A DNA stretch of 64,000 nucleotides from Syntrophorhabdaceae bacterium (GTDB lineage: Bacteria; Desulfobacterota; Syntrophorhabdia; Syntrophorhabdales; Syntrophorhabdaceae), in contig OY762209.1 in NCBI GenBank assembly GCA_963665295.1, positions 4,576,001 to 4,640,000 on the forward strand, written 5' to 3'. The translations under genes were made by a program, and so were the position numbers. The notes below the pieces were generated by a model. It was given only the letters and a program-made list of their open reading frames with translations. It had not been told where the DNA came from and did no database searches. Below are positions 1 to 64,000 of this stretch, piece after piece; the first letter of the stretch is position 1, and each line of letters starts with the position of its first letter.

Positions 1-615
1 GCGCCGAACAGATTTGCGGCGCAGGGCGCGCATGACTCCATGGTGACGGTAAGCGGCGTCCTGAGGACCATCGCGGTTTCTCTTTACAAAATAGCCAACG
101 ACATCAGGCTCCTTGGGTCGGGACCACGGTGCGGGTTGCAGGAACTGATCCTCCCCGCCAACGAGCCCGGTTCCTCCATTATGCCGGGCAAGATCAATCC
201 CACCCAGTGCGAAGCTATGGCCATGGCGGCCGTCCAGGTAATGGGCTATGATGCCGCTGTGGGTTTTGCCGGGGCGGGAGGCAGCCTGGAGATGAATGCT
301 TACAAGCCCCTTATGGCGTTCAACGTTATTCAGGGCATCCGTCTCATAGCGGACTCATGCCGCAGCTTCTCGGCCTTTCTTGTTAAAGGAATGAAACCCG
401 ATAGAGACCAGATCAGGGTACATCTCAACCGGTCGCTGATGCTCGTTACCGCGCTGAGTCCGGTCATCGGCTATGACAAGGCGTCAGAGATTGCGCATCT
501 CGCCCTCAATGAAAACCTTACACTCAGGGAAGCGGCGTTGAAACTCGCCTATCTCTCCCGCGAAGACTTCGACCGGCTGGTAAACGCCGAACGGATGGCC
601 CGTCCTGACTCCTGA
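1..615 (+). CDS. fumC: Class II fumarate hydratase (fumarase/aspartase superfamily), 3' part; gene starts before the window
   Basis: Signature [15 protein letters not shown] plus SGPRCGL and C-terminal [14 protein letters not shown]; frame is open from position 1. Confidence 0.9.
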
Positions 616-630
616 TCTCCAAAACCGGAA

Positions 631-679
631 GGCGCGGCCGGGTTGGTGGACGTTTCCGTCCCACCCGGCCTGTCGCGCC
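631..679. terminator. GC-rich hairpin between convergent genes, possible terminator
   Basis: GGCCGGGT (636-643) pairs with ACCCGGCC (663-670), with a possible outer GGCGCG/CGCGCC extension; no clear U-tract. Confidence 0.35.
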
Positions 680-684
680 GATTA

Positions 685-1332
685 TCACTTCCTCATTTCG
701 ATGGTCAGTTCGTCATCGAAGGGGAGTATGCCGTGAGGGTCGAAGGTTCCCTTCACCTTGTAACCCGAGTCCAGGGCAAAGAGGATAATCCCCCCTATCG
801 CCCCGTACTTTATTGATGCAACCAGAGCGAGGGCTATGTCGCGGGACACACCGATGGATGCCAGTTCAGGATCGGAATAGAAGTTGCGCGCCATCGGCTT
901 GCCCGACATGCGCATCATCCTGCTGAAGAGTTTCCTCGCGATGGGGCCCCGGCCCGCGAGGTTGAGGTCCTGCTGTTGTTCGATGGTGGTCAGGGTCTTT
1001 CCGCCCCAATTGTTTTCTCCGTGGTAGATCTGAACGACTTCGGGGTCCCCGGCATAGACCGAAAGCTTATACCTGATCTTTCCGAAGGGGTTATACCACC
1101 ACCTGACCCTTATAAACTGATCACCCTTAGCACCCGCCTCCGGGAAAGACTCGATAATGCAGCCGCTCCCCGCGGATGCCACTTCCATGTCAACGGAATA
1201 CCTTGCAAACCTGCTGTCCCTCGGTATGCTGAAGGCATGCGTATCCTTGCCTTGACCGGAGTTCGCGGGGTTCCAATCACCCTCATCGTCCCAATGACTC
1301 TTCGTCTTCTCATAGATTAAAGTCTGTGGCAT
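685..1332 (-). CDS. Hypothetical protein (215 aa)
   Basis: Long ORF with AGAGGAGG RBS upstream; no recognised motif. Confidence 0.7.
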   Translation of the reverse strand: MPQTLIYEKTKSHWDDEGDWNPANSGQGKDTHAFSIPRDSRFARYSVDMEVASAGSGCIIESFPEAGAKGDQFIRVRWWYNPFGKIRYKLSVYAGDPEVVQIYHGENNWGGKTLTTIEQQQDLNLAGRGPIARKLFSRMMRMSGKPMARNFYSDPELASIGVSRDIALALVASIKYGAIGGIILFALDSGYKVKGTFDPHGILPFDDELTIEMRK

Positions 1333-1543
1333 TCCTTATACCTCCTCTGGTATGTATATTTCCCCGGTCCATTGCGTGGATACCGGCCCGCAAAGCCTGC
1401 GCTCTCCCTGCACATGGCAGACGCCCCTTACGCTCTTCATGTATACACTATAAGACATGTTTAAGGCAACTGGTGGCACCGCCCGGTTGACTCATAATTA
1501 AATCTTACCCAAAGGTGGCTGCGGGAGGGCCCACTGATTTTGC

Positions 1544-1572
1544 TTGACGGGGCACGCCAAATGCGGTATGAT
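1544..1572 (+). promoter_or_regulatory. Sigma70-type promoter for the riboswitch/ATPase transcript
   Basis: TTGACG (1544-1549), 17 nt spacer, TATGAT (1567-1572), about 8 nt before the aptamer. Confidence 0.7.
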
Positions 1573-1580
1573 ATTTTTTA

Positions 1581-1676
1581 TAAAGGGGAGTAGCTGATAG
1601 CGTTTGCGTCGTCATTTCGTTCGGCAAAGCCGAACCGGTGCAACGGTCAGATTCAGGTTGACCAGCAAGACCTTTG
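1581..1676 (+). ncRNA. yybP-ykoY (Mn2+-sensing) riboswitch aptamer
   Basis: Conserved 5' AAAGGGGAGUAGC, internal CGUCGUCAUU, hairpin UUCGGC-AAA-GCCGAA followed by CCGGU, and 3' AGCAAGACCUUU; lies upstream of a P-type ATPase, a typical target. Confidence 0.9.
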
Positions 1677-1705
1677 TCGGATAAGTCCGGCAAAGGTCTT
1701 TTTTT
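1667..1705 (+). terminator. Intrinsic terminator forming the riboswitch expression platform
   Basis: AAGACCTTTGTCGGA-TAAG-TCCGGCAAAGGTCTT followed by a T-run; its 5' arm overlaps the aptamer P1 3' strand. Confidence 0.85.
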
Positions 1706-1905
1706 GTGGCTCAAAACATCGGTTGCGACGCCTTGAAGCCGAGGCGTCGCGCCACCCGGAGGGGTTGAACATGACCGACTGTTAAGAAAAATATCAACTC
1801 TGGTACATGGGGCCGGAGTGAGGTGGCGCCGCAGGATGCTTAAGTTCCATAGAAGGACCGCCGCCTGCAAGGGCCCCCGCAAAGTCTGACAGGGAGGATA
1901 TATCC

Positions 1906-4764
1906 ATGATCAAAAACACGAATCACACGCTTTCCTTGAAAGAAATAATCGCAGGGTTCGGGACGGACCCCGTTTTGGGCCTGAGCGATGGCGAAGCGCG
2001 CCTGCGCCTCGAAAAACATGGAAGGAACGAACTCCACGAGAAAGAGAAACCAGGGTTTCTTTCCATGCTCCTGAGACAATTCGCCAATTTTCTTGTCATC
2101 ATCCTCATCGTCGCAGCCGCTATCTCGTTCTTCCTCGGGGAATGGATCGATGCGACGGCCATCATTGTAATAGTCATACTCAATGCGGTAGTAGGTGTCG
2201 TTCAGGAATCAAAAGCGGAGGAAGCCCTCGCGGCCTTAAAGAAGATGGCCGCTCCCAATGTCCAGGTCATCCGGGCGGGACATCAGGTTACCCTGCCTTC
2301 GGCGGAACTTGTCCCTGGAGACCTGGTGGCGCTGGAAGCGGGCAACTATGTGCCCGCCGACATGCGCCTTACGGAGGCGGTCAACCTTAAGGTCGAGGAG
2401 GCGTCCCTTACCGGAGAATCAGTGCCCGTCGAAAAGGATGCTCACCTTGTCCTCGATAAGGAGGTCTCACTCGGCGACCTGAGGAACTGCGCGTTCATGG
2501 GGACCCTGATCTCCTACGGCCGAGGCAAGGGGATTGTCACCGGCACGGGCATGAACACCGAGATGGGCCGGATAGCGGAGATGATCCAATCATACAAGGA
2601 GGAGCCCACGCCCCTGCAGGTCAAACTGGATCAACTCGCGAAATGGCTCGGGATAGCATGTCTCGTCATATGCGGATTCCTCTTCCTCTATGGTCTCGCA
2701 CGGAATACCTCACCGGAGATGATCTTCAGCGCCGGTCCTCTGGCCTACCTGGCGGCTGAGAAGGCCGCCATCATCGGGCTTTTTATGGCCGCCATCAGTC
2801 TCGCCATAGCCGCCGTGCCTGAAGGGTTGCCCGCGGTCGTAACCATCTGCCTGGCCCTCGGTATGCAGAGGATGATCCGCCGCCATGCCCTCATCAGAAA
2901 GCTGCCCGCAGTGGAGACCCTCGGCTGTGCTACCGTGATATGTACGGACAAGACAGGGACCCTCACTCAAAATGAGATGACCGTGGTCGAGGGGTGGACG
3001 GACGGCAGGCTGTTTAACGTGAACGGCCTCGGGTATTCCCCCGTGGGAAAATTTCTATTCGACGACGCTTCTTTCGATCCTCTAAAGGACTCCTCCACAT
3101 CGCTTCTTCTCCACGGGGGCCTGCTTTGCAATGATGCGAAGCTCGAACAGTATGACGAGGACGGATCCAGGGGATGGCGTATCGTCGGCGATCCCACTGA
3201 AGCGTCGCTTCTGGTGGCAGCGGCCAAGGCGGGTCTGTGGAGACAGGAACTTGAAAAGACCATGCCCCGCGTAATGGAGGTCCCTTTCGATTCCGAAAGA
3301 AAACGCATGATCACTGTCCATGAATGGCCGAAGGGGTCCCGAAACGGTCCGGCGGGTCACGAGCCCTATATCGCCTATGTCAAAGGCGCACCCGATATCG
3401 TCCTGAATCTCACGGACAAGATCATGGTCAACGGCGAGCCTGTTGCGCTCACCGGGGAGGGGCGGGAGGAAGTCTTTTCCATCAACCGGCAAATGGCGGG
3501 TCAGGCCCTTCGTGTGCTCGGCATCGCGTGCAAGCCCATGAGCCGTCTGCCGGAAGGCCGAGCCGTTGACACGATCGAGGAGGGACTCACCTTCGTGGGA
3601 TTGCTCGCCATGATCGACCCTCCGCGCCCGGAGGTGAAAGAAGCGGTCAAAACAGCCCACGAGGCAGGATTGAAAATAGTGATGGTCACGGGCGACCATA
3701 AGGACACGGCCGTGGCGATCGCGGGAAAGATAGGCCTCCTCACGCAGGGCGGACTGGTCCTCACAGGGGAGGAACTCGACCGGATGAGTGATAGTGACCT
3801 TACCGGGAAGATCGACAGACTGGATGCATGCTGCCGCGTCTCTCCCCAGCACAAGACAAGGATCGTGGACGCCTTCAAGGCGAAGGGTCACGTAGTCGCC
3901 ATGACAGGGGACGGCGTGAACGATGCGCCTGCCCTCAAACGCTCCAATATAGGCGTTGCCATGGGCATCACCGGTACGGACGTTTCCAAGGAGACGGCCG
4001 ACATGGTGCTCACCGATGACAACTTCGCGAGCATCGTCTCCGCCGTCGAGGAGGGGCGGGTAATCTACTCGAACATCCGCAAGTTCGTCTTCTATCTCAT
4101 TTCGTGTAACATGGGAGAGATTCTGATCATCTTTTTCGCCATGCTTTTCGGCATACCGGTGCCCTTAAAGCCGGTCCAATTGCTCATGCTCAACCTTGTC
4201 ACGGATGGGGCTCCCGCCCTCGCCCTCGGTCTTGAAAAGGGGGAACCGGACCTGATGAAACAGCCCCCCAGGCCCACGAAAGAGCCCGTGATAAACAGGG
4301 AGATGAGGATTTCCGCGGTAATACAGGCCATCGTCATGACCGGGTCGGTGCTGTCCGCCTTCTACTTGGCCCTCAACCGCTACCCCGGCAATATCGAGGC
4401 CGCCCAGACGGTGGCTTTCGTAACCCTCTCCATGTCGGAACTTCTTCGGGCCTTCACCGCACGTTCACAACGTTATTCCGTCTTCTCCATAGGCATCCTT
4501 TCCAACCGGTGGATGGTGTGGGCTGCCGGAGGCTCCGGCGCCCTGATCCTTCTCGCCGTGTATGTCCCCTTCCTGAGGCCGTTTCTCAATACAGTGGCCC
4601 TCGGGGCCGACGACTGGCTTATGATGACCCCTTTCATATTCAGCAACGCCATAGCCGCGGAACTCACCAAGGCAGGTATCAGATGGAATGCCCGTCGTGT
4701 TGCAGCCGGGAGGAAAGGCAGCGCCTCAACACTTCGTCCCGAAGGGCGGGAGACTCTCGACTGA
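1906..4764 (+). CDS. Cation-translocating P-type ATPase, type IIA (Ca2+/Mn2+)
   Basis: TGES, VPEGLP, DKTGTLT, KGAP, TGDGVNDAP, M5 SCNMGE, M6 NLVTDG; GGAGG RBS. Confidence 0.95.
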   Translation: MIKNTNHTLSLKEIIAGFGTDPVLGLSDGEARLRLEKHGRNELHEKEKPGFLSMLLRQFANFLVIILIVAAAISFFLGEWIDATAIIVIVILNAVVGVVQESKAEEALAALKKMAAPNVQVIRAGHQVTLPSAELVPGDLVALEAGNYVPADMRLTEAVNLKVEEASLTGESVPVEKDAHLVLDKEVSLGDLRNCAFMGTLISYGRGKGIVTGTGMNTEMGRIAEMIQSYKEEPTPLQVKLDQLAKWLGIACLVICGFLFLYGLARNTSPEMIFSAGPLAYLAAEKAAIIGLFMAAISLAIAAVPEGLPAVVTICLALGMQRMIRRHALIRKLPAVETLGCATVICTDKTGTLTQNEMTVVEGWTDGRLFNVNGLGYSPVGKFLFDDASFDPLKDSSTSLLLHGGLLCNDAKLEQYDEDGSRGWRIVGDPTEASLLVAAAKAGLWRQELEKTMPRVMEVPFDSERKRMITVHEWPKGSRNGPAGHEPYIAYVKGAPDIVLNLTDKIMVNGEPVALTGEGREEVFSINRQMAGQALRVLGIACKPMSRLPEGRAVDTIEEGLTFVGLLAMIDPPRPEVKEAVKTAHEAGLKIVMVTGDHKDTAVAIAGKIGLLTQGGLVLTGEELDRMSDSDLTGKIDRLDACCRVSPQHKTRIVDAFKAKGHVVAMTGDGVNDAPALKRSNIGVAMGITGTDVSKETADMVLTDDNFASIVSAVEEGRVIYSNIRKFVFYLISCNMGEILIIFFAMLFGIPVPLKPVQLLMLNLVTDGAPALALGLEKGEPDLMKQPPRPTKEPVINREMRISAVIQAIVMTGSVLSAFYLALNRYPGNIEAAQTVAFVTLSMSELLRAFTARSQRYSVFSIGILSNRWMVWAAGGSGALILLAVYVPFLRPFLNTVALGADDWLMMTPFIFSNAIAAELTKAGIRWNARRVAAGRKGSASTLRPEGRETLD

Positions 4765-4862
4765 CCGGCATTGCCCGTCACGACAGGGAGAACAAGAGGG
4801 AGGGAAAGAAAGAGCGCAAAGGGGCCATAGAGGAACCGCATGAGGTGCAAGGGGGTATTGTT

Positions 4863-4973
4863 ATGGAATGGCACCTGATATTATTGGCTGTTTCTGAGGC
4901 GGCGGACTGTTTCATCCTCGCCGCCATGGCAGTGACACTCCCCTACGCAATCGGCGGCCTCTTTGCCAAATGA
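4863..4973 (+). CDS. Possible small hydrophobic peptide (36 aa)
   Basis: [36 protein letters not shown], preceded by AAGGGGG; fills an intergenic gap. Confidence 0.25.
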
Positions 4974-4993
4974 AAATAAGGGGCCGCCGCCGA

Positions 4994-5023
4994 TTGACAA
5001 GTCACCGTGGGAATGCATACGAT
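4994..5023 (+). promoter_or_regulatory. Sigma70-type promoter for msrB
   Basis: TTGACA (4994-4999), 18 nt spacer, TACGAT (5018-5023). Confidence 0.55.
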
Positions 5024-5029
5024 TCTGTC

Positions 5030-5665
5030 ATGAGAATTCGCAGACAGGCACACCGGGCATCCGCAGTGGTAATCCTTTGCTTGCTTTTGTGCGCAATCAT
5101 GGGGTTCCAGGCCCCGGCGGCATCCGGGGAGAACAAACAGGCGACAGGGACCACGCTTGGCCGATATGCGTCCGAGACTAGGGGGAGCGGAATGAAAAGT
5201 ACACACACGGGCAACTGGAGGGAGTTCACGAGGCCTGACGACGCAAGTTTAAAGAAGACACTGACGCCCATGCAGTACAAGGTGACCAGGAAGAAGGGTA
5301 CCGAGCCCGCTTTCAAGAACGAATACGCCGATAATCACCGGGAAGGTATCTATGTGGATGTCGTCTCTGGAGAGCCCCTGTTCAGTTCCGTTGATAAATT
5401 CGACTCCGGCACAGGATGGCCGAGCTTCACAAGACCCCTTGAACCGGACAACATTGTGGAAAAAGAGGATAAAAGCTTCTTCATGAAACGTGTCGAGGTG
5501 CGGAGCAAGCGGGGCGATTCCCACCTGGGGCATGTATTCAACGACGGCCCGCCGCCCACGGGTCTCAGATACTGTATGAACTCCGCCGCCTTGCGGTTCA
5601 TCCCCAAAGAAGATCTGGAAAAAGAGGGTTACGGGGAGTACCTTCGGCTTTTCAACAGGAAGTAA
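5030..5665 (+). CDS. msrB: Peptide-methionine (R)-S-oxide reductase MsrB with putative signal peptide (non-zinc, Cys form)
   Basis: [30 protein letters not shown]; basic-then-hydrophobic N-terminus; no CxxC pairs. Start uncertain. Confidence 0.93.
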
Positions 5666-5690
5666 CATTCACGCTCGCCCGGAGGTGGCT

Positions 5691-6758
5691 TCACTTGAGG
5701 GCGATGGCTTTCTCCGGACATACCTCCTGGCAACAGAAACAGGCAATACACCGGTCGGCATCCACCTCCGGGACAGGTCCATTCATGGACAGGGCCGAGA
5801 CCGGACACTGATCCACGCAGGTGCCGCAACCCGTGCACCACTCCGGGTCGGCTTCCGGCCGGGACATGGTCCTGTTCCGGATCATCCCTTGCATGACCTC
5901 GTTGCGGAGGACCGCTTCGCCCGACATAGGCGGCAACTTGAAATCGGGCAGGCGCGCCAATCGGCCTACAATTTCTATTTGCCCCAGGTCGTAGTCACCC
6001 AGGCCTGCGGCCTTTGCCTTCCGGAGAAACCCCAGTTGACCCGGTTCGCATCCCATCATGAAGGCAATCACCCCATCCATGGCCACCGCGTTGTCGGAGG
6101 CGAGGATGAGACCGATGTGCCGGAGATCGGGTGAAGCGGGACCGTTCCCCTCCATGCCCACTACCGCGTCCACGATAAAAAGGTCCGGTACCCGAAGCAG
6201 GAATACATCGACTATCATTTCATGAAACCTCTCGGCCGAACCCGCGGCTTTGTGAAGTCCCGCCTTCTCTGCGCCGGGAAGGAATCCATAGCTGTTCTTG
6301 ATCGCCCCCGTAAGCACGGTCAGGCCGTGGGTTTTAAACTTGGGCAGGCTTATGATGATTTCCGCTTCCCGGACGATGCGGGAGATGCTCACCTCGGGCG
6401 CGAAATCGGGATTGAAGGCGACCCTTGCCGCCTCGTTCCCGATATTCCGGTAATAACCTTTGGCCGCTTCCATAAGACCTGTCTTCCTGAAACTCTCTTC
6501 GTTCGCCCCGTAGCTGAAAACGCCCGGATTGTCGCCCACTACTATGGACGCGGGCGACATGGACTCCACCTTTTCCACAACGGCGCGAAGTACCGCGGGG
6601 TGGGTCACGATGCCCTCGCCCGCCTCCGAGGCCCTGAGCACATTAGGCTTGATCAGGACCTTCTTTCCCCGGATATCCACGGGAAAAAACTCAAAAGCCC
6701 TGTCCACGGCACCCGTGACGTTATCGTAGGTCGCCGGATGAATCATCACTTTCGACAT
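5691..6758 (-). CDS. DUF362 domain protein with C-terminal 2x[4Fe-4S] ferredoxin
   Basis: VLIKPN, THP, PKFKTH, GAIKN, MEGNGP motifs; CTGCGTCVDQCP and CIACFCCQEVCP. Confidence 0.88.
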   Translation of the reverse strand: MSKVMIHPATYDNVTGAVDRAFEFFPVDIRGKKVLIKPNVLRASEAGEGIVTHPAVLRAVVEKVESMSPASIVVGDNPGVFSYGANEESFRKTGLMEAAKGYYRNIGNEAARVAFNPDFAPEVSISRIVREAEIIISLPKFKTHGLTVLTGAIKNSYGFLPGAEKAGLHKAAGSAERFHEMIVDVFLLRVPDLFIVDAVVGMEGNGPASPDLRHIGLILASDNAVAMDGVIAFMMGCEPGQLGFLRKAKAAGLGDYDLGQIEIVGRLARLPDFKLPPMSGEAVLRNEVMQGMIRNRTMSRPEADPEWCTGCGTCVDQCPVSALSMNGPVPEVDADRCIACFCCQEVCPEKAIALK

Positions 6759-6801
6759 GGTCTCTGCCTCCGGTGGTTCCCTACGCGGGAACCTGCCGTT
6801 C

Positions 6802-7785
6802 TCAAACGGGTTTCCGCGCCTCCACAAGGCAATCCATTCTTTCGCCCGTCCTCACAAGTTCTACGCGGGTAAAACCCGCCTGTTCGAGGGAACTCTTCAC
6901 CTCTTGAAAGGTATACGTGTCTCCCCCCGTGGTATTGATCAGCATGTTAAGGGCAAAGAGCGCTCCCGCGGGCGGCTTTGTCCGCGACTCATCCATGATG
7001 TGGTCCCTTATGAGTATCGCTCCCCCCGGTTCCAGAGCCTTAAATACCTTCCGATACAATTCTATGTTCTGTTCCGTGCTGTTCTGGTGGATTATGGCGG
7101 AAAGCAAGGCGAGGTCCGATCCGCGCGGCAGTTCGTCCTTATAGAAATCACCGGCAGCGAAGGTTACCCGGTCGAGAAGGTCCTCCGCCTCCATTCTCTC
7201 CCGCGCATGGGGGATCACAGGTTCGAGGTCGAAGATGATCGCCTTCATGGCAGGGTTCTTTCTCAGGAATGCGGTCGTGTAGGTGCCGGATGCTCCACCC
7301 ACATCGAGGAGACGGGTGAATCGGGACAGATCGTATCCATCGGCAATTTCTACGGACAGTTCCCGTCCGATTACATGCATGGCCCCTATGAAGGCTACCC
7401 TGTCCTCCTCGCCTGTCGCCGTCTTCTCTCTCGTCCGGGTACTCCCTTCCTTGACCGTCTCCGTAAGGTAACTCCAGCCTTTCCAGAGCCCCACAAGGTG
7501 GCGTATCATAGGAAGGATGGTTTCCGGGTGACGGGAAGAGAGAAAAGCCCCTGTTTCCGTGACACGGTAAACGCCGCCATCCTTAACGAGAAGCTCCAGG
7601 GTGACAAGATAATCGAGGGTCCTTGTCAAGGCCCGCGCATCAAGCCCCTGGGAGGCCGCAAGCTCCCCCGCCGCAACGGGGTTCTCATCCAGCTTCGTAA
7701 ACAGGTCAAGTTCCGCCGCAGTGAAAATTACCCGGCTCTTCATGAAATTGAAAGCTTCCGCGGTTATGGTCTCGTATCTTTCCAT
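6802..7785 (-). CDS. SAM-dependent O-methyltransferase (dimerisation + Methyltransf_2)
   Basis: AAELDLF dimerisation region, LLDVGGASG, GDF, IIHQ, LEPGG. Confidence 0.9.
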   Translation of the reverse strand: MERYETITAEAFNFMKSRVIFTAAELDLFTKLDENPVAAGELAASQGLDARALTRTLDYLVTLELLVKDGGVYRVTETGAFLSSRHPETILPMIRHLVGLWKGWSYLTETVKEGSTRTREKTATGEEDRVAFIGAMHVIGRELSVEIADGYDLSRFTRLLDVGGASGTYTTAFLRKNPAMKAIIFDLEPVIPHARERMEAEDLLDRVTFAAGDFYKDELPRGSDLALLSAIIHQNSTEQNIELYRKVFKALEPGGAILIRDHIMDESRTKPPAGALFALNMLINTTGGDTYTFQEVKSSLEQAGFTRVELVRTGERMDCLVEARKPV

Positions 7786-7854
7786 GTTTGTCTCCTCGGG
7801 ATTGTAGTATCGAAGCGGTAATACCCGGAACCGTGGCCCGGGAACGCCTGATCA

Positions 7855-9411
7855 TCATAAGAACTCCTTCAGGGCACTGATAATATTATGCAGTCTCTCT
7901 TCCGTATTGAGCCTCAGGACACGGTAGTAAGGCAGTTCCTCCGGTTCCTCCATATCCGTGATCTGGCGTTCAAGAATGCCGACATGGGCATCCGACACAT
8001 CCAGACCGTCCTTCATTCTCCTTTCTATCCGCTCTCTGAGCACGTTTTCCCCGGCTATGCAGTGGACGAAGAAAGGGTTGAGCCCTTTATCCATACATGT
8101 TTCATAGAAATTCCGGCGTTGGTTCTTCTTGAGGAAGGTGGCATCCACCACCACCTTCTTCCCTTGCCGGACATTATGCACGGCCTTTTCAAGGAGGTCG
8201 CAATAGAGGTTCCGCGTGAGAGTGTCCGAATATATACCCTCTGCGAAGCCCGTGTACCTGTGTTCCTCCTTTTTCAAGCCTGACATGGCCTTCCTTATCT
8301 CGTCGGACCTCAGAATCAGCCAATCCGATGAAAAATCCCTGGCAATCGTCGATTTCCCCGAACCGGACAACCCCATAAAGACAACGGGGTTGAAGGGTCT
8401 CCTCGAATAGTCGAGGTAGTACTCGGCCAGATGGAAATACTCCCCGGCGTCTCTCAGGCTCTTCGTCTTCTCCGGCCCGTCGATCAATCCCCGGGCGCGA
8501 AATCCTTCCACTTTCCCCCTCACCACCGCACGGTATATCTTGTAGAATCTCAGAAGTTCCTCATCAAAGCTCGACTCATGATGCGCGAAGTAAGCCCTGG
8601 AGAACCTGGAGGATAAATCGAACCTCGCCCGGTATTCCATGTCCATGAAGAGGAAGGCGATATCCTCCAGGACATCTATAATCCTGAAAGACTCGTTGAA
8701 TTCGATGCAGTCGAAAATAATGGGAGGTTTCGTAAGGCATACGTGTTGGGTATGGAGGTCGCCGTGCCCTTCCCTCACGTATCCCGCTTTCTTTCTGGTC
8801 TGGAATCTCGCCCCCTTATCCGAGATGAACTCCTTCGTGTATGCGGCAAGGCGGTCATAAAATGCCGGTTCGATGGTGATGCCCCGAAAAGGCGCGATCT
8901 GTTCGAAATTCTCTTCTGTCGCCTTTCTTATCGTATCGAGGCTGCCCATTTTCGCCCCCCTGTAGACCCGCGCCTCCCTGTGAAAGAGGGCAAGCTTCCG
9001 GCCCACGGGCTCAAGCTCGCCGTAAAGCGGCTTTCCTTGTTCGATAAGGCCATAAAGCAGGCAGTCGAGGGCTATCCTCTTCATCTTCACTGCGTACTCT
9101 GCGATGCGGCTCCCCGGCACCGGGTCAAATGAATATTTGTCGCCTTTTCTGAAGATGGGCAGGACCCCGAGATACGTTTCCCCGGCAAGACGGGAGTTGA
9201 GTATCACTTCCTCCCTGCAAAAATAGTGACGCTTTCTCAAGGTAGTGAAATCCAAAAATCCGAAATCGACGGGCTTCTTGATCTTATACACGAAGCCGTC
9301 GCATAGGAATACGTGGGATATGTGAGTTTCCAGATGGATGACGTCGGGGGAAGGGTCCGGGTAGCTGACCGGATCAAGCATAAACTGGATTAGCCCTGGA
9401 TCGGTTTCCAT
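7855..9411 (-). CDS. Bifunctional aminoglycoside-phosphotransferase-like / P-loop kinase (AAA_33)
   Basis: ETHISHVF, YKIKKPV, HGDLH, DCIEFN; C-terminal GLSGSGKST and DATF. Confidence 0.88.
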   Translation of the reverse strand: METDPGLIQFMLDPVSYPDPSPDVIHLETHISHVFLCDGFVYKIKKPVDFGFLDFTTLRKRHYFCREEVILNSRLAGETYLGVLPIFRKGDKYSFDPVPGSRIAEYAVKMKRIALDCLLYGLIEQGKPLYGELEPVGRKLALFHREARVYRGAKMGSLDTIRKATEENFEQIAPFRGITIEPAFYDRLAAYTKEFISDKGARFQTRKKAGYVREGHGDLHTQHVCLTKPPIIFDCIEFNESFRIIDVLEDIAFLFMDMEYRARFDLSSRFSRAYFAHHESSFDEELLRFYKIYRAVVRGKVEGFRARGLIDGPEKTKSLRDAGEYFHLAEYYLDYSRRPFNPVVFMGLSGSGKSTIARDFSSDWLILRSDEIRKAMSGLKKEEHRYTGFAEGIYSDTLTRNLYCDLLEKAVHNVRQGKKVVVDATFLKKNQRRNFYETCMDKGLNPFFVHCIAGENVLRERIERRMKDGLDVSDAHVGILERQITDMEEPEELPYYRVLRLNTEERLHNIISALKEFL

Positions 9412-9505
9412 GCCTTGTCTCTGCCTATTATAAGGCTGAATCGTAGCCCAATCAAGAAATCAAGTCCCGAAACCGCCGCCTGCTTTAGATTCTTCCCTTC
9501 GAGGT

Positions 9506-9721
9506 TTAAGAACTTTTCTTGGGCATTCTCTGTATATCCCAAACGCCTTCCGCTGTCAGTTCCTGCTCTTGCATTCTCCGCCGCCTGATAATCTCTTCCT
9601 GCAGGTAATCTATCTCGATATTTCTCTTGAAAAACGAGCAGTGGATGTGTCTCCCTCTATAAAGGCCGCACTCCACGCACTCACCCCCCGAAACGGGACA
9701 CGTAGTTCTTGCCATACCCAC
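9506..9721 (-). CDS. Small Cys-rich hypothetical protein
   Basis: CPVSGGECVECGLYRGRHIHC; AAGAGG RBS. Confidence 0.6.
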   Translation of the reverse strand: MGMARTTCPVSGGECVECGLYRGRHIHCSFFKRNIEIDYLQEEIIRRRRMQEQELTAEGVWDIQRMPKKSS

Positions 9722-10016
9722 CTCTTAATCTTCTTCGAAACCCTTTGCGGTTCCGGTTATTATCCTGTGAGTGAGGGAAGCAGCCCTCCGGGCATCCCCG
9801 GCCGGTTCAGGAACCTGTTCCCACCCGTTTGATCATACCACATTTCCCGCCCAGATCAAAATCATTCCCTTCCGGCCGGCAGCGGATGCCGTTGGTCTGT
9901 CCCGATAAGGTTCGGCCGACAGGCCGTTGACAAGCGCGAATTGGATGCTATTAATATTCATAGGGGTTACGGGTAACGAGCGAGTCCCGACTTCTCTTGA
10001 AAAGGAGGTACCGTCT

Positions 10017-10475
10017 ATGCTGAAGCCCACAAAGATACTTGTACCGACAGACTTTTCCGAGTATTCGGACAAGGCGCTGAAGCAGGCCCTGGATATTGCG
10101 AAGGAGTATAATGCCAAGGTCTACGTCCTGCACGTGCTCGATCAGAAACTGCAAAGCACGATGACCGGTGACCATTCGGAGCTGGTGGTCAACCTTAATG
10201 AGATACAGAGGATGGAAAAGGACCTGATGAACAGGGCCCGGGAAAGGTTACACAAACAGATCGAACAGTTTACGGAGTGCAGGAGCGTTCAGTTGATCCA
10301 GAAAGTGGCAAATGGTATCCCTTACGAAGAAATACTCCGTGAGCAGGAAGACCTCGGCATTGACTTGATTGTGATTGCATCGCTCGGCAGGTCGGCAGTC
10401 GCCAAGTTCCTGATAGGCAGTGTGGCGAACAATGTCCTGAGGGGAGCGAAGTGCCCGGTGCTCCTCACGAAATAG
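10017..10475 (+). CDS. Universal stress protein (UspA family)
   Basis: KILVPTDFS...GSVANNVLRGAKCPVL; AAGGAGG RBS. Confidence 0.93.
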   Translation: MLKPTKILVPTDFSEYSDKALKQALDIAKEYNAKVYVLHVLDQKLQSTMTGDHSELVVNLNEIQRMEKDLMNRARERLHKQIEQFTECRSVQLIQKVANGIPYEEILREQEDLGIDLIVIASLGRSAVAKFLIGSVANNVLRGAKCPVLLTK

Positions 10476-10494
10476 GCGCACCCTCTCCCCCGCG

Positions 10495-10695
10495 GAATAT
10501 CCATCCGTAACGGGGAGGTCCGCCCCCTTCGAACTCACGTGCTTCCGGATCGCCCGGGAGGCGCCGACCAATATTGTCCGCCATTCCAATGTAAAGAACG
10601 TGCGTGTAGGCTTGGAAAAGACCGATCGGGAATTCCATCTCAAGATGGAAGATATCCATGCCCGTTTCCCCCTGGAAGTGGCCGGCGACAAATAA
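10495..10695 (+). pseudogene. Remnant of a NarX/HisKA_3-type histidine kinase ATPase domain
   Basis: Own translation: CFRIAREAPTNIVRHSNVKNVRVGLEKTDREFHLKMED-IHARFPL. This matches the N-box FRIxQEALTNxxRH, but the G-boxes are deleted and there is no start codon. Confidence 0.6.
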
Positions 10696-10794
10696 ATCCC
10701 CTCCATACCGCTTCTTCCGGGGAACCCCTTAAGTCCTGTCACATATGAGCCGACAAAGGCTAGAGGGGACTTTTCCGCTCAAAAGGAGGATATT

Positions 10795-11202
10795 ATGGCA
10801 CTGATCGATTGGAACAGCAGTTTGAGTGTTAACGTGGCGGAAATCGACCTGCAACACCAAAGGCTTGTCGCTATGATCAACGAATTGAACGCCGCCATGA
10901 AACAGGGGAAAGGGAAGGATCTGCTGGGCAGGATTATCAACGACCTCTATAGGTATGCGGGAAACCACTTTCAAACCGAGGAAAAATACTTCGCCCTCTT
11001 CAAGTACCCTGACGCTGCCGGCCATAAGGCCAAGCATGAGGATTTCGTAAAAACGGTTTCCGAGTTCAAAAGCGGCTATGAGAGCGGCAAAGTGGCTTTG
11101 ACCGTGGAAATAATGACTTTCCTGAAGAACTGGCTGAAGGGCCATATCCAGGGAGATGACAGGAAATACGGTCCTTTCTTTAACGAAAAAGGCCTGAAAT
11201 GA
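10795..11202 (+). CDS. Bacteriohemerythrin
   Basis: IDLQH, HFQTEE, HKAKH, WLKGHIQGDD di-iron ligands. Confidence 0.93.
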   Translation: MALIDWNSSLSVNVAEIDLQHQRLVAMINELNAAMKQGKGKDLLGRIINDLYRYAGNHFQTEEKYFALFKYPDAAGHKAKHEDFVKTVSEFKSGYESGKVALTVEIMTFLKNWLKGHIQGDDRKYGPFFNEKGLK

Positions 11203-11226
11203 CGAAGGGGATCACGCCCCGGCGGA

Positions 11227-12132
11227 CTAAAAACCTCCCCAGAGGTAATCCTCCCTGGGATTGGGGTATTCGTCCTCCAACCATCTCCTGACAGCCCGTT
11301 CCATGTATTGGAGTCTCGGCGAGACGATGCACTCCCCGGTCATGACATGGTATTCGAGGGAGCACGATTCTTTCTCTCCATGCCCTGCGGACACCACGAA
11401 TATGTCGCTCTCGTGCTTCATGGACCCCCGAATCCTTCTCACCCTGTCAAAATCCGTGACCTCGCCCCGGATGTGATACGCGGTTTTCCCTTCGTCCCTG
11501 TAAATCGTCCTGATGCAGCATTCAGGCAGGGGTTCGGGTTGAAACCCGGGCAGCATATCTTCTATCTGTTCGATAATCTCCGACCGGCATTGCCGCTCCG
11601 GCGCGGAGCCATCCCGCCATCTGCCTCTTTCCGGTTCGTAGAGGTGGCGTTTTCCATCGAAGAAGACCAGCACCTCGTAGATTTCCGCGTATTCGTCGTA
11701 ATCGTCCGCAAACACGGTAAGTCTCCTGCCCCGGACAAAGGCTGTCGCTTTGTGAGAGTAAAGATAAAAACCCTTTGCCGCCTTCGCCGCCTCATCGAGC
11801 GCCTCCCGGTACTCTCTGAATACCTCCGGCAGTCCGCCTCCCTCGAACATCTGCCCTACGAGGTGCCGACAGAGCCTGCGGGGATCGTCCAACCGATAGC
11901 CCGTCCTGTATCCGGTAAAATCGGGACACGAGCACGTAAGAGATGACCGGGCTTCCCGGTCCGGGGATTTTTGGCGGGAACCCCGTCCCGTCAGGACATA
12001 CAGACTATGGCCCATTCCTGACCAGCCACGCGAAACCCAGCCCTTCCTTGCGCCGGCGGGCAGCCTCCAGTAATCGTAGAGCACCCATACCACAAGGGCT
12101 GCTAAAGATATTACGACTAACGCGCCGCCCAT
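11227..12132 (-). CDS. Membrane-anchored hypothetical protein with SWIM-type zinc finger
   Basis: N-terminal hydrophobic helix; CSCPDF...RLCRH (CxC-xn-CxH). Confidence 0.65.
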   Translation of the reverse strand: MGGALVVISLAALVVWVLYDYWRLPAGARKGWVSRGWSGMGHSLYVLTGRGSRQKSPDREARSSLTCSCPDFTGYRTGYRLDDPRRLCRHLVGQMFEGGGLPEVFREYREALDEAAKAAKGFYLYSHKATAFVRGRRLTVFADDYDEYAEIYEVLVFFDGKRHLYEPERGRWRDGSAPERQCRSEIIEQIEDMLPGFQPEPLPECCIRTIYRDEGKTAYHIRGEVTDFDRVRRIRGSMKHESDIFVVSAGHGEKESCSLEYHVMTGECIVSPRLQYMERAVRRWLEDEYPNPREDYLWGGF

Positions 12133-12458
12133 CTTGCCCCTGCCTCGACGGGCCCGGCGCGTGAATCATCGCGAAGGCTACCGGTCGCCGATTTTTTTGC
12201 GTGGAATAACCATAGTTTGTCTAATGTAAAATTGGATAATCCTATAAGAAAGCAGCGCGACATGCTCTTCTACTCCGCTTGGAGGCTTTACCGCTCTCCA
12301 CCCGCCGTCACTGCCCATGCGGCCTGACCTGGTCCGGAAAACCGGTATTGTCTCTTATAGAATGTTCTCATAAGACCGTGCCTTTGTCAACCCTTTTTGC
12401 CGCGAATAATGTGTTGTAATCCCCATTGATCTGTAATAGAATGACCGTCAATCGTCAT

Positions 12459-14615
12459 ATGGCAACCCACGCCCGCCCGAAGCTCCATAGGAAGAACGTC
12501 ACCAGGAACACGTTGTTTTGGTGTCTGGTCACCCTTTGCGTCGTGAGTTTTTTCCTGTCCCTCACATTCATTGCCGGCCACTTCTCCTATAAGCGCCGCA
12601 TCGCGGAAAATACCAGGAATCAGGCGATCTTTCAAACCGCCAAGGCAGCGGAAAATGTTAACGCCGCATTCGCGCGTCACATGTCAACGGCTAATGAAAT
12701 AGCGAAAGACCTCACCGAAGGCAGACTGTCCCGGGAAGAAGTCATGGCAAAGGTCAGGGATAAGGTAAACCGTAATCCCCACATACACGGCATTGCCATT
12801 GCCTATAAGCCCTATGCCTTCAGTCCGGGAACAAGGCTCCATGCGCCCTATTATTCGAGGAAGCTCGACAAACTCCAACTCATCGGGGTGGAGTCGCTCT
12901 ACGACTATACAAAGCCGGAATGCGATTGGTTCTCCTTGCCCCTTGAACAAGGCGCCTCCTGGATCGAGCCCTATTTCGGACAGGCCGGCGGCGCCCTCAT
13001 GACGACCTATTCCGTCCCTTTTCACAAGACCGACCCTGCGACCAACAGCAAGGTGCCCATCGGCGTGGTTGCCCTTGACATATCCCTCGACGAGGTAAAG
13101 AAGATAGTCGAGTCCATCGATCTGGGGTCCGGCGGATATGGGGCGGTGATATCAAAGAAAGGGATTTACCTGTACCACCCCAGCTACGAGTTCGTAAGGG
13201 ACCGAAAAACGGTCCGGGAAGTGGCGGCAAAATTCAACGATAGAGACCGGGTCCTCGCCGCCGAAAAGGCCCTGACCGGCGAAAGAGGGCTTATCGATCA
13301 CAAGAGCGTCACTACAGGATATTCCTCCTGGCTTGCATTCGAGCCCATACCCTCCACCAATTGGTCGCTTCACGGCACCTTCATCAAGGACGACGTGCCC
13401 GTCGATTTCGATGTTATGCGCCGGCAATTGATGCGCGTAGTCCTTGCATCGATGATCTTCTTCCTATCCCTCCTGTCCCTCGTTCTTAAGATCTACCAGG
13501 GGGATAACGGCAAGCTCTGGAAGGCGTCCGCCATAGGTTCGGCCATATTTCTGGCCGGCATAGGCCTTGTCTGGCAACTCGCCCTCTCCTACGACTCGGA
13601 CGTACAGGTCAAGGGAACAAAGATAGGGGCCCGGATCAACCTTGCCAACTTTGTCCACTCCTACGACAGGAAGTCGGTCGATGCCCAGGGGACTGCCCCT
13701 CTATACGTTCCCACGGGTATTTTCGTGCACTCCATGGAGTTCTCCGGAGTGAACAAACTCATGGTAAACGGGTTTATCTGGCAAAAGTATAACGACACCT
13801 TTACGGGGATCGAAAGAGGGTTCCTTCTCCCCGATGCGGTGGACGAGGCTGCCATCAAACAGGTATATTCCGGCAAGGCGGGTAATGCGACGGTAATCGG
13901 TTGGCATTTCTCCGCGACCCTTTACGAGCATTTTGACTACTCGAGTTACCCCGTAGACCATGAAACCATAAAGATACGCATAGCCCCTAAGGATATGGGC
14001 AAAAACGTGGTGTTCATCCCTGACCTCGATTCATACAAACTCTTGAGCCCCGGCGTTCTTCCCGGCCTGGATAAAGAATTCGTCCTTCCGGACTGGAAGA
14101 TCAAGGGCACCTTCTTCGAACTCAGATCGAGGGCCTATAATACCAATTTCGGGATCAAGAGCCATCTCGGACAGGACAGCTTTCCTATGCTCTACTTCAA
14201 TATCACCATAGTAAGAAACCTCATGGATGCGTTTATCCGCAATATGACGCCCCTCATTATCGTGGTTTTGCTTCTCTTCGCCGTAATGTTCATTTCCACC
14301 GAAGAAAGAATGTCCAAAAAGTTCTCCATGGACATCGGGGAAAATCTCGTCTTCGTAGGGTCGATGTTCTTTGTCCTGGTCTTTACCCATATCAGCACCA
14401 GGGCGAGGATTCCGACCCAGGAGATATTCTACCTTGAATACTTCTATTTCACCATGTATATCGCCCTTTTGTGGGTCCCTATAAGCTCCATCCTGTTCGT
14501 TACGGGCAGCAACATGTTTTATGTGCAATACAAGGATAACCTTATATCGAAGCTGCTGTACTGGCCCTTGATACTGGGCGGGCTCTTTGCCATCAGCTTC
14601 ATCACTTTCTACTGA
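12459..14615 (+). CDS. Cache-domain-fused pentameric ligand-gated ion channel (Pro-loop receptor) homolog
   Basis: TM, then dCache (YDYTKPECDWF, WIEPYF, TYSVP, GVVALDI, G.YLYHP), then 2 TM, then pLGIC ECD (VPTGIFVHSM, NGFIWQKY, Pro-loop DYSSYPVD), then 4 TM. Start could be 12426, 12441 or 12459. Confidence 0.75.
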   Translation: MATHARPKLHRKNVTRNTLFWCLVTLCVVSFFLSLTFIAGHFSYKRRIAENTRNQAIFQTAKAAENVNAAFARHMSTANEIAKDLTEGRLSREEVMAKVRDKVNRNPHIHGIAIAYKPYAFSPGTRLHAPYYSRKLDKLQLIGVESLYDYTKPECDWFSLPLEQGASWIEPYFGQAGGALMTTYSVPFHKTDPATNSKVPIGVVALDISLDEVKKIVESIDLGSGGYGAVISKKGIYLYHPSYEFVRDRKTVREVAAKFNDRDRVLAAEKALTGERGLIDHKSVTTGYSSWLAFEPIPSTNWSLHGTFIKDDVPVDFDVMRRQLMRVVLASMIFFLSLLSLVLKIYQGDNGKLWKASAIGSAIFLAGIGLVWQLALSYDSDVQVKGTKIGARINLANFVHSYDRKSVDAQGTAPLYVPTGIFVHSMEFSGVNKLMVNGFIWQKYNDTFTGIERGFLLPDAVDEAAIKQVYSGKAGNATVIGWHFSATLYEHFDYSSYPVDHETIKIRIAPKDMGKNVVFIPDLDSYKLLSPGVLPGLDKEFVLPDWKIKGTFFELRSRAYNTNFGIKSHLGQDSFPMLYFNITIVRNLMDAFIRNMTPLIIVVLLLFAVMFISTEERMSKKFSMDIGENLVFVGSMFFVLVFTHISTRARIPTQEIFYLEYFYFTMYIALLWVPISSILFVTGSNMFYVQYKDNLISKLLYWPLILGGLFAISFITFY

Positions 14616-14724
14616 CGGCACGGCGAAACACGGGCGGGTGCCTTCCCTTTTCCCGCTTTTGTCTCTATATTCACTCAGAGCCATAAGGAAGACAATCACG
14701 GCGTAATGCCCTGAAGGAGGAATC

Positions 14725-14922
14725 ATGAAAACAACGGAACTTACATTACCGGAACTCGCCGTCATAAGCGGCACCCGGGCGATGCTGGGCGCCGGCACGG
14801 CGCTGCTCCTCGGAGACAGTTTGAAGGAGGAGCAGAAGAAAGCGGTGGGGTGGACCCTATTGCTCATCGGCGCGATCAGCACAATCCCCCTCGCAATAGG
14901 CCTCTTTACGAGGAAGAGGTAA
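14725..14922 (+). CDS. Small two-helix membrane protein
   Basis: AAGGAGG RBS; two hydrophobic segments. Confidence 0.7.
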   Translation: MKTTELTLPELAVISGTRAMLGAGTALLLGDSLKEEQKKAVGWTLLLIGAISTIPLAIGLFTRKR

Positions 14923-14927
14923 CCACC

Positions 14928-15926
14928 CTATCTCATCGCGCCTCCGGGCGTCCAGAGATAATAGAAGCCGGGTTCAAAGGCGGGCGTGACTTCCGGGAGG
15001 TTCAATTCCACGGAGGATATGGCCGGTCCGTTGTATCCCGAGACTGAAGTGTTGTACACACTGTCGTTCGGATACTTCGCGCGGCGGTATACCACGACCT
15101 TTGCGTCCTTTGGCAATCCGGCCAGTTCCTTGGCTTCCAGGATAGCGTCTTTCACGTACCCTATCCTGTCAATGAGTCTCAATTGCAACGCCTCGTCGGC
15201 GAGGTAAATGCGGGCGCCCGCGATTTCGGTCATGGCCTCGGTACCGGTCTTTCTGTGCTCCGCCACCTTATCCCTGAACTTTTTGCCTAATGCGTCCGTC
15301 AGTCCCTGAAGAATCCGTTGCTCCTCCGGGGTGGACGGACGGAATGGTGACCCTATGTCCTTCTCTCTGCCCGACTTGCTCACTTCAACGGCGAGACCGA
15401 GCTTATCCATAAGGCCCTTCACTTTCGGCACCATGAAGATGACCCCCACCGATCCGGTAATACTGGTGGGGTGGGCCACAATCCGGTCCGCGGGCAGCGC
15501 AACGTAATAGCCCCCGGACGCCGCCACGTCCATGAGAACTGCCACTACCTTCGTTTTGGTCCGGACCTTGTATTCCATGATTTCATGATACAGAATATCG
15601 CTCGCCGTGGCGGAGCCGCCTGGTGAGTTGATTTCGAGGAGCACTGCCTTGATGTCTTCATCCTTCTCGGCAAGCCGGAGCGCCGCAACGATTTCTTCGA
15701 CGACGCTCGAATTGTCGCTCAGGAAACCCTTCCGCGGAGCATCCGAGAGAAAACCCCTCACAGGAATGACAAGGACCTTGCCCGCCCCTCTGCCTTCAAG
15801 GGTGTATTCCTTTAGGGGCTGCTTCTTGGATTCGGCCCCGATATTGACATGGAGACCACCACACCCGGCCCCGAAAAAGACTGTGCCCACTAATAAAAGG
15901 ATCAAAGAAAATCTCCGTTTTTCCAT
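14928..15926 (-). CDS. sppA: Signal peptide peptidase SppA (peptidase S49), lipoprotein-like N-terminus
   Basis: INSPGGS, AASGGYY, TGSVGV, KSGREKD; FFGAGC lipobox. Confidence 0.92.
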   Translation of the reverse strand: MEKRRFSLILLLVGTVFFGAGCGGLHVNIGAESKKQPLKEYTLEGRGAGKVLVIPVRGFLSDAPRKGFLSDNSSVVEEIVAALRLAEKDEDIKAVLLEINSPGGSATASDILYHEIMEYKVRTKTKVVAVLMDVAASGGYYVALPADRIVAHPTSITGSVGVIFMVPKVKGLMDKLGLAVEVSKSGREKDIGSPFRPSTPEEQRILQGLTDALGKKFRDKVAEHRKTGTEAMTEIAGARIYLADEALQLRLIDRIGYVKDAILEAKELAGLPKDAKVVVYRRAKYPNDSVYNTSVSGYNGPAISSVELNLPEVTPAFEPGFYYLWTPGGAMR

Positions 15927-16032
15927 CCTGTCTCCTCCTTGCCCGTCCCCCGGGGTCACACCCTCCCCATCGGGACGCATCTCTAGATTATTTTCGGAGT
16001 GGTAAGCCTGTCAAGAAGAATCGCCGCCACTC

Positions 16033-19000
16033 TCATATTACTTCCGGTGCGAAGCCACGGCGCGCGGTGTTTTCCGTTACCACTCTCGAGTCCATGAAGT
16101 GCAGGAGGTACTCCGGACCACCCGCTTTCGTTCCCAATCCTGAAAGTCTGAAACCTCCGAAGGGCTGGCGCTCGACCAGGGCCCCCGTGATAGGGCGGTT
16201 CAAATAGAGGTTCCCCACTCTGAATCTACGCCCCGCCTCTTCCAGATTTCGCGGGCTTCGACTGTAAACGCCGCCCGTCAGCGCGAATCGGGTCGAGTTG
16301 GCCCACCGGAGGGCCTCGTCAAAAGTCTTCACCTTCATAACGGCAAGGACAGGGCCGAATATCTCCTCTTCGGCAATTACATGCCCGGGGAGAATGTCTC
16401 CTACGATGGTGATGGGCACATAGTTGGCTCCTCCGGGGGTTGCCCCTGAAAAGAGTATCTTTCCTTCCTGCCGGGCGATCCCGATATATTTCATTATCCT
16501 CGCCCGGGACGCGTCATCGGCTACAGGCCCTACGCTGAAAGCGGGGTCGTCGGCGGGTCCAACACCCAGGGCCCTCGCGGCTTCTATCAGCCGCTCCACG
16601 AAGGTATCATAAATGGAGGAAAGGACTATCACGCGGGAGCACGACGAACATTTCTGACCCTGAAATCCGAAAGCCGAAGTGAGGACTCCGGGAATGGCCT
16701 CGTCCAGGTTGGCATCCGCATCGACAATGATGGCGTTCTTGCCGCCCATTTCCGCGATCACCCTCTTTACATACCCTTGCCCCTCAGCGACAACGGCCGC
16801 CTTTTCCACAATGGCGAGACCCACCCGGGTAGACCCCGTGAAGGCGATGGTACTCACCATGGGATGGTCGGTCAAATACTCGGCGATCACCTCCGTCCTG
16901 CCCGGCAGAAAATTGAATACCCCGCGAGGGAGACCCGCCTCGCGGAAGGCATCCGCAAGTTGACGGCCTGTAACCGGAGTCAGAGGGGACGGCTTGTAGA
17001 CCACAGAGTTGCCCGTGACGATGGCCGCCGACACCATACCGCTGCTGATGGCGAGAGGAAAATTCCACGGCGCGATCACTACAGTCACACCCCTGGGCTC
17101 ATAGAAATAATGGTTTGATTCCCCCGGGGGCGACGGGAGACGCCTTGCCGTTCCCAGGCGCACCATCTCGCGGGCGTAGTATTCCATGAAGTCGATCGCC
17201 TCGGCCACGTCCGCCGATGCCTGGTCCCATTGTTTTCCTATCTCCAGGACCTGCCCGGCCGCAAGTTCGTATCTTCTGGAACGCAAGGCCGCCGCCGCCT
17301 TAAGAAGAACGCACGCCCTTTCATCGGCCTTCGTATCCCGCCATGTCTCGAAACTCTCCCCCGCCGCCCGGATGGCGTCCTCAGCCTCCTCTATGCCTGC
17401 CTGACAGACATGTGCGATTACCTCACCGGGATCGGCCGGGTTCAGGGAAGGGACCGTATCGGAAGTCGTCATGTCTTTGCCGTCGATAAAGAGGGGACAA
17501 GTCTTCCCCAGGTTGCGGCGCACCGAAGCCAGGGCTTCTGCAAAGAACTCCCTTTCCTTTTTCTTCGTGAAATCGGAGGGAGGTTGGTTCTTGAAAAGCC
17601 CCATGACGCACGACGTATCACGGGTCCCCTTGTCCCCCTCCTGTGCTCTCGAAGACACACCTCCGGCGGTCTTGCACTGGGCGTCCGATGGGTCCCGGAG
17701 GAGGCTCGCCATGTCGGCCCCCTCGGCAAACATGAGGCGGAGGAAACTCTGGTTGGCCGTATTCTCGAGCAAGCGGCGCACCAGGTACGCTATGCCGGGC
17801 ACAATCGGACCCAAAGGGCAGTAAACCCGTACCCTGCCTCCCGGGCCGACGAGGGTTCTCAGTACAGGCTCGGCCATCCCGTAGAGTACCTGGAACTCGT
17901 AACGGTCCTGGGGAACGCCCATATGGTCCGCCATCTCAAGGACCGCGGCGATGGAACGGATATTGTGTGAACCGCATGCCAGATAGGAGGTCTCATGGTT
18001 CTCGAGGATCAGACGGGCATGCCGCTCAAAAGCGGCATCCGTTTCCGCCTTTCCTGTGTAAACCGGTACCTCCCACCCGTTCTGCCGCGCCCGCATGATC
18101 TCGTAGTCCCAGTACGCGCCTTTGATCAACCTGATGCTGATGGGCAACCCATGTTGCCGCGCCCAGCCAAGAAGGTCCCGGAGGTCCCGGTCCGTATCGG
18201 GGAGATAAGCCTGCATGGCGATGCCCAGGTGCGGGTAATCCGGGTATTCCAGTCGAAGTCTCCTGTAGACCTCCAGGAAGATATCCTTGTCCTGGTATGA
18301 TTCCATATCGATGGTCAACGCCCCTCTTACGCGGATCACCTTCTCATACACCCCCCGAAGGCGTCCAAGAATGCCCGTAACGGATCCCTCGAAATCCAGG
18401 GGCCTCGTCTGAGAGTAAAGAGAGCTTGGCTTGAGGGACACACTGATCCTGGGGGCGTACCCCCAGTCAAGCGTGGTTCCGCGGCCGTTCAGGGATGTCC
18501 AACCCGCCGCGGCCTTTTCCAGCGTGTCAAGGAGGGAGATGTAGAGATCCGCGTACTGTTCGGCCTCTCTTTCACTCAAGACGGCTTCACCGAGTATGTC
18601 AATGGAAAAAGCGCACCCCGAACGCCTTATCCGCGACAGGCCCTTGAGGCTTTGAGCAGCCGTTCCCCCCACTATGAACTGCTTTCCAAGTTTGTTGATA
18701 CTATAGCGGATGGCGCTACCCAGAAAGGCCGCCCCCACCCAACCCGTCTGTTGGGCAACCCGTGTGCCCAGGCGCAAGGCCACAGGTAACGACGGGTCCT
18801 GATTATCGAAATACTCACCGAGATGGCGGGTAAGCAGACGAGACGTGGTAAGAGAAGGAAAAACATCGACAAAGCGAAGCAGCCTGGTACGGAAGTCGTC
18901 ATGCCTGAGAGACCAGTCCATCATCCGGCCCACCCACCGGCCCGTTTCGAAGACGGAGGGTTTCTTCCCTTCCATAGACTTAAACAGTTCCTCGCCCCGC

Positions 19001-19035
19001 CCTATTATTCTCAGATTCAGTTCGTCCCGGTCCAT
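16033..19035 (-). CDS. putA: Bifunctional proline dehydrogenase / P5C dehydrogenase
   Basis: DILGEA, RLIKGAYWD, YLVRRLLEN, then ALDH motifs IAPWNFP, FTGS, EMGGKN, GQKCS, EEIFGP. Confidence 0.95.
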   Translation of the reverse strand: MDRDELNLRIIGRGEELFKSMEGKKPSVFETGRWVGRMMDWSLRHDDFRTRLLRFVDVFPSLTTSRLLTRHLGEYFDNQDPSLPVALRLGTRVAQQTGWVGAAFLGSAIRYSINKLGKQFIVGGTAAQSLKGLSRIRRSGCAFSIDILGEAVLSEREAEQYADLYISLLDTLEKAAAGWTSLNGRGTTLDWGYAPRISVSLKPSSLYSQTRPLDFEGSVTGILGRLRGVYEKVIRVRGALTIDMESYQDKDIFLEVYRRLRLEYPDYPHLGIAMQAYLPDTDRDLRDLLGWARQHGLPISIRLIKGAYWDYEIMRARQNGWEVPVYTGKAETDAAFERHARLILENHETSYLACGSHNIRSIAAVLEMADHMGVPQDRYEFQVLYGMAEPVLRTLVGPGGRVRVYCPLGPIVPGIAYLVRRLLENTANQSFLRLMFAEGADMASLLRDPSDAQCKTAGGVSSRAQEGDKGTRDTSCVMGLFKNQPPSDFTKKKEREFFAEALASVRRNLGKTCPLFIDGKDMTTSDTVPSLNPADPGEVIAHVCQAGIEEAEDAIRAAGESFETWRDTKADERACVLLKAAAALRSRRYELAAGQVLEIGKQWDQASADVAEAIDFMEYYAREMVRLGTARRLPSPPGESNHYFYEPRGVTVVIAPWNFPLAISSGMVSAAIVTGNSVVYKPSPLTPVTGRQLADAFREAGLPRGVFNFLPGRTEVIAEYLTDHPMVSTIAFTGSTRVGLAIVEKAAVVAEGQGYVKRVIAEMGGKNAIIVDADANLDEAIPGVLTSAFGFQGQKCSSCSRVIVLSSIYDTFVERLIEAARALGVGPADDPAFSVGPVADDASRARIMKYIGIARQEGKILFSGATPGGANYVPITIVGDILPGHVIAEEEIFGPVLAVMKVKTFDEALRWANSTRFALTGGVYSRSPRNLEEAGRRFRVGNLYLNRPITGALVERQPFGGFRLSGLGTKAGGPEYLLHFMDSRVVTENTARRGFAPEVI

Positions 19036-19271
19036 CTTCCTCCTTGAGTTGAGAAATTTTCTTTCCGTCCTATGAATATAAGTCTTGGGAAACAGCGCGT
19101 GCAAGCTCGTGGAAGGGCTTGCGAGCAGCCGGAGTTGCGGCCGGGAGCGACCGCCATGCGCGCTTGATTCCTTATCCTTGACTTTGCCTTCCGTCTGCCG
19201 TAATATCGTCCCATGACGCGCCGCCTGCGGATGGGCAGCACGTACAGGTCATCACGTAACCTGGAGGAGAT

Positions 19272-19928
19272 GTGAGGACAACCTTATTCTTGTCGGATGA
19301 TCACGTTATGGTCAGGGAGGGCCTCCGGTTGTTTCTGGACGGCCAGCCTGGGTTCAACGTCATAGGGCAGGCCTCTGATGGACACGAAACAGTCAGGCAG
19401 GTGCTCAGGCTCAAGCCCGATGTGGTGATTATGGACGTCATGATGCCCGAGCTTAACGGCATCGACGCAACGCGGAAGATTTGCGAGGCAATTCCGTCGG
19501 CAAAGGTGATTATCCTTTCCATGTACGCGAGCAATGAGCACGTTTTTCGCGCCTTCAAGGCGGGGGCGAGCGGGTACGTCCTGAAAGAGATGGCCGGCGA
19601 AGAGCTTGTCCGTGCAATAGAGACGGTTCGCTCGGGAAAACGTTACATTTGTGAAAACATTTCAGGACCCCTCATAGATGACTACATAAAGTACCGGCTG
19701 GCAAACGGAAAACCCGACGATCTCGAACAGTTGAGCGAGAGGGAGCGCGAAGTGCTCCAACTGGTGGCTGAAGGCAATTCGAACAAGCAGATTTCCGGGA
19801 AACTCTCCCTTTCTCCAAGCACGGTGGCAAGCTACCGCTCGCGAATGAAGCAGAAGCTCGGCATAGACGATATATCGGAACTGATCAAATTTGCCATCAG
19901 GCATGGCCTGACATCGGTGAAGGAATAG
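19272..19928 (+). CDS. NarL/FixJ-family response regulator (REC + LuxR HTH)
   Basis: DDH, MDVMMP, GYVLK; LSEREREVLQLVAEG. Confidence 0.93.
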   Translation: MRTTLFLSDDHVMVREGLRLFLDGQPGFNVIGQASDGHETVRQVLRLKPDVVIMDVMMPELNGIDATRKICEAIPSAKVIILSMYASNEHVFRAFKAGASGYVLKEMAGEELVRAIETVRSGKRYICENISGPLIDDYIKYRLANGKPDDLEQLSEREREVLQLVAEGNSNKQISGKLSLSPSTVASYRSRMKQKLGIDDISELIKFAIRHGLTSVKE

Positions 19929-20087
19929 AGACCTCCTCAATAAGGACTCTCGCCACAATCTCTCCCGCATCTATCTTCTTGTACGCGTAAAAGACGTCCC
20001 TGTACGCAAGGACGGTGGCAATCCCTATCTCGCCGTATCCTCCGAGAACCAGGATATTCTTTCCTTTGATCTCCATTGAATTCCTCC

Positions 20088-21845
20088 TTAGTTGTTTTTG
20101 GTGACCCCGGCGGTCCGACTCGCCCTCACCCTATGCAACTTGCTGTGTTTTCTTCCGTACGCCAGGTAACAGCCCAACCCGATGACGAGCCATACAGAGA
20201 AACCAAGCCACGTAGTTCGTCCCAGTTCCGTCATCAAGTAGAGGCATATTTCCAGACCTGCCAGGGGAATGAGTGAAAGCCTTTTCCTGAAACTGACGTA
20301 CGCCAGAAGTGCCGACACAGCCGCGAACCCTATCACGTGGGGATACCTCCACAGGACAGCCGCTTCACGGGGGCTGAAGATGCAGCAGGCCGAAGCGATG
20401 ACAAGGAGGGCGGGGGTGAAGATATACCGGGAATCGATATAGGGGACCTTGAATTTGCCCCGTGACACACTCTTGTCTTCCTCAAGCACCAGAACGCCTC
20501 CACACACAAGGGCAAAGGCAAACAGCGTCCCTATGCTGCAAAGGTCGGTCACGTCGGCGAGATTCATCAGTTGCGACGGGACGATCACCACCGCGCCGGT
20601 AAAGAGCGTTGAGAACCACGGGGTACCGAACCGCGGGTGAATTGCGTGAAATATGGAGGGGAGCAGGCCGTCCCGCCCCATGGACATCATAACCCTGGAC
20701 TGGCTGATGGCCAGAGCGAGAATGACTGTAGCCATGGTTACCACTGCGCTTGCGGCAACGATCCCCGCGATCATCCGGGCGTTGGCGCCATTCCCTGAGA
20801 AGGCGGCCACCAGAGGGTCGCCCACCCGGAGGTCCTTGTAGTTCACGGCCCCTGTCAGCACAAGGGCGAGAGCAACGTACAGAAAGGTACAGATCAACAG
20901 TGAATAGATGATCCCTCGAGGGAGATCACGCTGGGGGTTTCTGCACTCCTCGGCAGTATTTGATATGGCGTCAAATCCTATATATGCGAAGAAGACCCCG
21001 GAAACCCCTTTCAACACGCCGGGCAACCCATTAGGCGCGAAGGGGCTCCAGTTTTCCTGGCGCACGTAAAACGCACCCGCAATAATGACCAGGAGAACTG
21101 TCGCCGTCTTTATGGTGACCAGGCCATTGGTGATGCGCTTTGATTCCCGTATGCCCGTGTAGCTGACCGCAGTGAGGAGGACGACTACACAGAGCGCGGG
21201 AAGGTCGAGGATGGGCCGGATTCCGAAGACAAGGGGTGCCTCGTTCCATGCATGGTATCCGCTCAGGGCGAAGGACATCCCCGGAATCCGGCCGATAGTC
21301 TCCAAGGTGTGACCCTGGCTGAGAAGCTCTCCTATCTTTTGGACGCCTTTCGATGCCGAAAAATAGTCCATGCTCAGGAACCGGGGAAATTCAATGCCGT
21401 AACCCGAGATGAGGCTCGTAAAATAGTCGCTCCATGAAATGGAAACGGCGCTTGCCGCCACGGTATACTCCATAATAAGGTCCCAGCCGATCACCCACGC
21501 GATCACCTCTCCGAAGGCGGCGTAGGAATAGGTGTAGGCTGAACCCGCAATAGGTATGCGTGAAGCGAAGTCCGCGTAGCAAAGGGCGGAACAACCGCAC
21601 GCCAGGCCCATAAAAATACAGAGAAATACAACTGCGGGTCCTCCCCAGTATGCGGCGTTGCCGATAGTGGAAAAGATCCCCGCCCCCACGATTACGGCAA
21701 TGCCGAAGGCCACAAGGTCGGTCAAACCCAGCTCCCGGCGAAGCCCGTCCGCGTCGGATGAACTTCCGCCCGCATGGCAGTCCGCCCTTCCATCGGTAAG
21801 GATCATGGAGAGGTCTTTCTTGCGGAGCAGATCACGGAATTTCAT
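20088..21845 (-). CDS. APC-family amino acid permease (cationic amino acid transporter-like)
   Basis: IVGAGIF, AGSAYTY, FFAYIGFDA, AEECRNPQRDLP; many TM segments. Confidence 0.92.
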   Translation of the reverse strand: MKFRDLLRKKDLSMILTDGRADCHAGGSSSDADGLRRELGLTDLVAFGIAVIVGAGIFSTIGNAAYWGGPAVVFLCIFMGLACGCSALCYADFASRIPIAGSAYTYSYAAFGEVIAWVIGWDLIMEYTVAASAVSISWSDYFTSLISGYGIEFPRFLSMDYFSASKGVQKIGELLSQGHTLETIGRIPGMSFALSGYHAWNEAPLVFGIRPILDLPALCVVVLLTAVSYTGIRESKRITNGLVTIKTATVLLVIIAGAFYVRQENWSPFAPNGLPGVLKGVSGVFFAYIGFDAISNTAEECRNPQRDLPRGIIYSLLICTFLYVALALVLTGAVNYKDLRVGDPLVAAFSGNGANARMIAGIVAASAVVTMATVILALAISQSRVMMSMGRDGLLPSIFHAIHPRFGTPWFSTLFTGAVVIVPSQLMNLADVTDLCSIGTLFAFALVCGGVLVLEEDKSVSRGKFKVPYIDSRYIFTPALLVIASACCIFSPREAAVLWRYPHVIGFAAVSALLAYVSFRKRLSLIPLAGLEICLYLMTELGRTTWLGFSVWLVIGLGCYLAYGRKHSKLHRVRASRTAGVTKNN

Positions 21846-22078
21846 GGGTTACCTCCTGATGGCGTTTCCTGTAATTCACCGTTCTTACCTCACATAAGCG
21901 GTATGGAAGGTGACTAATAACTAAACCCGGAACGCGGCAATAGTTATGCAGCAAATGTTTGATACTGTGTGCCGAATTAGTTTGCATTCTTTGCATCGGG
22001 TCTCGACCCGGTCGTGTAGCCGCGTCGGCAACCTTGTGATAAAATGCCGCACAAATACGCAAATCAGGGCGGCAGACA

Positions 22079-22094
22079 TGGCACGCCTGTTGGT
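22079..22094 (+). promoter_or_regulatory. Sigma54-like -24/-12 element
   Basis: TGGCACG-CCTG-TTGGT, with one mismatch at -12. Confidence 0.4.
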
Positions 22095-22162
22095 ATACCC
22101 TGTTATCGAGCGACGTTGTCCGGGCCTGGGCGACAAAGAACAGATCAGAATAGATCCCGGAG

Positions 22163-22390
22163 ATGAACATGGAATGGACTGAAATGGCGACGACCTACCG
22201 GCTTTGCGACGTATTCGTCGACGAGGATTACAGAGGGCGGGACCCGGGCAAAAGACTGGTCGGATTTATTGTCGAGGCCCCCGGGTTAAAGGGATTGTGA
22301 GGAGTTCTCTCAACCGAGGATGCCCACGGGTTGTACGAGAGACACGGGTTCGCCGGGAACTCCGGGAAGGTCATGCTCAAGCCCCACGGG
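22163..22390 (+). pseudogene. Degraded GNAT acetyltransferase (internal deletion and in-frame TGA)
   Basis: Own translation: MNMEWTEMATTYRLCDVFVDEDYRGRDPGKRLV...LKGL*GVLSTEDAHGLYERHGF. GNAT motifs A and B are present; TGA at 22298-22300. End approximate. Confidence 0.7.
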
Positions 22391-22452
22391 CGGCAACCAT
22401 TAAGAATGGGTCCTTCAGAAACAGCAGCGAAGGAGTTGATCTCCCTGTGCCC

Positions 22453-24132
22453 TCAATTCACGTCAGGAATGGAGAGTACCCTTTCGAACCTTGCAGCCAC
22501 GGACTCCTTGTGGGTAATGCAGATGATCGTCTGTTTCTCAAAAATCCTGAACAGGTCGTCGAGGATCTCTTCTTCTACGGCCCCATCCAGGCCCGACGTA
22601 AATTCATCCAACACGAGTACGTGGGGGTCCCTGATAAGGGCGCGGGCAAGGGCGATCCGTTGCTTCTGTCCGCCCGAAAGATTGAATCCCTTCTCCGCGA
22701 AAACGGTTTCGTATTGCTCCGGAAGGCTTTCGATCACGTCGGCGATCCGAACCAGGGCCGCGACCTCCTTGATCCGTTCAAGGGGAACGCCATACCAGCC
22801 CATGGCGATATTTTCCCGGAACGTCTCCCTGAAGAGGTGGGTCTCCTGTCTCACGTAGGCGAAGAAAGTCAAATAAAAAGGCAGGGGATAGGACTCGACG
22901 TCCTTTCCACCGAAAAGAATCTCTCCCGTTTCCGGCTTGAGGAATCTGGTAATCAACTGGGCCAGTGTGCTTTTCCCCGAGCCGCTCGGTCCGACAACTG
23001 CGATCTTTTCACCCGGTTGGATATGAAGATTGACGTTGGTAAGCACGGCCTTGCCGTGGGGATAGGCAAAGGAGACATTACGGAATTCAATATCCGTCCT
23101 TTCCGGCACGCCTTCCAGCGTGAAATCGGCCCGCACCCGTTCTTCGGGAAAATCCATGATCTCCTTCATGCGCTGCAGGGCGGGCAATGCTTGCGCCGAG
23201 TTGATCACTCCCTGGAAAACAAAAAATATCTGGGTGGCAAGTCTGAAGAAAATCACGAAGTACGCCACGAGCATGCCCACGGTAATGTCAGTGCTGCCGC
23301 GACAAATAAGGTATCCCCCCAAAATGAACGGTATGAGCCGAACCGTGACACCCAGGAAATCAAGCCCCGCCGAAGACCAGTCGGACAGAATACGGGTAAT
23401 TATGCTGTGGTCCGCATAACTCTTCGAATCCCTGAAGAACCGGCGTCCGGCCCGTTCCTGCTGCTGGTAAAACCGGATTTCCCTGATTCCGGTCAACATG
23501 TCGAGAAGCGTTTCATTTTGTGCGGCGAGCTTTTCTTTCGAAAGCCTGAAGCTGGTGGCTATAGGTTTGTAAGTCTTCCATGCATATATTTGCAGAAAAG
23601 GGAGCGTGACGAGGAAAGCGAGGCCAAGACGCCAGTTCCAGACAATCAGTCCGGTCACCAGGATCAGGGAAAAGACACAGAAAGCGAGAGACCGCAGCAC
23701 CGTTTGCTGGAAGAAACTGCTGATGAAGTCCAGGTCACTGCTCACCCGGGTCAAAATATCTCCCGAGGGATACTTCGAAAAAAAATCGATCCGCTTCCGC
23801 ATGATGCCGTCCACGAGTGTTTGTCGGAATTGCAGAAACATCCTCTCCGACGCACGTACGGCGAAATTCGAATGGACCGACCAGAATATGAAGGCCACGA
23901 CGTTGGTCAGAAGCAGCAAGGCACTATAGACAAGAAGAAGGTTTGTATCCCTTTCCGGCAGTGCGACGTCGATGATATCTTTAATGATAAAGGGTCCTGC
24001 AAGGGAACCGAAGGTTGAGATGAGGATGAAGAGAGAGGCTGCGGCGAGGTACTTACGCTCCGGCCCGATAGCCGGCCCGAGAAGTTCCCACAAAAGCCCG
24101 AGGACTGATGCTATCTTCTTTTTCTTAACCAA
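22453..24132 (-). CDS. ABC exporter, fused permease/ATP-binding protein
   Basis: TM domain, then GPSGSGKST, LSGGQKQR, LDE. Start placed at TTG 24132 (ATG 24219 is possible); the ORF's further 5' extension lies inside the IS. Confidence 0.9.
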   Translation of the reverse strand: MVKKKKIASVLGLLWELLGPAIGPERKYLAAASLFILISTFGSLAGPFIIKDIIDVALPERDTNLLLVYSALLLLTNVVAFIFWSVHSNFAVRASERMFLQFRQTLVDGIMRKRIDFFSKYPSGDILTRVSSDLDFISSFFQQTVLRSLAFCVFSLILVTGLIVWNWRLGLAFLVTLPFLQIYAWKTYKPIATSFRLSKEKLAAQNETLLDMLTGIREIRFYQQQERAGRRFFRDSKSYADHSIITRILSDWSSAGLDFLGVTVRLIPFILGGYLICRGSTDITVGMLVAYFVIFFRLATQIFFVFQGVINSAQALPALQRMKEIMDFPEERVRADFTLEGVPERTDIEFRNVSFAYPHGKAVLTNVNLHIQPGEKIAVVGPSGSGKSTLAQLITRFLKPETGEILFGGKDVESYPLPFYLTFFAYVRQETHLFRETFRENIAMGWYGVPLERIKEVAALVRIADVIESLPEQYETVFAEKGFNLSGGQKQRIALARALIRDPHVLVLDEFTSGLDGAVEEEILDDLFRIFEKQTIICITHKESVAARFERVLSIPDVN

Positions 24133-24250
24133 GGAAGCACCTTTTTCGATTCCCCTTCTCCCATCATGTGACCCTTTGCTAAAGGCTATCACAGGGAGTC
24201 CGGGATACACAAGCGGCATGAGGATTGCCGGGAATTCGAGACTATTATAC

Positions 24251-24279
24251 TTGACATACCCAAACAAATGTTCTATGCT
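24251..24279 (+). promoter_or_regulatory. Transposase promoter with near-consensus LexA-like box in the spacer
   Basis: TTGACA-17-TATGCT; AAAC-AAAT-GTTC at 24262-24273. Confidence 0.6.
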
Positions 24280-24301
24280 TCTATAAGAAAGGAGATAGAA
24301 C

Positions 24302-25255
24302 ATGAGCCAATCAATAATATCCGCTGCCTACTTCCACAATGAAGATGCCGCTTACGAGTTCGTTGAATCAAGGGTATGGCCCGATGGCCCTGTGTGCCCT
24401 CATTGCGGCGAGCGCGAGCGCATTAGCAAGATGCAGGGCAAGAGCACAAGGATAGGCACTTATAAGTGCTATGCTTGTCGTAATCCTTTCACCGTTAAGA
24501 TCGGGACTATTTTCGAGGGCAGCCATGTTCCTCTGCGCCTATGGCTTCAAGCAATCTATCTAATGTGTGCTTCAAAGAAAGGCATAAGCGCCAACCAGCT
24601 TCACCGGACCTTGGGCGTCACTCTGAAAACTGCGTGGTTTATGGCTCATCGTATTCGTTTGGCAATGGCTCAACCCTCCAAAGAGCCATTCGGGGGGATC
24701 GTTGAAATGGATGAAACATACGTCGGCGGCAAGCTGAAACTTGGTTCTATGGCTGTCAAGCCGGGGGAACGACCTAAAGACAGGCTTTCTCCGGTAGCCA
24801 ACAAGGCTCCTGTGGTATCTCTTGTCCAGCGTAACGGATCGGTCCGGTCTTATCATGTTACCAAGATTACTGCATATAATCTCAGGCCGATAGTCGATGA
24901 GGTTGTAGCGAAGGACGCGCACCTTATGACCGACACTTCAACCATACTCAAAAGCGCCGGGGCGGGCCGTAAACTATCCCAAGTGAACCACGAGCGGGAA
25001 GAGTATGTAAGATACGAGGACGGCGAGTGTATCACCACCAACACGGTTGAAGGCTATTTCAGTATCTTGAAGAGGGGCATTAACGGCGTCTATCATCATT
25101 GCAGTAAACATCATCTTCATAGATACCTTGCGGAGTTTGATTTCAGGTATAATAATAGGGTAGCCAAGGGCGTGAACGATACAGAGCGAGCAGAGAATGC
25201 CCTTAAAGGCATTGTAGGTAAAAGGCTCACCTACAAGAGGCCTGTTAAAGGATAA
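24302..25255 (+). CDS. IS1595-family DDE transposase
   Basis: Zn ribbon WPDGPVCPHC...CYAC, HTH region, DETYVGG, LMTD, NTVEGYFSILKRG, YLAEFDFRYN. Confidence 0.95.
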   Translation: MSQSIISAAYFHNEDAAYEFVESRVWPDGPVCPHCGERERISKMQGKSTRIGTYKCYACRNPFTVKIGTIFEGSHVPLRLWLQAIYLMCASKKGISANQLHRTLGVTLKTAWFMAHRIRLAMAQPSKEPFGGIVEMDETYVGGKLKLGSMAVKPGERPKDRLSPVANKAPVVSLVQRNGSVRSYHVTKITAYNLRPIVDEVVAKDAHLMTDTSTILKSAGAGRKLSQVNHEREEYVRYEDGECITTNTVEGYFSILKRGINGVYHHCSKHHLHRYLAEFDFRYNNRVAKGVNDTERAENALKGIVGKRLTYKRPVKG

Positions 25256-25263
25256 GGAGGACT

Positions 25264-25428
25264 ATGAGGAAAGACGACAAAGGGAACATAAAAAACCACC
25301 ACGATCTGGACGACGAAGAGGAGTCTATAAGATTCGTCGAAAAGGCTAAAGAGACGCAGGCAGAAGGCGCCGATGAACTATTCATGGGGGCCTGTGATTT
25401 AATATTGTCTAAGAAGGCTAAGGACTAG
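25264..25428 (+). CDS. Small passenger protein (54 aa) directly after the transposase
   Basis: AAGGAGG RBS overlapping the transposase stop; MRKDDKG...EESIRFVEKAKETQAEGADELF; below the ORF-track size cutoff. Confidence 0.65.
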   Translation: MRKDDKGNIKNHHDLDDEEESIRFVEKAKETQAEGADELFMGACDLILSKKAKD

Positions 25429-26279
25429 TCTCGTCTTGGTTCTCGCAGTTTTTTGCTAAGGCGCTCTATAAATTTCACTGTGCCGTCTAATATATCTTTC
25501 GCTTCAGTTTCATTATATACAATCCTTGAGTGAGACACATTGTTTCTGTATGCATCCTTGAAATGATCGAACTGGGCCGCTGCGTCCGATACAAAAGTTA
25601 CTTTAGCGGACCACTCTTTGTAGGCCCTATTGCTCATTTGTTTGCGCTTTGGGGCGTCTTTCAGGTAATCTATCGCGTGTTTTATTTTAGAAATTAGTTT
25701 GCCTTGCTCCGCATATTCTATTCCTTTGTATACTTTTGTGATGTTTAGGTGTCTCGCAAAGACCCTTAGGCCGATCTCCACCGCTCTCATTGCGTGGAAC
25801 ACAGAGGCGGTATATTCCCCAAAGACGAAGCATTTGCCGGAATGGTTTAATTCGCTAGAGGCCCCGGGGAACCTTTCTTTTAGTGAGCCGACCACGCCCC
25901 AACTATAGTATTTAGAACGTTCCTGGGGGACATGAAAGAATAAATACCCCCCTATGGCGGAATAAACTACACGTTCCAACATCATGAGTTCGTTCCAAGT
26001 TTTAGGCATGTTCACGGCTAAATATGCCAGCAGATCGGATGCCACTTTGGCGCCTAGGTCGTCACAACATTTAGTCAGGTTCGTTATAAAAAGACGCACA
26101 AATTCTATGTTTTCTTTATCATCTAATGGATGATCCCCAAATGCTTCCAAAACTGCCATCCTAGCCTTAACTTCACCAAACAGTTGGCCAATCTCTATGT
26201 ATTCTTTTGCCGATACTTTAAGCATATCCAATATGCTCCACAGTTTATATGGATTTTCTACCCAAGGTAATAGTTTCAT
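25425..26279 (-). CDS. IS passenger protein with HEPN-like C-terminal domain
   Basis: ASVFHAMRAVEIGLR helix and Rx4H motif RNNVSH; AAGGAGG RBS. Confidence 0.7.
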   Translation of the reverse strand: MKLLPWVENPYKLWSILDMLKVSAKEYIEIGQLFGEVKARMAVLEAFGDHPLDDKENIEFVRLFITNLTKCCDDLGAKVASDLLAYLAVNMPKTWNELMMLERVVYSAIGGYLFFHVPQERSKYYSWGVVGSLKERFPGASSELNHSGKCFVFGEYTASVFHAMRAVEIGLRVFARHLNITKVYKGIEYAEQGKLISKIKHAIDYLKDAPKRKQMSNRAYKEWSAKVTFVSDAAAQFDHFKDAYRNNVSHSRIVYNETEAKDILDGTVKFIERLSKKLREPRRD

Positions 26280-26368
26280 CCTACACCCCTCCTTAAAAAC
26301 CGTCAATATATTGGTTGTATTTTTCCTCCGTAATGGTACAATCGGCTAAAACTTGCGGAGGCTTACCC

Positions 26369-26599
26369 ATGGAAGAGAACATCTATTCTGGAATTACAGA
26401 GGTCATGCAAATAACGCCCGATGACGTGATAAGATGCGCCACCTGTAATTATTTGCCCAACGATTATGCCGACACAATCAATCACTATCTTTCCAACCAC
26501 GGATATAAACTGCTTCACATTGGATCACACTCGTCTTACGATGGCACTCATTATATCAGTGACATCTTTGCTCTGCTCGGCAAGGGGCCTGTTGGGTAG
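26369..26599 (+). CDS. Small IS passenger protein, possible Zn-binding (CxxC...HxxxxH)
   Basis: GGAGG RBS; CATC...INHYLSNHGY; upstream TTGTAT-16-TACAAT. Confidence 0.6.
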   Translation: MEENIYSGITEVMQITPDDVIRCATCNYLPNDYADTINHYLSNHGYKLLHIGSHSSYDGTHYISDIFALLGKGPVG

Positions 26600-26752
26600 G
26601 GGCATTAGACCCGGAAAACGTTCAAAAAGCAGGTTAATCATTTCTTGGCACTTCTCCTGAAAGTCGGGTTCATCGTCGCTGTGATTTTTTATGTAAAACA
26701 GGGCGTCGATAGCCTGTTTGGGATGTGCCCAATTAGTCATTGTCATTTTCAT
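26525..26752 (-). CDS. Possible small IS passenger protein (75 aa)
   Basis: AAGGGGG RBS directly after the right-end inward promoter; overlaps the opposite-strand ORF by 75 nt. Confidence 0.35.
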   Translation of the reverse strand: MKMTMTNWAHPKQAIDALFYIKNHSDDEPDFQEKCQEMINLLFERFPGLMPLPNRPLAEQSKDVTDIMSAIVRRV

Positions 26753-26782
26753 TCTATGCCCCCTTATATAGTTCTCCACCGA

Positions 26783-26811
26783 ATAGTAGAACAAGTGTTC
26801 TACTTTGTCAA
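26783..26811 (-). promoter_or_regulatory. Inward-facing promoter at the IS right end with a perfect GAAC-N4-GTTC box
   Basis: Minus strand TTGACA-17-TACTAT; GAAC-AAGT-GTTC at 26789-26800 lies within the palindrome GTAGAAC-AAGT-GTTCTAC. Confidence 0.65.
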
Positions 26812-26908
26812 GTGGGTACGTGAAAGATAATAGTCTCGGGAATTCTCTTGACTCCCTGATAAAAACCTTGTAGAGAGTAGTCAGTAATTCCCCACAGGAG
26901 GTGACGAG

Positions 26909-27889
26909 GTGATAATACTCACTCCAGAGGAAGTGAGAAACAGGTTTGGACGTTTCTTTTACGAAGGGGTAATCACCCTCGTCGATCCCACAAACAACAA
27001 GATCGAAATCGTGGAAACCTTCGGGTTTTTTCCGGGCAGCGGCGAATGGACTGCAATCAACCGATGCAGGGCCGGAGGTATTGTCGAGTATTGCGAGCTT
27101 TACGGCAAGACCACAGTTCTGAGGGCGCGGATCGGGGAGTCCGAAGTGCGGTTCGGGCCGGTTGATCAGGAACAGGGTGGACAAGGCCTGGAAGGCGCTC
27201 TGATAGAAGGCGACACGGTCAGGACGAAGTGGGCGGGGATTGCCGGCGCAGGTCTCAGCGTAGCAGCATCCCTCGCTCAAGCGCCCGGCGTGATATCGGC
27301 GTGTTACCCCACGGAGGAGGATTTGCAGGCCGGGGGACGACACACCAACAGGGTGGAAATAATCACCCCGAGATACGAAAAGATCACCATCGGCATTGAC
27401 GACACCGACGATCCCGAGGGAGGAGCGACATGGTCTCTGGCGTTGAACGCCAGGCATGAAGCCGCCGGACTGGAAGGGGTTGAGCCACTTTTTCTCAGGC
27501 TCGCTCAACTCTATCCCAAGAGCCCTTACAAGACAACCAACTGCACGTCCACCATCATGACGTTTGCGGTGAAACCCGGGATAGAGGATGCGCTCATAAA
27601 GACCGTTGCCGACATCGTCAGATCTCAAACACGGTCAGAGGACACGGGACTCGCGGTCCTCCGGGGCATAGGCGTTCCGGAAAGCCTCTTGGCCTTTGGC
27701 CGTGAAACGAAAAAACGGATGGTCTCTCTGGAAGAGACGGCCATCTTTGAAACCTGGGACAACCTGCGGATAATTGAGATTGGAAAAGGAACAAGGGGCC
27801 GCATCGGGGCTCTCGCGGCTTTGGGGTTGTCCGAGCGGAAAGATGCCGCAATGCTTTATAGTGAGCCCGCATCGCACCTTGTCAGATGA
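26909..27889 (+). CDS. Methanogenesis marker 11-like / DUF1743 protein (TiaS-like domain at C-terminus)
   Basis: EWTAINRCRAGG, WAGIAGAG, IGIDDTDDPEGGATW, QLYPKSPYKTTNC, GRIGALAA; AGGAGG RBS. Confidence 0.8.
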   Translation: MIILTPEEVRNRFGRFFYEGVITLVDPTNNKIEIVETFGFFPGSGEWTAINRCRAGGIVEYCELYGKTTVLRARIGESEVRFGPVDQEQGGQGLEGALIEGDTVRTKWAGIAGAGLSVAASLAQAPGVISACYPTEEDLQAGGRHTNRVEIITPRYEKITIGIDDTDDPEGGATWSLALNARHEAAGLEGVEPLFLRLAQLYPKSPYKTTNCTSTIMTFAVKPGIEDALIKTVADIVRSQTRSEDTGLAVLRGIGVPESLLAFGRETKKRMVSLEETAIFETWDNLRIIEIGKGTRGRIGALAALGLSERKDAAMLYSEPASHLVR

Positions 27890-27902
27890 TAGCGAGACGA
27901 GC

Positions 27903-28730
27903 ATGATCATAGAGACCATCATGGACAGGGCCCGGACCACCAGGGCAAGGATTGCGGTGGGGGCGGCGTCGGGCCACGAGGAAAAGGTTGTGGAAAGCGC
28001 GGCGAAGGCTGTCGCGCTGGGTTGTGCGGAGGTTGTGATAGTGAGCTCCCGGCCCCTGGATACCCGCTTTGAAAATATCGTGGGCAACGAACCGGAGCAC
28101 AAGCTGATCGAACTCCTCAAGGCAGGAAAGGTGAGCGGGGTCGTGAGGGGCACCCTCGACATAAACCCCATCCTCTCGGCCCTCAGGGAACAATTCGGCG
28201 TCAGGAAGATCTTGAGGCTTGCCCTCCTCAAAACCCCCTCGGGGAACCCGTTCTTCTTCGCCCCGGCCGGTATAGACGACGGCTGGACCGTAAGGGAAAA
28301 GGTCAGGTTCGGTGAGTACGGGGCCGAACTGATAAGAAGGTTGGGCTTCCGTGAAGATATCGGCGTACTCGGCGGAGGCAGATCGGATGACCGCGGACGA
28401 TCCAGAATAACGGACAAGAGCATAGAAGATGCGGAAAAAGTGACGGAAGCATTGAAGAGGAAAGGATACCGGGCCGAATGCCGTTATATACTGATCGAGG
28501 AGGCAGTGAAAAACAACAACTTCATAATCGCTCCGGACGGCATCTCGGGAAACCTCATCTATCGATCCTTATGTCTCGTAGGGGGCGGCAGTGGAATGGG
28601 CGGACCTGTCATAGGGACTGATTTCGTCTATGTCGATACCTCAAGGGCAAGCAGCAGATACGAAAACGCCATATGCCTCGCCTCCGCCCTCGCAAGTTTT
28701 CTACCCCGGCCCCGGAAAGGTGTGCGCTGA
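27903..28730 (+). CDS. mtxX: Methanogenesis marker 4 / MtxX-like protein (phosphotransacetylase-like fold)
   Basis: VVRGTL, RLALL, FFAPAGIDDG, LGGGRSDDRGR, ILIEEA, IIAPDGISGNLIYRSL, YVDTSR. Confidence 0.8.
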   Translation: MIIETIMDRARTTRARIAVGAASGHEEKVVESAAKAVALGCAEVVIVSSRPLDTRFENIVGNEPEHKLIELLKAGKVSGVVRGTLDINPILSALREQFGVRKILRLALLKTPSGNPFFFAPAGIDDGWTVREKVRFGEYGAELIRRLGFREDIGVLGGGRSDDRGRSRITDKSIEDAEKVTEALKRKGYRAECRYILIEEAVKNNNFIIAPDGISGNLIYRSLCLVGGGSGMGGPVIGTDFVYVDTSRASSRYENAICLASALASFLPRPRKGVR

Positions 28731-28762
28731 TCAGAATACCCGGACAACCGACAACTGTTTTG

Positions 28763-30486
28763 CCCTGATCCACCGCCAAAAATAATTGAAAACCTCGTTG
28801 GCGCTGAATAATCAGCATGATAGAATAAAGGTAGCCAACCAAATCTATCACCAACGAGGTGAATCAATTATGCCACAAGGTCTCCTCGCTTACAAGTATG
28901 AAGAAGACAGAAAGGGTTCGGCCATGACCGCCCTCGCCGGACTCCCCCTCTACCTGGATCTGGCCTTTACCCTTGGCCTACCTGAGAGCATCGGGCATCA
29001 TTTGTCCCTTCGACCGCATCAGGGGTGGACTGACTCCCGGATGATCATGTCTCTTATGCTGCTTGCTCTCGCAGGCGGGGAATGTGTCGACGACCTTAAA
29101 GTGCTGGAAGCCGATAAAGGGTTTTGCCGACTCCTTGAGCGCATGGAACCGACGCTCTCTTTGCGTTTTCGGAGAGAGAAGACGCGCGTTGTTCCCTCTC
29201 CCTCATCCGTATTCCGCTATCTCGCCGCTTTCCACGATACCTCGCTCCTTGACGGCTTTACGCGCATCAACCGCGATCTCGCTGCGTCCTTCCAACGGAG
29301 AAGATCCTCATCTGTTGCGACACTCGACATGGATGCCACCCTCGTGGAGACCGCAAAAAAGAATGCCTTCTTCTCATATGAGGGGTATAAGGCCTACCAG
29401 CCTCTTCAGGTATTCTGGGCGGAACAGGAACTCCTTGTCCATACCGAGTTTCGAAACGGCAATACTCCCGCCAACCATGACCTTCTCAGGGTTTTTAAGG
29501 AAACCCTCGACGGCCTGCCTCAAGGAGTAAAGAAGGTCCGCCTCCGCTCCGACGGTGCGGGCTATGTCCATGATCTTCTCGCATACTGCGACAAAGGAGC
29601 GCATCCGCGATTCGGAAGGGTAGAGTTCGCGATCAGTTGTCCCGTTACCGAGGCGTTCAAGCGCGAGGTCTCTCTTGTACCCGATGAGGAATGGAAGAAT
29701 CTTGACAGTCGCCGCCAGTGGGCGACGGTGGTGTTCGTGCCCAATGCCCTCGCCCATTCAAAAAAGGGACAAACCTACCGCTACTTCGTCATTCGCGAGC
29801 CGCTTCGTCAACCTGTGCTGCCCGGTATGGATCTTCCCTTTGCGACCCTCGATCACAAGGGCGTGCAGTACAAGCTCCGGGGGCTCGTCTCGAACATGGA
29901 GTGGGCAGGGGAGAGACTCATTACCTTCTCCTATGAACGTTGCGGTAAGAGCGAGGAGGCCCACGCCGTCCTAAAAGAGGACCTCGCAGGCGGAAAGCTC
30001 CCGTCGGGGAACTTCGGAGAGAATGCGGCATGGTGGTGGATCATGGTCCTTGCTTTCAATCTTCATGCAGCCATGAAACAACTCGCCCTCGGAGGCTCCT
30101 GGGTGCAAAAGCGGATAAAAGCAATCCGCTTCGGTCTTATCAACCTGCCCGGCCGGATCGTCGACCATGCCCGGCAACTGGTGATCAGGATTGCAAGGTA
30201 CCATCCCTCCTTCGCTCTTCTTGCGGAAGCACGGCAGAAAATCATGAGACTGGCTCTGTCGGGATAGCATGCGTGGGAAAACCCTGAGATGAAGGAGAAG
30301 CATAAGGCGCATTGCAAAAGGAGAGGTGCGCGCCAAAATACCCTTAGGAGGAACATAAACGGTGTCTCCTTAAACGAACGGCAGCGGACGAACCTTTTTT
30401 GATGCCCAAAAAAGGGTGAGTTGATCAAAATTCTGATTCAGGGATCATAAAGCGGGGGATAGGGAAGAGTAGGCGGTGGATTTGGG
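28763..30486 (+). mobile_element. Complete IS1380-family element (1724 bp)
   Basis: IRL CCCTGATCCACCGCC versus IRR reverse complement CCCAAATCCACCGCC (13/15 match); 5-bp TSD TTTTG at 28758-28762 and 30487-30491. Confidence 0.9.
28870..30267 (+). CDS. IS1380-family transposase
   Basis: LDMDAT, FRNGN, LRSDGAG, YERCGKSEEAHAVLK, PSGNFGENAAWW. Confidence 0.92.
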   Translation: MPQGLLAYKYEEDRKGSAMTALAGLPLYLDLAFTLGLPESIGHHLSLRPHQGWTDSRMIMSLMLLALAGGECVDDLKVLEADKGFCRLLERMEPTLSLRFRREKTRVVPSPSSVFRYLAAFHDTSLLDGFTRINRDLAASFQRRRSSSVATLDMDATLVETAKKNAFFSYEGYKAYQPLQVFWAEQELLVHTEFRNGNTPANHDLLRVFKETLDGLPQGVKKVRLRSDGAGYVHDLLAYCDKGAHPRFGRVEFAISCPVTEAFKREVSLVPDEEWKNLDSRRQWATVVFVPNALAHSKKGQTYRYFVIREPLRQPVLPGMDLPFATLDHKGVQYKLRGLVSNMEWAGERLITFSYERCGKSEEAHAVLKEDLAGGKLPSGNFGENAAWWWIMVLAFNLHAAMKQLALGGSWVQKRIKAIRFGLINLPGRIVDHARQLVIRIARYHPSFALLAEARQKIMRLALSG

Positions 30487-30536
30487 TTTTGCGGTAACCC
30501 TTTCAATGGGGCTTTTGATATGATAAAATGCTTCAC

Positions 30537-30590
30537 AAGGTGATGGAGTTCACCTTCCAACCGCCTCTTCGGGGCTGATGACTCCTACCA
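30537..30590 (+). ncRNA. Fluoride riboswitch (crcB motif)
   Basis: GGUGAUGGAGUUCACC-uucc-AACCGCC-ucuucgg-GGCUGAUGACUCCUAC; P1 GGUGA/UCACC and pseudoknot GGAGU/ACUCC both pair. Confidence 0.92.
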
Positions 30591-30647
30591 TTCATGCGCA
30601 GCCGTTTTCGGCAAGAAATATCTGCCGGGGCTGCTGAGGAGGAGCAC

Positions 30648-32366
30648 ATGGCCGACACCGCAGAGAATCATTCCTCCGACATGACTCTTGAGTCCTGCCG
30701 CGACCTGCTCGGCAAGGTTGAGGACGCCTGTCGTAAATTCGATATCATTTCTTTAAGAAGATCGATCGAGGTCTCACGCGGCCTTCTCACGGAACGGCCT
30801 GTGATTGACGTCGCCGTTCTGGGGCAGTTCAAGGCAGGCAAAAGCTCGTTCCTGAACAGTATCATAGGTAGACCCGTTCTTCCGGTAGGCGTCATACCGG
30901 TCACCACTGTCATTACCCGCCTTCAGTACGGGGACAAGGAACGAGCGGTAGTCACGACCTTCGACGGCAGCCGGTGGGAAACCGGTATCGAAGGACTCGA
31001 GGAGTTCATATCCGAGGCAAGAAATCCCGCGAATGAAAAGAACGTGGAGGCGGTGGATATAGACCTCCCGTCCCTTAGACCCTATGTGGGCCTAAGGGTT
31101 GTTGACACGCCCGGCCTCGGCAGCGCCTTCACCTACAACACCGAGACCTCCCGCGAATGGCTGCCCCGGGTAGGCACCGCCATCGTCGCAATAAGCGCAG
31201 ACAGACCTCTGGCGGAAAGCGACATCGATCTTATCAGGAATCTGATGGGACACACACCGAAGGTTGTCCTCCTTCTCACCAAAGCCGACCTGCTCTCCGA
31301 AGGGGAGCGGAAAGAGGTAATGCAGTTTTTCAAGACTACCTTGAAGAGAGTGCTTGGTCTGGAGTTACCCATGTTCATGTATTCGACGACCCGCGAAACG
31401 GACGCCTTCAAAAGGAAGATCGATCACGTACTGCTCGGCCTGTCACGTCACCGGGACCTGGAGTTTCAGAACATTCTCGAATACAAGGTGGGAGCCCTCG
31501 CAAAGGGCTGCGCCGGTTACCTGGAAATAGCGCTCAGGACCGCCACGGAAGCCAACGTGGACAGGCGGAACCTCAGAGAGCTAATTATTAACGAGAAGGT
31601 CGAATATGAGGCCATAGAGCCCGAACTCTCCCTTATGGCAAGAGAAAACATGCTTCAGACAAGAACAATTATCGCCGCCCGGCTGGAAATGATAAGATCC
31701 GGTTTCACGACGCGCCTGGTGCAAAGGCTCACCGGGGCGCTTCCTTCCTGGAAGGGAAACCTCTGGCAACTCACCCGCACGTATGAAGAGTGGCTTGAGC
31801 AGAATCTGGTGCGGGAGGTCGAGGCCATATCGGAAGAAGAGCACATCCATTTTTTTGGAACCCTAAAGAAAACCCGGGAAAGTATCTCCAGAAGCTTGGA
31901 GTTATTCAGACATTATCTCAACTCAAATATAACGAAGGTCCTTGGGGTGACCCTCGAAAAGACCGACTGGAAGATGGAGGTGACCGAACCGTCTCACGCC
32001 CATGTGGTGTTCATAAAGACCTTCGATTTTCACCTCGATCTGGTCTGGTTCATGATTCCCATGTTCATCTTCAGAAAGGCTTTCGAAAGGCACTTTCTGA
32101 AGAAAATACCCCGGATCGCGGAAATCCACCTCTCCCGCCTCGCGTACCAATGGGAGGTCCGCATTAACGACGTTATAGAAGAAATGAAGGTTCAGGCACT
32201 CCGGCATGTACGGGAGGAGTTGTCCACAATAGAGAGTCTGCTGTCGGAGAGCCCCGACCGGACAGAAGAGATCCTTTGCGCTTTGGACGGCCTGAGGGCG
32301 GGACCCGATATCCGCAAGGGAACGGATGCCTCCCGCCATCACGGCAACGATTCCGACAGACAATGA
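30648..32366 (+). CDS. Dynamin-like GTPase (bacterial dynamin family)
   Basis: G1 GQFKAGKSS, G2 PVTT, G3 DTPG, G4 TKAD; long helical C-terminal stalk with hydrophobic tip LVWFMIPMFIF. Confidence 0.85.
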   Translation: MADTAENHSSDMTLESCRDLLGKVEDACRKFDIISLRRSIEVSRGLLTERPVIDVAVLGQFKAGKSSFLNSIIGRPVLPVGVIPVTTVITRLQYGDKERAVVTTFDGSRWETGIEGLEEFISEARNPANEKNVEAVDIDLPSLRPYVGLRVVDTPGLGSAFTYNTETSREWLPRVGTAIVAISADRPLAESDIDLIRNLMGHTPKVVLLLTKADLLSEGERKEVMQFFKTTLKRVLGLELPMFMYSTTRETDAFKRKIDHVLLGLSRHRDLEFQNILEYKVGALAKGCAGYLEIALRTATEANVDRRNLRELIINEKVEYEAIEPELSLMARENMLQTRTIIAARLEMIRSGFTTRLVQRLTGALPSWKGNLWQLTRTYEEWLEQNLVREVEAISEEEHIHFFGTLKKTRESISRSLELFRHYLNSNITKVLGVTLEKTDWKMEVTEPSHAHVVFIKTFDFHLDLVWFMIPMFIFRKAFERHFLKKIPRIAEIHLSRLAYQWEVRINDVIEEMKVQALRHVREELSTIESLLSESPDRTEEILCALDGLRAGPDIRKGTDASRHHGNDSDRQ

Positions 32367-32426
32367 AGGATCAGCGGAAGTCCGCTATAGTGGTGACATG
32401 TCACGCAGACCCAAGGAGGAATACCT

Positions 32427-33467
32427 ATGCCGTCTTCAAGAATACGCTTTGAAGCCCACAAATCGGAAAGCACTTTCCTTGATCCCAGAAAGGGTTTCGA
32501 ACCCTCACGGGTGCCCTTCGAGGTGCGGATCGATCCCCTGACCGGAAGGACCGGTCACTTTTCTCATTTCGGGGCGATCAAAGCCCAGGCGCTACCCCTT
32601 GACGCATACGCCTCAAGGGAAATAAAGGGATTTTGCCCTTTTTGCCCGAAGAACAGGGAGACCTACACACCCCGTTTTCCCGGCGGTACACTGACCGAAG
32701 GCAGACCTGCGAGGAACCAGGCGGTCCTCATTCCCAACCTTTACCCTTACGACATCCACAACGGCGTGGTCATCATGACGGACCGCCACGTGGCCACCCT
32801 CGATGAATTTGACGAGCAGCGTTTAGGGGATTCCTTTTCCCTCGGCATCGATTTCCTCAAGGAAATAGGTTCCACGGACCTGTCGCTCCCCTATCACGTG
32901 ATGACCTGGAACTATATGCCCCCCTCGGGCGGAGGACTCGTCCATCCCCATCAGCAGTACTTCGCGTCCAAATACCCGGGAAACCAGTACATGGATGAAC
33001 TCCGGTCGTCGGCCCGTTTCTTCGACGAAGAGGGGGCAAACTACTGGGTAGAATTGGCCGGAGAAGAAAAAAGGCTCGGTCGCCGCTTCATAGGCAGTAT
33101 AGACGGCACGCACTGGCTCGCCTCCTTCGTTTCCCTGGGACTGCTGGGAGAGATTCTCTGCGTGTTCCCGGACACCTTCTCCGTCGGAGACTTCGCCTGC
33201 CGCCATCAGGACGCGCTTGTGGCCGGACTCATCAAGGTATTCAGATATTTCATCGCAGAGGGCATCGGCAGCTTCAACGCTTCCCTTTCTTTCGGCCCTC
33301 CGGGCCAAAGCTTCTTCTCGACCCATTTCAGGATTGTACCGAGGACCTTTCTCAACCTGCGGGATTACGCGTCGGATTTCAATTTCTTTCAAGCCGTCCT
33401 CGGCGAACCCGTGAGCGTGGTTATGCCGGAGGCCCTGGCAGGCGATGTAAGAAAGTTCTTTACGTAG
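32427..33467 (+). CDS. Galactose-1-phosphate uridylyltransferase-like (HIT superfamily) protein
   Basis: RIDPLTG, CPFC, PNLYPY, HPHQQ (HxHxQ). Confidence 0.8.
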   Translation: MPSSRIRFEAHKSESTFLDPRKGFEPSRVPFEVRIDPLTGRTGHFSHFGAIKAQALPLDAYASREIKGFCPFCPKNRETYTPRFPGGTLTEGRPARNQAVLIPNLYPYDIHNGVVIMTDRHVATLDEFDEQRLGDSFSLGIDFLKEIGSTDLSLPYHVMTWNYMPPSGGGLVHPHQQYFASKYPGNQYMDELRSSARFFDEEGANYWVELAGEEKRLGRRFIGSIDGTHWLASFVSLGLLGEILCVFPDTFSVGDFACRHQDALVAGLIKVFRYFIAEGIGSFNASLSFGPPGQSFFSTHFRIVPRTFLNLRDYASDFNFFQAVLGEPVSVVMPEALAGDVRKFFT

Positions 33468-33552
33468 AGGGCAACTTTTTTTCGTTGCGCAGTAATTGAA
33501 ATTCGGGCAGAATACTTAGAGGGAATATGATCATAACCCAGGGGGTGGTCCA

Positions 33553-35688
33553 ATGAAGAAAACATGCCTGACTTCCGCAGTCTTTTGTATGGTTCTGGTG
33601 TTCACTCTGTTTTCGGGTCTCGCCCTTGGCGCAAAGACCCCCCAGCAGGCATCGTGCAAAGGATGCCATTCCGACTTCAAGGAAATCCTGCCCCAGGGGC
33701 ATAAACCCGTAAAGGGAGATGGTATCAAAGCATGCCTGCCCTGCCATGGGGTTGCCGGAACGACGGATACCAAGGCGGATCCGTTTTTCAACCGCCTCCA
33801 CAAGGCCCATGCGTCCGAGGCCGACTGCTCCCTGTGCCACACTTACAAACCGGGCAAATCGTTTACCGTGACAGGCGCAAAGAAGTCTGAGGGGGCCCTT
33901 GCCCGCAAAGACATGGAGTTGATCAGGAAGAACACCCTCTCGTCGTCTTCCTCCGGATACCTGGATTCGGTTCACGCCCGCAAGGACCTGGCATGCCGGG
34001 CTTGCCATGGCAAGACGCTCATCCCGGATGACAACGAAACCCGCGAAAACGGGCGGTGCATCACATGCCACGGCTCCCTGGAAAAGCTGGCTTCCAAATC
34101 CGCCGACCATATCAACCCCCACAAATCACACCTGGGGGAAATCAGTTGTACCGTTTGTCACCATGTCCATGGAGCATCAAAACCGTATTGCGCCAACTGT
34201 CACACCTTCAAGATGAAAATACCCGGCTCCGGCAAGGAAGGGGCGACGAAGCCCGCGGACAAAGGGGCGTCCGTAATCCCCGAGGTTGTTGAACCCAGGG
34301 GCCTGAAGTTCGAGAAGACCGACGTGGTGGTGATAGGATCGGGAGCAGCGGGCCTGACCGCCGCTATTACTGTCCGCGACGCGGGATTGAAGGTGATCGT
34401 CCTTGAAAAACAGCCCATTACCGGGGGAAACAGCATGCTCGCCGCAGGCGGAATGAACGCGGCAGATACACCGGTCCAAAAAGCAAAAGGGATCAAAGAC
34501 TCCCCTGACCTTATGTACAGGGACACGATGACAGGGGGCAAGAACCTCAATGACCCCGCCCTCGTCACAATCCTCGCAAGAAATTCCGCGGGCTCCGTGG
34601 AGTGGCTTACAAAACTGGGGGCCGACCTCAGCGACGTGGGACGCCTGGGAGGGGCAAGCGTGGACCGGGCCCACAGACCTAAGGGAGGGACCGCAGTAGG
34701 GGCGAACATCGTCAACACTTTGAGAAAAGCCGCCTCCCACCGGGCCATCGACGTCCGCGTCAACAGCAAGGTGGTAAAGGTCCTTGAAGATGAGAGCGGC
34801 CGGGTAACCGGGGTACTCGTGGAGGGAACCCACAAAGGACTCTACGGAATAAAGGCAGGGGCGGTAATAAACGCCGCCGGGGGCTTTTCGGCAAACCCCG
34901 CCAAGGTGGCGCTCTACAGGCCGGAGTATGCGGGTATGACCACGTCGAATCAGCCCGGCGCAACAGGTGACGGGATGGACCTCGGTGCGCAGGCCCGCGG
35001 AGAACTGCGGGACATGAAACAGATCCAGATTCACCCCTCGGTGGCAGTGGGGAGCAGAATACTGATTACCGAGGCAGTGAGGGGTAACGGGGCGATCATG
35101 GTAAACCGTGAAGGAAAACGCTTCGTCAATGAAATCACGACACGGGACGCCGCGTCGGCCGCGGTCCTCGCCCAGCCCGGTAAGACTGCCTTCCTTATCT
35201 TCGATGATGGGATACGTAAAAGCCTGAAACAGATCGAGGGTTATTTCCACCTCGAACTTGTAAAAGAGGGTGAGACTCTTGAGGAACTTTCCCGGAAGAT
35301 CAAAGTGCCGCCCGATGTGCTGAAAAATACCATCGAGCAGTACAACAGATTCTATGACTCGAAAGCCGATCCGGACTTCAAGCGGTCCGATATGCCCCGT
35401 CCGATCAAGGGTCCCCGGTATTACGCCATTGAAATAGCCCCGGGCATCCATTACACCATGGGCGGACTGAAGATCAATACGGACACCCAGGTCATCGCCA
35501 AGGACGGCAAACCGATCCCGGGGTTCTTCGCCGCAGGTGAAGTGACAGGCGGCGTTCACGGCGCAAACCGCCTTGGAGGAAACTCGATCTCGGAGACAAT
35601 TACCTTCGGCAGAATTGCGGGAGCCAATGCGGCAAAATCCGTGAAGGAGATGGTGAAAAAGAAACAGCCGACCCGCGGAAAGCCCTGA
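33553..35688 (+). CDS. Periplasmic flavocytochrome c (7 hemes + fumarate-reductase-type FAD domain)
   Basis: Signal peptide; 7 CxxCH; GSGAAG, QIHPS, TEAVRG, TTRD, HYTMGG, NRLGGNS. Confidence 0.92.
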   Translation: MKKTCLTSAVFCMVLVFTLFSGLALGAKTPQQASCKGCHSDFKEILPQGHKPVKGDGIKACLPCHGVAGTTDTKADPFFNRLHKAHASEADCSLCHTYKPGKSFTVTGAKKSEGALARKDMELIRKNTLSSSSSGYLDSVHARKDLACRACHGKTLIPDDNETRENGRCITCHGSLEKLASKSADHINPHKSHLGEISCTVCHHVHGASKPYCANCHTFKMKIPGSGKEGATKPADKGASVIPEVVEPRGLKFEKTDVVVIGSGAAGLTAAITVRDAGLKVIVLEKQPITGGNSMLAAGGMNAADTPVQKAKGIKDSPDLMYRDTMTGGKNLNDPALVTILARNSAGSVEWLTKLGADLSDVGRLGGASVDRAHRPKGGTAVGANIVNTLRKAASHRAIDVRVNSKVVKVLEDESGRVTGVLVEGTHKGLYGIKAGAVINAAGGFSANPAKVALYRPEYAGMTTSNQPGATGDGMDLGAQARGELRDMKQIQIHPSVAVGSRILITEAVRGNGAIMVNREGKRFVNEITTRDAASAAVLAQPGKTAFLIFDDGIRKSLKQIEGYFHLELVKEGETLEELSRKIKVPPDVLKNTIEQYNRFYDSKADPDFKRSDMPRPIKGPRYYAIEIAPGIHYTMGGLKINTDTQVIAKDGKPIPGFFAAGEVTGGVHGANRLGGNSISETITFGRIAGANAAKSVKEMVKKKQPTRGKP

Positions 35689-35730
35689 CCCATACGGGCC
35701 TTATGGGACAGGGCCCTCAATTGACCGTGG

Positions 35731-36279
35731 TTACCCTGTCAGCAAAACGCGCCCCATTGCGGCCCCAGTTTTACCGGTATCCATGACTTGCCTGTACTGA
35801 TTGACTGCTTGCTGCAGCATGTTTTTTGATTGAGAAAGCAGACTTTGGGTCGCAGACTGGGTCGCCGACAACGGGCTTGACGTGCCTCCCGTTCCGGTCG
35901 CCCCCTGGAGCAATTCTTCCTTGCTGATTGCTCCGTCGCTATTTGCGTCCATCTGGCTGAAGACCTGGTCCGAACCCTGAAGGAGACTCATCAGGGACGC
36001 CGTCGAACCTGACTGGAAATTCGCCAGGGCATCGGTTATCTGCCCCTCCATTGTCGTTTTCGCCTTCTTCAATTCCTCTTTGCTGATTGTGCCGTCTCCA
36101 TTGGTGTCCATCTTGCCGAAGGCCTGGTCCAAAGAGAGGACCCGTGTCTTCGAAGCGGACTGATACCCTGTAGCGGCGATCTGATCGGATCCGCCGCTCA
36201 CAGTCGATGAGTTCGCCATCATCTGGCGAACCTGAGTCAAGTATGCGGAAGTTCCCGCACCGCTAATTCCACCAACCAT
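35731..36279 (-). CDS. EF-hand domain protein
   Basis: DTNGDGTISKEE and DANSDGAISKEE; AAGGAGG RBS. Confidence 0.8.
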   Translation of the reverse strand: MVGGISGAGTSAYLTQVRQMMANSSTVSGGSDQIAATGYQSASKTRVLSLDQAFGKMDTNGDGTISKEELKKAKTTMEGQITDALANFQSGSTASLMSLLQGSDQVFSQMDANSDGAISKEELLQGATGTGGTSSPLSATQSATQSLLSQSKNMLQQAVNQYRQVMDTGKTGAAMGRVLLTG

Positions 36280-36399
36280 ACCCACCTCCTTTCTCGACCC
36301 CGGCGCCGTACCTTTCCTGAGGTATATTTCCAAGGCTCAGGCCCGTCGCTTCCCTGCCCTCGCGGCGCCCCGGTCGAACAATTCCATGTATCAAAGGGT

Positions 36400-36415
36400 T
36401 GCAATGGGCGTGCCA
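36400..36415 (-). promoter_or_regulatory. Sigma54 promoter for the EF-hand gene
   Basis: Minus strand TGGCACG-CCCA-TTGCA, a consensus -24/-12 element. Confidence 0.75.
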
Positions 36416-36570
36416 CCGGTCTAAGCAACGGACCGGTAAAAATAACTCCGTTATTTCAATGGGATGAGATTATTGGACCAAACCCGCCCTGAGGCCGGCG
36501 TGGGAAAATATTTCCCTTTAGGGAATATTATGCCGACCTTCCATAACCCGGCGGGCACCGGCCAAAGCAT

Positions 36571-36765
36571 CTATTCGACGAACTTCAGCCCGCAGGCTTT
36601 GCATTCTTTCGCATCGCCGTTATCTTCAATTATGACCCTGCAGGCCGGGCACATTGTCAGGAGGCCCGCTCCGCATACAGGACAAGTCTTCCCGCCGGTT
36701 TCCCCGGCGGTCGTTTTACATTCGGGGCATGTCCGGATCTTCACAGCTTTGTCTTTCGTCGCCAT
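36571..36765 (-). CDS. Small double zinc-ribbon protein
   Basis: CPEC, CPVC, CPAC, CKAC; GGGAGG RBS. Confidence 0.7.
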   Translation of the reverse strand: MATKDKAVKIRTCPECKTTAGETGGKTCPVCGAGLLTMCPACRVIIEDNGDAKECKACGLKFVE

Positions 36766-36940
36766 TTTAACCCTCCCTGGAACGACTTTTCTTCCGCGCC
36801 TGTCCGGCGCTTCACTTTCAATGTTTGACGGTTGTGATAATTTGTCAAGTGACTGTCTCATCCGTGGGGTCCGGTCCCGTAGTCGCATTATTCAATTGAT
36901 AAGTCACGGCATAACAGGTAATAAATATAAAGATAGGGTG

Positions 36941-38146
36941 ATGAGAACAACACTGAAGACGCCGACAGGAACCGACCGGAGGGCCGGCGATGGGGGAGAC
37001 GACTGGTACTACCGCGTGCAGGACGGCGGTCACGACCTCGTGAGGGGACCCTTTTCCAGGGCAGAGTTGCGAACTCTTTGCTCGCGGGGACATGTCCCTC
37101 CACGGGCAATGGTCCGTAACGGCTTGAGGGGCGACTGGCAGCTTGCTGGCACGTATTTTCCTTCCTTCGTCAAAACAAGGATGCGTCCGTCACTGGGTCA
37201 CATTGTGCTCCCTGTATTGTTTGTAGTCCTTCTCGTCGCTCTCTATGCGCGCGACAGCCGCAATGGGCCCTACCCGCGGGTCCTCCCCTTCGGAAAGACG
37301 GCAACACCGGACAAGTTTGTCTTCCTCTCCTTGAAACCTATGGAGCCGTTCCGCGCACCTAATCCCCTTCCCACCGAGAAGCCCCCGGAGCCTCTTCTCA
37401 CAAAACAGAGGGTAATCATGTGGACCAACGAAGCAAGGGTTCAGGAGATGCTGCCTCCCCTCGCGGAAAACAAGCAGTTGGACATGGTCGCGGAAGAACG
37501 GGTCAATGATATGTTCAGAAGACAGTATTTCGCACATGTCGCTCCCTCCGGTGAGGATGTATCCGAAGGAGTCCGAAAAATAGGCTACCAGTACAGGCTC
37601 TTGTCCGAAAACATAGCCAAAGGGGCATTCCGCGACGAACAGAGAGTAGTTCAGGGGTGGCTCCACAGCGAAGGGCATCGGAAGAACATGCTTTCCCAGG
37701 ATGTCGAAGAGATCGGGGTAGGCGTAGGAAAAGGGAGCCTCAACGGTGAGATCGTCTGGATCGCCGTACAGGTATTCGGCAAGTCGCTTCCTCCCGCTGC
37801 CGATAAGGCCGCCACCGAGCGGACAGCGAAATCGTCACAGGCGGTATGCGTGAAACCGAATGAGACTCTCCGTTCCGGCATAGACGCCCTTCGAGCCGAA
37901 GTATCCCTTATCGGCAAGGCAGCGGCGGGCTTGAAGACAGAGATCGAAACCGATAGGAACGGTCTTTTGTCCAAATCCCGGACCAAGCAGGAGTACGACG
38001 AGAATCTGTTGCAGCAATACGCGGCAAGAATCCGGAAGTACAATCTCCTGGTAGGGGAAATGAAGAGGAAGGACCAGTTGGCCAGGGAGATGGTCGCCGA
38101 ATACAATTCGGAAGTGGACGGCTATAACGGCTGTATCAGGGATTGA
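36941..38146 (+). CDS. GYF_2-like domain + TM + CAP (SCP) domain + coiled-coil protein
   Basis: WYY...GPFS..EL; TM; TNEAR, YFAH, ENIA, WLHSEGHRKNM, EIGVG. Start placed at ATG 36941. Confidence 0.82.
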   Translation: MRTTLKTPTGTDRRAGDGGDDWYYRVQDGGHDLVRGPFSRAELRTLCSRGHVPPRAMVRNGLRGDWQLAGTYFPSFVKTRMRPSLGHIVLPVLFVVLLVALYARDSRNGPYPRVLPFGKTATPDKFVFLSLKPMEPFRAPNPLPTEKPPEPLLTKQRVIMWTNEARVQEMLPPLAENKQLDMVAEERVNDMFRRQYFAHVAPSGEDVSEGVRKIGYQYRLLSENIAKGAFRDEQRVVQGWLHSEGHRKNMLSQDVEEIGVGVGKGSLNGEIVWIAVQVFGKSLPPAADKAATERTAKSSQAVCVKPNETLRSGIDALRAEVSLIGKAAAGLKTEIETDRNGLLSKSRTKQEYDENLLQQYAARIRKYNLLVGEMKRKDQLAREMVAEYNSEVDGYNGCIRD

Positions 38147-38201
38147 CCGACCCGGTGTTTTCAATCACGAAAATGCATATATTACCTCAGGAGGTGACGC
38201 G

Positions 38202-38498
38202 ATGACAGGGAAAGGGATTGCAGGTGTCATACTTATGGTCATGGTCGCTTTCGGGGTCCTGACCGGGACGTCAACGGCCGACTGGGGGAAACCGGAAACC
38301 CAGGTCTACTGTTATATCGGGTTCAGGGACAATAACCAGTACCTCGGGACCGTCGATGTTTTTGATCCGCCCAAGGCAGCCGCCTACTGTAACATGATGT
38401 ACAATGACTGCAACGGGAACTGCACCGGCTGTTTCGATGATGAGGCAGCGCAGGAGATATGCATCGGCAGTTCGGGTGCGCCTTTTTACCATTACTGA
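38202..38498 (+). CDS. Small secreted Cys-rich protein
   Basis: Signal peptide; 6 Cys; AGGAGG RBS. Confidence 0.7.
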   Translation: MTGKGIAGVILMVMVAFGVLTGTSTADWGKPETQVYCYIGFRDNNQYLGTVDVFDPPKAAAYCNMMYNDCNGNCTGCFDDEAAQEICIGSSGAPFYHY

Positions 38499-38767
38499 GG
38501 GTGGTTGCGGTTACCTTTTCTTCGGTCCAGTATTTCCGCAAGCACGGGTATGAGAACCATGCCGAAAGGGAGCAGGAAGACCATGAGGGCGGGCACGTAA
38601 ACGGCCAGGCGTCGCAGATAATTTTTTAACAGAACTTTTTCTTCCTTTGTCCATTTGTCCGTGCTGTTCCGCGGTTTCATCAGCACCCTCATAAAGCCTT
38701 CCGCATGTTCCGCCTCGCGTCTGATCATGGAGACATTCTTTTCCAGGTGTGTTTTAAAGATTCCCAT
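38492..38767 (-). CDS. Hypothetical membrane protein
   Basis: WTKEEK...VPALMVFLLPFG...LDRR. Confidence 0.6.
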   Translation of the reverse strand: MGIFKTHLEKNVSMIRREAEHAEGFMRVLMKPRNSTDKWTKEEKVLLKNYLRRLAVYVPALMVFLLPFGMVLIPVLAEILDRRKGNRNHPQ

Positions 38768-38894
38768 TTTTCCCGTTATAGCTGTATCGGCCAAAAGCAA
38801 AAAAAGATAACCCCCTCTTTCCGGCCCGACACCAAAACCCCGCCATTTCACGGTTGCACACCCGGACCTCCATACTTATGTTTCTGTCAGTGCC

Positions 38895-41867
38895 ATGAGC
38901 AAGGTGGAAAAACTTATATTCTCCCGTCGACAGTTCCTGAAAGCCGCAGGGCTCACAGGGCTCACCGCCATGGTAAGCGGCTGTTCCGACGCAGGCAGAA
39001 AGTTGATTCCTTTTGTCACGGCCCCTGAGGACATCATCCCCGGGGAGGCGACATGGTACGCCACCACCTGTAGAGAATGCCCGGCGGGCTGCGGCATGCT
39101 CGCCAAAAACCGGGACGGACGGGTAATCAAGGTGGAAGGGAACCCCCTCCATCCGATCAACACAGGCAAACTCTGCGCGAGAGGACAGGCGTCGGTACAG
39201 GGCATTTACAATCCTGACAGGCTCCGCGCTCCCGCGACGAAGCTCGCAGACGGTACGTTCCGGCCCGTCACATGGAAAGAGGCGGAAAAGACTATCGTCG
39301 ATGCACTGACACCGGTAGTCTTGAGGGGTGACCGGCAGAAGGTCGTATTCCTTTCCGACCTCACTTCCGGTTCCGAAATGCAGGTGGTCCGTCGGTTCCT
39401 CGCTTCCATGGGGTCCTCCAACCACATAATGTACGAGCCGTTGGCCTACGAAGCCTTAAGGCAGGCAAACCGCGACGTATTCGGGGTAAGGGCCATTCCG
39501 GCATATCAAATCGACGCCGCGGATTTCCTCATCTCCTTCGGGGCAAATTTCCTTGAAACGTGGGTATCCAACGTCCGGTTCTCCCGCCAGTTCGCACGGT
39601 TCCGTGAACCTGCAAAAGACGGCAAGAATCCGTTCATTTACGTGGGACCGCGTCTCTCGATGACCGCGGCGAATGCGGACCATTGGATTGCGACACCTCC
39701 GGGCGGAGAGTCCCTTGTCGCCCTGGGTCTCCTGCACCTTATCCTCGAAAAGGACCATGGGACCGCCCTTGCGCGGGACGACAAAGCGAGAGTGCGGGCA
39801 GCCACGGCGGCCTTTACGCCGGACCTCGTCGCGGAAAGAACAGGTGTAAAGAAAGAGGAACTCCATATGCTCGCCCGCTCTTTCATGAAGGCGGCAAGGC
39901 CCCTTGCCCTCGCGGAAGGCCTGGGACTCGAGGATCCGGCGGCCCTCGACACGGGGCGCGCCGCAAACCTGCTCTCAAGTCTCATGCCGGGCAGCAGCGA
40001 GACGATGGATTTTTCGAGGCCATCCCTCCTTTCCGGCTCAGCCCCCGCGACTGATATGAAAACATTGACAGATGCCATGCTCGCAGGCAAAATAAAGGCG
40101 CTCTTCATCCTCCGCGCCAACCCTGCCTTCCACCTTCCTCAGACATGGCATTTTTCGGAGGCATTGAAAACAGTGCCCCTTGTGGTATACCTCGGAAGTT
40201 ACCCTGATGAAACGGGGCGTCTGGCCCATGTCCGCCTTCCGATTCATACTTTTCTCGAATCGTGGGGTGACTATACGCCCGAACCCGGTATAGACAGCTT
40301 CCTGCAACCCGTGATGGGGCCCATCTTCGATACTCGCAATCCGGGAGACATCCTCCTCTCTCTGGGGCAGGCCATCAAAGGCCGGGTGTCCTTCCCGGAG
40401 AAAGATTTCTATGAGGTGGTCCGGCACGCCTTCGAGGCGTCCCGCACGCCGGGGGCGGCGCGCGGGAATCAGGAGGAGTACTGGCTCAATGCCCTGAAAC
40501 AGGGCGGTTCCTGGAACAGCAGGGAAAAGAGGACCAGGCACTCCCTCACGGGCCACCCGGTCAATAGTATGTCCTTTGCACCTCCTTCGTCGGGGCTGCC
40601 CGCAGGGGAAGGTCTCTCCCTCATCTCCTATCCCACGATTCAGTTTTTCGACGGCCGCATGGCAAACAGGCCCATTCTGCAGGAATTGCCCGACCCCATG
40701 ACCGCAGTCACGTGGGGAGGATGGGTGGAAATCAACCCTGAAACCGCGAGACGCCTCTCCATCAAGAAGGGTGATGTCCTTCTTATACGCTCGGAATCGG
40801 GGACCATCGAAGTACCTGCCTATCCCTATCCGGGTATAGAACCGGGTACTCTCGCAATCCCTTATGGTCTCGGCCATTCGGCCTTCGGCCGGTATGCCCC
40901 GGACGGCATGGAAAATTCCGTGGGGATACTGGGGAAAGAACTCGGCCCGGCGGGCAGCATAGTGAGGGCCCTTGTCACCGTGACTGTGACGAAGAAAGGA
41001 ACTTCTCTGCCTCTCGCGCACACCGACGGGAGCGCCGACCAGCACGACAGGCATATTGCCCGGTCCATAAGCCTTGAAGACTACCTAAGGACCCGGGCGG
41101 ATCCCCCCGACGTGGTACTGCCTCTCTCCAGGGGCTTTGTCCAGGAACGGGACTTCTATTCCGCCCACACCCACGATGCCTACCGATGGTGCATGGCTGT
41201 CGACCTCGACCGCTGTATCGGCTGCGGGGCGTGCGTGGCCGCCTGCTATACCGAAAATAACGTGGCAGTAGTGGGTAGGAAGGCCGTCCTCAAGGGCCGT
41301 ACCATGGCATGGCTCCACATAGAGAGATACTTTGAACCGAAAGAACCCTTCATTCGGTTTATTCCCATGCTCTGCCAGCACTGCGACGAGGCGCCGTGTG
41401 AGTCGGTGTGTCCCGTATTTGCGCCGAATCACAGCAAGGAAGGGATAAACAACCAGGTATATAACCGCTGTATAGGTACCCGCTATTGTAGCCAGAACTG
41501 CCCCTATAAGGTCCGCCGTTTCAACTGGCTTACATGGACCCACGACGCCCCCCTTGAATGGCAGTTCAACCCCGATGTGACCCGGCGAACCAAGGGGGTC
41601 ATGGAAAAATGTTCCTTCTGCATCCAAAGAATCGTGGAGGCAAAGATAAAGGCGACAGGCGAAAAGAGACTCGTCCGGGACGGCGAGTTCGCCCCTGCCT
41701 GCGCGCAGACCTGTCCGGCGGACGCCCTCGTTTTCGGGAACCTGAAAGACCCGGAGAGCCGGGTGGCAAGGCTCGTCGGGGAGGCCAGGGCCTACCAGGT
41801 CCTTGGCGAACTCAACACAAAGCCGGGGGTGATATATCTCAAGAAGATCACCCGGAACCCGGCGTAG
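38895..41867 (+). CDS. actB: Alternative complex III subunit ActB (Mo-oxidoreductase-like + Fe-S domain)
   Basis: Tat SRRQFLK plus lipobox; CRECPAGC; C-terminal CIGCGAC, CQHCDEAPC, CIGTRYC, MEKCSFC. Confidence 0.88.
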   Translation: MSKVEKLIFSRRQFLKAAGLTGLTAMVSGCSDAGRKLIPFVTAPEDIIPGEATWYATTCRECPAGCGMLAKNRDGRVIKVEGNPLHPINTGKLCARGQASVQGIYNPDRLRAPATKLADGTFRPVTWKEAEKTIVDALTPVVLRGDRQKVVFLSDLTSGSEMQVVRRFLASMGSSNHIMYEPLAYEALRQANRDVFGVRAIPAYQIDAADFLISFGANFLETWVSNVRFSRQFARFREPAKDGKNPFIYVGPRLSMTAANADHWIATPPGGESLVALGLLHLILEKDHGTALARDDKARVRAATAAFTPDLVAERTGVKKEELHMLARSFMKAARPLALAEGLGLEDPAALDTGRAANLLSSLMPGSSETMDFSRPSLLSGSAPATDMKTLTDAMLAGKIKALFILRANPAFHLPQTWHFSEALKTVPLVVYLGSYPDETGRLAHVRLPIHTFLESWGDYTPEPGIDSFLQPVMGPIFDTRNPGDILLSLGQAIKGRVSFPEKDFYEVVRHAFEASRTPGAARGNQEEYWLNALKQGGSWNSREKRTRHSLTGHPVNSMSFAPPSSGLPAGEGLSLISYPTIQFFDGRMANRPILQELPDPMTAVTWGGWVEINPETARRLSIKKGDVLLIRSESGTIEVPAYPYPGIEPGTLAIPYGLGHSAFGRYAPDGMENSVGILGKELGPAGSIVRALVTVTVTKKGTSLPLAHTDGSADQHDRHIARSISLEDYLRTRADPPDVVLPLSRGFVQERDFYSAHTHDAYRWCMAVDLDRCIGCGACVAACYTENNVAVVGRKAVLKGRTMAWLHIERYFEPKEPFIRFIPMLCQHCDEAPCESVCPVFAPNHSKEGINNQVYNRCIGTRYCSQNCPYKVRRFNWLTWTHDAPLEWQFNPDVTRRTKGVMEKCSFCIQRIVEAKIKATGEKRLVRDGEFAPACAQTCPADALVFGNLKDPESRVARLVGEARAYQVLGELNTKPGVIYLKKITRNPA

Positions 41868-41868
41868 G

Positions 41869-43221
41869 ATGGCAAAGGACGTGGAGACCAAAGAACTGAA
41901 GTTCAATGAGGTGGACCAGGAGATACTGAGAACCCTCTCGGCCCCGGGACGCCCCTATCGGGTCGTGGTTTTCCTCCTTTTCCTGGGGGTCATTTACGGC
42001 TACATCATAGTGTGGTCCTACCAGATCACAAACGGACTGGGCGTCGCGGGATACAGGCCTCCTGTCATGTGGGGCGCATACCTCGTTAATTTCGTGTTCT
42101 GGATAGGAATCGCTCACTCGGGCACCCTCATTTCCGCTATCCTCTTCCTCTTCAGGGCAAAGTGGCGGACGAGTATCTCCCGGAGCGCGGAGGCCATGAC
42201 CATCTTCGCGGTATTCATTGCCTCCCTCTTTCCCATAATCCACCTCGGGCGGCCCTGGATCTTTTACTGGATCATCCCTTATCCGAACCAGCGGACCCTC
42301 TGGCCCGACTTCCAGTCTCCCCTGATCTTCGATTTTCTCGCCGTTTCCACTTATATGACGGCAAGCCTGCTTTTCTGGTTCACAGGTCTCGTCCCCGACT
42401 TCGCGACGGTCAGGGATCGCGCCTCGGGTTTCCGCAGGAAGATTTACGGCTTTCTTTCCCTCGGTTGGTCCGGCACCGACAGGCAGTGGCATCATTACGG
42501 CATGTCCTACCTTCTCCTCGCCGGCCTGTGCACGCCCCTCGTTATCTCGGTGCACAGCGTGGTCTCCTGGGATTTTGCCCTCGCCATCATACCGGGATAC
42601 CACAGCACCATCTTTCCGCCCTATTTTGTGGCAGGAGCAATCCATTCCGGTCTCGCCATGGTGCTCACGCTCCTCATCCCCCTCAGGCGGATATTCCACC
42701 TCGAACCGATCATCACTCTCGACACACTGGAAAAGATTGCGAAAACATCGATCCTCATGGCCCTCATCGTGGCATACGCATATATAGTGGAACCCTTCAT
42801 CGCCTGGTATAGCGGCAATGTATTCGAGAGACAGACTTTCCTGTTCCGGGCTATCGGCTACTATGCGCCCTTGTTCTGGGTCATGTGCGCCTTCAATGCA
42901 GTGGCGCCCCTTTTCTTCTTCGCGAAGAAGATCCGGAGGAGCCCGGCGTGGCTCTTTGCAATAGCCATCCTCATCAACATCGGCATGTGGCTCGAACGGT
43001 TCGTCATTATCTGCGGCTCCATGGCAAGAGACTACATTCCTTACGCCTGGGGAAATTACTGGCCGAACTGGGTGGATTGGTCGATAACCTTCGGCTCCTT
43101 CTGCCTTTTTTTTCTCCTCTTCCTGCTCTTCGTCAAATTTCTGCCCTCTGTTTCCATAACAGAGGTAAAGGAAGAGGTAAAACCCCCTGTTCGAGGGAAG
43201 GAGGTGCCTTTTGGCACATAA
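41869..43221 (+). CDS. actC: Alternative complex III quinol-binding membrane subunit (NrfD family)
   Basis: NFVFWIGIAHSGTLIS, RSAEAMT, HLGRPW, SVHSVVSWDF, GMWLERF. Confidence 0.92.
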   Translation: MAKDVETKELKFNEVDQEILRTLSAPGRPYRVVVFLLFLGVIYGYIIVWSYQITNGLGVAGYRPPVMWGAYLVNFVFWIGIAHSGTLISAILFLFRAKWRTSISRSAEAMTIFAVFIASLFPIIHLGRPWIFYWIIPYPNQRTLWPDFQSPLIFDFLAVSTYMTASLLFWFTGLVPDFATVRDRASGFRRKIYGFLSLGWSGTDRQWHHYGMSYLLLAGLCTPLVISVHSVVSWDFALAIIPGYHSTIFPPYFVAGAIHSGLAMVLTLLIPLRRIFHLEPIITLDTLEKIAKTSILMALIVAYAYIVEPFIAWYSGNVFERQTFLFRAIGYYAPLFWVMCAFNAVAPLFFFAKKIRRSPAWLFAIAILINIGMWLERFVIICGSMARDYIPYAWGNYWPNWVDWSITFGSFCLFFLLFLLFVKFLPSVSITEVKEEVKPPVRGKEVPFGT

Positions 43222-43723
43222 AGGGGGGCTCCTCGCCGTCTTTGTCTACGCCGATGATTTTCTCTCAGCCCTTGGTCGCCTCAAGGCGGGATCGCACAGG
43301 GTGGAGACCGTCTTTACGCCCCTGAATCTTCCCGAAGTGCAGGAGATACTCGGTAAAAAGCCTAGTCAGGTCCGCCTCATCACCCTGATGGGCGGCGTCC
43401 TGGGAGGCCTGGGGGTGGTAGGGCTGGCCGTTTATGCCCATCTTTCATTCAGCCTGATTACAAGCGGGAAACCAGTCCTTCCGTGGGTACCCTGGGTCGT
43501 GGTCTGCTTTGAAGGCGCTATCCTCGGCGCGGTGATCTCAAGTGTGGTCGCGTGGATATTGAAAGGCCGTCTGCCCCGTCTTCAACCCGTCGCGGGATAT
43601 GATCCGCGCTTTTCCCAGGACCGGTTCGGGATACTCGTCGCGCCTCCCGGGAGCGAAGAGGACAAGGTAAAGAAGTTACTCGAGGAAGCCGGGGCCGTGG
43701 AGGTACGCCGTGTCTCACAGTGA
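43211..43723 (+). CDS. actD: Alternative complex III subunit ActD (DUF3341)
   Basis: FTP, two TM, SGKP, FE, YDPRFSQDRF, EAGAVEV; TTG start. Confidence 0.85.
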   Translation: MAHKGGLLAVFVYADDFLSALGRLKAGSHRVETVFTPLNLPEVQEILGKKPSQVRLITLMGGVLGGLGVVGLAVYAHLSFSLITSGKPVLPWVPWVVVCFEGAILGAVISSVVAWILKGRLPRLQPVAGYDPRFSQDRFGILVAPPGSEEDKVKKLLEEAGAVEVRRVSQ

Positions 43724-44948
43724 CTTCCCCGCCCCCGTCCGCCTCGCCATTCCTTCGTGGCTCGGTATTGTTTTCACAGCCCTCATTGTTGCGGGTACGG
43801 CCGGTTTCCTCTCCGGTATTCTCGGCCCGCATCCGCTTCGCGCCTGGCAGGCATACCTCGTGAACTTCCTTTTCTGGACAGGACTCTCCCTGGGGGCGGT
43901 CCTCGTCGTAGCGGTCCTCAACCTTACGGGGGCAAAATGGGGGCGCCCGCTGAAACGTCTCGCCGAGGCATTCGGCGCCTTTTTGCCCGCTTCGTTTCTC
44001 TTTTTCTGGGTCCTCTATTTCGGAAGGATGGAACTGTTCCCCTGGATCCACCACCCCGTGCCCGCAAGACAGGTCTGGCTGAACGTGCCCTTTCTCTTCG
44101 CCCGTAACGGTGCGGGGCTTTTCTGCCTGACCCTTGTTTCCCTCGCCATGATCTACTATTCCCTCAAAGCCGACCGGCAGTGGCGGGCGGACATCCCGGG
44201 CGGGGTCGAAAAAAACCCTTCCCTGAAGCCCTGGAACACGAGCTGGAGCAGGCAACAGGCGCTCTCGCCCGTTTTCGCAATAGCCTATTCCTTTATCCTC
44301 AGCCTCATGGCATTCGACCTGGTCATGTCCCTCGATGCCCGGTGGTACTCCACCCTTCTGGCCGGATATTTCTTCGTCGGGTGCTTCTACACCGGAGTGG
44401 TCGCCCTCAGCCTCCTTTCCCTCTTTACCGCGGGTGCAGAAGGCTTTCAGGGCCACGTAATACCCCGTCACTTCCATGATCTGGGCAAGCTCATCCTCGC
44501 GTTCTGCCTTTTCACGGGGTATCTCTTCTACGCCCAGTTCCTCACGATCTGGTATGGCAACCTGCCCGAAGAGACACGCTATGTAATCCTCAGGGTCAAA
44601 ACGACCCCATGGGAGCCTTTGGCCTGGGTCACCCTCTTCATGATCTTCCTTATCCCCTTCTTCGTACTCTTGAGCAAGAGGATAAAAACGAAGAGGCTTC
44701 CCATGATCCTTCTGTCCCTGATGATCATGGCGGGTATGTGGCTCGAGAAGTTTATTCTTGTCGCGCCGTCGCTCTGGAAGCAGGGTACGGTTCCCCTCGG
44801 AGCTACGGAGGCCTTCATAACAGCCGGCTACCTGGGCGTCGTGGGGCTTTGCCTCACCATGTTTCTTAAGCGGGTCCCCTTGCTGCCCGTTTCCGACCCC
44901 CTCTTCAGACTTGGGGAAAGCGAGAAGGAGGAACGGCTCAATCCATGA
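43710..44948 (+). CDS. actF: Alternative complex III subunit ActF
   Basis: LFPW, WLNVPF, DLVMSLDARWYST, HDLGKL, QFLTIWYGNLPEE. Confidence 0.88.
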   Translation: MSHSDFPAPVRLAIPSWLGIVFTALIVAGTAGFLSGILGPHPLRAWQAYLVNFLFWTGLSLGAVLVVAVLNLTGAKWGRPLKRLAEAFGAFLPASFLFFWVLYFGRMELFPWIHHPVPARQVWLNVPFLFARNGAGLFCLTLVSLAMIYYSLKADRQWRADIPGGVEKNPSLKPWNTSWSRQQALSPVFAIAYSFILSLMAFDLVMSLDARWYSTLLAGYFFVGCFYTGVVALSLLSLFTAGAEGFQGHVIPRHFHDLGKLILAFCLFTGYLFYAQFLTIWYGNLPEETRYVILRVKTTPWEPLAWVTLFMIFLIPFFVLLSKRIKTKRLPMILLSLMIMAGMWLEKFILVAPSLWKQGTVPLGATEAFITAGYLGVVGLCLTMFLKRVPLLPVSDPLFRLGESEKEERLNP

Positions 44949-45499
44949 CGGAAGAGCGTAAAGAGACTGGGACATCCACAGGAGGACCGGGCTGGAAAAG
45001 GCGCGGATACCTGTGGCTTATTCTTGCCGGAGCGCTGTTCGCGGCCATGTTCCTTCTCTACTTCAACGCAGGCCGGGGGATTGGACCGCGCCAGCCCATC
45101 TCCTTCAGCCATAGGGTCCACGCGGGCGTCAAGGAGATCAATTGCCGGTTCTGCCATCCCGACGTGGAGCGTTCCCCGAACGCGGGCCTGCCGACCGTGG
45201 AGAAATGCTTCTATTGTCACAAGTATGTCATACCTGACCACCCCGAGATCAAAAACGAGGAGCGGTATCTCAAGAGCGACACGCCCGTTCCCTGGGTACG
45301 CATCTTCTGGGTGCCCGATTTTGTGTTCTTTAACCATATCCCCCACTTGAAATGGGGGAAGCTCGATTGCAAGGACTGCCATGGTGACGTGAAAACCTTT
45401 GACCGGCTCCGGAGGGTCGATTTCCAAATGGGCTTCTGCCTGAATTGTCACCGGCAAAGAGGCGCCCAGCTCGATTGCTGGCTCGCCTGTCACAGGTAG
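44945..45499 (+). CDS. actA: Membrane-anchored multiheme cytochrome c, ActA
   Basis: QPISFSHRVH, PDFVFFNH; four CxxCH plus a terminal CWLACH. Confidence 0.88.
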   Translation: MTEERKETGTSTGGPGWKRRGYLWLILAGALFAAMFLLYFNAGRGIGPRQPISFSHRVHAGVKEINCRFCHPDVERSPNAGLPTVEKCFYCHKYVIPDHPEIKNEERYLKSDTPVPWVRIFWVPDFVFFNHIPHLKWGKLDCKDCHGDVKTFDRLRRVDFQMGFCLNCHRQRGAQLDCWLACHR

Positions 45500-45585
45500 T
45501 CCGCTTTGGCACGGTTGGCAGCCGGGCCGTGGAGACCGCCCCGGAGGCCCCGGGGCAGGGTTGGAATGATGGAGGCGTATCGATA

Positions 45586-46983
45586 ATGCTGAAGACCATT
45601 GAAAAGGGACACCTTCCGGTGGCGGGTTTTTTCATTTCGTCCGCTTTCTGGTTCTTTACGGCAACCATAGGAGGGCTCATCCTCGCCTCAGCCATGGTAG
45701 CCCCGGACCTCCCCCTTTACAAGAACATATCCTGGCTGGTATTCGGCCGCATCCGGCCCATGCACACGAACATGATGATCTTCGGGTTCGTAGGCTCCGC
45801 CCTTCTCGGCTGCACTTACTACATAGTGCCCCGCCTTACACGGACCGGGCTTTTCAGCAGCGCCATGGGAAGGGTTGCGGTCTGGATGTGGAACCTTACC
45901 GTGACGGGGGGAACCGTGACTCTTGCCCTCGGCTTCACCCAGAGCCGCGAGTACGCGGAATGGATATGGCCCATGGATGTGATGCTCCTCGCCGTGCTTG
46001 CCCTCACCTTCTACAACCTCTTGAGGACCGTCGCGTCCCGAAAAGAGGATCTCCTCTATGTGTCGGTCTGGTACGCTTTCGGGGCCTGCATTTTCACGTT
46101 TTTCATCTATTTCTTTGGAAACGCCGTGTGGAATCCTTCGACGGGCGCGATCAGGGGCATGCCCGACGGGATACTCGCGTGGTTTTACGGACACGGGATC
46201 GTGGGGCTCTTTCTCACTCCCCTCGCAGTCGGTCTCTCCTATTACGTAATGCCCATCGTGTGCCGTACGCCTCTCTTCAGCCATAGTCTTTCCCTGGTCG
46301 GCTTCTGGACGATCCTCATGTTCTATCCCCACATCGGCACCCACCACCTCCTCCAGACACCGGCGCCCACATGGCTGAAGATCGTGGCGGTAACAGGGAG
46401 CATCGGTATGCTCATACCCGTGGCAACGGTTCTCGTCAACCTATGGCTGACAATGAGGGGACGCCTGGGTTATATCCATGAGGAAATAGGAGGCAAATTC
46501 ATATTCGCCGGTCTGGTGTGGTACCTCATTGTCTGTCTCCAGGGCCCCTTCCAGGCCCTACCCTCGGTGCAGCGGATCACCCACCTCACCAACTGGGTGA
46601 TAGGCCACTCCCATATCGCGGTTCTCGGTTTCTCCGGTTTCATCGGACTGGGGGGAATCTATTTCCTCCTTCCCCGGATCACAGGACGTCCCCTCTACGA
46701 CCGGAGGCTTGCGGACATACAATACTGGCTCGTGCTCACGGGCCTCACCGGGTTTTTCGTAGTCCTCACCATGGCAGGTCTTATCCAGGGAAGCGGGTGG
46801 CTCGCGGGAAATGTGGTCTACAGGGTCCTCCCCGAACTTCATGTCTACTGGGTCTGGCGATTGGGCTTCGGAATCCTCATCGCCACAGGGGCAGCCATAG
46901 GCCTCTACAACGTAGCGAGAAGCCTTTACAGCGGGGCCGCGGGGCCGGATTCAACCGCACCTCAGGAAAGGGAGGAGACATGA
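45586..46983 (+). CDS. ccoN: cbb3-type (C-family) heme-copper oxidase subunit I
   Basis: FGRIRPMHTN, REYAE, WFYGH, FYPHIGTHHL, WVIGHSH. Confidence 0.9.
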   Translation: MLKTIEKGHLPVAGFFISSAFWFFTATIGGLILASAMVAPDLPLYKNISWLVFGRIRPMHTNMMIFGFVGSALLGCTYYIVPRLTRTGLFSSAMGRVAVWMWNLTVTGGTVTLALGFTQSREYAEWIWPMDVMLLAVLALTFYNLLRTVASRKEDLLYVSVWYAFGACIFTFFIYFFGNAVWNPSTGAIRGMPDGILAWFYGHGIVGLFLTPLAVGLSYYVMPIVCRTPLFSHSLSLVGFWTILMFYPHIGTHHLLQTPAPTWLKIVAVTGSIGMLIPVATVLVNLWLTMRGRLGYIHEEIGGKFIFAGLVWYLIVCLQGPFQALPSVQRITHLTNWVIGHSHIAVLGFSGFIGLGGIYFLLPRITGRPLYDRRLADIQYWLVLTGLTGFFVVLTMAGLIQGSGWLAGNVVYRVLPELHVYWVWRLGFGILIATGAAIGLYNVARSLYSGAAGPDSTAPQEREET

Positions 46984-47927
46984 AGGTCACCCTGAAACTC
47001 CTCCTCTTCGGGGGTATGGCCATATTCGCTTCCGTCCTCTTTATCGCCGTAATCCTCCCGTGGGCCACTATCAGCGAGAAGCCCTCGAGTATCTTCCGGG
47101 CAAGGACCGCTGTTGAAGACAAAGGCAGGGTCCTCTATATCGCGAATGGGTGCACCTACTGCCATACCCAGTTCGTCCGCAACATCGACTGGGGACTCGG
47201 CGCGGAACGGGTAGCCCTTTCCGGAGACTACGTGGCGGAGCAGCCCCACCTCCTCGGTACCGAGCGCACCGGCCCCGACCTTTCACAGGAAGGCGGGGAG
47301 CACCCCGACGACTGGCACCTCGCCCATTATGCAAACCCCCGGTTCGTGCGCCCTGAATCGATCATGCCTGCCTTCGAGTACCTTGGTAAGGAGAATATTG
47401 CGGCCCTCATCGCGTATAAGCAGGCTCTCGGCTTCAAGGACGCCGACTACCGTGTCGAGCGTCAGAAACGATGGAAGGCAAGGGCGATAGCGGCATATGA
47501 GGCCGGGCCGGACAATAATGTGGACTGGATTCATTCCATGGTGCCGGAGCCCTGGCGCAAACTTCCCGGCCCGTACCCCGCCACGGAGCCCGGTTTAAAG
47601 AGAGGCCAACGCATTTTTGAGAGCTTCTGCGTCGGATGTCACGGCCTCGTAGGGGACGGCATGGGCCCGGCGCAGCCCTATCTCTACCCGCCCCCCCTCA
47701 ACTTCACCATCCTCAAGGGCCGCGGAGTGTCTGGGGGAATACTCTATTATCAGATCATGAACGGCATCACGGGTACCGCCATGCCCTATTTCAAACGCGA
47801 GCTTGAATCGGAAAAGATATGGGATGTGGGCAATTACGTGGCTCGAACTTTTATTGGCGAGAGTGACGCATACCGGCAGCCGAGAGGCATCGACGCCGCC
47901 TATATGCCACCGCCGAAAGGAGACTGA
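46980..47927 (+). CDS. ccoO: cbb3 oxidase subunit II fused to a second cytochrome c domain
   Basis: GCTYCHTQFVR, GTERTGPDL, SIMP; second heme CVGCH...TAMP; ATGA overlap with ccoN. Confidence 0.88.
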   Translation: MKVTLKLLLFGGMAIFASVLFIAVILPWATISEKPSSIFRARTAVEDKGRVLYIANGCTYCHTQFVRNIDWGLGAERVALSGDYVAEQPHLLGTERTGPDLSQEGGEHPDDWHLAHYANPRFVRPESIMPAFEYLGKENIAALIAYKQALGFKDADYRVERQKRWKARAIAAYEAGPDNNVDWIHSMVPEPWRKLPGPYPATEPGLKRGQRIFESFCVGCHGLVGDGMGPAQPYLYPPPLNFTILKGRGVSGGILYYQIMNGITGTAMPYFKRELESEKIWDVGNYVARTFIGESDAYRQPRGIDAAYMPPPKGD

Positions 47928-47928
47928 C

Positions 47929-48207
47929 ATGAGCCTCTACTACCTCCTCTGGCTGATGCTTATCGTGGCAAGCCTGTGGGCAAGTCTGGGCGCCTTTCTC
48001 TGGGCCCATCACCGCGGCCAGTTCAAAGATCAGGACAGGGCGCGGTTTCTTCCCCTCCGCGGGGAGACCGGCCCGGCCCTGCCGGAAAAGGGACCGGCGG
48101 CGCGTCGCGAAGCTTGCGTGATGCTTGCCTTGCTCGCCACCGGCGCGGGGGCCATTGTCATGGTGCTTATCATGGTGATATCACGGACGCCGGGGGCCGC
48201 CCCATGA
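47929..48207 (+). CDS. ccoS: cbb3 oxidase maturation protein CcoS-like
   Basis: FLWAHHRGQFKDQDRA. Confidence 0.75.
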   Translation: MSLYYLLWLMLIVASLWASLGAFLWAHHRGQFKDQDRARFLPLRGETGPALPEKGPAARREACVMLALLATGAGAIVMVLIMVISRTPGAAP

Positions 48208-48488
48208 GACTCTTTTCCCTTATCGACTTTCATCATTTTATCCTCGCCCTGTTTCTCGGAACGGCTGCCGCCCTCGTCATCTATCTTATCTTCCGGTACG
48301 GGCCCGAGACAAGACGGCGGGACGGACATGACAACCCTGTCCGCGAAGGATCGTATGCCGAAAGCCCCGACGTCCCCGAAGCCGAACACAACCCGGCGCC
48401 CCCCGTCCTTGTCTTTCTCTTTGTGGGGTTCGTGGTGTGGCTTATATGCTACGTGATCTTTTTCGCAATTCGCGGCGGACCGATGTAA
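48204..48488 (+). CDS. Small two-TM protein resembling the CcoQ/CcoP N-terminal membrane part
   Basis: EHNPAPPVL...W..Y; translationally coupled. Confidence 0.55.
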   Translation: MRLFSLIDFHHFILALFLGTAAALVIYLIFRYGPETRRRDGHDNPVREGSYAESPDVPEAEHNPAPPVLVFLFVGFVVWLICYVIFFAIRGGPM

Positions 48489-48546
48489 ACCGGGGACGTG
48501 AGACGGGAGGACCGGAATTGAACCAGGATGGACCGGGGGCAATGAC

Positions 48547-48828
48547 ATGAACAAACGGGGAGAACGGAAAGAAGAGAGCGCGGGAAAAGGATGGGCCATA
48601 GTGTGCGGCCTTGCCCTGGCGTTTCTCCTTTATGGTCTTTTCATATTTGCCGTCGTGGGGGACAAAGGGCCGCCGGATTGGGACTTCAACGTGATTGAGG
48701 ACATACCGGGCAAGTCGGTCTATTCCACGTACCCCCAACCGGGAGAGACCCCGATGCAGCCCGAACCGCAGCACGTGGCGGGCAAGCCGTCCCGTGCACC
48801 CACAGGGCCGGAAGGAAAAGAAAGATGA
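48547..48828 (+). CDS. Small single-TM hypothetical protein in the oxidase operon
   Basis: TM helix followed by DKGPPDWDF; overlaps the next start. Confidence 0.6.
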   Translation: MNKRGERKEESAGKGWAIVCGLALAFLLYGLFIFAVVGDKGPPDWDFNVIEDIPGKSVYSTYPQPGETPMQPEPQHVAGKPSRAPTGPEGKER

Positions 48829-49328
48829 GGACAAAAGGCGAAGGAGTACTCCGTTCTGTTTTGACGGTCATCGTGCTGGCGTGCCTGACGATAACGGGCT
48901 GCGGCTACGGCCGCATGTACGATCAGGATACGGTGAAGACCTACAAAAGGAAGATGCCTCCAATGGACAAAAGGACTGTGCCCCTTTCCGGCGGCTTTGC
49001 GGTCCTCTCCCACGGCACACCGGGGACCATGGCGAACCCCGTGGCCGGTTCCCCCTTGGGCGTTGAAAGGGGCCGGCTTGCATACGGATATTTTTGCGTC
49101 CAGTGTCACGGTCCGAGGCTTGACGGTCTCGGCACCGTGGGTCAGAGCTTCGCTCCCCTCCCCACAAACCTTGTCTCTTCGGGCGTACTCTCTCTGAAAG
49201 ACGGGGAGATCTACTCGAGGGTAAGACTCGGATTCAAAAGGCACCCGGCCCTCTATACCACCATATCCGAGGAGGATACGTGGGCGGTCATCGCCTTCAT
49301 GCGTCGCATGGCGCGGGGGGCGTCATGA
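48825..49328 (+). CDS. Monoheme cytochrome c lipoprotein, ActE-like
   Basis: Lipobox ITGC, MYDQ...TVP, CVQCH. Confidence 0.75.
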   Translation: MRTKGEGVLRSVLTVIVLACLTITGCGYGRMYDQDTVKTYKRKMPPMDKRTVPLSGGFAVLSHGTPGTMANPVAGSPLGVERGRLAYGYFCVQCHGPRLDGLGTVGQSFAPLPTNLVSSGVLSLKDGEIYSRVRLGFKRHPALYTTISEEDTWAVIAFMRRMARGAS

Positions 49329-50020
49329 TCACCGAGTTGTTGCTCGCCTTCGTAACCGGTATCGCGGGGAGCCTCCACTGCCTCGGCATGTGCGGTCCCC
49401 TCGTGATAGCCTATTCCCTGCACCTTCGCGGCGGGTCGCCGGCGGGGCGCGGCTTGTGGTCTACCGGCGGGCTCATGCGCCATCTCACCTTCCACCTGGG
49501 ACGGACCATAACCTACGCGTGTCTGGGGGCCCTTCTCGCGGGACTCGTCAATCTCGGAGATATGACAAGGTCCCTCATGGGCATCCGGAGTATCATTACC
49601 ATCGGGGGTGGCGTCTTCATGGTCCTCTCCGGTCTCATGCTTCTCAGGATAATCCCCTTTTCCTTCACGTCGGCAGCCCCTTCGGGACAACGGGAATCCA
49701 TGCTCACCCGCTTTATCAGGGCCCGCCTCGACTCTCCCGGGCGCAGTTCCGGACTAAGCCTGGGACTTGCAACAGGGTTTCTCCCCTGCATGTTCTCCTG
49801 GGCCATGATCGTTAAAGCAGCGAGTCTGGAAAATCCCTTTGCGGCGTTTTTATTCATGGCCCTGTTTGGTTTGGGCACCGCACCCGTGCTCCTCTTTACC
49901 GGTTTCTCCACCTCTCTCTTTACGGTCGGGACCCGGCTCGCAGGAGAACGTCTTGCTGCCGCGTCGGTAATCGCCATGGGTCTCATCCTTCTCTGGAAGG
50001 GAGCAGGCCAATTTGTCTGA
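49325..50020 (+). CDS. DsbD_2 / sulfite-exporter-like membrane protein (oxidase biogenesis)
   Basis: SLHCLGMCGP, GRTITY, GFLPC, FGLGT. Confidence 0.85.
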   Translation: MITELLLAFVTGIAGSLHCLGMCGPLVIAYSLHLRGGSPAGRGLWSTGGLMRHLTFHLGRTITYACLGALLAGLVNLGDMTRSLMGIRSIITIGGGVFMVLSGLMLLRIIPFSFTSAAPSGQRESMLTRFIRARLDSPGRSSGLSLGLATGFLPCMFSWAMIVKAASLENPFAAFLFMALFGLGTAPVLLFTGFSTSLFTVGTRLAGERLAAASVIAMGLILLWKGAGQFV

Positions 50021-52499
50021 GCATCAGTTCAGCACCACCGCAACCGGGAAAGAGGGCTTTTCGCCTCCCCGGGCAGACACATGCTACCTCTGCGGTCTGC
50101 CGATCGGCGCGGGGGAAACAGCGTCCGGATCACTCCGGCGGTTCTGTTGCCCCGGGTGCCGCCAGGTATTCCTCATCCTCTCCGCGTCCACGGGCGATCT
50201 CCCTCCCGATTTCCGGACAACAGAACTCTATCGGGCATGCGTGGAAGCAGGCATCGTTCCCGTTCCCGGCAACACGCCTTCACCTTCTGCTGCGGATGTC
50301 CCGGCATGGGGAACGGATACACCGGCCCTTGAATTCGTGTTCAAAGCAGGGGGTATGTGGTGCCCCGCCTGCGGCTGGCTTATCGAGGAAGTCCTGAAAA
50401 AGACCTCAGGCGTCCTGGACCCGCACGTGTCGTTTTTTACCGATACGGTGAGGGTGAGATATCTCCCTCACCGTGTAACACCATCAGAGATCATGTCCCG
50501 TGTGGCAAAGCTAGGTTATCCTGTGTCGCCCCCCGAAGGGGAGATCCACCGGGTCCGGGCAAAACAGGACCTCCTGGTGCGTCTCGGCGTTGCGGCGATC
50601 CTCACCATGAATGCCATGATGCTTTCGACAGCCCTGTACTTCGGGTTCATCCGCGTACTCAACCCCACGACGGTCGCCTACTTCTCTTACCCCCTCCTCG
50701 TCATGACGGGACCCGTGGTTTTCTATGCGGGAATGCCCATCCTGAGGAAGGCGTGGGCCGGTATCCGGTACGGCAGCGTTTCCATGGATACCCTTGTTGC
50801 GGTGAGCGCCCTTGCGGCTTTCTTTTACAGCGTCGCACAGATTGCGCGAGGGAGCATCCACCTCTATTTCGACACCGCGGCGATGCTTGTCACTATCGTT
50901 CTCCTGGGACGCTATATCGAGATGCACGCACGGGAGCGCGTTGTGGCTTCGGTGACCGCGCACCTTGACGAAATAGGCCCTCAAAAGGTGCGCCTCAGGG
51001 AGGGCCGTGGTGAACGTTGGGTTTCCGCCAGTGCAGTGAGGCCCGGAGACTCTTTCGTGGTGAGGGCAGGCGAACGTCTTGCCCTGGACGGCGTGGTCAA
51101 AAACGGCACGGGACTTCTGGATCAGTCCGTCCTCACCGGTGAGCCGCGGCCCGTGGCGAAAAACAGCGAGGGACAGGTGATGGCGGGGAGCCTGCTCACG
51201 GAGGGTGAACTGGAGGTCGTCGCATCGAGGCCCGCGGAGGAGAGTACACTCCGGCGGATGACCGACCTCGTGACCCATGCCCTCGATCGCAGGAGCCGGG
51301 GTGAACAACTGGCTGACCGCACAAGCCGGTTGTTTGTACCCGCTGTCCTGGCCGTGGCAGGTTTCACAGGGATAATTATGCGCATTTCGGGAGCTTCGGT
51401 GGACGAAATCCTGCTCAGATGCCTCACCATCCTCCTCATCTCGTGTCCTTGCACCCTCGGTATAGCAATCCCCCTTGTGAAGGTTGCCATGGTCGGTCTC
51501 GGTCGGAAGAAGGGGATCCTCATAAAGAACCCTGACGCCCTCGATCGGATAACAAAACTCGACACCATGGTCTTCGACAAGACAGGTACCGTAACCGAGG
51601 GATGTTTCACCCTTCGTCACGTGATATCGAAGGACCTCTCCGACGATGAAGCCCTTTCCATGGTGGCTGCAATAGAAGCGGGCTCGTCCCACTTCCTTGC
51701 CGGGGAGATTGTCCGGAGGGCGCGTTGCCTGGGGATCGCCATTGCGAAGGCTTCCGACATAGAGGAACTGGGAGGGCTCGGCATAACAGGCACCGCGGGC
51801 GGCAAGACGGTCTTCGCAGGGAACCGGCGTCTTCTCACCCGATGCGGAGCAGGCCTTCCCGATTACCTCGACCATCAGGCCAGGGAATGGGAGCAAGCCG
51901 GCATGACCGTGGTCTTCTTCGGGTCGGACTCCGTCACAAAAGGCTTCTTTGTGTTCGGAGACAGGGAACGCGAAGGAGCGAAGGAGCTTGTAGACCGGCT
52001 TCGGAAGCGGGGCCTCAGACTCCTGCTCCTGTCGGGAGACGGGGAGGAAACCACGGAGGCCGTGGCCCGGCGTCTCGGCATCAGTGACTTCCTGGGCCAG
52101 AGACTCCCTCATGAGAAGGCAGAAACCATAGAGAGGCTTCGTCTCGAAGGACACGTTACAGGCATGGTGGGCGACGGCATAAACGACGCCGGGGCCATGG
52201 CCGCAGCCGACGTGGCCATTGCGGTGGGATCGGGAAACGATGTAATGAAGGAGGCGGCGGACCTGATCATACCCGGGGGAAGACCCGGCGCCATCATCGA
52301 TGCATTCGCCCTTTCCGCCCTGTGCGCCCGAACCACCCGGCAGAACCTCTCCTTTGCCTTCCTGTATAATCTGATTGCCGTGCCCGTTGCCGCGGCGGGT
52401 CTGTTGAACCCCCTCATCGCGGTCATCGCCATGTTCATGAGCAGCCTTACCGTCATAGGGAACGCGCTCCGCGTCTCCCGTGAGCCCGGATCGCGGTAA
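50013..52499 (+). CDS. ccoI: Heavy-metal (Cu) P1B-type ATPase, CcoI-like
   Basis: CYLCGL...FCCPGC, MWCPAC, YFD, CPC, DKTGT, GDGIND, YN...MxxSS. Confidence 0.88.
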   Translation: MSEHQFSTTATGKEGFSPPRADTCYLCGLPIGAGETASGSLRRFCCPGCRQVFLILSASTGDLPPDFRTTELYRACVEAGIVPVPGNTPSPSAADVPAWGTDTPALEFVFKAGGMWCPACGWLIEEVLKKTSGVLDPHVSFFTDTVRVRYLPHRVTPSEIMSRVAKLGYPVSPPEGEIHRVRAKQDLLVRLGVAAILTMNAMMLSTALYFGFIRVLNPTTVAYFSYPLLVMTGPVVFYAGMPILRKAWAGIRYGSVSMDTLVAVSALAAFFYSVAQIARGSIHLYFDTAAMLVTIVLLGRYIEMHARERVVASVTAHLDEIGPQKVRLREGRGERWVSASAVRPGDSFVVRAGERLALDGVVKNGTGLLDQSVLTGEPRPVAKNSEGQVMAGSLLTEGELEVVASRPAEESTLRRMTDLVTHALDRRSRGEQLADRTSRLFVPAVLAVAGFTGIIMRISGASVDEILLRCLTILLISCPCTLGIAIPLVKVAMVGLGRKKGILIKNPDALDRITKLDTMVFDKTGTVTEGCFTLRHVISKDLSDDEALSMVAAIEAGSSHFLAGEIVRRARCLGIAIAKASDIEELGGLGITGTAGGKTVFAGNRRLLTRCGAGLPDYLDHQAREWEQAGMTVVFFGSDSVTKGFFVFGDREREGAKELVDRLRKRGLRLLLLSGDGEETTEAVARRLGISDFLGQRLPHEKAETIERLRLEGHVTGMVGDGINDAGAMAAADVAIAVGSGNDVMKEAADLIIPGGRPGAIIDAFALSALCARTTRQNLSFAFLYNLIAVPVAAAGLLNPLIAVIAMFMSSLTVIGNALRVSREPGSR

Positions 52500-52627
52500 A
52501 ACATTTACGTGAGGCCTTCACCCCCCCCTTCGGGGAGGTTCATTCCTTGTAACCAATTCAATCCGAAATATTGTATATTCTGTGTGACGGGGAAGCACCG
52601 CCGGACGCATGCACTGGGGTGAAGAAG

Positions 52628-55114
52628 ATGGAAAACGAAAGGAAAACAAAACAACAACTCATCGAGGAGCTTTCGGAGCTTCGTTTCAAGGTTGCCCAAC
52701 TGAAGACAGGGCGTGCGGCGGCCGAGCGGGCCCTCCGGGAAAGCGAAGAAAAGTTCTCCATTCTTTCCGAAAACAGCGACATCGTCATCTTTCTGATTCA
52801 GGAGGAAAAGTGCCTGTACGTTAACCCTCCCTTCACGACGATGACAGGTTATACCCTCGAGGACCTCTCGACCATGAATTTCTGGGACATCGTCTCCCCG
52901 GACATGCGGGAACTGGCCAAAACACGGGCCCTTGCCCGGCAGAGGAAGGAGAAGGTGCCTTCCCGGTATGACTTGAGGTTCATCACGAAATCCGGAGAGG
53001 AACGGTACGGCAACCTCGGGACCACGCTGATCGCGTTCAACAACAACCCTGCCATACTGGGATTCGCCCTCGACGTCACGGACCGCAAGCATATTGAAAA
53101 GGCCCTCAAGGAAAGCGAGAAAAAGTTCCGCGGCATCTTTGAAAACACCATCGTCGGTATCTACCAGAGCGTGCCCTCGGCGGACTATCTCATGGTCAAT
53201 CACGCATTCGCAAGAATCTTCGGGTACGATTCGCCTGAGGACCTCATGATGTCGGCCATCGATATAAGGGATCAACTCCACATGGACACGTCGGGACTGG
53301 CCGCCTCCGAAAAGGGCACCCGAAACTTTCAGCTTCAGATACGCCGTAAGGACGGCAGTACAGGCTGGGTGTCAAACCATTTCCTCGTCACCGAGGACGA
53401 ATACGGCAATGCAGTGGGCTTTGAAGGGGTACTGGTAGATATTACGGAACAGAAAGGTTTGGAAGAAGCGCTGAGAGAGAGCGAGACCCAATATCGCACC
53501 CTTTTCGACTCGGCGAGCGACTCCATTTTCCTGGCGGCCAACGACAGGTTCATCGACTGCAACAGAAAAGCCCTCGATATGTTCGGCTGCACAAAGGAGC
53601 AGATCGTCGGTCAGTCCCCCTCCAGGTTTTCTCCTCCCCTGTCGTCCGATGGAGGAGATTCGAGGGGAAGGACCTTCGATAAGATAACTGCGGCCATGGC
53701 CGGAGACCCCCAGTTCATCGAGTGGAAGCTTTGCAGGTATGACGGAACCCCCTTTGACGCGGAGGTAAGTCTGAACTGCGTGGAGTTGGGCGGAGGAAGA
53801 CTTCTCCAGGCCATTATCCGTGATGTGACCGACCGGAAACGCGCTGAGCAGTCGCTCCGGGAGTCGGAGAATAAATTCCGGGTCCTCGCTGAAAAGGCCC
53901 TCGTCGGCATCTACCTCGTGCAGGACGGCCTCTTCAGATACGTCAACGCAAGGTTCGCCGAGACGGTCGGTTACCCCATAGACGATATCACCGACAAGAT
54001 AGGCCCCAAGGAAACAGCCCTTCCCGAGGACTGGCCCATGGTACGGGAAAATATGCGCAAGAGACTCTCAGGGGAGGCCGAATCTCTTTCCTATGAGTTC
54101 CGAACCCTCACCAAAGACGACGAAATCAGAAACGTGGAGATCTTTAGTTCCCGCATACTTTACCAGGACAGGCCGGCCATCCTGGGAACCCTTCTCGACA
54201 TCACCGAGCGCAAACGCGCCCAGGAAGCGCTGAGAGCGAGTGAGGCGCGGTACAGGACCCTCCTCCAGAGCATCCGGGACCGTGTATATATCCTCGACCC
54301 CGAAGGGTGTTTCACCTTTGTGAACAATGAAATCGTGGAACGCTTCGGCCGCCCCAAGGAGTGGTTTATCGGCCGTCATTACCTCCAGGTGGTCCGGCCC
54401 GAATACAGAGACCTTGCCCAGAGAAATTTCGACGCGGAAATGCGCGGAGATGTCCTCCCTCCCTACGAGATCATGATCGATATCCCCGGGTCAAAGGAAA
54501 GGGTGTGGGTGGAAGTGAACAGGCAGCCTCTTTATGACGGTACCCGTATCATCGGCGTTCTCGGCGTTTCACGCGACATCACCTCCCGAAAGCTGATGGA
54601 AGAGGAATTGAAAAGGCACAAGGACCACCTCGAACACAAGGTGGAGGAAAGAACCGCTGAATTGAAAACGAGCAAGGAAGAACTGGAAATCAAAACGAGG
54701 ACCCTGGAGGAGGTCAATACTGCCCTGAAGGTGCTCCTGCGCCAGAGAGAAGAAGACAAGGTCGACCTGGAAGAGCGGTTTGCCTTGAACGTAAGAAAGC
54801 TGATCCTCCCCTATGTGGAAAAGATGAAAAAGGGGCGGCTGGACCCGCAGCTCCATTCCTACGTGAGCATCATGGAGGCAAACCTCAACGAAATCATGTC
54901 ACCCTTTCTCCACTCCGTGGGTCAGTTCAATCTTACCCCGCGGGAGGCACAGGTTGCCTCCCTCATAAAAGACGGCAAGACGACCAAGGAGATCGCTGAG
55001 ATAATCGGCATAGCCCCCAGCGCTGTAGATTCCCATCGCAACAATATCAGGTCAAAGCTGAGCTTGAATAAACGGAAAGTCAATCTTCAGATGTATCTTC
55101 AGTCTATGAAATAG
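52628..55114 (+). CDS. Multi-PAS (about 5) protein with C-terminal LuxR HTH (one-component regulator)
   Basis: Repeated D(I/V)T..K..E.AL.ESE linkers; LTPREAQVA...GKTTKEIA...HRNNIRSKL; no kinase domain. Confidence 0.9.
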   Translation: MENERKTKQQLIEELSELRFKVAQLKTGRAAAERALRESEEKFSILSENSDIVIFLIQEEKCLYVNPPFTTMTGYTLEDLSTMNFWDIVSPDMRELAKTRALARQRKEKVPSRYDLRFITKSGEERYGNLGTTLIAFNNNPAILGFALDVTDRKHIEKALKESEKKFRGIFENTIVGIYQSVPSADYLMVNHAFARIFGYDSPEDLMMSAIDIRDQLHMDTSGLAASEKGTRNFQLQIRRKDGSTGWVSNHFLVTEDEYGNAVGFEGVLVDITEQKGLEEALRESETQYRTLFDSASDSIFLAANDRFIDCNRKALDMFGCTKEQIVGQSPSRFSPPLSSDGGDSRGRTFDKITAAMAGDPQFIEWKLCRYDGTPFDAEVSLNCVELGGGRLLQAIIRDVTDRKRAEQSLRESENKFRVLAEKALVGIYLVQDGLFRYVNARFAETVGYPIDDITDKIGPKETALPEDWPMVRENMRKRLSGEAESLSYEFRTLTKDDEIRNVEIFSSRILYQDRPAILGTLLDITERKRAQEALRASEARYRTLLQSIRDRVYILDPEGCFTFVNNEIVERFGRPKEWFIGRHYLQVVRPEYRDLAQRNFDAEMRGDVLPPYEIMIDIPGSKERVWVEVNRQPLYDGTRIIGVLGVSRDITSRKLMEEELKRHKDHLEHKVEERTAELKTSKEELEIKTRTLEEVNTALKVLLRQREEDKVDLEERFALNVRKLILPYVEKMKKGRLDPQLHSYVSIMEANLNEIMSPFLHSVGQFNLTPREAQVASLIKDGKTTKEIAEIIGIAPSAVDSHRNNIRSKLSLNKRKVNLQMYLQSMK

Positions 55115-55119
55115 GGTCA

Positions 55120-55152
55120 TTATAGCCATATTATAACCATATTTATTCCATA
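55120..55152. repeat. Three imperfect 11-bp direct repeats
   Basis: TTATAGCCATA / TTATAACCATA / TTTATTCCATA. Confidence 0.55.
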
Positions 55153-55566
55153 CCATATTTCCGCTCATTTCGTATAGACTTTACATGTTCTAAAAAACTG
55201 GTTTCTCCGTGTACCGTCTGAACTGCATTCGCCGGTGTCCTGTTTCATAAGGGTGCCGGGAAAAGGGGGCAAGAAATCGACACGATAGGGCACCTCGGTA
55301 ATAAACTCACACGTATCCGTTCACGGGGCGGATGGCGCCGGATATGCCCCGACCCTGCTTCCCTCAATGACAAAACCCTCTCCGGAACGAAAGAACGAGA
55401 AAATGGACGGGGCGGCAACCTCCGCGTCATGCGCCCCTCTTCACAGGTCTCACACTTTTTGTGCGCTTCGAGGGCAATGTCCGGAAAGATGGAACACGCA
55501 GAAGGAGGTCAATGTGCTACAATGTAAGTATGGCAAAAACAGAATAAGTAAAAGGCCGGAACACCG

Positions 55567-56925
55567 ATGATCCGGGTACTCGTGGCAGATGACGAAACCG
55601 GGATGGTCGAGACCTTCAGGCAACGGCTGGCCGCAGAAGAGATTGAGGTGATCGCCGCCTTCCGTGCCCGGGAAGCCCTTTCCATCCTATCACGGGGAGA
55701 TATGGACGTAGTGGTTCTCGATATAAGGCTTCCGGACATGGACGGACTCGATCTCCTCACAAAGATCAAGGAGACCTGGCCTTCCCTCGAAGTGATTATA
55801 CTTACCGGCTCCGCCTCGATCGCGACGGCGATTCAGTCCATGAAACTCGGAGCCTCCGACTACCTCACCAAACCGTGCAGCGTATCGGACCTTTCGAAGG
55901 CGATCTCCAAAGCATACGAGAAGAAGATGGACACCCTCAAGACCGCGGACCAAGGGAACGAGGCCCGCGGAAAGCGGGTCCATGACTATTTTGTGGGCGC
56001 CAGTGACGAGATGATGAAAGTCAAGAATATACTGTCACTCGTGGCCCCCTCCCGCGCACCCGTGTTGATCCTGGGCGAAACCGGCACAGGCAAGGAACTT
56101 GCCGCCCTGGCCATTCACGAACTGGGTCCCCGCTCGGGGCGCCCTTTTGTCACCATCAATTCGAGCGCCCTCCAGGAAACCATGCTTGAGAGCGAGCTTT
56201 TCGGATACAGGAAAGGTGCCTTCACGGGCGCCGACAGCGACAAACCCGGGCTCCTGGAGATTGCGGACCACGGCACGTTCTTTGTGGACGAAGTGGGAGA
56301 GATGGGCCTCACCATACAGGCAAAGGTCCTGCGGGCCATGGAAACCGGGACTTTCAGGAAACTCGGAGCCACAACGGAAACGAAGGTCGACGTCCGTTTC
56401 ATCTTCGCCACAAACAAACCCCTCAAAAACGAAGTTGAACAGGGGAGATTCCGCAAGGACCTGTTCTTCAGGATAAACACCCTCCAGGTCAACCTCCCGC
56501 CTCTCAGGCAAAAGAAGGATGACATCCCTCTTCTGACCGGTTATTTCCTCGGCAAATTCGTCACCGGAGGAAAGAGGAAGCGTTTTTCCCGGGAGGCGAT
56601 AAACCTCCTCACGCTTTACGGGTGGCCGGGAAATGTGAGGGAACTCGCAAATACGGTTCAAAGGTCCATTCTGATGAGCGGTGAGCGCGAAGAGATCGAA
56701 CCCGAGGACCTTACTCCGGCCATACTGAAAACCGTGGCCTACCCGAAGGAGGCACAGGTTCCTTCGCAAGGTCACCGGACTTTGAACCTTTCCCGTATGG
56801 AACAGGGCCATATTCAGAGCGTGCTGAGCTCCGTGAAGGGAAACAAGGCCAAGGCAGCCCGGCTCCTGGGCATAAGCCGTACGGCCCTTTACGATAAGCT
56901 GGGAGCGATGCAGGCGGCGAGATGA
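55567..56925 (+). CDS. Sigma54-dependent response regulator (NtrC family)
   Basis: REC domain; GETGTGKE, ESELFG, GAFTGA, WPGNVREL; Fis HTH. Confidence 0.93.
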   Translation: MIRVLVADDETGMVETFRQRLAAEEIEVIAAFRAREALSILSRGDMDVVVLDIRLPDMDGLDLLTKIKETWPSLEVIILTGSASIATAIQSMKLGASDYLTKPCSVSDLSKAISKAYEKKMDTLKTADQGNEARGKRVHDYFVGASDEMMKVKNILSLVAPSRAPVLILGETGTGKELAALAIHELGPRSGRPFVTINSSALQETMLESELFGYRKGAFTGADSDKPGLLEIADHGTFFVDEVGEMGLTIQAKVLRAMETGTFRKLGATTETKVDVRFIFATNKPLKNEVEQGRFRKDLFFRINTLQVNLPPLRQKKDDIPLLTGYFLGKFVTGGKRKRFSREAINLLTLYGWPGNVRELANTVQRSILMSGEREEIEPEDLTPAILKTVAYPKEAQVPSQGHRTLNLSRMEQGHIQSVLSSVKGNKAKAARLLGISRTALYDKLGAMQAAR

Positions 56926-57061
56926 CAATACCGGCGTTTGCCATTGGGGAAGCTCGAAGTCCCCATAAAGGGACTTCTTTTAACTACACGTTGTGACAAG
57001 AAGACCACGGCGGGGACGTTCAGCCCCGCGCGAGTCGATCAATATCAAGAGGAGGATTTAG

Positions 57062-58210
57062 ATGGTCGAGCTTACGGCGGAACAAAGAGACATCAAACAG
57101 GCGGCGCGGGAATTTGCGGAAAAGGAATTCAAGGACATCGCGAGGCAACTGGACGAGAAGGAGCAGTTCGACGACAGACTCTGGAAGAAGGCCGCGGAGC
57201 TGGGCTTTCTCGCCGTATTCATAGAAGAGGAATACGGCGGAGCCGGACTGGGACATCTCGAACAGTGTCTTATCATTGAGGAGTTCGCCCGTGTCGACAC
57301 AGGGCTCGCCCAGTGCATGGTGGCTTCCTATTTCGGTACTCAGTTGATAAAGCTCTTCGGCACGGAGGAGCAGAAGCACAAATTCCTTCCCCCCATAGTC
57401 AGGGGAGAGATGAGATGCGGCATGGCGTCCACCGAGCCCGACGCGGGAAGCGACGTGGCGGCCATCACTACCACTGCAGTGAAAGACGGGAACGACTATA
57501 TAATCTCAGGTAACAAGATGTTCATCACCAATGCCAACACCGCCGACTATCTCCTGGTGCTCTGTGTGACGGATCCCACCAACCCCAGGAAGCATAACAG
57601 GCTAAGCACCATCATAGTGGAAACGAACAGACCCGGGTACGAAGCCACCAAGCTCCACGGGAAGCTCTCCATACGCTGTTCCGACACAGGGGAGTGCACG
57701 TTCAAAGACGTGAGGGTCCCCCAGTCGAACCTCGTGGGTGTGGAGGGAAAGGGCTTCCACCAGCTTATGGAGTTCTTCAACAGGGCCCGTCTCGAGGGCG
57801 GAGCAGGATTGGCGGTAGGCACGGCCCAGGGCGCACTCGACAAGGCCATGGACCACGTGAAGAAGAGGAAAGCCTTTGGCGGACCTCTCGCAAAACTTCA
57901 GATCGTTCAGGCAAAGATCGCGGAGATGGCGACCCTTGTCGAGGCAGGCAGGAGTCTTCTCTACAGAGCGGCCATGAAGGTGGACAAGGGAGAAGTCGAC
58001 CATACCCTTATCGCCATGGCCAAGTGGTATACCTGCGAGAATGCAGTCAAGGTAGCTGACGAAGCGATCCAGCTTCACGGAGGATACGGCATCCTTGAAG
58101 AGTATGATGTTGCGCATTATTGGAGGGACGCCAAGGTCCTCGAGATTTTCGAAGGCACAAAAGAAGTGGAGAAGGTGCTTATCGGAAAAACGCTCCTGCA
58201 GACGTCCTGA
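57062..58210 (+). CDS. Acyl-CoA dehydrogenase
   Basis: TEPDAGSD, KMFITN, QLHGGYG, IFEGTKE. Confidence 0.94.
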   Translation: MVELTAEQRDIKQAAREFAEKEFKDIARQLDEKEQFDDRLWKKAAELGFLAVFIEEEYGGAGLGHLEQCLIIEEFARVDTGLAQCMVASYFGTQLIKLFGTEEQKHKFLPPIVRGEMRCGMASTEPDAGSDVAAITTTAVKDGNDYIISGNKMFITNANTADYLLVLCVTDPTNPRKHNRLSTIIVETNRPGYEATKLHGKLSIRCSDTGECTFKDVRVPQSNLVGVEGKGFHQLMEFFNRARLEGGAGLAVGTAQGALDKAMDHVKKRKAFGGPLAKLQIVQAKIAEMATLVEAGRSLLYRAAMKVDKGEVDHTLIAMAKWYTCENAVKVADEAIQLHGGYGILEEYDVAHYWRDAKVLEIFEGTKEVEKVLIGKTLLQTS

Positions 58211-58289
58211 TCAAGGGAGGAAGGGCGCGCTGTTTCACCGCGTTTCCGGCAGGCGAAATCCGGGAACAATGCGGTGCAAAGGCGTTTTG

Positions 58290-58309
58290 CATTACGGTTT
58301 GCCGTAATG
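58290..58309. promoter_or_regulatory. Perfect inverted repeat upstream of dctP (operator or hairpin)
   Basis: CATTACGG-TTTG-CCGTAATG. Confidence 0.4.
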
Positions 58310-58348
58310 GGGATGCTTCACGGATTTTAACAAAAAAAGGAGGGTTTT

Positions 58349-59380
58349 ATGAAAAGATCAACATGGATGATCGGTTGTCTCATGGTATGCGCATTACTGT
58401 TTTTATTCCTCGTCCCCCTTCAGAGCCACGCGGCGGAGAAGGTAATCACCCTTAAGGTAGCCAACTGGTTCCCCATCACCCACAAGCAGAGCATCCTCCT
58501 CGATGCGTGGGGCAAGGAAGTGGAGAAGAAGACGGGGGGCAAGGTAAAGGTCAACTACTATGCCGCAGGCACCCTCGTCCCCGCTGCCCAGAGCTATGAC
58601 GCGGTCACCAAGGGTATCGCCGATGTAGGCAACCACGTCCTCGGATACACGGTAGGGAAGTTCCCCTTGACGGAGATCATCGACCTCCCCCTGGGCTACC
58701 CCAACAACACGGTTCCCACCAAGATGGCCAATGCCTTCTACGGCAAGTTCAAACCGAAAGAGTTCGATGAGGTGAAGGTCCTCTGGTTCCACGCCCAGGC
58801 CCCCGGCATCGTCCACACGAAGTCAAAACCCGTCCACAAACTCGAGGACCTGAAGGGCCTCAAGATGAGGACCTACGGCTCCAATGCGAAGCTCATGGGA
58901 CTTCTGGGAGGAACCCCCGTGGCAATGCCCATGACCGATGTGTATGACGCCCTTTCGAGAGGCGTAGCCGACGGCGTCATGGCCGCATACGAGGCACTGG
59001 AAGGCTTCAGGCTCGGAGAGCAGGTGAAGTACTCCACGGAGAACTACGACACCTCCTACAGCGCCACCTTCGTGGTCGTCATGAACAAGAGAAAATGGAA
59101 CGCCCTTCCCCCGGACGTGCAGAAGGTGATCGACGGGATGAGCCCCGAGTATATCGAGAAGTACGCCGCCATGTGGGATGACATCGAAAAGAGCGGCAAG
59201 GAATACTGCATCAAGAAAGGCAACAAGATCATCACCCTCGACAAAGCCGAACAAGCCAAGTGGGTGGCCAAGGCCGAACCTCTCTTCGATGACTACGTGA
59301 AGAGGATGAAGGCAAAGAACCTGCCGGGCGACGAAGCGCTGAAGTTCGTCCGCGATTACTTAAAACCCTACAAAAAGTAA
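58349..59380 (+). CDS. dctP: TRAP transporter substrate-binding protein
   Basis: Signal peptide; DLKGLKMR, VYDALSRGVADG, WNALP. Confidence 0.92.
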   Translation: MKRSTWMIGCLMVCALLFLFLVPLQSHAAEKVITLKVANWFPITHKQSILLDAWGKEVEKKTGGKVKVNYYAAGTLVPAAQSYDAVTKGIADVGNHVLGYTVGKFPLTEIIDLPLGYPNNTVPTKMANAFYGKFKPKEFDEVKVLWFHAQAPGIVHTKSKPVHKLEDLKGLKMRTYGSNAKLMGLLGGTPVAMPMTDVYDALSRGVADGVMAAYEALEGFRLGEQVKYSTENYDTSYSATFVVVMNKRKWNALPPDVQKVIDGMSPEYIEKYAAMWDDIEKSGKEYCIKKGNKIITLDKAEQAKWVAKAEPLFDDYVKRMKAKNLPGDEALKFVRDYLKPYKK

Positions 59381-59395
59381 TATCCGGGAGGAGAA

Positions 59396-59878
59396 ATGCA
59401 GGTATTTCACTCGGTGGTTTTGAGAGTCGGCAAGGTGATGGACGTGATCGGGGGGACCGTCCTTACCCTGATGATGCTTATCACCGTGCTGGACGTGGTC
59501 CTCCGGCTCTTCCGGAAGCCCATTACCGGCACGTATGAACTGGTTTTCCTGGGAGGCGCGGTGGTAATCGGATGCGCCATCCCCATCACTTCATGGGAGG
59601 GAGGACACGTGTGCGTCGACTTTCTGCTCGAACACTTCTCTCCCATGGCGAAGAAGGTCATCATGCTCCTCACGAGGCTCCTGGGCATCGCGTTCTTTCT
59701 CCTTCTCGCATGCAACCTCTTCCTCCTCGGGACCGATCTCTTCACGTCCGGAGAGGTGTCGCTCACGCTGCACGTGCCCTACTACCCCGCTGCCTATATC
59801 CTCGCGCTCTGCGCTTTCGTGGAGTGCCTCGTGCTCGTGTCGTCCTTTATAAAGATTATCGGGGGAGATCATGAATGA
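59396..59878 (+). CDS. dctQ: TRAP transporter small permease
   Basis: 4 TM; DVVLR, GHVCVD. Confidence 0.9.
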   Translation: MQVFHSVVLRVGKVMDVIGGTVLTLMMLITVLDVVLRLFRKPITGTYELVFLGGAVVIGCAIPITSWEGGHVCVDFLLEHFSPMAKKVIMLLTRLLGIAFFLLLACNLFLLGTDLFTSGEVSLTLHVPYYPAAYILALCAFVECLVLVSSFIKIIGGDHE

Positions 59879-61172
59879 GACCGTCGTAGGAGTCATCGTA
59901 CTCTGTCTGTTATTGGGGCTGTTTCTCACGGGTATCGAACTCGCCTTTGCCATGGGCATTCTCGGGGTGGCGGGGTTTGCCTACCTCGTGGACGTGCCGG
60001 CTGCCATGGGTCTCATGGCGAACGACTTTTTCGATGCCCTCGCATCATACGGGCTCACGGTCATCCCGCTCTTCGTACTCATGGGCCAGATCGCCTTCAA
60101 CGCGGGTATCGCGAAGAGGCTCTATGACTGCGCCCACAGGTTCTTAGGCCACATCCCCGGGGGCCTCGCCATCGCCACGGTGGCAGGGGCAACGGCCTTC
60201 AAGGCCATCTGCGGCTCCGTGGCAGCCACATCAGCCACCTTTGCGAGTGTGGCCGTGCCCGAGATGACAAAATACGGGTATGACAAGAAGCTCTCCACAG
60301 GGATCGTGGCCACAGTGGGCACCCTGGGCTGTCTTATCCCCCCGAGTGTGGTCCTCATCATATTCGGTATCGTGACCCAGCAGTCCATAGGGAGGCTCTT
60401 TCTCGCGGGCATCCTCCCCGGGCTCCTTATCGCATTCTTCTTTGTCGTGGTCATCTTCGGCTGGTGCAGGATAAACCCCAAGCTGGGCCCGAAGTGCGAG
60501 CCCTTCACCTGGGGCGAGAGAATGAAAACGGTGCCCGACGTCATATGGCCCATCGGCATCTTCCTCGTCATTATCGTGGGAATGATGAAGGGGTTCTTTA
60601 CCCCCACGGAAGCAGGGAGTATCGGGGCCTTCTCGGTCCTCGTGCTCTGCATCGCCAAAAAGAACATGAACTTCAAGGGATATGTGAAGTCCGTGAAGGA
60701 GTCCCTCAGGACCGCGTGTATGGTCCTTCTTCTCATTGCCACATCGAGCATGCTCGGGCACTTCATCGCAGTGACGAACATACCCAGCCGCCTCGGCGAA
60801 TGGACCTTAAGCCTCACGCTCCCGTCCTTTGTCGTGGTGGTCATGATATTCTTTATCTACCTCCTGGGCGGGTCGTTCATCGACGACCTGGCGTTTATGA
60901 TCCTCGCCACGCCCATATTCTTCCCCATCATCACGAAACTCGGGTATGACCCCCTCTGGGCAGGCATTGTCATCGCCCTTACCGTCTGCATAGGGTCCGT
61001 GGTCCCGCCCGTGGCGATCTGCGTTTTCATTGTGAGGAACATTACGAAGGTACCCATGGGGGTCATCTATTCCGGGGTCTACCCCTTTCTCATCTCCCTG
61101 GTCCTCGTGGTGGTGCTCTGTTTTCTCTTTCCCCAGATCGCCCTGTTTTTGCCTAATCTGCTTATGCCGTAG
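59871..61172 (+). CDS. dctM: TRAP transporter large permease
   Basis: IPLFVLMG, GTLGCLIPPS, FTPTEA. Confidence 0.93.
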   Translation: MNETVVGVIVLCLLLGLFLTGIELAFAMGILGVAGFAYLVDVPAAMGLMANDFFDALASYGLTVIPLFVLMGQIAFNAGIAKRLYDCAHRFLGHIPGGLAIATVAGATAFKAICGSVAATSATFASVAVPEMTKYGYDKKLSTGIVATVGTLGCLIPPSVVLIIFGIVTQQSIGRLFLAGILPGLLIAFFFVVVIFGWCRINPKLGPKCEPFTWGERMKTVPDVIWPIGIFLVIIVGMMKGFFTPTEAGSIGAFSVLVLCIAKKNMNFKGYVKSVKESLRTACMVLLLIATSSMLGHFIAVTNIPSRLGEWTLSLTLPSFVVVVMIFFIYLLGGSFIDDLAFMILATPIFFPIITKLGYDPLWAGIVIALTVCIGSVVPPVAICVFIVRNITKVPMGVIYSGVYPFLISLVLVVVLCFLFPQIALFLPNLLMP

Positions 61173-61187
61173 AAAAGAGGAGGAAGT

Positions 61188-62684
61188 ATGACCATAGGTG
61201 ATTTATTAGTAAGAAATGCCCACAAGTTCCCGGAGAAGACCGCCGTAGTCACGGAGGATGCGTCCTTTACCTTCCGCGCCCTCAACGAGCGGGTCAACAG
61301 TCTTGCCGGTCTTCTCATAAGCCGCGGCCTCGAAAAGGGAGACCGCATCGGGGTGGTGGTGCATAACGGACATCGTTTCATGGAGATCTACTTTGCCGCG
61401 GCAAAGACGGGGGGCATCTTCTGCCCCTATAACAACCACCTGAGAAGCGAGGAGCTTAAGGACCTCATCCAGTACTCGACGCCCAAGTTCCTCTTCTTCG
61501 ACGAGGACTTCGGCAGCATGATCGAGGGCCTTAAACCCGAACTCGCGGTGACTCACTATATCGGGGACTACGAAGGGCTCCTTGCGCCTTTTGCCGAGCC
61601 GGCCGTGAAGGTGACGGAAGAGGACGTGCTCTCCATCATCTTTACCGCAGGCACCACAGGCAAGCCGAAGGGCGCCATGAGGACCCACCGCCACCTCATG
61701 TCGGATGCCATTGCGAGCGCCATCGACCTCAGGGTGGAGTACGACGAGAAGGTGCTCATCACCTTTCCCATGTACCACGTGGCCGCGGAGGACAACATCG
61801 TGCGCCATTCCTTTCTGCCTAATACGATCTACATAAAGAAAGAAGGAGGCTTCAACCCCGAGGAGGTCCTCGCCTACATCTCGAAAGAGAAGATCACGAG
61901 GTGCCAGTTCGTCCCCACCATGATCCACAGCCTCCTCCAGATACCGGATGTGAGGAAGTTCGACCTTTCGAGCCTGAGGCTCATCCTCTACGCAGGTTCC
62001 CCCATGCCGGCCGAGCTTCTAAGGCAGGCCCTCGAGGTGTTCCCCTGCGGGTTCGCCCAACTCTATGGGCAGACGGAGAGCGGTCCCTTTACCACGGTCC
62101 TCAAGCCGGAGGACCATGACCTCACGAAGCCCGCAAGGCTCGCCTCCTCAGGCAAGGCGGCCCTCAACTACGAGATAAGGATTGTCGATGAGTCCGATAA
62201 GGACGTTGCCGTGGGCGAGGTGGGAGAGATCATCGGGAAGAGCGAGGCCATGACCATAGGGTACTGGCAGATGCCCGAGGCTACCGCGGAAAAGCTCCGG
62301 GGAGGCTGGCTCAGGACCGGGGACCTGGGGAGATTCGATGAAGAGGGGTTTATCTACATCGTGGAGAGGAAGAACGACATGATCATCTCCGGCGGGGTGA
62401 ACATCTATCCCCGTGAGGTGGAGGAAGTCCTCTACCGCCACCCCGCAGTATCGGAGGTATCGGTAATAGGGATACCCGACGAGCACTGGGGAGAGGTGGT
62501 AAAAGCGGCGGTGGTATTGAAGCCCGGGGCTTCCGCGGAACCCGCGGAGCTTATAGACTTCTGCGGCAAGAACCTGGCGGGGTATAAAAAACCCAAGTCC
62601 GTAGACTTCTGGGAAGAACTCCCCAAGAGTCCCCAGGGGAAGATCCTGAAGAAGGAGATAAGGAAGCATTACGGGGAAAAGTAA
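61188..62684 (+). CDS. Long-chain-fatty-acid/aryl-CoA ligase (AMP-binding)
   Basis: FTAGTTGKPKG, YGQTE, TGDLG, IISGGVNIYP, GKILK. Confidence 0.93.
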   Translation: MTIGDLLVRNAHKFPEKTAVVTEDASFTFRALNERVNSLAGLLISRGLEKGDRIGVVVHNGHRFMEIYFAAAKTGGIFCPYNNHLRSEELKDLIQYSTPKFLFFDEDFGSMIEGLKPELAVTHYIGDYEGLLAPFAEPAVKVTEEDVLSIIFTAGTTGKPKGAMRTHRHLMSDAIASAIDLRVEYDEKVLITFPMYHVAAEDNIVRHSFLPNTIYIKKEGGFNPEEVLAYISKEKITRCQFVPTMIHSLLQIPDVRKFDLSSLRLILYAGSPMPAELLRQALEVFPCGFAQLYGQTESGPFTTVLKPEDHDLTKPARLASSGKAALNYEIRIVDESDKDVAVGEVGEIIGKSEAMTIGYWQMPEATAEKLRGGWLRTGDLGRFDEEGFIYIVERKNDMIISGGVNIYPREVEEVLYRHPAVSEVSVIGIPDEHWGEVVKAAVVLKPGASAEPAELIDFCGKNLAGYKKPKSVDFWEELPKSPQGKILKKEIRKHYGEK

Positions 62685-62744
62685 GCCTCCGCCGTTCAAA
62701 TCCCTACGAAGAGACCTATGCAGGGCATGAGGATATGAAAGATG

Positions 62745-62792
62745 ACGGGAGAGGCGGTACACGGCTGCCGGTACCACGCCTCTCCCGTTTTT
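62745..62792 (+). terminator. Putative intrinsic terminator
   Basis: ACGGGAGAGGCG...CGCCTCTCCCGT followed by TTTT. Confidence 0.6.
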
Positions 62793-63043
62793 CGCGTCCG
62801 CCGGGACCCCGTCGGATCTGAGGCAAAACTATCCTTTTTCTTATCGAGTCACGAACGCGGCCCTGTGGGGAAACTGCCACAGACGGGGTGCTCCGCTTTA
62901 TCACGGAAATCCTCCATGGTAGCCGGTTGCAGGGTATAGAACTCCTTTCCCACGGTCCGCCATGGGACCTGCATGGAATTGTTCACACGATCTTTCAGAC
63001 GCCGCTACACTTTCGATACGGTATCACCGTGTCGAGAATCATT

Positions 63044-63310
63044 CTACGGCAGGTAGTCAAACCCTGAAAGCGGAGTAATGAGCGGGGGTCGTTCAAATCC
63101 GTCGGGACCGTAGTGGTTGTACTGGTGCACCCACCGATGCACGGCACTTGTGGTGCTTCCCACGTATTCCGCGACAATTTTGACCGGCAGTCCCCTGCTG
63201 GTAAGGTAAATCGATTGCCAGCGCTGAAAGTGATCATGGTCTTTTGCGGCCTTCATGCGTCGCTTCAGCTCACTTTCATTCAGATGATTCATCAATTTTG
63301 CAGGCTTCAC
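63044..63310 (-). CDS. Stand-alone HTH protein resembling an IS630 transposase N-terminus
   Basis: FQRWQSIYL...VAEYVG....VHRWVHQYNHYGPDG; strong AAGGAGGAGG RBS; no DDE domain follows. Confidence 0.65.
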   Translation of the reverse strand: MKPAKLMNHLNESELKRRMKAAKDHDHFQRWQSIYLTSRGLPVKIVAEYVGSTTSAVHRWVHQYNHYGPDGFERPPLITPLSGFDYLP

Positions 63311-63462
63311 AATGTCCTCCTCCTTGATGCGCCTCGGAACATGAAAATATTGTTACTTTGAATTCTACATAGTTGATTCTATAACATTTTTGACCATACT
63401 GCCCCTAATGTCAAGACAAATTTCACGGTCCCCGGCGGTTCCGGAAATCCGCGTGCCCTGAT

Positions 63463-63651
63463 TCACGTCCGGGGATCCCTTCGTCCCCCAAGGAGGTTGA
63501 GCAGAACAAGAATCATGGACACGGAAAGAAGGACTACTTCACGGATGCTCCTCTCTACCGTGCCCGGGATGATATGCCACCTTCCCGTCATCCCGCGTGT
63601 TTCCGCGCCCGGCCCATAGACGGTGTACTCGAAATTTTCTTGAAGTTTCAT
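63463..63651 (-). CDS. Small hypothetical protein (62 aa) with C-terminal hydrophobic helix
   Basis: AAGGAGG RBS 9 nt upstream of the ATG. Confidence 0.45.
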   Translation of the reverse strand: MKLQENFEYTVYGPGAETRGMTGRWHIIPGTVERSIREVVLLSVSMILVLLNLLGGRRDPRT

Positions 63652-64000
63652 GGCTCGGAACCTCCTTCGTATAGAGATTCGTACTTCCCCGCATGATAGG
63701 CCGCCCTTCTCCGTTATCTTGAAAGGCAGGCAGGTCGACCGGTTCGTTGCGCCAGTCCGGCTGCTATTTTCTCTTGTTCTTTGAAAATGTCTCAAGAAAT
63801 GTGCCGCGAACCCGGGGAGGGCATGGAACTCATGTGGATCCGACTCCGCAAAATAAAGGCATAGGGAAAACGGGGCGGACGTACCTTGAGATTCAAGACA
63901 ACGTCTCATAGTGTAAGACACTGTCTTGCGGGACGATAGACGGGAAGCGGTTGATCGGGCCGCGAAGAGGACACCCGGGCTACAGGGCGACAAAAGTCCG

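Follow-up and report, generated by a model that had tools for sequence, protein, structure and literature searches.

Why should a bacterium carry, side by side, two genes related to methanogenesis markers? The question is raised by a gene pair in a 64000-nt stretch of DNA from a Syntrophorhabdaceae genome (hereafter named the window). Mmp4/MtxX, the family of one of the two genes, is regarded as being almost exclusive to methane-metabolising archaea and serves as their marker, whereas the host of the window is a bacterium in whose genome McrA was not found by a search that detected the control methanogens. The explanation that we favour overall, with moderate confidence, is that a methanogen operon was transferred and that its two products have a two-step activity on a transported small molecule.

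Identity of the two genes

The first gene, Mmp11-like, is located at 26909..27889 on the + strand (GTG start, 326 aa), and a ribosome-binding site, AGGAGG, was read from the sequence at 26896..26901 (+ strand), 7 nt 5' of the GTG. The second, Mmp4/MtxX, follows at 27903..28730 on the same strand (ATG start, 275 aa). As reported in a first-pass annotation of this DNA, the genes are adjacent and co-oriented with a gap of 13 nt (27890–27902), and both reading frames are intact.

The second protein matched the Mmp4 model TIGR03270 with 210.6 bits (E 1.5e-62; 211.3 bits on the genome) over profile positions 4–204 of 204, above the curated cut-off of 190 bits, indicating that it is a true Mmp4/MtxX and thus a predicted PTA-fold protein. 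By sequence similarity it also matched the MthMtxX chain 9nzy_A (E 7.7e-33), which belongs to the crystal structure of Methanothermobacter MTH_231 MtxX; the 2026 paper on MtxX leaves its function open in the part available to us (PMC12978539). The same part equates the Ser and Arg of the DTSR motif with the catalytic Ser and Arg of PTA, describes the cleft arginines as MtxX-specific and infers a ligand of acidic and hydrophobic character. All of these residues, D245, S247 and R248 (DTSR) together with R82, R160 and R166, were invariant in 48 aligned Mmp4 sequences including the window protein, with the mapping onto MthMtxX numbering being our own reading of the 9nzy alignment. MtxX is described there as being without the catalytic-base Asp of PTA (PMC12978539, in part), and classical phosphotransacylase chemistry is therefore uncertain. 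Assignment as a phosphate acetyl/butyryl transferase (PF01515 or TIGR02706) failed, as Pfam PF01515 gave 26.5 bits over residues 1–50 only and the NCBIfam PTB models gave 17–18 bits against cut-offs of 282–410.

The first-pass annotation had placed both genes in methanogen marker families. This stands for Mmp4, but the first gene is, judged from its sequence, a paralogue of canonical Mmp11 and not its orthologue. Its product matched TIGR03280, the canonical Mmp11 equivalog, with 206.1 bits (205.9 bits on the genome) across almost the entire model (profile positions 2–289 of 292), below the curated cut-off of 255.8 bits; this score and the separate canonical gene present in methanogens rule out canonical Mmp11 identity. 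A canonical TIGR03280 match (322–338 bits) was present elsewhere in each of three Methanocellales genomes, two of which had an intact lower-scoring paralogue (193–196 bits) adjoining Mmp4, and the third had the Mmp4-adjoining paralogue split in two pieces. When Methanocellales and Methanoculleus were considered together, the relatives of the window gene scored 190–196 bits, next to a separate gene of 322–338 bits. Canonical Mmp11 shares the three-part architecture and the GIDDTD motif with the window protein, but the window gene is a member of a separate, paralogous subfamily, found together with the canonical gene in Methanocellales and in tandem with it in Methanomicrobiales. For the Mmp11 family, literature searches returned no published function.

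The Mmp11-like protein begins with a family-specific N-terminal domain (residues 1–155), after which come a TCKD kinase domain of the TiaS type and an FLD (residues 156–322). The TiaS-like GIDDTD domain noticed earlier was confirmed, with a TiaS_TCKD match of 40 bits and the motif at residues 162–167, of which G162, D164, D165 and T166 are invariant in the alignment. In the AF2 model (pLDDT 92.5), residues 156–322 superimposed on TiaS (3amt) with a Z score of 20.7 and an rmsd of 2.0 Å over 156 aligned residues at 25% identity. Thr174 is conserved in the kinase domain, and the conserved Thr of the family aligns with the Cys-Thr-Thr segment of the TiaS homologue 3u02. This close match of the kinase and ferredoxin-like domains to TiaS (3amt, 4rvz) could mean that the Mmp11-like protein modifies a macromolecule, tRNA or protein, as TiaS does, with Mmp4 as an accessory. 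However, the TiaS model NF040849 gave 41.7 bits against a 600-bit cut-off, so that membership failed, and only profile positions 2–152 of 422 were covered; as the protein ends at residue 326, the tRNA-holding part of TiaS, which we take to be the unmatched region, would be absent. In its place stands an N-terminal domain with no solved relative, and the pair is linked to three kinds of small-molecule transporters, so that we consider an action on a macromolecule very unlikely. The NCBI name 'tRNA(Ile2) 2-agmatinylcytidine synthetase' carried by relatives of the gene is probably an over-annotation, since the window protein matches nothing in the C-terminal two-thirds of the TiaS model and adds a 155-residue N-terminal domain.

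This N-terminal domain contains an invariant glycine-rich W-A-G-x-x-G loop. When the domain was searched by itself for fold relatives, Foldseek returned nothing at E ≤ 0.001, and the best VIA Z score was 6.8 over 52 residues, inside the background range. A profile of the domain found 100 representatives among 1.84 billion, with the near-full-length matches having Mmp11-type lengths and the remainder being mostly fragments. The ESM Atlas matches to residues 1–155 (scores 0.75–0.78, leads only) were all archaeal clusters of the TCKD family. A metagenome_contigs search with the Mmp11-like gene returned only eight weak matches at 30–47% identity, of which six covered the TCKD part and the other two short N-terminal stretches.

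Origin and maintenance of the pair

Both phylogenies placed the bacterial genes inside methanogen diversity. In the Mmp11-like tree (44 rows), ten bacterial rows grouped together (100/100) as sister to eight Methanocellales rows (98/96), the joint clade being 100/99; in the Mmp4 tree (35 rows, rooted on Methanomassiliicoccales only), the 12 bacterial rows (100/99) were again sister to eight Methanocellales rows (98/96) in a joint clade of 100/99. Two stem sequences on long branches, P0069 and P0147, may be either archaeal or bacterial. The closest non-bacterial relatives of the pair were all methanogens. Gene order pointed in the same direction: among 80 loci with an Mmp11-like gene, Mmp4 was directly downstream in two bacterial and four Methanocellales loci (with a gap of 12–21 nt in four of these six), one Methanosarcinales locus had it upstream and abutting, and the remaining 73 lacked it. 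Exactly one Mmp4 was found in each of the ten archaeal genomes searched. These data indicate that the operon is archaeal in origin, with the Mmp11-like paralogue upstream of the single Mmp4/MtxX in a Methanocellales-related donor. Taken jointly, the identity of the genes as named and their transfer from a methanogen are very likely. The interdomain transfer suggested by the first-pass annotation is thus borne out by both trees, by the retained synteny and by the patchy bacterial distribution; of the nesting that it proposed to test, placement inside methanogen diversity was seen, but the bacteria were sister to, not within, the sampled Methanocellales, so that the donor is not pinned down.

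The distribution in bacteria was narrow. Mmp4 was found in five of 96 genomes of the class, but in none of 40 relatives and none of 400 further genomes drawn from the phylum, so that the proposed survey of other bacteria returned a rare pair. We conclude that a single ancient transfer brought the unit into syntrophic Thermodesulfobacteriota, labelled in their records as Syntrophus- and Syntrophaceae-type MAGs; from the genomes searched, it appears to persist in few bacterial lineages and to be rare in bacteria. A literature search found no paper linking methanogenesis markers, Syntrophus and horizontal transfer. Among the listed papers on methanogenesis marker proteins and syntrophs, none was about bacteria as far as titles and the beginnings of abstracts tell, and the part of PMC9635834 available to us gave no answer on marker distribution in bacteria.

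The host-like composition described earlier held when the 2037 long ORFs of the genome were used as a reference, with the GC, GC3 and codon-adaptation index of the pair at the 23rd–67th percentile. Between the copies dS was saturated, and among the bacterial copies, whose pair proteins share 57–89% amino-acid identity, dN/dS was 0.05–0.15 (0.07 for Mmp4 and 0.05 for Mmp11-like in the least saturated pairs). The host-like codon use, saturated dS and low dN/dS together indicate that the transfer is old, and the substitution pattern indicates that the bacterial copies are under purifying selection. Could the pair nevertheless be a neutral relic of the transfer with no present function in the bacterium? 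An insertion sequence interrupts the region upstream of the first gene, and some genes of the module are broken in two other bacterial genomes (G058 and G046), as a relic would lead one to expect. In the window, however, both frames are intact and both proteins keep the full set of family-invariant residues in the alignments, the low dN/dS speaks for constraint, and gene order and the ABC neighbour are kept across bacterial copies sharing only 57–70% identity. A relic is therefore highly improbable.

Flanking insertion sequences and assembly

Each side of the pair is occupied by an insertion sequence. Upstream, an IS1595-family element (24238..26837; no strand assigned), recognized by its 26-nt inverted ends and a DDE_Tnp_IS1595 match, is bounded by an 8-bp duplication, GGGAATTC, at 24230–24237 and 26838–26845. 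The genome has no second full copy of this element, which carries two low-GC passenger ORFs (GC and codon use at the 0–4th percentile) and sits in the divergent intergenic region between the ABC and Mmp11-like genes, 71 nt upstream of the Mmp11-like start; its position in the promoter region may lead to poor expression of the window copy. Downstream, 32 nt after the Mmp4 stop, an element with a DDE_Tnp_1_4 transposase (28763..30486; no strand assigned), recognized by an inverted repeat and Pfam, is flanked by TTTTG at 28758–28762 and 30487–30491 and has a second, 100% identical copy elsewhere in the genome. A composite transposon was ruled out, as the elements are of two families with a duplication each. 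Because of these differences, and because the pair occurs without these elements at other bacterial loci, the sequences indicate that both elements arrived after the pair and did not deliver it, in agreement with the first-pass annotation.

That annotation also named a chimeric assembly at the element boundaries as a possible flaw. An assembly or binning artefact would be in keeping with the flanking elements and with some bacterial-labelled database records that carry archaeal-type Mmp11-like genes. The genome, however, is one contig of 5508164 bp, and window positions 23800–28876 were covered without differences by single short-read contigs of 51235 nt and 34574 nt from runs of two studies, which run from the bacterial flank through both genes and bridge the upstream junctions. 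The interior of the right element was represented by short contigs in the short-read runs, as expected of a repeat, and its right junction was covered only by a contig beginning 30 nt inside the element. The assembly is sound. An ordinary, widespread bacterial family is opposed by the 400 phylum genomes without Mmp4 and by closest non-bacterial relatives that are exclusively methanogens; an explanation by artefact or by such a family is extremely improbable.

Genomic neighbourhood in bacteria and archaea

In methanogens, mtxX has mtxA/mtxH, mmp2 or uppS as neighbours, according to the part of the MtxX paper available to us (PMC12978539), whereas in the window it adjoins the Mmp11-like gene and bacterial transporters. 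Divergent from the pair is an ABC-B half-transporter gene (22453..24132, − strand; Pfam ABC_membrane and ABC_tran; start taken from a 559-aa database entry). Its product is 70% and 56% identical with the pair neighbours in two other bacterial loci (L010 and L011, respectively), and close orthologues (57–67% identity) were present only in the five of 96 class genomes that hold Mmp4, the next best matches there being at most 32%, save for one 42% paralogue in the window's own genome. An APC-family amino-acid permease gene (20088..21845, − strand; Pfam AA_permease_2) is a recurrent module neighbour; homologues of 52–75% identity occurred in five of the 96 class genomes and lay near the module in three genomes (G056, G046 and G058). 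MFS permeases, too, accompany the pair in several bacterial genomes. A LuxR-type response regulator gene (19272..19928, + strand; Pfam Response_reg and GerE) also recurs, with homologues near the module in two loci (L104 and L115), and is a weaker link. What is new here is that the pair is accompanied by an APC permease and by an ABC-B half-transporter specific to the clade, each confined to nearly the same genomes; as evidence for function this association is circumstantial. PutA and ACIII-like molybdopterin and NrfD genes are also present in the window, which bears out the bacterial context with ACIII described before.

The archaeal neighbourhood of these genes varies between orders. In Methanocellales, a histidine kinase, DUF362, HMG-CoA reductase and others adjoin the pair and give no functional clue, and no homologue of the ABC gene was found beside the pair there. 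In Methanomassiliicoccales-type loci, UppS is directly downstream of the Mmp11-like gene (nine loci share this neighbour, one of them annotated). In Methanomicrobiales the order is Ftr, Mmp11-like, canonical Mmp11, radical SAM, an IOR-alpha-like TPP protein and a gene of the isopropylmalate/homocitrate-synthase family, with the tandem paralogue present in 37 of 62 loci. This last neighbour scored below every equivalog cut-off, so AksA is a candidate identity only.

Proposed function

The UppS neighbour raises the possibility that the substrate of the pair is a lipid carrier of the polyprenyl-phosphate kind or some lipid-linked intermediate, with the ABC-B protein as its flippase. It accords with this that mtxX adjoins uppS in Methanobacteria and Methanococci and that the structural relatives of MtxX include the lipid phosphate acyltransferase PlsX, both as given in the accessible part of PMC12978539, and that the ABC-B protein scored against the MsbA and PglK models. 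Those scores were below the cut-offs, however, and many other exporter models were matched just as weakly; no uppS was found near the pair in the annotated bacterial loci, and the carriers are universal, yet the pair genes hardly occur outside methanogens and a few bacteria. A role on such carriers is distinctly improbable.

The Methanomicrobiales gene order, with its tandem paralogue, could instead reflect a thiol-cofactor pathway of the coenzyme B/M type in which Mmp11-like, Mmp11, radical SAM and Mmp4 catalyse late steps and of which the bacterium keeps two, together with transporters, so as to salvage a metabolite of this type or its precursor from a partner methanogen or else to supply it. 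The acidic and hydrophobic ligand inferred for MtxX (PMC12978539, in part) would suit such a pathway. So would the gene content of the bacteria, which have gained transporters: the radical-SAM partner was found in none of three bacterial genomes and in both archaeal genomes searched, and canonical Mmp11 was not found in the bacterial genomes searched. Against this, the synthase-like neighbour falls under every equivalog cut-off, which leaves AksA as a mere candidate, the neighbourhood differs from one archaeal order to another, and these bacteria are not known to use coenzyme B or M. Literature searches on coenzyme B turned up no link between its pathway and these genes, which go unmentioned in the part of PMC11619418 available to us. 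Participation in a thiol-cofactor pathway is thus unlikely. It is a little more doubtful still that the bacterium captured methanogen-specific small-molecule steps, possibly late thiol-cofactor (coenzyme B) steps, and wired them to ABC-B and permeases, with the metabolite salvaged from or fed to a partner. If this were true, the pair would record, at the molecular level, an exchange of metabolites between syntrophic partners and would give a bacterial, methane-free handle on the functions of the Mmp4 and Mmp11 families.

The reading that we prefer, a two-step activity on a transported small molecule, commits itself to no particular cofactor, and its mechanism is proposed tentatively, as a real but not a probable option. 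The N-terminal domain of the Mmp11-like protein, with its W-A-G-x-x-G loop, would bind the substrate, and the TiaS-type kinase domain (DDTD motif, Thr174) would spend ATP to phosphorylate a substrate oxygen. Mmp4, with its PTA-type Ser-Arg site and MtxX-specific arginine cleft, would act on the phosphorylated or acyl-phosphate intermediate and pass the activated group on to an acceptor. A small molecule of both acidic and hydrophobic character is the probable ligand, and the linked transporters probably serve for its uptake or release in the bacterium. The same logic may be seen in acetate kinase and phosphotransacetylase, where an ATP-using kinase adjoins a PTA-fold transferase, but the kinase fold there is unrelated to that of the Mmp11-like protein, and MtxX is without the catalytic-base Asp (PMC12978539, in part).

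Whatever the substrate, the unit has long been kept under selection in bacteria where McrA, canonical Mmp11 and the radical-SAM partner were not found in the genomes searched, indicating that its activity is independent of methane formation, as the first-pass annotation had supposed. The Mmp11-like paralogue and Mmp4 can thus be regarded as a transferable unit. This narrows the search for the substrate to something useful to a methanogen and to a syntrophic neighbour alike, with the conserved transporters as candidate pointers, and opens bacterial proteins and methane-free contexts for biochemical tests of both families. It also implies that the Mmp4 and Mmp11 families should serve as methanogen markers in metagenome surveys only where the host is checked.

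Complex prediction for the Mmp11-like protein and Mmp4 gave a score of 0.00 in two runs, which counts neither way. Tight coupling of the pair is not obligatory, since 23 kb separate the two genes in one of the bacterial genomes (G056).

Two adjacent genes of the Mmp11 and Mmp4 families

As described in the first-pass annotation, the window contains two adjacent, co-oriented ORFs 13 nt apart: an Mmp11-like gene (26909..27889, forward strand; GTG start, 326 aa), with a ribosome-binding AGGAGG sequence 7 nt 5' of its start, and an Mmp4/MtxX gene (27903..28730, forward strand; ATG start, 275 aa). The family assignments made there fared differently against the profile models. The Mmp4 protein passed NCBIfam TIGR03270 (Mmp4/MtxX) with 210.6 bits (cut-off 190), together with a weak match of residues 1–50 to Pfam PTA_PTB (26.5 bits), whereas the Mmp11-like protein remained below the cut-off of TIGR03280 (Mmp11; 206.1 compared with 255.8 bits), covering positions 2–289 of the 292 in the profile. 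The latter protein also scored 40.4 bits against Pfam TiaS_TCKD and just 41.7 bits against the TiaS model (cut-off 600). The genome, a single contig of 5,508,164 bp, carries one copy of each gene, and their GC, GC3 and codon index fall at the 23rd–67th percentile among 2037 long ORFs, a host-like composition as claimed earlier.

Comparison with archaeal genomes showed that the Mmp11-like gene is a paralogue of Mmp11. Each of three Methanocellales genomes had a canonical TIGR03280 gene elsewhere (322–338 bits); in two of the three an intact second gene (193–196 bits) adjoined Mmp4, and the Mmp4-adjacent copy of the third genome was split into two pieces. In Methanoculleus palmolei a low-scoring gene (190.6 bits) was directly followed by the canonical gene (338 bits) and then a radical-SAM gene, and the next downstream ORF clustered in the same family in 37 of the 62 archaeal loci in which a gene could be called. 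The window's genome contained the low-scoring type only, plus one weak TCKD-like ORF. Mmp4 was single-copy in all ten archaeal genomes searched, so the bacterial Mmp4 gene descends from ordinary Mmp4.

The weak TCKD-like ORF encodes 242 aa (near C1:5417-6145 of the genome; 1243-1971 on the reverse strand of locus L003), and its N-terminus weakly resembles TiaS-TCKD (Pfam 19.6 bits; TIGR03280 41.6 bits). Three relatives (G020, G029 and G034) gave similarly weak matches, and these ORFs may represent a distinct branch of the TCKD family in bacteria.

Origin of the pair

We ranked homologues of both proteins in a collection of 5.8 billion proteins. The top matches of both (60–69% identity) were MAG proteins labelled Syntrophus sp., Syntrophaceae or Syntrophorhabdaceae, and matching contig records suggest that the two homologues lie on common contigs in those MAGs. 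Methanocella species ranked second (50–58% identity for the Mmp11-like protein and 52–56% for Mmp4), followed by other methanogens. A synteny survey of 80 loci retrieved with the Mmp11-like profile placed Mmp4 directly 3' of the Mmp11-like gene in two bacterial and four Methanocellales loci, with gaps of 12–21 nt in four of the six, and upstream of and abutting it in one Methanosarcinales MAG; Mmp4 was not found in the remaining 73 loci, some of which were short.

Maximum-likelihood trees (LG+C20) were then built for both families. The Mmp11-like tree comprised 44 rows chosen from the protein-collection matches and retrieved loci, and its root was set with five distant rows, of which three are named (Methanobrevibacter, Geoglobus and Methermicoccaceae). 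Its ten bacterial rows formed a clade (100/100) that was sister to eight Methanocellales rows (98/96), and the joint clade (100/99) lay within Methanomicrobia. The Mmp4 tree, with 35 rows and rooted on Methanomassiliicoccales only (L106 and L114 were left out, owing to a short match and an internal stop respectively), placed 12 bacterial rows (100/99) as sister to eight Methanocellales rows (98/96) in a joint clade of 100/99, and the two trees were mutually consistent. One unlabelled long-branch row per tree sat on the bacterial stem (P0069 and P0147). Together with the Mmp4-adjacent gene order common to Methanocellales and the bacteria, the trees uphold the interdomain transfer from a methanogen that had been proposed from the sequence. 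Nesting within methanogens was recovered, in the Mmp11-like tree at the level of Methanomicrobia, but not within the sampled Methanocellales, to which the bacteria are sister; thus the donor was a related or stem lineage.

Five Mmp11-like genes 39–41% identical to that of the window came from loci labelled Faecalibacterium sp. CAG:74, Acutalibacteraceae, Ruminococcus sp. CAG:579, Dialister hominis and Bacteroides salyersiae (L069, L072, L077, L080 and L082 respectively). Loci labelled Eubacteriales, Veillonellales and Bacteroidales had UppS and B12-radical-SAM neighbours as in Methanomassiliicoccales loci. All of these are probably archaeal contigs in bacterial bins.

Sampled distribution, with some incomplete genomes included, argued against a widespread bacterial family: Mmp4 was found in none of 40 relatives of the same genus, family or order, in five of the 96 class genomes sampled (that of the window and four of the 20 species of one other genus) and in none of 400 other genomes of the phylum. 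Amino-acid identity among the bacterial copies was 57–89% and dS was mainly saturated; the least saturated pairs gave dN 0.063 and dS 0.88 for Mmp4, and dN 0.064 and dS 1.28 for the Mmp11-like gene. Every computable dN/dS ratio was 0.05–0.15, and both proteins keep the complete set of family-invariant residues.

Insertion elements and assembly

The pair is flanked by two insertion elements. An IS1595-family element (24238..26837) lies between the ABC gene and the Mmp11-like gene, with 26-nt inverted ends and an 8-bp duplication, GGGAATTC; a DDE_Tnp_1_4 element (28763..30486) begins 32 nt after Mmp4, with TTTTG on either side. Because the elements are of different families and have separate duplications, they did not bring in the pair, in agreement with the first-pass annotation. 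Without the left element the spacer between the ABC gene and the Mmp11-like gene would be ~176 nt, and the corresponding spacer in the related bacterial locus L010 is 167 nt. GC and codon use of the left element are at the 0–4th percentile of the genome. It carries two passenger ORFs on the reverse strand (25425-26306, 293 aa; 26525-26749, 74 aa), for which Pfam and NCBIfam searches found no family; the larger has a GC of 0.43, the genome's lowest percentile. A promoter-like site at its right end (TTGTCA-18 nt-AATAGT, 26805-26834, forward strand), a consensus match only, points at the Mmp11-like gene and could either promote transcription of the two genes or interfere with it.

A second copy of the right element, 100% identical, occurs elsewhere in the genome (C1:1351090-1354086), where a ~1.27-kb insertion splits it and 3 nt of the element are duplicated at the insertion point. 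A related IS (67–79% identical over segments) is scattered through the same genome in six copies.

A chimeric assembly at the IS boundaries would be another explanation of the arrangement. In runs from two studies, a single short-read contig per run (51,235 and 34,574 nt) covered 23800-28876 with zero differences, bridging the ABC gene, both left-IS junctions, both genes and 114 nt of the right element. This argues against a chimera for the left junctions and the pair. The interior of the right element was broken up in the short-read contigs, as expected of a repeat.

A bacterial transporter module

The neighbourhood is bacterial, as noted earlier. Annotation identified PutA, a LuxR-type response regulator (recurrent in two further loci), an APC permease and an ABC-B half-transporter divergent from the Mmp11-like gene, with a dynamin-like GTPase, a flavocytochrome and ACIII-like molybdopterin and NrfD genes 3' of the pair. 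The genes downstream of the pair include a multihaem cytochrome c3 fused with an FAD-binding fumarate-reductase-like domain (33553-35688, forward strand), an EF-hand protein (35731-36333, reverse strand) and a CAP-domain protein (36464-38146, forward strand).

No close relative of the ABC-B half-transporter was found where the pair is lacking. In L010 the gene divergent from the pair shares 70% identity with it; in locus L011, where two tandem ABC genes adjoin the pair, one of these shares 56%. Within the class, orthologues (57–67% identity) were confined to the same five Mmp4 genomes, near the Mmp genes; the remaining matches were at most 32% identical, with the exception of a paralogue (42%) in the genome of the window itself. 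The large protein collection contains a compact family of ~30 such proteins, beyond which identity falls to 33%. Most labelled members come from Syntrophus or Syntrophorhabdus, whereas Chloroflexota, Lentisphaerae and Ignavibacteria contribute one entry each and Methanocella none; several members have contig records matching those of Mmp homologues. APC permease homologues (52–75% identity) were limited to five of the 96 class genomes, four of them with Mmp4; they lay near the module in three genomes and were broken in G058. An MFS gene directly followed Mmp4 in three genomes. A search of the window's genome found no McrA, and the radical-SAM neighbour occurred in none of the three bacterial genomes searched compared with both archaeal ones.

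The module differs from genome to genome and has decayed in some. In G058 (C16 and C20) the Mmp11-like gene is present twice (88% identity), the ABC gene is split and the APC genes contain stop codons, and in G046 (C192) the match to Mmp4 falls into two pieces. In G056 (C2) the Mmp11-like gene (with the ABC gene) and Mmp4 (with the MFS gene) are 23 kb apart, and the interval contains many transporters, GNAT acetyltransferases and an amidohydrolase.

Our literature search found nothing on Mmp11 function or on Mmp4/Mmp11 markers in syntrophic bacteria. The 2026 MtxX crystal paper regards MtxX function as unresolved, and its text mentions neither MMP11 nor bacterial mtxX genes (PMC12978539). Some database entries have been named automatically, for example 'methanogenesis marker protein Mmp4/MtxX [Syntrophaceae bacterium]', so the sequences are already public, even if undiscussed. 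The Mmp4 and Mmp11 families are thus already known; what is new is the transferred two-gene unit, without its archaeal partners and combined with bacterial transporters.

Structure and proposed mechanism

In the AF2 model of the Mmp11-like protein (mean pLDDT 92.5), residues 156–322 superposed on TiaS (3amt) with a Z score of 20.7 and an rmsd of 2.0 Å over 156 residues. In TiaS, this kinase-type domain splits ATP and phosphorylates the target. The DDTD motif and Thr174 are conserved, with Thr174 opposite the Cys-Thr-Thr segment of a TiaS homologue. Residues 1–155, modelled separately (pLDDT 90.2), had no convincing solved relative in a fold search and are nearly confined to Mmp11-type proteins (100 representatives among 1.84 billion). 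An invariant glycine-rich loop in this region (Trp108, Gly110 and Gly113), running from strand to helix, is a possible phosphate-binding site.

The Mmp4 protein matched the MtxX crystal chain 9nzy (E 7.7e-33). According to the crystal paper, the Ser and Arg of the MtxX DTSR motif coincide in superposition with the catalytic Ser–Arg pair of phosphotransacetylases, whereas the catalytic-base Asp is missing; three arginines are peculiar to MtxX, and an acidic and hydrophobic ligand is likely (PMC12978539). The protein studied here retains the DTSR Ser and Arg and all three arginines.

The TiaS-type fold of one protein and the phosphotransacetylase-type Ser and Arg of the other favour a two-step reading. 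In the first step, an oxygen of a small acidic molecule would be phosphorylated at the expense of ATP; in the second, Mmp4 would transfer the activated group. In the bacterium, the compound might cross the membrane via the linked transporters.

Archaeal gene orders hint at the pathway served. In Methanomicrobiales (L015 and ~30 other loci) the order is Ftr, Mmp11-like, canonical Mmp11, radical SAM, an IOR-alpha-like TPP protein and an isopropylmalate/homocitrate-synthase-family gene, with weak LipS2 and variant-rSAM matches for the radical-SAM neighbour; this order would fit a thiol-cofactor pathway. A lipid-carrier role would fit the association with UppS, which follows the Mmp11-like gene in Methanomassiliicoccales-type loci (annotated in one locus, the neighbour being common to nine), and whose gene is reported to adjoin mtxX in Methanobacteria and Methanococci (PMC12978539).
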